A stretch of 32,150 nt of DNA, taken from the IMG/VR virus record IMGVR_UViG_3300006103_000048, positions 1-32,150 of that record. One strand, written 5' to 3'. Below the pieces are notes generated by a model. The model saw nothing but the letters and a program-made list of their open reading frames with translations. It was not told where the DNA came from and searched no databases. Made by a program: the position numbers and the translations under genes. The number at the start of each line of letters is the position of its first letter. The first letter of the stretch is position 1. Source of the stretch: a virus. Its lineage: Duplodnaviria; Caudoviricetes. Positions 1-32,150 of this stretch are shown here, piece by piece.

Positions 1-285
1 GAAGGTAGTGACATCCCGCTGATCGCGGAACCAAAACTTACCACTATTCATATACCACCGAGCCAGACCACCCTCTTCTCTAATGTGCCAAACACTGCCT
101 CTATCACCATAGACTTGGTAGGCCCAAGTTTCTATTTCCATCCAATCGTAGCCAATGGGCTGTATGGTGTGATAGGCCTGTCCCAAGACCGTACCTTGAT
201 TGACCAGCAGGCGACTGCTCTGCCAATCATCGCTGGCCCAATATTCTTTTGGACTCAGTCTGGGACTAGAGAACGCTTCGTTCAC
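1..285 (-). CDS. Small hypothetical phage protein, 3' end outside window
   Basis: Manual translation: GTG at 285, open to position 1 (MNEAFSSPRL...RWYMNSGKFWFRDQRDVTTF). Not in the supplied ORF track. Confidence 0.7.
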   Translation of the reverse strand, partial: MNEAFSSPRLSPKEYWASDDWQSSRLLVNQGTVLGQAYHTIQPIGYDWMEIETWAYQVYGDRGSVWHIREEGGLARWYMNSGKFWFRDQRDVTTF

Positions 286-523
286 TTTCAACTCCGAAAT
301 GTTGTTTAATCTGTCTGGCAATAATAGCACCCATATCATCATCACGGTGACTGCTCTTTAGTGATACTTTCTCACATTCTCTAACAATCAATTCGGCGAA
401 CTTTTGTAAAGATTCCGGTGGGTCAAATGTGATGTATGCGTTTTCTTTGACAATATCGTTTTCAAGTCGTTGCCAAAATTCTGCTCCAGCCTGTTCGGCA
501 AGTTCTTTAATTCGTTCGTTCAT
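266..523 (-). CDS. MNERIKEL-family small protein, copy 4
   Basis: Shares MNERIKEL / KFAELIVREC / IKQHFGVE blocks with three upstream ORFs. Confidence 0.85.
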   Translation of the reverse strand: MNERIKELAEQAGAEFWQRLENDIVKENAYITFDPPESLQKFAELIVRECEKVSLKSSHRDDDMGAIIARQIKQHFGVESERSVL

Positions 524-720
524 TCTTTACTTTCCCAAGCCCAATGAACAACTATCCAATCTTGTAAACAATCTTCAGCAGAATAACATTCATCCACTTT
601 TTCTTTACCAAATTCTCTACACATTGCGGCATACCAATAATCCCAATAGGATTTGTGAATTTCCACTTCAGATAATGTTGTTAAATTGTCAACACCATCC
701 CAAAAACTATAGTACCTCAT
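520..720 (-). CDS. Hypothetical Trp-rich small protein inside the MNERI array
   Basis: ATGA overlaps with both neighbours. Confidence 0.75.
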   Translation of the reverse strand: MRYYSFWDGVDNLTTLSEVEIHKSYWDYWYAAMCREFGKEKVDECYSAEDCLQDWIVVHWAWESKE

Positions 721-950
721 TTTTTAATCCCAAAGGTTCTTTCAATCTCATCCATACAACTCAACACGACTTGCTGTTGAGTCGGTGGAACAAAATGCCT
801 AATCTCATTTGCTCTGCTACAAGCCTCTACACATTCCCGCACAATCAACTCGGCAAACCGTTCAATAAACTGTTCTTGTGTATCCCAATTATCTGGATCA
901 GAATCTTCTCTGGCCGCTTTGATCCAAACTTCTCTAATTCGTTCGTTCAT
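717..950 (-). CDS. MNERIKEL-family small protein, copy 3
   Basis: MNERIRE...ERFAELIVREC...TFGIKK. Confidence 0.85.
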   Translation of the reverse strand: MNERIREVWIKAAREDSDPDNWDTQEQFIERFAELIVRECVEACSRANEIRHFVPPTQQQVVLSCMDEIERTFGIKK

Positions 951-1174
951 TCTTCAACTCCGAAATGTTTTCTAATCGCTTTTGAGCAATCATGTGTCCC
1001 TCTTGCCCATTCTGAACTTATTTTATGATCCAACAATAAGTCACATTGATTAGCACATTCCCTAACAATCAACTCGGCGAACTTTTCTTTATTGAAATTA
1101 TCATAACTTACTCCCCACTTATGTTCTTCGATAGTAGTGGCTTGCTTAACAAGTTCTCGAATTCGTTCATTCAT
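947..1174 (-). CDS. MNERIKEL-family small protein, copy 2
   Basis: MNERIREL...EKFAELIVREC...IRKHFGVEE. Confidence 0.85.
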   Translation of the reverse strand: MNERIRELVKQATTIEEHKWGVSYDNFNKEKFAELIVRECANQCDLLLDHKISSEWARGTHDCSKAIRKHFGVEE

Positions 1175-1458
1175 TCTTCAACTCCGAAATGTTGTTTAAT
1201 TGCTGTTTTAATACTTTCTGCCTTGACCCACATTCCCATATCATACTCGTCATGTTCATCATCATTGGATTCGTGTTCACAAAATTTAACACATTCCTTA
1301 ACAATCAACTCGGCGAACTTTTGATTAAACTGTGTATGCCAACCTACATGTCCATCTTCCCAAATCTTGCCAGGAGTCTTGCTTCTAACAGGTCCAGTAT
1401 ATGTTTCATTCACATAGTCACCAGCCTGTTTACTAAGTTCTTTAATTCGTTCGTTCAT
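1171..1458 (-). CDS. MNERIKEL-family small protein, copy 1
   Basis: MNERIKEL...QKFAELIVKEC...IKQHFGVEE. Confidence 0.85.
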   Translation of the reverse strand: MNERIKELSKQAGDYVNETYTGPVRSKTPGKIWEDGHVGWHTQFNQKFAELIVKECVKFCEHESNDDEHDEYDMGMWVKAESIKTAIKQHFGVEE

Positions 1459-1694
1459 TTTTCAAACTCTTCCCAAAATAATTCTTTGTCTTTAACATAC
1501 GCTACAGGTTTAAGCCAACCACGTTCAATACAAGTCTGAAGTATTTGTAAATGATTGTATGGACAATCTGTACTAATTTCAAATCCTGCTCGATTAGCCA
1601 GGACTAATCCGTCATGGATTACAAAGTTAGGATCACCTTGTTTTATTTTACGAACATTAGATTTTGTTACTGTAACTGTCATTTTACTTCCCAA
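1455..1694 (-). CDS. Hypothetical protein
   Basis: ORF overlapping both neighbours; start may be 1682. Confidence 0.7.
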   Translation of the reverse strand: MGSKMTVTVTKSNVRKIKQGDPNFVIHDGLVLANRAGFEISTDCPYNHLQILQTCIERGWLKPVAYVKDKELFWEEFEK

Positions 1695-2287
1695 AAGAAT
1701 ACTTGTACTAACCTAGCTGTGTCATCCGTGTCACCAAACGTTGGACCAATACCATGAAAATAATTTGCAGGATATAATACCAATCTATTCCATGTAATGT
1801 ATGATACCAATTCAGGAGTCCAATATGATAAATCTTTATCTTGGTCTGATAAAATAATGTCATTTAGTTCTTTGTCATTAGTAACACTATTTTTTCCAGA
1901 CACATGTTTATATAATATAGTACCTTGAATCCCATTACTAGTTTGTTCGGGTGTATTCAAATAGACTACCCCTGCATATACGTTAGGAGTGACTTCATCA
2001 GCATGAACTAAATTTCTAGCTTGGTCAGTACCCTTACTAATTCTAAATTTACCGCTATTCGAATTACGTAATTGGATAGCATTTTTCCCTAGTAACTTAC
2101 TGACTTTGATATCAATACTAGACTTGTAATAAAAATCCTTACTCATCTTACCCGGGAACGGAGCATTTCCGTTAGGGTGTGAATGTGAAGTGTTGTCTGG
2201 CAAATATTCGCAGGTAAGTGCATGTTCCCTTACTGAGTAAGGGTCATCATATATATTATCAATTGCTAGAAAACAATTATTCATCAA
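1679..2287 (-). CDS. 2OG-Fe(II) oxygenase-like protein (DUF6445-like)
   Basis: HxD (VHAD), AGVVYLN, NRLVLY, distal His (FHG), RLVQVFF. Confidence 0.7.
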   Translation of the reverse strand: MMNNCFLAIDNIYDDPYSVREHALTCEYLPDNTSHSHPNGNAPFPGKMSKDFYYKSSIDIKVSKLLGKNAIQLRNSNSGKFRISKGTDQARNLVHADEVTPNVYAGVVYLNTPEQTSNGIQGTILYKHVSGKNSVTNDKELNDIILSDQDKDLSYWTPELVSYITWNRLVLYPANYFHGIGPTFGDTDDTARLVQVFFWEVK

Positions 2288-3282
2288 CTACTCTTATAAG
2301 GACTGTTCAACCATTTGCTGAAGGAATCACTTTGGTCGCTGAGTTTTTGCAATTCATACTTTGCACAAAATTTCATAAAATGTAGCCCAACACTTTGTGT
2401 TGCAGTTGTACGCACACCTTCACGGATAGTTTGATCCACTGCATTACGAATATCTTCGGGTTGTGCAGTAAGATCAATCAACACACGATTGCGTTCATAG
2501 TCCTCACGTACACGATGTTCTACACCATCATGATCCAACCAGCGTTGCAACATCAAGTTGTTCCAAGAAAATCCCTGCTTTGTTCTGTCAGCATAGGCTT
2601 CAATCAAACCAACCTTATTCTTGCTACCTTTAGTACGTACACCTGGAGCCGCACTAAACACGTTGTCGGTTGAATCACCACGCATACATTTCTCGAATAG
2701 ATGAAACTGCGGGTCACCAAGTAGTTTGGGTTCTTTAGTTTTCTTGTCAACAATCAATCGATTCTTGTCATCAAAGTATCCGTCAAGTTTAATGAGTTGT
2801 CCTGATACTCCATTGTACTGATGGACATTTTCGCTAATGAGTTGAACATAGTCAGTATCGCTACTAATAATATAATGCGTATCATTTGGGTGTAGTGCAA
2901 TAAAACGTGCAATAAGATCGTCTGCCTCTGCGTTGGGATTACGTAGTACGCTTACATTAGTTTTCTCACGTAAGAAAGTTGTCATGGCTTCATACGTTTC
3001 CCAAAACATTTTATTTTCTTCAACCTCAGATTCAGTCATAGCCGATTCGTCAAGTTTACGATTAGCCTTGTAGGGCTTGTAATATTCTTTGCGCCAGCTA
3101 CGACCCTCCAAGCATATCACTACGTGATCAATACCAAAACGTTTAACTGCTTGATTGATAGAACTGAATGTAAGATGCAATGCCATACCGATTTTTTCCC
3201 ATGTGTCAGCATTGCGGCTTGCAACGTGACGGGCACGAAAGAATGTGTTGGCAGTATCAATGAGGGCGTAAGTTTGTGTCAT
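2284..3282 (-). CDS. rnh: T4-like RNase H / FEN-type 5'-3' exonuclease
   Basis: LIDTAN, EADDLIA, SSDTDYVQL, GDSTDNV acidic active-site motifs. Confidence 0.9.
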   Translation of the reverse strand: MTQTYALIDTANTFFRARHVASRNADTWEKIGMALHLTFSSINQAVKRFGIDHVVICLEGRSWRKEYYKPYKANRKLDESAMTESEVEENKMFWETYEAMTTFLREKTNVSVLRNPNAEADDLIARFIALHPNDTHYIISSDTDYVQLISENVHQYNGVSGQLIKLDGYFDDKNRLIVDKKTKEPKLLGDPQFHLFEKCMRGDSTDNVFSAAPGVRTKGSKNKVGLIEAYADRTKQGFSWNNLMLQRWLDHDGVEHRVREDYERNRVLIDLTAQPEDIRNAVDQTIREGVRTTATQSVGLHFMKFCAKYELQKLSDQSDSFSKWLNSPYKSS

Positions 3283-3288
3283 GTGTAT

Positions 3289-3317
3289 ATTATATACTAC
3301 TATTTAGTTTTTGTCAA
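3289..3317 (-). promoter_or_regulatory. Consensus sigma70 promoter for rnh, with embedded CTAAATA
   Basis: TTGACA-N17-TATAAT; the ATG is 6 nt downstream of the -10. Confidence 0.85.
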
Positions 3318-3756
3318 CCTGACAGTTTACCGATTCCAAGTAAAGATCAGGGCTGATAGTGATGTTTTTTCTAGACACTCGTTTGTCTCCGCTGTAGGGT
3401 AACCAACTATCTTGAATTCTTTGAGTTTTGAATTTATTATCAATAATAAATTTTTCTACCCAAATTTTAACATCTTCGGCGGTCATTGACGATTCTTTTG
3501 GATCAATACCTTCGAGTCTCCACTTTTTACGTTTTATTTTTTTGATAAGAATCTTGCGATGTTTTTGTTTAAATGCGTCCTCAATATCCTCAATCTCTTC
3601 CTCAGGACCATAAAACAAAAACATAAAAGACTGATCCTCGAGACAGTGGGCGGTATAGTCGTCCACTCTCTCGGGATTTTTTGTAATGCCGAATCCTACC
3701 TTATTGTTATGGCTCATTACCATAATGTAAAAGAAGATCCAATCGTACATAATCAC
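3304..3756 (-). CDS. GIY-YIG / T5orf172-like nuclease-fold protein
   Basis: N-terminal FFYIM...KVGFGITKNPER...Y pattern plus a downstream IE; remote similarity only. Confidence 0.5.
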   Translation of the reverse strand: MIMYDWIFFYIMVMSHNNKVGFGITKNPERVDDYTAHCLEDQSFMFLFYGPEEEIEDIEDAFKQKHRKILIKKIKRKKWRLEGIDPKESSMTAEDVKIWVEKFIIDNKFKTQRIQDSWLPYSGDKRVSRKNITISPDLYLESVNCQVDKN

Positions 3757-5126
3757 TTAGCTTTCTTAGGAAGTTGAATTGAACGTTTTACAATTTGATT
3801 ACTAGCTGATGCATAAGTGTTAATTTGCGTAATTTGTTTTGCCTCCAAATATTGCAATGCATCCACACCTTTGTGAACATGCAAGTCTTTCAGAGCCTTA
3901 ATCACAAATTTACCACCCAATTTAATATACGCTTGATAAGCAAAGTACAATGATAAGGTAAATCCTGCACCCTTACCGTCTTTATCAGTAAATTGTTCAA
4001 AACGATATTGCTTGAATGCCTTAGAAGCATTTGACTTCAACTTGTTCATAGTGCGATAAACACCTTGAACAGTGGCGTGCAAATCGTTCAAAAATTGATC
4101 CCAGTCTGAACCGTTCATATCAACATTTTCAGCTTGAGCAAAATCAAACAATGTACCATAAAAACCTAATTCAGCATTATCAACTGACAGATTATTCCAA
4201 AACTTGTCACGTGTACTAAACACAAATATTACCTTACTATAGTCAGCCGTGGGCGCTAAACTTTCAACACCTGCCAAGTGAGTAATTGCACCGGGCTCAC
4301 CTACATCATCATGGTCAACTGGAAGAGGTGTGCAGTTATATTGCTTCAAAATTTGAATCAAATTGTAAGTGTGCTTGTAAACTGGGTTTGCACTATTGTC
4401 TAAACGAACAGACAAATAATGTTGCTTCCACTTGTCGAACACATCAATGCGCTTACTCATTTCACCGTTCAACAACGCAAATGCTTCACGTGCAGTGCTT
4501 CGGTCATGTGTCTCAATATAGATAACAAGAATCTTAAACTTCTTCCAATTTTTTGGAAGAACTTTCTTTCCGTTAATTGTCATAAATCCGCCTTGAACAA
4601 TTGCCGCTGTTGAAGTTGCAGTATGTTGACCGTTAACAATGGTCCATTCATCCTTACCGGGAGTCTTGATACAATAAACAGGTTGAAAGCATTGTTCATC
4701 ATAGTTTACAAAAATATCAGTAGCATGAGCCACATCGAGTTCACGGTTAATATCTTCGTCAGACTTTAGCTTACCGATTTCAACTTCTGTAACTTTAGGG
4801 TAAAACTCTGCTTTAAATGTCTTACCTAATTTTTGATAACGCTCAACACCACGGTGGTATGCGTCATTCGCCTCAGTTTGAATTGATGCCAATAGTTCTT
4901 CTACATATTTTTCACGATACTCGTCGGCTTCACGCTCTAAAATATTCTCGATTGGAAAATCATTGGGATCACGTTTGGTAACTTTAAATAACAACGGGAA
5001 TTCATTAGTCATAATAGATGTTGCGGTTGTGGTACGTGTTGGTTTTGTTGCAGTCACTTTGACTTTTCCTTTAGTGAGTTTAGTTACCAATGATGACGTT
5101 TGACCGTCTGTTACCGTGTAGACCAT
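3753..5126 (-). CDS. ParB/Srx-fold (DGQHR-like) domain protein
   Basis: NRELD..H..I...YD...QPVY...IVNGQHT. Start moved to ATG 5126 (AAGGAG RBS, downstream of the promoter). Confidence 0.6.
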   Translation of the reverse strand: MVYTVTDGQTSSLVTKLTKGKVKVTATKPTRTTTATSIMTNEFPLLFKVTKRDPNDFPIENILEREADEYREKYVEELLASIQTEANDAYHRGVERYQKLGKTFKAEFYPKVTEVEIGKLKSDEDINRELDVAHATDIFVNYDEQCFQPVYCIKTPGKDEWTIVNGQHTATSTAAIVQGGFMTINGKKVLPKNWKKFKILVIYIETHDRSTAREAFALLNGEMSKRIDVFDKWKQHYLSVRLDNSANPVYKHTYNLIQILKQYNCTPLPVDHDDVGEPGAITHLAGVESLAPTADYSKVIFVFSTRDKFWNNLSVDNAELGFYGTLFDFAQAENVDMNGSDWDQFLNDLHATVQGVYRTMNKLKSNASKAFKQYRFEQFTDKDGKGAGFTLSLYFAYQAYIKLGGKFVIKALKDLHVHKGVDALQYLEAKQITQINTYASASNQIVKRSIQLPKKAK

Positions 5127-5159
5127 AGAAAACTCCTTTGAGTTAATTAAGAAGTTGCT

Positions 5160-5188
5160 ATTATATAACACTTTTGATTTATTGTCAA
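5160..5188 (-). promoter_or_regulatory. Consensus sigma70 promoter
   Basis: TTGACA-ataaatcaaaagtgtta-TATAAT (17-nt spacer). Confidence 0.9.
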
Positions 5189-5394
5189 GCCTCTTCCGCC
5201 TCGACCTCTTTACGTAAAGATAGTATCAAATCACGTACACCTTCCCGGTCAGCGCTGTCGCCTACAAACTCAACACCTTCGGGCAAACGACACTTATAAA
5301 GACTAGTTGCTAGGGCAATAATTGTCTCGTTGAAACCCATGGGATACAAACCTTTGGGACCATAAAAACTCATCATATAACTGTTGAAAGACAT
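5185..5394 (-). CDS. Hypothetical small early protein
   Basis: AAGGAG RBS before ATG 5394; has its own promoter. Confidence 0.75.
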   Translation of the reverse strand: MSFNSYMMSFYGPKGLYPMGFNETIIALATSLYKCRLPEGVEFVGDSADREGVRDLILSLRKEVEAEEA

Positions 5395-5423
5395 ACATGC
5401 TCCTTTAATCAATCGATAAGTGT

Positions 5424-5452
5424 ATTGTACAGCCTAATCCATTTATTGTCAA
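5424..5452 (-). promoter_or_regulatory. Sigma70 promoter
   Basis: TTGACA-ataaatggattaggctg-TACAAT (17-nt spacer). Confidence 0.85.
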
Positions 5453-5457
5453 CTTTT

Positions 5458-6588
5458 TTAAATTTTGGGCACGTAGCTTAGTATTTGTTGGCCTGCTTTG
5501 CAAAACTGCTGATAGTTATGTAGGATGATAGGCTCTACATTGCGTTGCCATTCTAGTATTTCCGTATCGGATAGCTTACACAACCTTTCAATTTCATTGG
5601 ATATGGCCTCGGCCCGATCTTCATCATTCTCAATGGTATCATAGGTTTCATCTATATAAGGATGAAAGGTCTTATATCCAAAACTTCTTAAGTTTTTTAA
5701 ACTGCCGGTAAATCCTGCCAACACAAAAGGTTTTTTACCTGCAATAAATTTATATAACTTTTCTGTAAAGAAAAATGCATCCAAACTTAATTGACTAAAT
5801 GTATTTGGGTTATTGTAATCATCATGAAAAAACTTTGATTCGGTTATAATGGCAAAGTATGTTTCATTAAAATGATCAAAATCTTCGGGTGTTAAACTAT
5901 GCAATCTATCTGCATTATCAATATCACGTTTACCTGTTATACCCAAACTAATTGGAAATAATTCTTTATTATTATTAAACGTGTCTATAATGTTTTTGTA
6001 TTTGTTTGGAAAGTCTTCATGCAAACAATAAAACATAAATTCATCATCGGGGAATGTAAAGAAGTTAGAAAGAAATCCTTTATCTAACAATCCTCTGTTG
6101 ATAATTTCTGTTGTTATATACAACCTGTGCGGCTTAACATTTCTGTTATAGCATACAAATTTTTTTGATTTTAAACGTGGTGTAGTATCAACTAAATCAT
6201 ATGCTAATAAATTTCGTTGTTGAAAAGTTTCAAAAGTGTTTGTAAAATAAACTGGAATTTTTACCCAATTAAATCTATCACAATGACTAAGATAGTAATT
6301 AATATTTTCCTGACAGGGGCTTGCTCCTAATATTAATCTAAAATTACTGGGTTGGTAGTTATACTTTTCAATAAGATATTTGATTATTTGTTGTACCGTG
6401 TTTGTTTGATTATATGGTATACCTTCGCTAACAATATTAAAACAAATAAATTGTTGCGAACTTTTACTAAAAATTTCTTCGGCGCAACTAGCAATATCTT
6501 CTGTGCCAGTGAATTGCATGGCATTAACTAATGCTGAATTGTATGGTAAGTAAATTGGGATATTAGTTGCGTCAATTTCTACCATCAA
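5458..6588 (-). CDS. Putative glycosyltransferase-like protein (remote GT10-like C-terminus)
   Basis: CYNR..KPHR, ITES, FFTEK.YK, KPFV..G, GYKTF..YIDETYD motifs. Confidence 0.5.
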   Translation of the reverse strand: MMVEIDATNIPIYLPYNSALVNAMQFTGTEDIASCAEEIFSKSSQQFICFNIVSEGIPYNQTNTVQQIIKYLIEKYNYQPSNFRLILGASPCQENINYYLSHCDRFNWVKIPVYFTNTFETFQQRNLLAYDLVDTTPRLKSKKFVCYNRNVKPHRLYITTEIINRGLLDKGFLSNFFTFPDDEFMFYCLHEDFPNKYKNIIDTFNNNKELFPISLGITGKRDIDNADRLHSLTPEDFDHFNETYFAIITESKFFHDDYNNPNTFSQLSLDAFFFTEKLYKFIAGKKPFVLAGFTGSLKNLRSFGYKTFHPYIDETYDTIENDEDRAEAISNEIERLCKLSDTEILEWQRNVEPIILHNYQQFCKAGQQILSYVPKI

Positions 6589-7019
6589 CTTACCTCGGTG
6601 CGTCCATTTCCTAAGTCACGGCTTCTAATGATACGCATGTCTACGGGGTCACGATTAGTTGGATCTGCTTGATCTTGCTCATAGATTTCTAATGCAACAT
6701 TGCGACATACAGTTTGGAACCAACGATCCACAATCTCTGCATCTGTATCAGTATTCTTAATCTTGTATCCTTGTTTAATCAAGTTAACCACAAACTTCTC
6801 GTTCCAATCTAAGTCAAATGAGCCATTGCCTACATTGTTAGGATCAACTTCAACACTAAGAATAGCAATATAAGGTTCGCCATTTGCAGTGGCTTTTTCC
6901 TTCTCGGTAAGTTCTACCTTAGGTGCCTTGGGTTTCTTTTCTTTAGTTTCAACTTTAGGTTCTGGTTTTACCTCAGGTTTAGGTTCTTCTTTGAATAATC
7001 TTTTTAATCGTTCAAACAT
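6585..7019 (-). CDS. Hypothetical protein with Pro/Lys/Glu-rich N-terminal linker
   Basis: ORF overlapping the end of uvsE. Confidence 0.8.
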   Translation of the reverse strand: MFERLKRLFKEEPKPEVKPEPKVETKEKKPKAPKVELTEKEKATANGEPYIAILSVEVDPNNVGNGSFDLDWNEKFVVNLIKQGYKIKNTDTDAEIVDRWFQTVCRNVALEIYEQDQADPTNRDPVDMRIIRSRDLGNGRTEVS

Positions 7020-8046
7020 TTGTTTTCCTCATTTCATTCAATGCAAAACTTGCAAGATTCTTAGCCTTGCTTTCGCACATAATATCAGCCCATTCACCGT
7101 GTGTCAATGCCCAACGGTTAACTGCATCGTTCCAATAGTATTCACTATGTGCACGTAGTTTTTGTTTGTTGTGTCCACTCTCAATCAAGGGTGCAAGAGA
7201 GGGGCGCTCTGATCGGGTATGGCCAACAAGTACGTCTTCACGGCTAACGGAGTAATGTATAGTAGGACGCAAGCCACGCCAACTATCAATAATTTTTTTA
7301 ATACGGTCATCGTTACTTTCAATATATTCACCTGTTTTTACCCAGTGATGATGGATGTCTAAGACCAAAGCGAGATCCTCTGCGAGTTCGAGGGTTGAGT
7401 CGAGTCCCCAACTGATTTCTTCGTTCTCGATTGTGATGGTGTTTCTTGCTTCGGGCGTGAGTCGTTTGAGGGCGTTTCGAATACCTTGGGGACCGGCTCG
7501 ACCCGATATGTGGACATTGATTTTAATGTCCTGAAATTGTCTGCCGTACCCCATCCAACGGGCCATGTCCACATGATATTCAAATTCCTCTATACTCTTA
7601 TTTACTACCTCAGGACGGTCACTCGCTAAAACAACGAATTGGTCAGGGTGAAATGACAGTCGTACATCATTAGCACGTGCAGTTTCACCTAAGGGTGCCA
7701 TCCAGCGTTCTAGACTATTTTGCACATCAGTAGATTTCCAAAAGTCACGATAGTCTTCGTGTGTATAGAAACTAAACATATCACTAGTAAGACGAACCAT
7801 ACGCAGTTCGGGTTCAAGAGTAGCAACACGTTTGATTAGATTGTGTGTATTCATAATGTTGGTTTTAGCAACATCAATGATTTTTTGTTCGACAACATCA
7901 CGCTTGTTACGATTTGCCCAAGCCATTGTAGTGCCACCAGTGTTCAATCCTTCACTAGAAATGATACCTTTTTTAGGATGAACCTCAGCCCATTTGCAAG
8001 CAAAGCCAATGCGTTTGATAGATTGATTTGTCAAGATAGTATCCAA
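7012..8046 (-). CDS. uvsE: UV DNA damage endonuclease (UvsE/UVDE)
   Basis: IGFAC, RLTSD, RLSFHPDQF, INVH, TIEN, LDIHHHW, HYS, RAHS, DIMCESKAK. Confidence 0.92.
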   Translation of the reverse strand: MDTILTNQSIKRIGFACKWAEVHPKKGIISSEGLNTGGTTMAWANRNKRDVVEQKIIDVAKTNIMNTHNLIKRVATLEPELRMVRLTSDMFSFYTHEDYRDFWKSTDVQNSLERWMAPLGETARANDVRLSFHPDQFVVLASDRPEVVNKSIEEFEYHVDMARWMGYGRQFQDIKINVHISGRAGPQGIRNALKRLTPEARNTITIENEEISWGLDSTLELAEDLALVLDIHHHWVKTGEYIESNDDRIKKIIDSWRGLRPTIHYSVSREDVLVGHTRSERPSLAPLIESGHNKQKLRAHSEYYWNDAVNRWALTHGEWADIMCESKAKNLASFALNEMRKTNV

Positions 8047-8050
8047 AGTG

Positions 8051-8093
8051 ATAAATAATATGTAACTATATCACGAATTGACATTTAAGTCAA
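8051..8093. promoter_or_regulatory. Overlapping divergent promoters: minus-strand sigma70 (uvsE) and plus-strand ATAAATA late-type
   Basis: Minus: TTGACT-N17-TATAGT (8093-8065). Plus: ATAAATA at 8051-8057. Confidence 0.65.
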
Positions 8094-8111
8094 GTTAAAA
8101 CGGAACATATT

Positions 8112-9731
8112 ATGGACATTAGAAATTTACTCAATAAAATCAAGCAGTTAAATGAAGACTACACTGGCATCGAATCAGGCCCTAGCAATGGACCTTTTAC
8201 AGCAGAAAAGACACCAGTAGTAACTCCATATGGTAAGCCTGAACGTCAGTTCCGTGGCAACATCAGCGAAAAGATGAAAATGGGTGCAGATAGTGATGCA
8301 TCAAGTGCTGGCTCATATATGATGGGTGAGGAAGAAGAACAAGGTTCACTACCCGGAGCATTTGGTGATGTACAAATTATGTCTCCTGAAGAGTTTGTTG
8401 CACAAGCTGGTGACATGCCCGATGAAGTCGATGAAAATGAAATGTACGGTGATGAAGAAGTAAGTTGGGAAAAAGGTGGTCGTCGAGCCCCAACTGGTGC
8501 ATTTAGAAATCCTGTAGCCGACCAGCATGGTCCGCAAGACAAAGGTGATGACGGCAAAGACGAGGAACATCTATCTAGAATTCGTAAACTAGCTGGATTA
8601 GGTGAAGCAACTAAACTACCTGCACAAACACGTGACTTTGGCGGACAAGAGTTTCAAGACTATATGAAACGTATTGCCGGTACTCCTGACTTAGACAAAG
8701 AAGGCAATGTCAAGATTGACAAGAAGGGCAATGAAAAATATGTGTCTGGTAAAACAAAGACTGACAAGTATAAAATGCCCTATATGCATCGCTCAAGTGT
8801 TATTACATATGTAAGTCCAGATGGTAAAACATATAGTGAAGAAGCAGTTAAGAACACATTAAAAGTTCGTCCCAAAGCATTACTAAAACAGAATGAAAAA
8901 ATGAAACACAGCAATGGAGAACTAGAACAGTTCTTTAACGTTGGTTTTGCCGCATTAACAGGTATCGCTGTAGATGAATCAACAGACAAACTAATTATTG
9001 TTAACACATGCCCAGGCGCAGGTAGTTGTAAAGTAGATTGTTTTGCAATGAAGGGCGGTAAAGTACAATTCAAAGCCGCATGGCAAAGTGATGGTCGTAT
9101 CTTAACATACTTATTAAACGATCCTAGTGGTTTCTTTGAACAATTAAGTAGTGAGATTAGCAAAGAAGAAGCATTAGGTAAAAAGGGCGGATATGCTGTA
9201 ACGATTCGTTGGCATGATGCTGGCGACTTCTTTAGCCCAGAATATTTAGACATGGCATTGAAAATGGCTGCTAAACATCCTGATGTTAAGTTCTATGCTT
9301 ACACAAAAATGGCAGGTGCGGCATTAGCTAAGAAGCCTGACAACTTCATCATCAACTGGAGTGAAGGTGCTCATACAACTCAAGAGAAACAAGTTAAAGC
9401 AAAAGATAAAGACTTAGACACCACTAAGAACAGTCGTATTGTTCCTGATGAATTATTCCAAGACTTGTTAGTTAAGGATGAAAAGAAAAACTTAGTTAAG
9501 GGGGCAGAAGGCCAATGGCAAGTCCAACCTGACAAGTTACCCGAACTAAAACAACGTCTTGCTAAACAGTATGGACTAAGTGCTAATAGTATTTTATCAT
9601 ATGATGAATACATGGCTAAGCGTAATAAAATACCAGCCGGTATGAAGTATAATGTTATCGTTGCTCCAGGCGAAGGTGATGTTAGTGCTAATGATCCTAA
9701 TATTATTTCTACATTGTTATTGAAACACTAA
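8112..9731 (+). CDS. Gp88-like (Cys-cluster, radical-SAM-like) protein with acidic N-terminal extension
   Basis: TCPGAGSCKVDCFAMKG, IRWHDAGDFFS, FYAYTK. Confidence 0.7.
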   Translation: MDIRNLLNKIKQLNEDYTGIESGPSNGPFTAEKTPVVTPYGKPERQFRGNISEKMKMGADSDASSAGSYMMGEEEEQGSLPGAFGDVQIMSPEEFVAQAGDMPDEVDENEMYGDEEVSWEKGGRRAPTGAFRNPVADQHGPQDKGDDGKDEEHLSRIRKLAGLGEATKLPAQTRDFGGQEFQDYMKRIAGTPDLDKEGNVKIDKKGNEKYVSGKTKTDKYKMPYMHRSSVITYVSPDGKTYSEEAVKNTLKVRPKALLKQNEKMKHSNGELEQFFNVGFAALTGIAVDESTDKLIIVNTCPGAGSCKVDCFAMKGGKVQFKAAWQSDGRILTYLLNDPSGFFEQLSSEISKEEALGKKGGYAVTIRWHDAGDFFSPEYLDMALKMAAKHPDVKFYAYTKMAGAALAKKPDNFIINWSEGAHTTQEKQVKAKDKDLDTTKNSRIVPDELFQDLLVKDEKKNLVKGAEGQWQVQPDKLPELKQRLAKQYGLSANSILSYDEYMAKRNKIPAGMKYNVIVAPGEGDVSANDPNIISTLLLKH

Positions 9732-9732
9732 G

Positions 9733-10281
9733 ATGCGTGCCAGTGAGTTTATTACTGAAGAAAAGATGAGCATCAAAGGTCAGATTATCAATGACGTTGA
9801 AAAGTTGGGTGGCAATATTGATGACTACTTTATTAGATTTACTGACATTGATAAGTTAGGTTTTAGCCAACGACAAACGTTTGGTCGCAGTCCTGACATT
9901 GATCATCCTAAATTTCAGCCTGATTATATAGGTGCTAAAGTTGGTAAACCAGCATTATGGTTCTATCCATTGAAAACATATCTTAAAAATAGTGATAGCC
10001 TATATGCAAGTAGAAGTCCTTATGTATGGCTTGTCCGTAAAAAACCTAATGCATGGCTACAACCAACTGATAAGAATACTAAAACTAAAGTAGAAGCACC
10101 CCAAGGTAAAGAACGTGTTGGTTTATTAAGACTAGCATCAGTATTTCCAGCAGCAATATTCTTTAAGCCTGCATATGATATAGTAGGCAAATATTATGAT
10201 TATGGTTCAAAACACAAACGCCATGGTGAAGTTAAAGGTGCAAAACCCACATTCTTCCAAAAGGTAAGAGGTGAAGTATAA
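9733..10281 (+). CDS. Hypothetical basic protein, putative internal head protein
   Basis: N-terminal MRASEFITE. Confidence 0.75.
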   Translation: MRASEFITEEKMSIKGQIINDVEKLGGNIDDYFIRFTDIDKLGFSQRQTFGRSPDIDHPKFQPDYIGAKVGKPALWFYPLKTYLKNSDSLYASRSPYVWLVRKKPNAWLQPTDKNTKTKVEAPQGKERVGLLRLASVFPAAIFFKPAYDIVGKYYDYGSKHKRHGEVKGAKPTFFQKVRGEV

Positions 10282-11081
10282 TGAGAGCCAATGAATTTAT
10301 CACTGAAGTATTTCAATCAGGTAAAACAAACTGGGAGTGGGCCCGCCGTAGTAGTGATGAAGCCTCTGCGTTTTTTAAGGTAGGTAACAGAGAATATCTT
10401 TGGCAAGCCTTTACAGGTAGCGATCCTAAAAAGTGGGAAATACAATTTCGTTTATTAAGAGATCATGAAAATGATCCAAGTGATTTGGATTTGTTTGGAA
10501 AAACTGGTACTGGAAATTCAACAGAAGTATTATCAACAGCAGTTGATATCACACGTGCATTCTTAAAAGAATATGGCATTGATAAAGTAGAAGAAATAAC
10601 ATTCAATGCAAAAGAAGATAGTAGAATTGCATTGTATGCCAAGATGATTAAACGTTTATTACCTGATTGGGACTTGTATAGCAAAAAAGATCGTCATGAT
10701 GGTATGGTGTTTCATCTTACTGACCGCAGAGCATATGATAAGCCTGAGAACAAACTTAGTGAAGATAAAAGAATAGCGAGGTACAATGGTTTGATTATGG
10801 GATATGCCTTTAACAATACCGGACTGAAAATCAAAGCATACGACCCTGCCACTAGAACTCCAATCGCTTTTGCAGAGTTCATTAAAGAAAATAAAGATTT
10901 ATATCCACAAATGATTTGGGTACACGATGACTATCGTAATAATGGTATTGCTAAATCAATGTATGATTTTCTAAAAGATGACGGTTACGAAATAAATAGA
11001 AGTCATGACCAAACTAATGCCGGCGCCAAGTTTTGGGATAAACACCGTGGAGAAGATGCTTATGTTTGGGAAAACAATTAA
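10281..11081 (+). CDS. Two-domain protein with C-terminal GNAT acetyltransferase, putative internal head protein
   Basis: MRANEFITE leader; VHDDYRNNGIAKSMY (acetyl-CoA motif A); QTNAGAKFW. Confidence 0.7.
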   Translation: MRANEFITEVFQSGKTNWEWARRSSDEASAFFKVGNREYLWQAFTGSDPKKWEIQFRLLRDHENDPSDLDLFGKTGTGNSTEVLSTAVDITRAFLKEYGIDKVEEITFNAKEDSRIALYAKMIKRLLPDWDLYSKKDRHDGMVFHLTDRRAYDKPENKLSEDKRIARYNGLIMGYAFNNTGLKIKAYDPATRTPIAFAEFIKENKDLYPQMIWVHDDYRNNGIAKSMYDFLKDDGYEINRSHDQTNAGAKFWDKHRGEDAYVWENN

Positions 11082-11932
11082 GGTAGTTTTAATAGTTCTT
11101 CAAAACTATACAAGTTTTTCATATAACTTGACACGTTAGACAATACTGAACTTTCAATATCGCCTTTTCTACGTGGGCCAATCTTACGCAATATAGGTGT
11201 AAGAGTTTCTGCGTACAATGCCTCATGATTCACAGTTTTGAACATTTCAAACATCTCTGCAACAGTATGACCAACACCATGTCCCAAGCATTCAATTTGA
11301 TTGCTTGACTTTTCAATTGCAGTCATTAATGCATCACAGATTTCATCTACGTGCACATAGTCACGCACACATGTACCATCAACTGTGTTATAATCGTCAC
11401 CGTAAATTGTAAACTCACGTGTGTAGCTAGACTTCAATAGGTTATACATCAAGCCGTCAGGATTAGTTGGTTCAAAGCCTGAACTACCGATTACATTATA
11501 GAATCTAAAAATCGTATAGGGTGTAGGTTTGTGTTGCGTATAGTATTCACGCACAACATCTTCCGCGGCACGCTTGCTTACACCATATGCACTAACGCAA
11601 CTCTCTGCTGCACCTGTACTAGCAAATACAAAGTTCTTTGTATTAACTTTGTTGATAACATTCATTGTGCCATTCAAATTAGTAATATAATATGGAATAG
11701 GCATAATCTCGCTTTCACCTACGTTAACCAATGCAGCCAAATGAATTACACAATCAAACTCCTCGTCAATAGTGAATAGTCTGTTTATATCTTGGTGATA
11801 AAATTTGTGCATAGATTGCTGAGGATCACGAATATCCAATCCATGTACCTCATACTTCATAGAGTTCATTAGCATCTTTGCAAGATGGCTACCAATATAT
11901 CCTGAACAACCTGTTATCAATACTTTTTTCAT
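11078..11932 (-). CDS. NAD-dependent epimerase (UDP-glucose 4-epimerase-like)
   Basis: GCSGYIG, HLAA, YGVSK, RFYNV, DGTCVRDYVHV. Confidence 0.9.
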   Translation of the reverse strand: MKKVLITGCSGYIGSHLAKMLMNSMKYEVHGLDIRDPQQSMHKFYHQDINRLFTIDEEFDCVIHLAALVNVGESEIMPIPYYITNLNGTMNVINKVNTKNFVFASTGAAESCVSAYGVSKRAAEDVVREYYTQHKPTPYTIFRFYNVIGSSGFEPTNPDGLMYNLLKSSYTREFTIYGDDYNTVDGTCVRDYVHVDEICDALMTAIEKSSNQIECLGHGVGHTVAEMFEMFKTVNHEALYAETLTPILRKIGPRRKGDIESSVLSNVSSYMKNLYSFEELLKLP

Positions 11933-12705
11933 AATCGCAATCCTATAAATTTTCCGTTTTTATCTGTGTACTTCACATAAAGTGCATCCGTAACTTCATC
12001 AGAAGCTATCATATTAAAATAAACAGAGTTTTTAAAATCCATTAGTTTAATGTTTTCATTATACATTTTTTTAATTAAATTAGCAACAATTTTATTATTT
12101 TTCGGACTCATATGACATGTCCTAAAATCAGGAGTGTCTAGTCCGGTAATCTTGTCTGCTAAAATATATGTTTTGCCCTTGAGTGTTACTAGTTCTGTAA
12201 AGCTAGGATGACTAAAATTAACTATAGCTGGGCTTTTAAGGGTATCGTCTAAAATCTCATTTGCATTTTCTACGAAAATATGTAACAACGTTATGCCATA
12301 TTCATTGCAATGTTTTTCTATACTATGTGCAATATTTTTGCAGATAAAAGTTGACAACTCATCTGTGAATAACATATGATTTATTCCCTTGAATGGTTTC
12401 ATAGAATTGTGACTGCCACCAATGTCCCCGTGTCTACCTATAAATTCATCAGGAAGATATGGCCAACGATGCCTAAATGAATGCACAAAAATTATATGGT
12501 CAAACTTTTTGTAGTGTTCTAAAAACTTCTGATAACTCCACCATGCACTAGTACCTCCCCTTGCATGATTTTCATATAATTCAGGTTGGTATGTTTCTAC
12601 TAATAGTTCAGTCCAACCTGGATAATCACGATCACCGCCCCAAGTGTTCTTTTGTGTTTCAGCGTAACTATCCCCGAATATACCTAACTTCATATTAAAA
12701 TTCAA
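11929..12705 (-). CDS. SGNH/GDSL-hydrolase-like protein
   Basis: IFGDSY, NHARGGTS, C-terminal CHMSPKNN. Confidence 0.6.
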   Translation of the reverse strand: MNFNMKLGIFGDSYAETQKNTWGGDRDYPGWTELLVETYQPELYENHARGGTSAWWSYQKFLEHYKKFDHIIFVHSFRHRWPYLPDEFIGRHGDIGGSHNSMKPFKGINHMLFTDELSTFICKNIAHSIEKHCNEYGITLLHIFVENANEILDDTLKSPAIVNFSHPSFTELVTLKGKTYILADKITGLDTPDFRTCHMSPKNNKIVANLIKKMYNENIKLMDFKNSVYFNMIASDEVTDALYVKYTDKNGKFIGLRL

Positions 12706-14041
12706 ACAACCCTGTTCCTGCTATTTCTTCTTGTGGTATAAAAGAAGGATCTTTACTTAAGTATGTATCATTGTCAGTATACAGTACATTGATAAATTTC
12801 TTACGATTACTTAGTACGCTTTCAAAATCTTCACGGGCCAAATGTGTTCTGTTCAAGTCAGTAATATAATCACGATACTTAACAGTATCATATGTGTTAA
12901 TCTTTGCCGAGTTGGTATTACTACGTTTACTTACAAAGTTGTCTACAAAGTTGATCCAACCCTTTGCAACCACGTCATCTAGGTCACAAACATAGTCTAA
13001 GGCGCCTGGTAGTTGTGCTGAACCATATAATGATTTGATAGTTTCACTTGCATCTTTGATATTTACCTTATCGAAGTATCTATCATCAAAATTATCACTC
13101 CAATCTTGATTATCTAAAACTACACAAGGCATGTGTCCTAGACATTCTAAGAATGCAAATGGATAGTTCTCACGCAAACTTGGCATAAAGAATACACTTG
13201 AACTACACACAAAGTCTACTTTCTCCTGTCCAGTGATACCTGCACGGATTTCATAATCAGTAATGCCATTGTCTTTGAATGCTTTTTCAAACTTCTTGGC
13301 ACCATTGCTATTGGTCATTACCTTGCAGGGTAAACCAGCTTCTTTCATTACACGAATGTATGCTTCTGGATTCTTGCCTTCTTCCCAACGACCAATAAAC
13401 AACACACCTTTACGGGTACCTGTATATGGTTCTAACAAACTACGTTCACTCATTGGCATTCGTAATAATGCACAGTTAGTAGCACCGTGTTTAGTCAACT
13501 CATTAATATTCTTTTGACTTTGTGTACCAATAACAATATCACTAAACTCCATATGCTTGTTATAGAAGTTATGATAACTATTTAGGAATACATCACTGCC
13601 CTGACTTTCACGGAAAATCATACTATGCAAGTGAGTATAGAATACAACAGGAATATATTCGTTGACTGTCATAGCATATGCCGCAGTCATTGCTTCCTGT
13701 GTGTTACACACAATCATGTCATAGATGTTTGTTTCAAAAGCCTTTAATAATGCTTTGCGAAAGTTAATAATCTTTTCAAAGTTAATAGTGTCACTAAAGG
13801 CAAAAGTGGCAGTGTGGTCACTATAACGCAATGCATCATCTGGATAAACAATATTAGCACCCGCAGATTCAATCACAGTATCAAAAGACCCAGTAGGTGC
13901 TTTGTCTAGAATGATATCAACTTTCCAACCAATACGACTACACATTTCTGTAAAACTTTTACAGAAACTACCAATTCCCCCATGAGGGATAAAGTGTTGG
14001 TCACTAATTAAAAATGCAATTCTGCGAGAGTAGATGTTCAT
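12695..14041 (-). CDS. GT-B glycosyltransferase (GT4-like)
   Basis: HGGIG, FIGRWEEGKNP, PSLRENYPFAFLE (Ex7E). Confidence 0.85.
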   Translation of the reverse strand: MNIYSRRIAFLISDQHFIPHGGIGSFCKSFTEMCSRIGWKVDIILDKAPTGSFDTVIESAGANIVYPDDALRYSDHTATFAFSDTINFEKIINFRKALLKAFETNIYDMIVCNTQEAMTAAYAMTVNEYIPVVFYTHLHSMIFRESQGSDVFLNSYHNFYNKHMEFSDIVIGTQSQKNINELTKHGATNCALLRMPMSERSLLEPYTGTRKGVLFIGRWEEGKNPEAYIRVMKEAGLPCKVMTNSNGAKKFEKAFKDNGITDYEIRAGITGQEKVDFVCSSSVFFMPSLRENYPFAFLECLGHMPCVVLDNQDWSDNFDDRYFDKVNIKDASETIKSLYGSAQLPGALDYVCDLDDVVAKGWINFVDNFVSKRSNTNSAKINTYDTVKYRDYITDLNRTHLAREDFESVLSNRKKFINVLYTDNDTYLSKDPSFIPQEEIAGTGLFEF

Positions 14042-14511
14042 TTAGTATCAAAAGGCCAAGTGCCTGCTTTAAGTGAAAGTTTTTCGTCAAACACCTCTTC
14101 CGAAAGTTCTGCTTCGGGCTGTTCAACAACATTACCCTCTTCATCTTCAATAATGATATCACAGTCAATAATCATTTCACATTCAGTTTGCATCCAACCA
14201 TGCTCTTCTAAATCAAAGTAAGAGTTTTCTTCCAAGAATTCTTCTAACCATTCTTGTGTTTCTTCATCACATTCATCACTATCAACCTCTTCCCAGCAAC
14301 CATCAAATGTTTCAACTAGTTCAACATCATAGTCACAGTTATAGAGGTCAACACCTGGTTCTAGTACAGGAGGTGTATCGTCTTCTGTTTCAATAGTAAA
14401 CTCACCACCACGCCAACCTGTTTCAATCATAACGGTGTTATCGTCTTTGGTGAAATATTGACGTTCAATAAGTGATTTCTTCCATGCGGGTTTAATTGTC
14501 CAAATTGCCAT
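14038..14511 (-). CDS. Highly acidic hypothetical protein
   Basis: Asp/Glu dominate the C-terminal two thirds. Confidence 0.8.
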   Translation of the reverse strand: MAIWTIKPAWKKSLIERQYFTKDDNTVMIETGWRGGEFTIETEDDTPPVLEPGVDLYNCDYDVELVETFDGCWEEVDSDECDEETQEWLEEFLEENSYFDLEEHGWMQTECEMIIDCDIIIEDEEGNVVEQPEAELSEEVFDEKLSLKAGTWPFDTK

Positions 14512-14512
14512 T

Positions 14513-14749
14513 TTAATTTCCTTTCAATTTCCAAATTAAATGTTCATGCTTGTTATGCCATCTGTATAGATATACAGGATCACCGGGACCAGTGATCATC
14601 TTAGTAAATTTATAACCATTCTCTAACCAAATCCTTTTTCCTGACAAGTCGCAACGCTTAGGCAGTAGTGCAAATGAATACTTTATTGTGGCTGTTTTGT
14701 AAAACCAAATATCGTCTTGCGCTTTATAAAAAGGAATATCTAACATCAT
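14513..14749 (-). CDS. Small hypothetical protein, paralogue of 14759..15010
   Basis: FALLPKRCDLSGKRIWL motif. Confidence 0.75.
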   Translation of the reverse strand: MMLDIPFYKAQDDIWFYKTATIKYSFALLPKRCDLSGKRIWLENGYKFTKMITGPGDPVYLYRWHNKHEHLIWKLKGN

Positions 14750-14758
14750 AAAGTTCTC

Positions 14759-15010
14759 TTATACTAATTCTAATAATCTTAATTTAATAAATTGATCTTT
14801 AGCCATCCACTTGTACTCAGTAAAAATAGCCATATCATGTCTACGCCTTTTCTCACCACGATATGCATTTTTCAACCAAAGCCATTTACCTGTTTCAAGG
14901 CATTGATGAGGGATAAAACAAAACTTATATTCCCAGTTTCTAGTCTTTCGCTCATACTCTTGCCTAGAGATTTCTTGATATCCGTCAGTCTCTACCATTA
15001 TGTTCCCCAT
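14759..15010 (-). CDS. Small hypothetical protein, paralogue of 14513..14749
   Basis: FCFIPHQCLETGKWLWL motif; start uncertain. Confidence 0.75.
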   Translation of the reverse strand: MGNIMVETDGYQEISRQEYERKTRNWEYKFCFIPHQCLETGKWLWLKNAYRGEKRRRHDMAIFTEYKWMAKDQFIKLRLLELV

Positions 15011-15843
15011 TCATTTTTGAACAGTGGTACTTGCAGTCTGTCACTATAGCGCCAGCCACGTTTCATTGCGGCTAGTGCAACTGACTTAGCATTGAGATTG
15101 TAAACAAACTCAACACCGCCAACAGGCATAAGATATACGTGACCTGTAAAGCCCGCTTTTCTATATTGTTCAACTGCTTGTTCTGCATCTTTAACATCCT
15201 CTTCTGTTGCTACTACAAACTTCAAATATGCTGTACCGACTTCTTCGTATGTACACACAATCTCAGGCTTAATTGCGTCTTCCCACTTTTCGCCACTTGC
15301 TGGAAGTTTAGCACTTACTGAGAATGTGATTTCGTTATCAAAACCATTACCTACCCAATCGTGTAAGTATTCTCTAAACTCAGGAGTTAACTGCTGAGTG
15401 CCATTAGTTTCAAATGTAATCTCTTTAAGACCTTCCATCTTGGGATGATCAAGTAATTCAGGATAAGCACGTTGCCAGCCTAGCAATGGCTCACCACCTG
15501 TGATAACCAAATGCTCATCACGCCACTCACCGTAAGGAAGTGAAAGCATAATTTCATTGACAATGGCATCTGTTGTACACATATAACTTAATTGTTTAAA
15601 GTCAGGATGCCAACTAGCATAACTATCACAACCAGTTGATACTAGTGGCAAATGTTTATAGTCATTATATAAATGTGCAACTTGTCCGATATCGTCTGCT
15701 TCTACGCTAGACATGCCACGAGGCATACCAAAGCCCTGACATTTAAAGTTACAACCATATGTGCGCATGAACACACTTGGAACCCCCATGTAACGACCTT
15801 CGCCTTGTATACTATAAAACAGTTCTGAAATTTTAATGCCCAT
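14998..15843 (-). CDS. queE: 7-carboxy-7-deazaguanine synthase (radical SAM)
   Basis: ELFYSIQGEG, R..GCNFKC...CDS, VITGGEPLL, FETNGT, LKFVV, RLQ. Start moved to ATG 15843. Confidence 0.93.
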   Translation of the reverse strand: MGIKISELFYSIQGEGRYMGVPSVFMRTYGCNFKCQGFGMPRGMSSVEADDIGQVAHLYNDYKHLPLVSTGCDSYASWHPDFKQLSYMCTTDAIVNEIMLSLPYGEWRDEHLVITGGEPLLGWQRAYPELLDHPKMEGLKEITFETNGTQQLTPEFREYLHDWVGNGFDNEITFSVSAKLPASGEKWEDAIKPEIVCTYEEVGTAYLKFVVATEEDVKDAEQAVEQYRKAGFTGHVYLMPVGGVEFVYNLNAKSVALAAMKRGWRYSDRLQVPLFKNEWGT

Positions 15844-16010
15844 TATTGATTCCAATGTTTGATTACGCCTGCCACGATAAAACAGTTTGTTATAATATAT
15901 GATAACACAATCGATGTGCGAATGCAAGCGATAAGGTCTGCTTCACTATCAGTATCTCCGGCTTTTTCGCCCAATGCTTTTGCCCAAAGACGCCAAAGTT
16001 TATCTACCAT
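15843..16010 (-). CDS. Small membrane protein, 55 aa
   Basis: Manual translation MVDKLWRLWAKALGEKAGDTDSEADLIACIRTSIVLSYIITNCFIVAGVIKHWNQ; TAATG-coupled to queE. Confidence 0.8.
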   Translation of the reverse strand: MVDKLWRLWAKALGEKAGDTDSEADLIACIRTSIVLSYIITNCFIVAGVIKHWNQ

Positions 16011-16212
16011 ATTTCTTTTCTACCTGATCTAAAGTTCTTTTTGCTAGTGCACTTGCTGGATGGTCTTTGTACATTCTTGCAATGTCATCCAATGCAGTCC
16101 ACATAAGTTCGTGTTCGTTTTGTATAGAGTACACACGGTTTCTTAGATTACTAGCATCATATATGCTCATAATGCTAGTAACCAATTTAGCAAGAAACCG
16201 TGCGAGTTCCAT
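16000..16212 (-). CDS. Hypothetical protein
   Basis: TAATG-coupled to queD. Confidence 0.7.
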   Translation of the reverse strand: MELARFLAKLVTSIMSIYDASNLRNRVYSIQNEHELMWTALDDIARMYKDHPASALAKRTLDQVEKKYGR

Positions 16213-16709
16213 TAAGAGAGCAAGTCCTCATTCCATTCACGATGACCTTCACGGAATGCCATATTAGCCTGCGTTTCACGAACCTCTACACGATAGCACC
16301 ATAGGCGTTGTGCTTCGCCTGGGCCCCACATGTCAGGGATATAAACACCATTGACATACTTGTAAAGCATATCTGCTAGACTTTCACATCCTAAGCGTGA
16401 CAGTATAGTTAGTTTAGCCATTTTCTTTTCTTGCAACAATTTAAATGTTTCAAGTTCAGGGTCATCTTCTGCAACTAATAAGGTATGATCAAACTGATCC
16501 TCAAGAATCTTTTTCAACTCTTTTAGTCCACCGTAGTCTGCTGCCCAATTACGAACATCTAAATCGTTTGTACCGAAATAGAATTTCATACTGAAACTAT
16601 AACCATGTATAGTGTTGCAATGACTGTCTGCACGCCATTGACGATAAGCGCATGGGAATGCGTCTACATATTCTTTTGTACTTGTGTACTTATAAACGAT
16701 TGGTTGCAT
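16212..16709 (-). CDS. queD: 6-carboxy-5,6,7,8-tetrahydropterin synthase
   Basis: CxxxHGY (HCNTIHGY), DYGGLK, FDHTLL, VRET; AGGAG RBS. Confidence 0.9.
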   Translation of the reverse strand: MQPIVYKYTSTKEYVDAFPCAYRQWRADSHCNTIHGYSFSMKFYFGTNDLDVRNWAADYGGLKELKKILEDQFDHTLLVAEDDPELETFKLLQEKKMAKLTILSRLGCESLADMLYKYVNGVYIPDMWGPGEAQRLWCYRVEVRETQANMAFREGHREWNEDLLS

Positions 16710-16782
16710 AAATTTTCTCCTATGTTAATTTTAGCATAGGCAGCAGAATTTGTAAAGCGGGAATGATGCCAAAAGACCGCTG
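16710..16782 (-). ncRNA. Candidate preQ1-I-like riboswitch / pseudoknot in the queD 5' UTR
   Basis: AGCGG/CCGCU stem, loop UCUUUUGGCAUCAUUC, tail UUACAAA...UGCC complementary to loop GGCA; CCUAUG/CAUAGG hairpin covers the SD. Confidence 0.55.
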
Positions 16783-16790
16783 TAAAATAC

Positions 16791-17342
16791 TTAATTATCC
16801 CAATTAAATCCAGGTTTTTGTTTTTTTAACCATGACCGCATTGTATCGGTAGTAACTCCTTCAGCATTGGCGGCATCAGATAAGCATAAAAATTTTCCTT
16901 TGGGAGTGACTACTTTTTTTGCTCTAGGGTTATTACCGCCCATTTTAATTTCTTTAAGATGTTGAAGCGTTTCAATAGAGTGCTTTTTTCCGTAAAAAGA
17001 ATTTTGTTCTTTTGTTTTTCCAAATTGTGGATTCATTACACCTTTAAGGCCCGGACTTCCTACTGGTTTACCATCTTTTCCATTTTCAGGTCTAAGATTG
17101 GCCCACTCAGTAGATTCAACGATGTTATATTTTTCTGAAAATTCTAAAGCAAATTTCTCACATTCAGTTTCATCATCGAACTTCCAAACTTGTACTGTAT
17201 CTATGTCTTGGCCGTGTACCTTCAAATGTCGGCGCCAATGAGTTCCCGATCCTAAATATAAATAAGGATCCTTAGTAGATGTTTTACCGAAGTATTTCAA
17301 TCCAGTTACCTTGTGTTGTTTTACATATAGATATATAGTCAT
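16791..17342 (-). mobile_element. Free-standing GIY-YIG (Seg-like) homing endonuclease with NUMOD3-like repeats
   Basis: IYLYVKQH..TGLKYFGKT..DPY.YLGSG; NPQFGK / NSFYGKKHS / NNPRAK; own CATAAATA promoter at 17358-17365. Confidence 0.85.
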
Positions 17343-17372
17343 AATTGCCTCTATATCTATTTATGCCTAATT

Positions 17373-17406
17373 AGCGAATTGAAGCCGAGGCCGCTATCTT
17401 TATTTA
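17373..17406 (-). promoter_or_regulatory. TAAATA late-type promoter followed by a degenerate copy of the queD leader stem-loop
   Basis: GTAAATAAAGAT-AGCGG-CCTCGGCTTCAAT-TCGCT. Confidence 0.55.
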
Positions 17407-17825
17407 CCTTTTGTAATTTCTTGTGCCAAAAAATCACTGAGGTTACCTACATCACAGAACTTATCTACCCTACATTGGTAGTCAATTGGTTCTGTAAACA
17501 TCTTATTGGTATCATCGTATATACCCATATCGATGGTGTTCATCCATACAGTATAGTCTGGTTCAATGATACTACGCATTATACTTAATGGACAAACCAT
17601 ATCAATGATTACATAATCTGTGTTTGATGAATCATCTGCTAGTTGTCGCATACGTGTTGCTTGTCGCAATCTACCCTCAACACTAAAATCCCAATCATTA
17701 TATTTTTCTCTAATGGTGTCAGCATTTAGCCAAAGTACTTTTGTTTCAAAGAATAATTGGGCAGTGAGTGCTGCTGCCAATGTGGTCTTGCCCGATCCCG
17801 GTAAACCCATAATAAGAATTCTCAT
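17400..17825 (-). CDS. Adenylylsulfate-kinase-like P-loop kinase
   Basis: GLPGSGKTT, LNADTIR..DWDFSVEGRLRQ. Confidence 0.75.
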   Translation of the reverse strand: MRILIMGLPGSGKTTLAAALTAQLFFETKVLWLNADTIREKYNDWDFSVEGRLRQATRMRQLADDSSNTDYVIIDMVCPLSIMRSIIEPDYTVWMNTIDMGIYDDTNKMFTEPIDYQCRVDKFCDVGNLSDFLAQEITKGK

Positions 17826-18043
17826 GAAAAATCCCTGACAATGATTGTGCCATAACTAGGCGAAAAGGTTTTGCAGCCAACATGCTTAATGGCAGCTTGT
17901 ACTAACTCTATCATTTTGATGCTGTTACCGCAAATGATAGTAAGTGGCATTTTACTTTGATTCATTAGAATAAAGTTTTCTACTATTCTAACTACATCTT
18001 CATGTCTAACACCATGTAAATCTAATTTATTGACATAGTTCAC
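17822..18043 (-). CDS. Stand-alone Smr-domain protein
   Basis: LDLHG...IICGNS. Confidence 0.75.
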   Translation of the reverse strand: MNYVNKLDLHGVRHEDVVRIVENFILMNQSKMPLTIICGNSIKMIELVQAAIKHVGCKTFSPSYGTIIVRDFS

Positions 18044-18228
18044 ACCAAATCCTCAAACATCTTTTTTCTACCTTCGATACCCAATTGGCTATCAAAGATT
18101 TCTGTAATACGTTGCAACATTGCACAAGCAAACATCAATTCTTCTTCACCGTTTTGGCACAAGAACAGTTGATGGTTTACTGGTTGCATCATGTCATGCA
18201 TTTTTTCTTTAATTTTTTCTCTATCCAT
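18040..18228 (-). CDS. Hypothetical protein
   Basis: ORF overlapping both neighbours. Confidence 0.7.
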   Translation of the reverse strand: MDREKIKEKMHDMMQPVNHQLFLCQNGEEELMFACAMLQRITEIFDSQLGIEGRKKMFEDLV

Positions 18229-18763
18229 TTAAATTCCTTACGTCAAACATTAGATGTAATCTAACACTATCTCCGTTATTTGCAACTGAGTGTCTTAAAT
18301 TTGAATCAAATCTATACATGGAACCTAAACTATCTACATTATAGTTTACATTACCTACAATGAAAACGCATTTGTCATTAGTTGTAATAGGCATATGAAA
18401 TCTATAACCTGCATAATCAATATGAGGTTCTATGTTTCTTCCCGGATATAACGCTGCATATTTAATACGTGTTGCGGTGAGATTTATCGTGTTCAACCAA
18501 GTCTCTACCAATAAACAAACTTCTTGTGTATATGTGTTTTGAAATTTTTTTAATATCTTTTTAACACTATACCAATTATTGTTAACATTTTCAAATGCGT
18601 CTAACAAATAATAATCTTCGTCTTTTTCATTAGTCTTAGATGTTGCACTATTAATTAAAAGTCTGCTATATTTACCACCATCAAAATTTAGTTCGTGGTC
18701 AATTCTATACCATTCTTGATATAATTTTTCGCAGTCAATATTAAATTCGTGCAATTTTTCCAT
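18221..18763 (-). CDS. Asp/Asn beta-hydroxylase-like 2OG-Fe(II) oxygenase
   Basis: PHID, RFHMPITTN, HSVAN, RLHLMFD. Confidence 0.8.
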   Translation of the reverse strand: MEKLHEFNIDCEKLYQEWYRIDHELNFDGGKYSRLLINSATSKTNEKDEDYYLLDAFENVNNNWYSVKKILKKFQNTYTQEVCLLVETWLNTINLTATRIKYAALYPGRNIEPHIDYAGYRFHMPITTNDKCVFIVGNVNYNVDSLGSMYRFDSNLRHSVANNGDSVRLHLMFDVRNLNG

Positions 18764-18766
18764 TAA

Positions 18767-19234
18767 TCATTTAGCTAGTTTAGTTTGTGCTTCTGCTACA
18801 CGCTTACGCAAACTTGTGCTACTGAAACTATGGTCACGACCATTGAATACAATATCAATACCACGGTGATAACATGCTTCGTCACCGGTAAATTGTTTAC
18901 CTTCGTATTCTACTCCCAAGATACGAACATTCAATGGCAGAATCAATAGTAAGTCAACCAAGTCTTGCTCAGTTTGATATACTACTACTTCGTCAACATA
19001 GCGACAGGCACTCAATTGAATTTGACGTTCTACAATACTTTGAATAGGTTTATTCTTGGTATCAGGACGATCAATAGTTGGATCAGTTTGCAAACCAGCA
19101 ATCAAATAATCACAATGATTCTTTGCTTCACTAAGCATGGCAATATGTCCGGCGTGTAATAGATCAAAGGTACTAAAAGTAATACCTATTACTTTTTCTT
19201 GTTCTCTAAGTTCTTTAATTTTGTTGAATATCAT
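18767..19234 (-). CDS. Glycerol-3-phosphate cytidylyltransferase-like (TagD-like)
   Basis: TFDLLHAGH (HxGH), ERQIQL..CRYVDEV, SSTSLR. Confidence 0.85.
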   Translation of the reverse strand: MIFNKIKELREQEKVIGITFSTFDLLHAGHIAMLSEAKNHCDYLIAGLQTDPTIDRPDTKNKPIQSIVERQIQLSACRYVDEVVVYQTEQDLVDLLLILPLNVRILGVEYEGKQFTGDEACYHRGIDIVFNGRDHSFSSTSLRKRVAEAQTKLAK

Positions 19235-19380
19235 TTTCTATAAAAATTAATTGTGTGTTCTTTTGGGTGTTTAGAACAATTACCCGATCTGTCACAGTCA
19301 CCGCATATGGGTTTACGTAAGTGTTTATATATTCTATATAATGCAATGCCTACAATAAACCCAACTATTAGATATTCCAT
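19231..19380 (-). CDS. Small TM + Cys-rich peptide, 49 aa
   Basis: Manual translation MEYLIVGFIVGIALYRIYKHLRKPICGDCDRSGNCSKHPKEHTINFYRK; ATGA-coupled to the next gene. Confidence 0.7.
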   Translation of the reverse strand: MEYLIVGFIVGIALYRIYKHLRKPICGDCDRSGNCSKHPKEHTINFYRK

Positions 19381-19390
19381 GACAATCCCT

Positions 19391-19630
19391 TTATCTTTTT
19401 AGGATATTCCACATATTTTCTTGTTCACATGCTTTAATGAATTCAGCTTCTGACGAACCAAAATTAGGACAATCCTTTAAGATGCTATCCACTAACCACT
19501 TGATTTTATATAAATCTTTTTTAAGTTCTAATGCAGTAAAGCCATCATTCCTAGAACTATTTAACTCTACACCAGTCATATAGATTTGATGATTTACTGC
19601 ATTATAGTCCATTGGTTTGCGAAATCCCAT
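19391..19630 (-). CDS. Hypothetical protein
   Basis: Start moved to MGFRKP at 19630 (AAGGA RBS). Confidence 0.7.
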   Translation of the reverse strand: MGFRKPMDYNAVNHQIYMTGVELNSSRNDGFTALELKKDLYKIKWLVDSILKDCPNFGSSEAEFIKACEQENMWNILKR

Positions 19631-19631
19631 A

Positions 19632-19751
19632 TTATTCCTTACATTTACAATTACGACCTTGATTACAATCTTGTGTGCAATCACTCTCGGGTAGTCTGCG
19701 AATAATTGAGATAGCAATGCCTAACACAATCAAAATAAGTAACAGATTCAT
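19632..19751 (-). CDS. Small TM + Cys-rich peptide, 39 aa
   Basis: Manual translation MNLLLILIVLGIAISIIRRLPESDCTQDCNQGRNCKCKE; ATGA-coupled to folE. Confidence 0.65.
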   Translation of the reverse strand: MNLLLILIVLGIAISIIRRLPESDCTQDCNQGRNCKCKE

Positions 19752-20425
19752 TTGCCCATCCTAGCAATAGACAAGAATTCGCTACGTGCCGCTGGATCAG
19801 TTTTGAAACCACCACCTAAGCGACAAGTAACAGTAGAGCTACCTGTATCCTCAACACCACGTGACTTTACGCAATAATGTTGTGCATCAATCATTACCGC
19901 AACATCTTCAGTCTCCAGTATAAATTGGAGAGTGTGGAAGATTTGTTCGGTGAGTCGCTCTTGGATTTGAGGGCGCTTACTGAAATACTCAACAATACGG
20001 TTAATTTTTGATAATCCGAGGACTTTCTGTTTAGGAACATATGCCACAGTAGCGAGACCATCAATGACAACAAAGTGATGTTCGCAATTACTTTGCACAT
20101 TAACGTTGCGTTCAACGACCATTTCATTGTAATGCATCTTGTTATCGACAGTCGTACACTTTGGAAATGCATCATAATCTAACCCCCAAAAGATTTCATT
20201 AACGTACATTTTAGCAACACGCTTGGGTGTTTCAATAAGACTATCATCAGACAAATCTAAGCCCATAGTTTCCATGATAGCTTTGAAATGACCCTCAATG
20301 ATGTGAATCTTATCAGTACGAATCAATTTGTTTGGTGTTACAGGTGTCTCAACACCCATTTTGACTAAGTGTTCATGCACTCGTAGACCTAATTCTGGAT
20401 CAGTTTTTGTTTTATTATAACTCAT
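19748..20425 (-). CDS. folE: GTP cyclohydrolase I
   Basis: ETPKRVAKMY, CEHHF, GLSKINR, RPQIQERLT, HYCVKSRGV. Confidence 0.96.
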   Translation of the reverse strand: MSYNKTKTDPELGLRVHEHLVKMGVETPVTPNKLIRTDKIHIIEGHFKAIMETMGLDLSDDSLIETPKRVAKMYVNEIFWGLDYDAFPKCTTVDNKMHYNEMVVERNVNVQSNCEHHFVVIDGLATVAYVPKQKVLGLSKINRIVEYFSKRPQIQERLTEQIFHTLQFILETEDVAVMIDAQHYCVKSRGVEDTGSSTVTCRLGGGFKTDPAARSEFLSIARMGK

Positions 20426-20429
20426 AGAT

Positions 20430-20498
20430 AACCTTCCGTTGTGATGGTTTTTGTTTTGAAATGTAAGCTACCGTTGTGTAGCTTACATGATTATTTAT
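20430..20498 (-). promoter_or_regulatory. folE leader: ATAAATA promoter plus two hairpins with identical ACAACG loops
   Basis: Perfect 11-bp stem 20461-20488; second stem 20430-20449 includes the GGAAGG SD. Confidence 0.65.
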
Positions 20499-20779
20499 CA
20501 TTTATTTTTCTTTGCATTAACTTTATAATAGGCTTCATCGAACAATTTACCGATATAGTCATCATATACAGGGCTATGAAAAGTTTCTAGATCCATGCAT
20601 GGTTTTTTATACTCTTCGTCCCACCAACTAGGAGGATCGGTATTTGTACCTAAAATGTTTAAGCCCATATTAAATCTGACAAGAGAGCCGGTCATTCCGT
20701 TTTCAATGGTATCAGGCGATGAATTTTCTATGAGAAGATCGCATCGTCTACGTAATTCAGACATTACTATTTGATCCAT
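20498..20779 (-). CDS. Hypothetical protein
   Basis: ORF in operon context. Confidence 0.7.
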   Translation of the reverse strand: MDQIVMSELRRRCDLLIENSSPDTIENGMTGSLVRFNMGLNILGTNTDPPSWWDEEYKKPCMDLETFHSPVYDDYIGKLFDEAYYKVNAKKNK

Positions 20780-20781
20780 AG

Positions 20782-20982
20782 TTAACCCTTACTTGCTGCT
20801 TTTTCTGCGGCACGTGCGTTTTTAGTTTCAGTGATTTCATTACGGCGAGCCTTAACTGCCTTAGCAAGTTCTGCTAATGCTTTACGGGCACGTGTGCCTG
20901 CGGCTGCGTTGCCTGCTTCAAACTTTGCAGATTCAGTTTGGTATGCTGCCATTTGTGTTTCGATATCTTGATGTGCGCTCAT
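20782..20982 (-). CDS. Histone H1-like Hc1-family nucleoid protein
   Basis: KFEAGNAAAGTRARKALAEL. Confidence 0.8.
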   Translation of the reverse strand: MSAHQDIETQMAAYQTESAKFEAGNAAAGTRARKALAELAKAVKARRNEITETKNARAAEKAASKG

Positions 20983-21182
20983 AGTTTTTCCTTTGTTTTG
21001 CGTTTTGTTTTTGCCTTTACGGCCTTAGTTTCAACACTAGCGATTGCCTCACGAACATCTCGCAATAGTGCTTCATCATCCCATTCCAATTTAGTAGTAC
21101 CGTCTGAAAAAGTAGTTACAGTTAAGTGACTACCTCTGACGACACCACTTGGATCAATTGTTTTCTTTTTACGTGTTGCCAT
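20979..21182 (-). CDS. Small basic hypothetical protein
   Basis: Lys-rich termini. Confidence 0.75.
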   Translation of the reverse strand: MATRKKKTIDPSGVVRGSHLTVTTFSDGTTKLEWDDEALLRDVREAIASVETKAVKAKTKRKTKEKL

Positions 21183-21195
21183 AAGTTATTCCCTA

Positions 21196-21960
21196 TTATA
21201 CGATTGTATCATACAACATATTTTTTTCAATCAAATAGGGTATAATAACTCTATTTGTTAGTTCTATATGTTGTTCTGTACTAGGGTGTGGGTCTGGTGG
21301 TCGAGCAAAGTCTTTGCCGGATATAAATCTACACCATTGATAGCAGTTTTCAATTGGTAACCAACATGACTTATCTATTTGATTCCACAAAAATTTAATT
21401 TCTTTGTTATCTTTCCATTCTTTATTGAAGGGGAATTCATCGAATGCAGCATAATCAAACTCAGTCATAAAATAAGGAATGTTGTTTGATTTTAAAAACC
21501 ACTGGACTCTTAATATATGCTCAAGTGTATTGATTAAACTATCTTCAAAATTATAAGAATTTTTAAAGAAGTTTGTAGTCAATGGGTCATTCCAATGCTC
21601 ATTAATAATGTACCATTTTGATTCTTGAGTATAACCCTTTGCAGGATTAGAATAAGAATCGTGGCCAAAGCCTAATTCATTACATTCTAACGGTTTAATT
21701 GAATAATAATCTCTTCGTTTAAAACTACTCCACATAATACCCACTAACATTTCGTTAGGCTTATATGTTTCAAGATGTTTAGTTACTTCCCTAATTACTC
21801 TGCGACTAATCATTCCATTACCCGCCGCACCTAATCCGGTATGACTAACCGATTCAGGTTTGATATAGTTATCTAAGTGATGAACCCAATTAATATCACG
21901 ATTATTAGGTTGGCTAAAACTACAGCCACCAGTAATTAAACATTTCACATTCTTTGCCAT
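21196..21960 (-). CDS. SGNH-hydrolase-like protein
   Basis: GGCSFS, GAAGN, IMWS...R, DPHPS (DxHP). Confidence 0.65.
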   Translation of the reverse strand: MAKNVKCLITGGCSFSQPNNRDINWVHHLDNYIKPESVSHTGLGAAGNGMISRRVIREVTKHLETYKPNEMLVGIMWSSFKRRDYYSIKPLECNELGFGHDSYSNPAKGYTQESKWYIINEHWNDPLTTNFFKNSYNFEDSLINTLEHILRVQWFLKSNNIPYFMTEFDYAAFDEFPFNKEWKDNKEIKFLWNQIDKSCWLPIENCYQWCRFISGKDFARPPDPHPSTEQHIELTNRVIIPYLIEKNMLYDTIV

Positions 21961-21962
21961 TA

Positions 21963-23033
21963 TTACCCTGCATAAACTCTGTTGTATTGATTATTTACAC
22001 GAACAAAGGTAGTGCATTTACTTAATTGTTTCAATGATGGTGCTCCTACATATGTGCAACTACTACGCAGTCCACCAAGAATGTTTAATACAGTATTCTT
22101 TACAGGGCCACGATATGGCACACGTACAGTACGACCTTCGCTACTACGGTATTCAGCAACACCACCTGAATGTTTTTCCATAGCAGTATCGCTACTCATG
22201 CCATAGAATTCCACAAACTTTTTAACGTCAATGTCATGTGTATAATTATCTTTTTGTAGTTTGGGTAGTTCATACAAGTCTTCAATAACATTACCACCAC
22301 CTTCATCATGTCCTGCAAACATACCACCGAGCATTACAAAGTCAGCGCCCGCACCGAAAGCCTTAGCAACGTCCCCAGGACAAGTGCATCCGCCATCAGC
22401 AATAATGTGTCCACCAAGACCGTGAGCGGCATCGGCACATTCAATAATAGCACTAAGTTGTGGGTAGCCCACACCAGTTTGAATACGAGTAGTACAAACG
22501 CTACCAGGCCCAATCCCAACTTTAACAATGTCCGCACCACGTAAAATTAACTCCTGTGTCATGTCTGCTGTAACAACGTTACCAGCAATAATTGTTTTGT
22601 CCATAAACTCTTTACGAACTTTAGCAACAAAGTCTCCAAAATGTTCACTATATCCATTGGCAACATCAATGCAAATAAATTTGATATTAGGATTTGCAGA
22701 CAAAATAGTAACTAAGTTTTGATAGTCTTTGTCACTAATACCAGTGCTTACTGCCAAACGTGTATAATCAATGTCATTGTTAAAGTCATCATTGTTGTAT
22801 GATTTGACCAAACAGGTAAACAATTTATGTTCACTTAATGTTTTGCTCATCTCAAAAGTACCGACTCCATCCATGTTAGCAGCCATCATGGGTACACCGG
22901 TGTACGTCTGTTTACTATGTCTAAATGTATAAGTGCGGGTTAAATCAACTTCTTTACGACTAGCAAGTGTACTACGTTTAGGACGAATCAACACATCACT
23001 AAAATCTAACTTAACTTCATTTTCAATACGCAT
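21963..23033 (-). CDS. guaC: GMP reductase
   Basis: [57 protein letters not shown]. Start moved to 23033. Confidence 0.95.
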
Positions 23034-23034
23034 T

Positions 23035-24222
23035 TTAATACTTTCTTTCTTTAGTATGTTTACGATAATTTGTATCCATACGCAATAGTTGCTGACCACG
23101 ACCTTCTAAGATGTTACAGATACGATCAATGGTACCTGCTGTGTGATCACTAATCTTATCAACATTAGGATGTTGTACAGTTAATAGTTTATGTAATTTT
23201 TCAATAGCATCATCAATAGACCATGGGATATACAATCGTTCAGGGTCATTACCAAATGTTTCGGGGAAACTACGATATGCAGGATATAAAACATTACAAC
23301 GCAATGCATCTGCTTCGCTTACAGTATTACTTACCCAGTCTTGCAATGCACAGTTAAACAACACACGTGTGTCATTCAGCAACAGATAGTAATTGGTCTT
23401 GTCTAAGTTTTCATAGACTTTAAGTGTACCCTCATCACGCATTCTGTTTGTGCGAGCCATGTAACTATTGTTGTTACTACGTAAAGTGCTACCACTGAAT
23501 ACACAAAATTCTACATCAGAGTCTGGATATAAGTCATTCCACTTGTCAATCAAGTCCATGTAAAAGTCTGGTTGTTTTTCTTGATCCCATCGTGCGGCGA
23601 ATGCTACACGCATAGCACGTTCATTAAACAACTTAATGTCTTGTCCACTGTCAAGAACTCTGCGTCTTACTTCTTCTTTGCCAAATGCTAATCCACTGAT
23701 GTTATAGATTGGTGCTTCCCAGCCTGCAATCTTCATGTGCATTACCATTTCTTCATTACTTGCAAGTACACCGTCTACGAATTCATTAACCATCTTTTCG
23801 TAGAGACCCATCCACTTTGACATACCCCAAACATGAACAAAGTCATCCGGATCAATGGACTGAGCAAGGCAACGTACAAAAACACGAGGGCGTAAGTTGT
23901 CAGGAATTTGATTGAGAATATAAGGTATGCTCTCAATACCGGGCTGAAACATATCTTCAAAGTAGATAACATCTTCATTTGTAATTTCTCCTTCTTTCAT
24001 CATTTTAACCAAATTCATCATCTGGCTCATACCAAAATAACTACGACCATGTGCATCTAATACTTGCCCAGTAACAATGCTCTTGCTACTATCAAGTGTA
24101 TCTCCCGGCACAATAATATAATTAATACCGCGGCGCTTGAATACTTCAACGTTCCAGTCTGTTAGTTGAAGTGTGTATCTGTCTTTATAAGGCTCTAGGC
24201 CCATGTAATATAGTTTTCTCAT
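23035..24222 (-). CDS. GT-B glycosyltransferase (divergent GT4-like)
   Basis: [33 protein letters not shown]. Confidence 0.75.
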
Positions 24223-24416
24223 TTTATAAATCTCGGAATATGTTCTACTGTACCTGCATATTGAAATGAATCTAGCATGGGCAACAATGTTGCTAGGTCA
24301 TTTACAGGGTGACGCTCAATGTACTTGTGTTCCCCGTCAATTAACATAAAGTACAATTTGATTGTACCCTCGTCTACTTGTGGTTTAAATATATATTCTA
24401 AATCTTCTAATATCAT
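24219..24416 (-). CDS. Hypothetical protein
   Basis: ATGA overlaps on both sides. Confidence 0.7.
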   Translation of the reverse strand: MILEDLEYIFKPQVDEGTIKLYFMLIDGEHKYIERHPVNDLATLLPMLDSFQYAGTVEHIPRFIK

Positions 24417-25174
24417 ATATTTTTTCTCTCAATATCTTCTTCAACACATGATGATCCATATTGAACTTCAAGTATGTGACAATAGTCATAATAGTTATTT
24501 TGACCTTGATGCCAAACACCTTGTGAAATATTATATGTTTCATTTTCCTCTTTAGATATTACTATTATATCATTATTGTATATAGTTGCAATATCGCATT
24601 TACCCTTAAGTATATACCAATGCTCACTACGTTTAAAATGGCGTTGCATACTTAAATTCTTACCGGGTTCGATTACAAGTTCTTTAACTTTGTAACCAAT
24701 CTTGTCATCTAACACACGATACCATCCCCATGACCTATAAGTTTTAGGATTCTTCCATTCTTCTAATATCCAACTACTGCTGTTCTTTTTGTTTGTTCCA
24801 CCAACACCAAATACAAATTCAATGTTATTATCAACAATATCCATTTCAGGGATATTTTGTTGAGTGCGATCACCACCGTTGGCAAATACTATTTTTGCCA
24901 TGGGCCACATCTCACGAACTTTGTTGATAGCATCTTTACTGCTACCATCACTATCATTAAAATCTATAACAACATCTACATTTTTTAATGATTCAATAAT
25001 TGCCTTACGCTCAGACAACGGCATGAATGGTTGACCTTTTTTACGAGTCAACCATTCATCGCTATTGACACCTACTACTAGTGTGTCGCCCAATTCACAT
25101 GCAGACTTGATATACTCTAAATGTCCACTGTGAACTGGGTCGAACCCACCGGTGATCAATACGATTTTACGCAT
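24413..25174 (-). CDS. Cytidylyl/adenylyltransferase (RfaE-II-like) fused to a mannose-6-phosphate-isomerase-type cupin
   Basis: GGFDPVHSGH, FANGGDR, NSSSWIL; RSWGWY, LSMQRH..RSEHW, WHQ, EVQYG..EEDIER. Confidence 0.88.
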   Translation of the reverse strand: MRKIVLITGGFDPVHSGHLEYIKSACELGDTLVVGVNSDEWLTRKKGQPFMPLSERKAIIESLKNVDVVIDFNDSDGSSKDAINKVREMWPMAKIVFANGGDRTQQNIPEMDIVDNNIEFVFGVGGTNKKNSSSWILEEWKNPKTYRSWGWYRVLDDKIGYKVKELVIEPGKNLSMQRHFKRSEHWYILKGKCDIATIYNNDIIVISKEENETYNISQGVWHQGQNNYYDYCHILEVQYGSSCVEEDIERKNI

Positions 25175-25385
25175 TGAAGCGGGGTTTAGCATCTAACTCC
25201 CACATATCCTTGAAGGGTTTGCCTGTTACGGCTTTTTGAAATTGACGCCACACGTAACTACGTGTGCTGTACAAATCGTTCTCATCGAACTTATAACCAT
25301 AATCCTTACAGAATTCTAAATAGAATTCCAAATCGTTGAAGATTTGATTGACCTTAGGATTTTGTTTGTGTTCGTACTTAGCCAT
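25167..25385 (-). CDS. Hypothetical protein
   Basis: AAGGA RBS. Confidence 0.75.
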   Translation of the reverse strand: MAKYEHKQNPKVNQIFNDLEFYLEFCKDYGYKFDENDLYSTRSYVWRQFQKAVTGKPFKDMWELDAKPRFNA

Positions 25386-25394
25386 GATTTTCCT

Positions 25395-25844
25395 TTAAAC
25401 GCTAATAAGTTGCGGTTTATGTGTTGAATAATAAATTGTAGCACCGTTCTCACCATCTTCGCTTACAGTGATTTCGATGTTACGCTCTGGATATCGACTA
25501 GCAATGACTTCATAAAGGTCATCACTAATCATTTCACAACTCTTGTAATTCAATTCAAGAATACCCTGAGAGTATTGATTCTCAAGCCATCTCTTAAATT
25601 GAATAAACTCAATATCCCTATCGTTGTGAAATACTTCAATCGCCACATTAAAGTGAAAGATGTGACGATGTGGAGTTCCTAGAAAACAGACATCATATTC
25701 ATCACCCGTTGCAAGTGATGGGTCAGTTGCGGCTGCTGGATAGCAATGAATACCTTCTTTTTGAAAGGTAACAAAGATCATACGTTTAGCCTGTTCTTTA
25801 ATTCTGTTGCGTGTTAGCAAGTGTGTTTGTTCTTGATTGTTCAT
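25395..25844 (-). CDS. QueD-paralogue T-fold enzyme, DpdL-like (putative CDG decarboxylase)
   Basis: EGIH, LGTPHRHIF (LxxxHRHxF), RDIEFI, SCEM, VSEDGENGA. Confidence 0.7.
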   Translation of the reverse strand: MNNQEQTHLLTRNRIKEQAKRMIFVTFQKEGIHCYPAAATDPSLATGDEYDVCFLGTPHRHIFHFNVAIEVFHNDRDIEFIQFKRWLENQYSQGILELNYKSCEMISDDLYEVIASRYPERNIEITVSEDGENGATIYYSTHKPQLISV

Positions 25845-25845
25845 A

Positions 25846-26028
25846 TTAATAGTCACGGTCGTCAAAACTTACAGTTTCGTGTTCATCTTCCCACTTCAAA
25901 CGTCTAAGTCTTGTCAATTCATTGTAAACTTTTGCACGTTCAGTATTGGCTGCTTCATCACCCTCGTTTGCACGTTTGGTCAAGTCTTCAAACATATTTT
26001 CTAACTTACTAATTCGTACTTCGTACAT
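25846..26028 (-). CDS. Hypothetical coiled-coil protein
   Basis: AGGGGA RBS and an upstream promoter. Confidence 0.7.
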   Translation of the reverse strand: MYEVRISKLENMFEDLTKRANEGDEAANTERAKVYNELTRLRRLKWEDEHETVSFDDRDY

Positions 26029-26050
26029 ATTAATGTCCCCTATGTCTAGT

Positions 26051-26079
26051 ATTATATACTGTTTTGATTTATTTGCAAA
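26051..26079 (-). promoter_or_regulatory. Sigma70-like promoter
   Basis: TTTGCA-aataaatcaaaacagta-TATAAT. Confidence 0.65.
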
Positions 26080-26094
26080 CGATTATGGTTAATG

Positions 26095-27642
26095 TCAATC
26101 AATGATGTTAGCCATTTCATCGTCGGCGTCTTCGATAACTTCGTCTTGTTCAGGCTCTTGCTCTGTTGCAAACAGTTGATCAAACATAGTCATGGCATTA
26201 ACAGTACGCTTGCCACTAAATCCTTGACTACCTGATTGCACTTGAGTCCACAACTTTGAATTTGCTTTAATCAAATCCAAACTCTTTTGTCTATTATTTA
26301 GACTAAAAATCTCATCAATGATGGTACCCAAATGATTTTCATCAAATTTGCTCATAACCATCTTGGGCATAATACCCATTTCATATTTACGATTGGCTTC
26401 TTGAACCGCAGTAATATGTTGATAAACATTGTGTGCTTGCAATAGTGTATAACTCAATGTATCCCAACTGGTTTTAGTTTCCTTACCTTGTTGGTTGATA
26501 AAGCCATGACCACGATAACAAAGGTCCTTAACCATCATACGGTCAGTAATTGGGCTATCTGTAAACATTTTGTGAATGCCATCAGCCAATACTGCATCAC
26601 TAAACTTGCGAGTGTCATTGGCATAGTTTTTATTCTCAGCAGTCTTTTCCATACTATATGACCACTTGCCACCATGCTCGATGTTATTGTTAAAATATGC
26701 CAAACCTTTAGCCGCACTAAAGAATGGGCTTGCACAGTCAAAAGTAATCTGTAAGTTTGGGTTATGATATTTGCGAATAGCACGTTGAATGTCTGTAAAC
26801 AACACAGCATATTCCATGATACTTACACCCAAACAGTGAATCAAATCATGCTTGCCTTCTTGTAATAATCCATCGTGGATAATACCAACAAGGCGATTCA
26901 ACATCAATTCAACATCAATCTTGTTCTGACCCCCGAATGCCCAACCATTGAAATGACTATCAGGATAGATTTTTGGGTCACAATATTTTTTCATTTCTTC
27001 ATACCAGCTATCACTTTGACTGTGATTGCGACCTTGAAGAACATTTAAGAACTTACATTTACCTGTACGGTTCTTGATAAAGTATTCGTTGTTAATATGT
27101 GTGGCAGTAATTGCTTCTTCAATGGTACTGATACCATGTGCAGAAGTTTTAGTTTTGGGGTCTTGGATATGAAATGTGCTTAATGATTGTGAAGGAATAT
27201 CTAAACACATACCATAATCCATGTATGTGTCCATCCACTTCAATACTTGCTGACGCTTTTTCATAGCACGTGGGCAGTTGGGATCCTTCCAATCAGCAGG
27301 CCATTGACATTTAAGAATTTGAAATCCACCACTATCACCCAACATGAATGTACCTTCTTCACGTTTGCGAATAATACTTTCATTATGGTCATCAACAGTT
27401 GTATCTAAATTAGCATGACCAGCACTATACAAGCCCCATTTATATGTGTATAGACCTTGCTTGCTATTCAAAAAGTTCAAGCATTCAACATCTCCATTGA
27501 AGCCTGCAGGAATACGTGCACTATCAAAATAGTTTTCGCCTTCACGTTGTTTACCCAAGCCAGCAATAAAGAAACTGCTAACCGCGGGTAAGAATAGTGC
27601 CCAGTCTGGTTTATGCTGTGCTGATAAGTTAATTTGATTCAA
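26095..27642 (-). CDS. TGT-fold guanine transglycosylase, DpdA-like
   Basis: GDSGGFQ, LDIP, VLQG, GWAFGG, HCLG, TFDCASP and late HN: the ordered TGT motifs. Confidence 0.85.
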   Translation of the reverse strand: MNQINLSAQHKPDWALFLPAVSSFFIAGLGKQREGENYFDSARIPAGFNGDVECLNFLNSKQGLYTYKWGLYSAGHANLDTTVDDHNESIIRKREEGTFMLGDSGGFQILKCQWPADWKDPNCPRAMKKRQQVLKWMDTYMDYGMCLDIPSQSLSTFHIQDPKTKTSAHGISTIEEAITATHINNEYFIKNRTGKCKFLNVLQGRNHSQSDSWYEEMKKYCDPKIYPDSHFNGWAFGGQNKIDVELMLNRLVGIIHDGLLQEGKHDLIHCLGVSIMEYAVLFTDIQRAIRKYHNPNLQITFDCASPFFSAAKGLAYFNNNIEHGGKWSYSMEKTAENKNYANDTRKFSDAVLADGIHKMFTDSPITDRMMVKDLCYRGHGFINQQGKETKTSWDTLSYTLLQAHNVYQHITAVQEANRKYEMGIMPKMVMSKFDENHLGTIIDEIFSLNNRQKSLDLIKANSKLWTQVQSGSQGFSGKRTVNAMTMFDQLFATEQEPEQDEVIEDADDEMANIID

Positions 27643-28010
27643 GCAGTAACCTCTTTTTTAATTAATGTTTGTACCATTTTGATTTGATCTTCTTTTTCTT
27701 TGATTTGTGCTAACAAGTCTTTGACAGCAGGATTTTTTTGGGCAAGTTGTTCACGTTCTAATTCTTCATTGCGTTTCTTTTCTGCCCATTCAAGTGCATT
27801 AATTGCCACAGGTGTTAAATTAATATCTGCATAACCCATGTTCATCGTAACCCATGTACTACCATCATATACTTCAATATTTTGAGTATTTGTATTATAT
27901 CGTATATTACCTACACCTTGCAAAGCGCCGCCATAATTATTGATATAGGTGTGTGGAGCACCACCTATAACTGTCAAATATTTACTATGACTATTAATGT
28001 TCTTTATCAT
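27639..28010 (-). CDS. Hypothetical protein
   Basis: ORF with C-terminal coiled coil. Confidence 0.75.
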   Translation of the reverse strand: MIKNINSHSKYLTVIGGAPHTYINNYGGALQGVGNIRYNTNTQNIEVYDGSTWVTMNMGYADINLTPVAINALEWAEKKRNEELEREQLAQKNPAVKDLLAQIKEKEDQIKMVQTLIKKEVTA

Positions 28011-28665
28011 AAATTTCTTTCATTCTATTATAACATTCAGGTATGTTCTTGTCAAAAAAGCGGGATTTTACCTGATTAAATAATCCATAATCTGGTGCAT
28101 AGAAATGTTGAATTCTTTTTAATAGTTCACTATCATTTCTTGCAATGGTTTTTATCTTGTTATATATTGCTACCTTTTCAGGATTTTCTGTCATAACCTG
28201 ATGACTTCCAACACTTACAGTTTCTTTATTAAACCAAAATTTAGAAAAGGTATTCATGTTCTCTTCTAAATTTTTATCACAATTAAAAAATACTGCACGT
28301 TCGGTATCAATACCTAATAAATTAACTATTTGTAATCCGGTATGGTCATCAAAACATAATGCATCTGTAATTGCCGTTTGAAACAGTTTGTCATCTAGCA
28401 AATCAATAGTAGGACTATCAATCAGATATTGTGTTATTCCAGACAGCCAACGCAATAATGGGTCTCTAAGAATTACTATATTAATTTTATCTTTTAATAC
28501 AATCTCAGAATTTTCTGTGGTTTTTTGAATCACTTTATCCATACTGAAATTCTGTGCAAAGAACTTTTCTGCCCATGTGTGGGCATTCTTTGGTATAGGA
28601 AAATAAACTAAGTTATTTTCACTAGACTGAAAGCCAGAATAATCAGTAGGATAAGTTATTATCAC
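27994..28665 (-). CDS. Sulfotransferase-family protein
   Basis: IPKNAHT (5'-PSB), LRDPLLRWLSG (3'-PB), H..Q, YAPDY. Confidence 0.75.
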   Translation of the reverse strand: MIITYPTDYSGFQSSENNLVYFPIPKNAHTWAEKFFAQNFSMDKVIQKTTENSEIVLKDKINIVILRDPLLRWLSGITQYLIDSPTIDLLDDKLFQTAITDALCFDDHTGLQIVNLLGIDTERAVFFNCDKNLEENMNTFSKFWFNKETVSVGSHQVMTENPEKVAIYNKIKTIARNDSELLKRIQHFYAPDYGLFNQVKSRFFDKNIPECYNRMKEIYDKEH

Positions 28666-29393
28666 TTGCTTTGTGCTGGCAACAAATATTGATAGACCGC
28701 AATACCACTGTCAACTGTGATTTCTGCCGCACCTTGATCACTAATTCGAACAGTCTTGTCACCGGGTAAGTCCATGATGCTCAAGAATACCTTAACGGGC
28801 CATTGCCATTGACGACTTAATGTGCCAGTAACACCGGGCTGAAATACAAAGTTACCACTGTGTGTTGATGGGTCACCAAAGAAAATCTTTAGATCACCGT
28901 TTTCAGTTTTTGTTGTAAAGTTAGGCTCATCGCTGTTAGCACTTGCTTGTTTCTTAAGACGCATGATACCAGCAACTGTTGGCTCAAACTCAACGTTCCA
29001 AGTAGCACCACGGAATGTAACTGCCTTGACACGTTCTTCAACCAAACCTTGTGACATCAATCGATAGTCATTAACAAAGTCGCCAGTCTTAGTTGCAAAG
29101 TGAATTGCGCTAGGAACATCTTTGCCATCTTTGTTGACACGTGTGACATTGATAACTGAGGTATCATCATAGTCATCAAAGTTAACGATGGTCTTTAATG
29201 TTGATAGTTGGGGCATACCAAATGTGCCAATAAAATCAGCGATTGGATTTTTGAACTTAGCGTTTACAACAACTGACTTATCTTCTGCTACAGCAGAGAT
29301 ATTAGTTTCAGTGTCAGTACCAACAACCTTAATAAGGCTAATGACTCCAAGTCCATGCGTGTGTTGAATTAAATCAAGTAAATTATCTTTCAT
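28662..29393 (-). CDS. Putative DNA polymerase sliding clamp (gp45-like)
   Basis: 243 aa, beta-rich, directly downstream of pol; ends YQYLLPA. Call rests on size, context and remote resemblance. Confidence 0.65.
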   Translation of the reverse strand: MKDNLLDLIQHTHGLGVISLIKVVGTDTETNISAVAEDKSVVVNAKFKNPIADFIGTFGMPQLSTLKTIVNFDDYDDTSVINVTRVNKDGKDVPSAIHFATKTGDFVNDYRLMSQGLVEERVKAVTFRGATWNVEFEPTVAGIMRLKKQASANSDEPNFTTKTENGDLKIFFGDPSTHSGNFVFQPGVTGTLSRQWQWPVKVFLSIMDLPGDKTVRISDQGAAEITVDSGIAVYQYLLPAQSK

Positions 29394-29413
29394 GTTTTTT
29401 CCTTTGTGAATAA

Positions 29414-29464
29414 TATTTAGGTTACACTAATGTGTATAATAGTGGATTTTATTGCGAATGTCAA
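29414..29464 (-). promoter_or_regulatory. Tandem sigma70 and TAAATA promoters for the clamp/DpdA operon
   Basis: TTGACA-N17-TATTAT (29464-29436); TAAATA at 29419-29414. Confidence 0.75.
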
Positions 29465-29472
29465 TAGTGAGT

Positions 29473-32150
29473 TTAACCGAAACTAAACAAACTATCAAAG
29501 GTACTGTTGGTGTCAGTATTGCTACGCAAGTCCCAATCCAACACACCCAATAAGTTATCAATCTTTTCATCGACCAATGTTTGTTCCATAGCCTTGTCAT
29601 CAAATGGCAATTCACAGAACCATTGTGGTAGTCTGAGTTCGTCAGTTGGATATGCAATGCTAGTAAAGTTCAATGCGTTAGGCTTAAGTTTGCAAACAAT
29701 AACCTTCATGCCATCTACGATTTTCATACTATAGTTGTCACTATTGATTCTGCGTAGATAGTTATAGTTTAGTGCACCTCGAACGTGCCCGGGCATATTT
29801 GCTCGACCAGTTTTACTTGCAGCCTCTAAGTCACCGTACATTGTAAGTTTGTTCACAGACTTGGGACTGCCCTTAGTCCAACTGTCTTGTTTACCCAACT
29901 CAATCTTAAACTCTTTAATACGTTCAATAACATCTTCACGTAACTTACCTTGTTGAATAACCATAGATAAGACTTCCATCAAGAATTCCTGAACATACTT
30001 AGGAGTATCAGCACGTTTCAAGTCAAGACCCATAGCCTTGATATCGCCTAACTTGCCATTAACATCCTTACGTTTGCCTTCTTTATCAAAGATATTGATA
30101 GCATAACGTTTCTTAGTGATAAAGATACTACGATCACCAATCAACTCACGACCAGCTTTGATAATCTCGCCGTTCTTACGTGAAGCATGAAATGCACGTT
30201 CCATGAATGCAGGGAAACTATCATTAGTTTGTTCAGCAATATTGTCGTATAGACCAATACACATCTCTTTATTCCATTCAACTTCTCCACTTTCAATCTG
30301 TGACTTGAGCATGGGATATGCTGTGAAATAGCAACTGTCAGTATCACCATAGACAATTGCTGGGCCTTCGTGATTGTATTCGCCAGCAATCAACTCATTA
30401 ATCGTACTCATCATATGCTTGACGATTTGACGACCGCTGAGTGTAACACTCTGACCAATGCGCTTGTCATAGAAACGACAATGCTCATTCAACAATGCAC
30501 CATATGCGGAGTTAAGCAAAATCTTGCGAACCAGTTGACGCTTGTCCCAATATTCTTTATCTTCATTGGATGTTGCTTCTTTAAGTTTCTTCTGCATACT
30601 TTTACGATCACTATACCAACGTGTGAGCAATCCAGGAATAACCCCTTCTTTTTCATACGTATAGATAGTACCATTTGCACTAATGATATATGGCTTGTGA
30701 CTATCGAACACTAACTTCCAGATTTCTGCGGCACTCATCTCAACACTACGACCATCTTCATAATCTAATGTAAGAATTGTACCACGCTCTTGGTTCATGA
30801 TTGCTTGATATTCAAGTGAACCAAACAAACCTTCCCAGAGAATACTGCCAGTGACTGCATCATCACCGTCTTTGTGACGTTTCTTTTCTGATGCTAATCT
30901 TTGGCCCTTATCTTTCATGTATTGTTCTGTGAGGGTCTGTCTGACCTGAGCAACGATGGTTTCTGGCGCCATGTTGAGTGATCTGATTGCCGAGGGATAG
31001 AGTGAGTTAATATCCACCGCTCCCACCCAATTGTGGATGCCTCTTTTGGGAGTAGCAACAAAGGCACCTGCTGCCTGCTGACTTTCTTCTGCATGAATAT
31101 CCTTTCGTTTTTTATCTGGAACTACTAGTCCTCTTTCATGGGCTTCGTTCATAATTGCCATTTCAATCATTGCAACTGAACCCATAACTGTTGGTAACAG
31201 CACAGTATTTTCATGTGCTAGTTGATTTGCCAATTCTAAAAATTTAAGTTTGTTGTGAATTTTAACCAACAACATAGTATCTTGACGATTGTATTCAATA
31301 AACTTTTTAAAGTCTTTGTTATACAATTGGTCTAGAGTACCTTCGTATTGAGTTTTGTTTTCACCAACTTCCATTTCACCAATGAAGTCTAGTTTATAAC
31401 TATGACGGCTTTCATAGTTATACTTCTTATACAATTGCAAATAGTCCATATGAATACGACCAACTAGGTCATAAGTCGTTTCTTCTTTACCGAAACGCTC
31501 ATATTTTCTTGGCTTAGGCAATTGACCCATTAAGCAGAACTTGCGTGTATCGTCCTTACTCATAACTCTAGTGACACGATTAACCATATATGGAATATCG
31601 TACCCTTCTGAGTTCCAGCCAGTCAATACATCAGCGTCTTCAATCAATTGAAAGAATACTTCAAACATATCTTTTTCGTTAGTGAAAAGGATAGTGTTAT
31701 CAAATTGACTTACAATTTCTTGCGCTGTTTCTTTGCCCATGTGCTTGGGGGCAATGACAAGAGTAAAACACGTGTCCATCCAATCCAAGTAACAACTAAT
31801 TGCTGTAACTGGATTAAAAGGATCGCTTGTTGGACTGAAACCACGTTCAGGATCAAAGTCTACCTCAATGTCAAAGAAGCATGTGTGTAGTTTAGGTGCT
31901 TCTACTTTTAAATAGTTTTCGCTTAGGCAACGAAACACTACGTTGATATCACTTTCAAACAATTTTTTGCTTGAATGAATACGTCTTTCCTTTTCAAATT
32001 CACTACGTTTGCGTGTGCTGAATCTGCTTACAGGATCTCCGTATAGTGAACGATACTTGCCCTTAGGGTCAGTATAATAAAGAACATAGTTGGTTGGATA
32101 TTCTTTATACTCACGCTTACCTTCAGGGGTACGCTCTACCACATAAATGC
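29473..32150 (-). CDS. Family B DNA polymerase (gp43-like), N-terminus beyond the window
   Basis: ExoI FDIE, ExoII GWNSEGYD, ExoIII YNRQD, DINSLYPS, KILLNSAYG, YGDTDS, KKRY. Confidence 0.97.
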   Translation of the reverse strand, partial: IYVVERTPEGKREYKEYPTNYVLYYTDPKGKYRSLYGDPVSRFSTRKRSEFEKERRIHSSKKLFESDINVVFRCLSENYLKVEAPKLHTCFFDIEVDFDPERGFSPTSDPFNPVTAISCYLDWMDTCFTLVIAPKHMGKETAQEIVSQFDNTILFTNEKDMFEVFFQLIEDADVLTGWNSEGYDIPYMVNRVTRVMSKDDTRKFCLMGQLPKPRKYERFGKEETTYDLVGRIHMDYLQLYKKYNYESRHSYKLDFIGEMEVGENKTQYEGTLDQLYNKDFKKFIEYNRQDTMLLVKIHNKLKFLELANQLAHENTVLLPTVMGSVAMIEMAIMNEAHERGLVVPDKKRKDIHAEESQQAAGAFVATPKRGIHNWVGAVDINSLYPSAIRSLNMAPETIVAQVRQTLTEQYMKDKGQRLASEKKRHKDGDDAVTGSILWEGLFGSLEYQAIMNQERGTILTLDYEDGRSVEMSAAEIWKLVFDSHKPYIISANGTIYTYEKEGVIPGLLTRWYSDRKSMQKKLKEATSNEDKEYWDKRQLVRKILLNSAYGALLNEHCRFYDKRIGQSVTLSGRQIVKHMMSTINELIAGEYNHEGPAIVYGDTDSCYFTAYPMLKSQIESGEVEWNKEMCIGLYDNIAEQTNDSFPAFMERAFHASRKNGEIIKAGRELIGDRSIFITKKRYAINIFDKEGKRKDVNGKLGDIKAMGLDLKRADTPKYVQEFLMEVLSMVIQQGKLREDVIERIKEFKIELGKQDSWTKGSPKSVNKLTMYGDLEAASKTGRANMPGHVRGALNYNYLRRINSDNYSMKIVDGMKVIVCKLKPNALNFTSIAYPTDELRLPQWFCELPFDDKAMEQTLVDEKIDNLLGVLDWDLRSNTDTNSTFDSLFSFG

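Follow-up and report, generated by a model that had tools for sequence, protein, structure and literature searches.

Does this phage carry a sugar on a modified guanine of its DNA? The question is raised by two glycosyltransferase genes, GT1 and GT2, that lie among genes for 7-deazaguanine synthesis and insertion in a 32,150-nt record of a Caudoviricetes virus (the window). The evidence below suggests that a large phage probably places a sugar-bearing 7-deazaguanine at some of its DNA guanines. All genes named in an earlier sequence-only reading of the locus were confirmed, on the minus strand, and the features that bear on the question are as follows.

29473..32142, minus strand: family B DNA polymerase with a C-terminal clamp-type peptide
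28662..29393, minus strand: likely sliding clamp (phrog_12062, unnamed), predicted docking site of the DpdA and GT2 tails
26095..27642, minus strand: DpdA of the long type (DpdA3 as filed by Cui et al.), predicted DNA guanine transglycosylase; 36% match to PA5oct QCG76197
25395..25838, minus strand: DpdL, a QueD paralogue and proposed CDG decarboxylase; LxxxHRHxF signature, tblastn matches to the DpdL of phiST, ACP17 and PA5oct
24413..25192, minus strand: HIGH nucleotidyltransferase fused to a mannose-6-phosphate-isomerase-type cupin, read as a passenger
23035..24222, minus strand: GT1, predicted retaining GT4-like GT-B and core DpdA/DpdL partner, from donor-site residues, a model and co-occurrence
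21963..23033, minus strand: GuaC GMP reductase, above the NCBIfam cut-off, read as a passenger
19748..20425, minus strand: FolE (GTP cyclohydrolase I), above the NCBIfam cut-off
18767..19234, minus strand: TagD/RfaE-like nucleotidyltransferase, read as a passenger
16212..16709, minus strand: QueD (CPH4 synthase); PF01242, phrog_2389, CxxxHGY motif
14998..15927, minus strand: QueE (CDG synthase, radical SAM); phrog_2076, NCBIfam QueE models below cut-off
12695..14041, minus strand: GT2, predicted canonical GT4-type GT-B with a C-terminal clamp-type tail, accessory, from motifs, fold and linkage
11078..11932, minus strand: GalE-like NDP-sugar epimerase, GT2 partner; best NCBIfam match galE, below cut-off

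The clamp assignment is inferred from a syntenic gene in Phosso that is annotated as a sliding clamp. The order of genes agrees with the sequence-only reading, but their succession is less direct than it described: ORFs of 72 and 65 aa lie inside the run from dpdL to GT1 (gaps of -26 to +9 nt), the TagD-like gene is set off from folE by a 108-aa ORF and a gap of 156 nt, and three small ORFs lie between queE and GT2. An SGNH-like ORF is located between GT2 and the epimerase. The dpdA gene lies outside the interval 11078..25844 that had been singled out, yet is part of the same gene set.

FolE, QueD and QueE of a DpdL-type system are all present in the record. The dpdL-like product is a 34% match to phiST DpdL, with its signature at residues 53-61 in place of the CxxxHGH of QueD. 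The DpdA match to QCG76197, which is filed as DpdA3 in PMC10516641 DS1, extends over approximately 80% of the length, with DSGGFQ at 103 and a clamp-type peptide at residues 486-491 of 515; Pfam gives no TGT match of its own for this protein. No QueC is found in this 32-kb fragment record or in three complete relatives, and only partial matches are found elsewhere. A comparison with the dDG system of phiST (Cui et al. 2023, PMC10516641) reveals that FolE, QueD, QueE, DpdL and DpdA are common to both, with no QueC seen. However, phiST, which has DpdL and plain dDG, encodes a 259-aa DpdA in which DNGAG stands for DSGGxQ, has a neighbouring kinase-like gene and lacks a GT, whereas the studied phage encodes a 515-aa DpdA with DSGGFQ and the clamp-type peptide, plus two GT-B genes.

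GT1 is tightly tied to the deazaguanine pathway. The loci compared are not independent samples, and several are near-duplicates. In 80 close GT1 loci, dpdL is present in 78 and dpdA in 75, and GT1 is present in 48 of the 49 dpdL loci with at least 4 kb downstream. A dpd gene accompanies a second GT1 subfamily in 55 of 57 loci and the divergent members with at least 3 kb on both flanks in all 72 (DpdA in 67, DpdL in 59). Of 13 cultured DpdL phages, six have the GT1 family somewhere in the genome and seven lack it; in the six it is located within approximately 5 kb of dpdL and adjoins dpdA or dpdL each time, with varying gene orders and differing DpdA types. PA5oct has the same dpdA-GT-dpdL trio as the studied phage, and in L133 GT1 has been lost. 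Additionally, in three alphaproteobacterial islands dpdA, a Vut_1 (YhhQ-family) transporter and the GT are adjacent; no DpdL was found in these three genomes in a search run without a positive control, which suggests that the partnership of DpdL and GT1 is not an obligate one. Profiling, which had been proposed as a check, thus reveals that the GT1 family and dpd genes are not independent in their distribution. The family comprises 486 clusters at 50% identity (E up to 1e-10), the close subfamily occupies an estimated 1600 or so IMG/VR stretches, and the ESM Atlas clusters nearest GT1 are almost all viral.

GT1 alone has no Pfam match, and its GT-B assignment is drawn from a structure model (pLDDT 80) and Foldseek, in which MshA, PimB' and OtsA are the nearest solved structures. 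R15, R60, D90, D127, R211, K216 and P218 are invariant across 115 diverse members. The enzyme appears to share the two-Rossmann GT-B fold and the R-x4-K and acidic-x7-E motifs of OtsA and of the retaining GT4-type enzymes MshA, PimB' and BshA, with an identity of only 10-15%; what sets it apart from these relatives is a set of invariant Arg, Asp and aromatic residues peculiar to its acceptor domain. An E-x4-RYT motif stands where GT4 enzymes have their GG loop, and Asp takes the place of the first Glu of E-x7-E in the subfamily, features that might be expected of a GT-B-fold accessory factor of DpdA/DpdL that binds a nucleotide or base and transfers no sugar. Such a role is quite improbable, given that the donor-site residues R211, K216 and D295-x7-E303 are kept, that other subfamilies have E-x7-E and match PF00534 above cut-off, and that an epimerase gene directly follows GT1 in the subclade with no GT2 in the flank examined.

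GT2 contains the GG loop, R218/K223 (R-x4-K) and E291-x7-E299, and its model is nearest to GT4 structures by Foldseek. Both GT1 and GT2 are therefore predicted, from motifs and models, to be retaining GT4-like GT-B enzymes. The parallel with T4 DNA glucosyltransferases that had been drawn for them gives way to this likeness: AGT and BGT are not among the listed Foldseek PDB hits of GT1 or GT2, nor do Pfam, PHROG or PDB sequences give a match to them, and the viral model labelled "DNA alpha-GT" of S-TIM5 comes 20th in the fold matches, like other GT-Bs.

The epimerase gene comes next after GT2 in 70 of 73 loci. A terminal [LF]F, within 8 residues, is present in 76 of 81 GT2 proteins, and with a profile built from polymerase tails the two GT2 families rank directly behind the polymerase among 44 families. 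The profile scores are low in the clade of the studied phage (medians 4.7 and 1.7, versus 18-20 for the polymerase and 15.3 and 8.1 for DpdA), and the loose tail pattern also matches QueE (85/106) and QueD (39/98). The clamp-type peptide is clear in DpdA and in the GT2 of the T4-like BUCT-ZZ01 and L300, where the C-terminal peptides of GT2 and DpdA alike resemble the T4 clamp peptide, and is weaker in the GT2 of the studied phage. The tail is predicted to be a likely DNA-clamp tether, which, as in DpdA, points to DNA as the GT2 substrate. GT2 is missing from one of three complete relatives and 68 of 72 divergent loci; its distant homologues, which in X1 lie 40 kb from dpd genes and otherwise occur in a GT1-less Erwinia phage, have no tail.

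GT1 itself is acidic (net -10), has a clamp tail in only 2 of 189 members by the loose pattern, and has PDB fold neighbours that, among those listed, act on small molecules, lipids or glycans. These properties would suit an enzyme that glycosylates a soluble pterin or deazaguanine intermediate for storage, protection from host QueC/TGT or detoxification, the sugar never entering DNA; a pterin glucosyltransferase at rank 29 among the GT2 fold hits and the transporter in the bacterial cassettes are in line with this. We consider it unlikely, because GT1 abuts dpdA even where synthesis genes are not nearby (L306-L308) and does not occur in any of the five phages whose DpdA is of the short type, and because GT2 has a clamp-type tail.

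To our knowledge, all known DNA glycosylation is on hydroxymethyl-pyrimidines, and all sugar-bearing DNA bases are pyrimidines. This precedent raises the prospect that the GTs modify another base (hydroxymethyl-C, hydroxymethyl-U or an oxidised base) and share only a neighbourhood with dpd genes, most plausibly in the case of GT2, whose tail names no base and whose homologues also occur away from dpd genes. The prospect is a slim one. PF00303 (thymidylate-synthase family) is absent from the GT-bearing phages BUCT-ZZ01, ACP17, X1 and BCSR5, which therefore have no hydroxymethylase of that family, and gives one full-length match per genome in the remaining phages; Tet_JBP has no match in 18 records, searched without a positive control; and GT1 never occurs without a dpd gene where the flanks are long.

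The suggestion that the nucleotidyltransferases and guaC supply the donor does not fit their distribution, as they do not travel with GT1: the nucleotidyltransferase-cupin is present in 34 of 80 close loci and 1 of 72 divergent loci, HIGH-type nucleotidyltransferases in 6 of 219 divergent GT loci, and guaC in 17 of 80 and 1 of 72. The attachment of a polyol is likewise disfavoured, because both GTs have the folds and motifs of NDP-sugar GT4 enzymes; TagF is not among the listed fold hits, the GTs have no PF04464 (TagF/TagB) match, and a TagF family gene is found in none of five related genomes, with the control positive in 3 of 14. The claim of a GT-B acting on deazaguanine is thus supported by the profiling of GT1 and loses its donor-supply and polyol parts. 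Its stated alternative, host-surface or virion glycosylation, is a poor fit and the least probable of those considered; here the GTs, the epimerase and the nucleotidyltransferases would act on LPS or virion protein, and their location would reflect chance or clade habit. Jumbo phages bear such sugar clusters (PMC7824862), and it may well hold for the RfaE/TagD-like nucleotidyltransferases, which are unlinked from GT1 in G003; however, the GT1-dpd linkage spans unrelated phages and bacteria, and GT2 has its clamp-type tail.

From the gene set, folds, linkage and tails we infer the reactions, step order, sugar and acceptor of a pathway to sugar-bearing deazaguanine. FolE, QueD and QueE would produce 7-carboxy-7-deazaguanine, DpdL would process it, DpdA would swap the processed base into replicated DNA, and GT1 would add a sugar from an NDP-sugar donor; in lineages that have them, a second sugar would come from the clamp-tailed GT2 with the GalE-like epimerase. 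GT1, having no clamp tail, could alternatively work on the free base, ahead of its insertion. The leading candidate for the acceptor, at somewhat short of an even chance, is a group at C7 (the oxygen of the carboxyl, or a handle that DpdL makes); the exocyclic N2/O6 is a weaker candidate, and a direct C7 C-glycoside and any other acceptor are each unlikely. Removal of the carboxyl by DpdL, if real, would leave bare 7-deazaguanine with no hydroxyl for a GT4-type enzyme, which counts against a sugar on the base, as do the acidity, missing tail and small-molecule neighbours of GT1, the GT-less dDG phage phiST and the patchy GT2. The linkage of GT1, its GT4-like fold with donor residues and the GT2 tail count in favour, together with two published observations: PA5oct G is described, in the available text of the source, as restriction-resistant and modified, the modification not being identified (PMC12191111), and ACP17 dpdA and dpdL, expressed without the intervening GT, gave no dDG in E. 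coli (PMC10516641).

The T4 alpha- and beta-glucosyltransferases, which act on 5-hydroxymethylcytosine, are GT-Bs that glycosylate a modified base of replicated phage DNA, as is proposed for GT1 and GT2, and one of the pair binds the sliding clamp, as is predicted for GT2: T4 alpha-GT co-purifies with gp45 (PMC13216743). In the present system, by comparison, a purine analogue is the predicted acceptor, a hydroxymethylase would not be needed and the folds match GT4. No published measurement of a sugar-carrying purine of the predicted kind was found in the literature. DpdM (methyl) and DpdN (formyl), which tailor deazaguanine after insertion, and the vertebrate queuosine glycosyltransferases QTMAN/QTGAL likewise decorate 7-deazaguanine in nucleic acid; their targets are the preQ1 amine or the queuosine diol in tRNA, neither of which is obtainable without QueC/QueF. 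DUF3524 is absent from all Pfam scans made.

The likely purpose of the modification would be to protect DNA against restriction enzymes and against glycosylases with specificity for bare deazaguanine. A fuller version, in which a two-step clamp-coupled pathway builds a disaccharide on 7-deazaguanine as the first glycosylated DNA purine, with hundreds of GT clusters and a bacterial dpdA-transporter-GT version that imports the base, is possible but doubtful. A glycosylated deazaguanine, if true, would be a new base with new GT chemistry, and could explain both the modified G of the therapeutic-type jumbo phage PA5oct, as far as the available text describes it, and the failed reconstitution with ACP17 dpdA and dpdL. 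Bacterial glycosylases excise bare 7-deazaguanine (10.1101/2025.10.29.685425), and the sugar would then be a phage answer to them.

This window, a virus record of 32 kb, derives from a large phage whose close relatives are IMG/VR contigs of 300-520 kb. A single minus-strand run carries, in order, genes for a family B polymerase, a likely clamp, dpdA, dpdL, a nucleotidyltransferase-cupin, the GT-B protein GT1 and guaC, followed by folE, a TagD-like gene, queD, queE, a second GT-B gene (GT2), an SGNH-like ORF and a GalE-like epimerase. The features discussed most are as follows.

26095-27642, minus strand: dpdA, predicted DNA transglycosylase, 36% identity to PA5oct QCG76197
25395-25838, minus strand: dpdL, with the LxxxHRHxF signature
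23035-24222, minus strand: GT1, predicted GT4-like GT-B
12695-14041, minus strand: GT2, with canonical GT4 motifs and predicted fold

Every gene named in the sequence-only reading, which had proposed a glycosylated deazaguanine hypermodification over 11078..25844, is located in the window; its gene runs hold as to the genes, but they also contain small ORFs that it left unmentioned, and dpdA lies just beyond its coordinates. A 72-aa ORF after dpdL (25167-25385) has no family match and is kept in 74 of the 80 close loci, a homing-endonuclease-like ORF (16791-17342; phrog_314, NUMOD3) lies directly upstream of queD, and a histone H1-like ORF of the Hc1 family (PF07432) occupies 20782-20982. Three ORFs on the plus strand (GP88 family, unknown, GNAT-containing), the last two sharing an 'MRAxEFITE' start, break the run at 8112-11081.

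The LxxxHRHxF motif carried by the window DpdL was defined as the signature of this proposed decarboxylase of 7-carboxy-7-deazaguanine (CDG) by Cui et al. (PMC10516641), where QCG76197 is filed as DpdA3. QueC was detected neither in the 32-kb window nor in three complete relatives, and partial matches over the cut-off occur in 3 of 27 records.

GT1 is closely linked to both dpd genes. Among the closest 80 of 598 confirmed GT1 loci, dpdL is found in 78 and dpdA in 75; in the reverse direction, GT1 is found in 48 of the 49 dpdL loci having at least 4 kb downstream (the remaining 31 of 80, with shorter flanks, were excluded), the exception being L133. A dpd gene accompanies a second GT1 subfamily in 55/57 loci. 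In a divergent set of 159 loci, mostly at about 30% identity to the query and with a few from the window's own clade, a dpd gene is present in 72/72 loci having at least 3 kb on each side (DpdA 67, DpdL 59); 40 DpdA calls in divergent loci depend on one cluster with an xDSGA motif, which we take to be DpdA1-like. Although the loci counted throughout are not mutually independent, the link persists across differing gene orders, phage types and DpdA types, and the proposed association of GT1 with DpdA and DpdL is borne out by this profiling. About 60 divergent loci have, next to the GT, a member of an unnamed gene family of 150-170 aa (cluster sizes 41, 12 and 7; e.g. L428:633-1076), which is not seen in the window.

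Among cultured phages (13 of 29 DpdL-bearing records, one per lineage), the GT family is found genome-wide in six (BUCT-ZZ01, ACP17, X1, Paride, Phosso and BCSR5) and not in the other seven. A long DpdA bearing DSGGxQ is shared by the five GT-bearing phages with an aligned DpdA; in five GT-free phages the DpdA is short and lacks this motif, the Roos DpdA has DSGLF, and no DpdA was found in the GT-free Bakedbeans. Besides dpdL, Faecalibacterium phage Roos (L092:7019-8887) carries a dpdA of DSG type and a YhhQ transporter, and has no GT. In GT-free DpdL phages (L004:8317-9577, L093:7276-8543, L089:7432-8882, L091:7692-9094), the short DpdA (259-290 aa), whose DSGGxQ is replaced by DNGAG or DNSxF, adjoins a nucleotide-kinase-like gene, which hints that the full G replacement of phiST type occurs at the nucleotide level before replication, contrary to the published post-replicative view. 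A dpdA, Vut_1 transporter and GT cassette is also found in three alphaproteobacterial islands (L306:7481-10760, L307:6013-9050, L308:5850-9056; Azospirillum, Ochrobactrum and a Rhizobiales genome) near integrase-like ORFs judged by eye; the hosts possess their own QueC and tRNA TGT, and a search without a positive control found no DpdL in the three genomes.

GT1 is modelled as a GT4-like GT-B (pLDDT 80), with MshA, PimB', OtsA and BshA as best matches. D295-x7-E303 replaces the E-x7-E motif kept by other subfamilies; across 115 diverse members R211 and K216 never vary and E303 hardly does. It would very probably not be an accessory without transfer activity. The acceptor domain has invariant residues of its own (R15, R60, D90 and D127). 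GT1 is acidic (net -10), so its composition does not suggest the basic groove hoped for in the sequence-only reading.

The supposed donor-supply genes do not travel with GT1. The nucleotidyltransferase-cupin, TagD-like gene and guaC occur in 34, 46 and 17 of the closest 80 loci, some of which are incomplete, and in 1, 2 and 1 of 72 divergent loci; a profile of both nucleotidyltransferases matches 6/219 divergent loci, both lie more than 100 kb from GT1 in G003, and BCSR5 lacks a PF01467 gene. A TagF-family gene was found in none of five related records. A polyol was rejected as the attached group. The three genes may act in surface glycans; for the GTs themselves, glycosylation of LPS or the virion is most improbable. 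PAPS-reductase-like genes lie within the dpd-GT clusters of BCSR5 (L090:7384-10132) and X1 (L003:10338-11950), and that of BCSR5 also has a PIG-L de-N-acetylase, which would fit a further-tailored N-acetylhexosamine.

GT2, whose model shows a GT4 fold, is accessory but looks DNA-directed, on suggestive evidence. queE or queD is present in 46/46 GT2 loci with at least 5 kb upstream (46 of 80 were long enough) and the epimerase in 70 of 73 with sufficient downstream DNA; in the T4-like BUCT-ZZ01, L293 and L300, GT2 is found within the dpd cluster or close to it, so the link is not merely clade synteny. Its C-terminus is disordered in the predicted model, and in BUCT-ZZ01 and L300 it resembles SLDFLF, the clamp peptide of T4 polymerase (PMC12746103), as do the DpdA ends there. 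With a polymerase-tail profile of the window's clade, the two GT2 families rank next below polymerase among 44 families at low scores (4.7, 1.7); DpdA scores 15.3 and 8.1 (last 45 residues) and GT1 -8.6 (last 12). A looser pattern also matches QueE and QueD, so the tail evidence is merely suggestive. T4 alpha-GT co-purifies with gp45 and beta-GT does not (PMC13216743). Counter-evidence comes from the complete G003, which lacks GT2, and from X1 and Erwinia phages, whose distant homologues have no such tail and are located apart from dpd genes; the one in pEa_SNUABM_1 (L094:6213-12524) belongs to a different tailoring cluster, alongside a methyltransferase, DUF1611, a PLP enzyme and an asparagine-synthase-like gene. 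DpdA2-type proteins of T4-like phages (L002:10721-11995, L003:13109-14422, L001:13346-14596) end in a clamp peptide like that of their own polymerase (ACP17, X1), which suggests that base exchange is coupled to replication.

As for the acceptor, four GT-bearing cultured phages lack a thymidylate-synthase-family gene and therefore a hydroxymethylase of that family, and a TET search, without a positive control, matched 0/18; action of the GTs on another DNA base is quite unlikely. ACP17 and PA5oct have a GT gene between the dpdA and dpdL listed in PMC10516641, in which 'glycosyl' does not occur in the main text nor 'glycosyltransferase' in the supplement. Expression of ACP17 dpdA and dpdL gave no 2'-deoxy-7-deazaguanine, and its authors raised a possible need for further enzymes (PMC10516641). 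PA5oct, with dpdA-GT-dpdL, has restriction-resistant DNA that suggests a modified G, mass spectrometry being reported for other phages (PMC12191111). Attachment of the sugar to a soluble compound, giving a soluble glycoside, is unlikely. The weak point is the chemistry: decarboxylated 7-deazaguanine has no hydroxyl, so the acceptor would be the CDG carboxyl, an exocyclic atom or C7, or the DpdL reaction differs from that proposed. No glycosylated deazaguanine is reported in the literature searched, including parts of PMC7824862 and 10.1101/2025.10.29.685425, with subscription papers and bioRxiv supplements outside its scope. In the proposed pathway, for which we infer all reactions, CDG would be synthesized, processed by DpdL, exchanged into DNA by DpdA and given a sugar by GT1, with optional extension by GT2 using an epimerised NDP-sugar; a sugar-bearing 7-deazaguanine thus probably, though by no means surely, ends up in the phage DNA.
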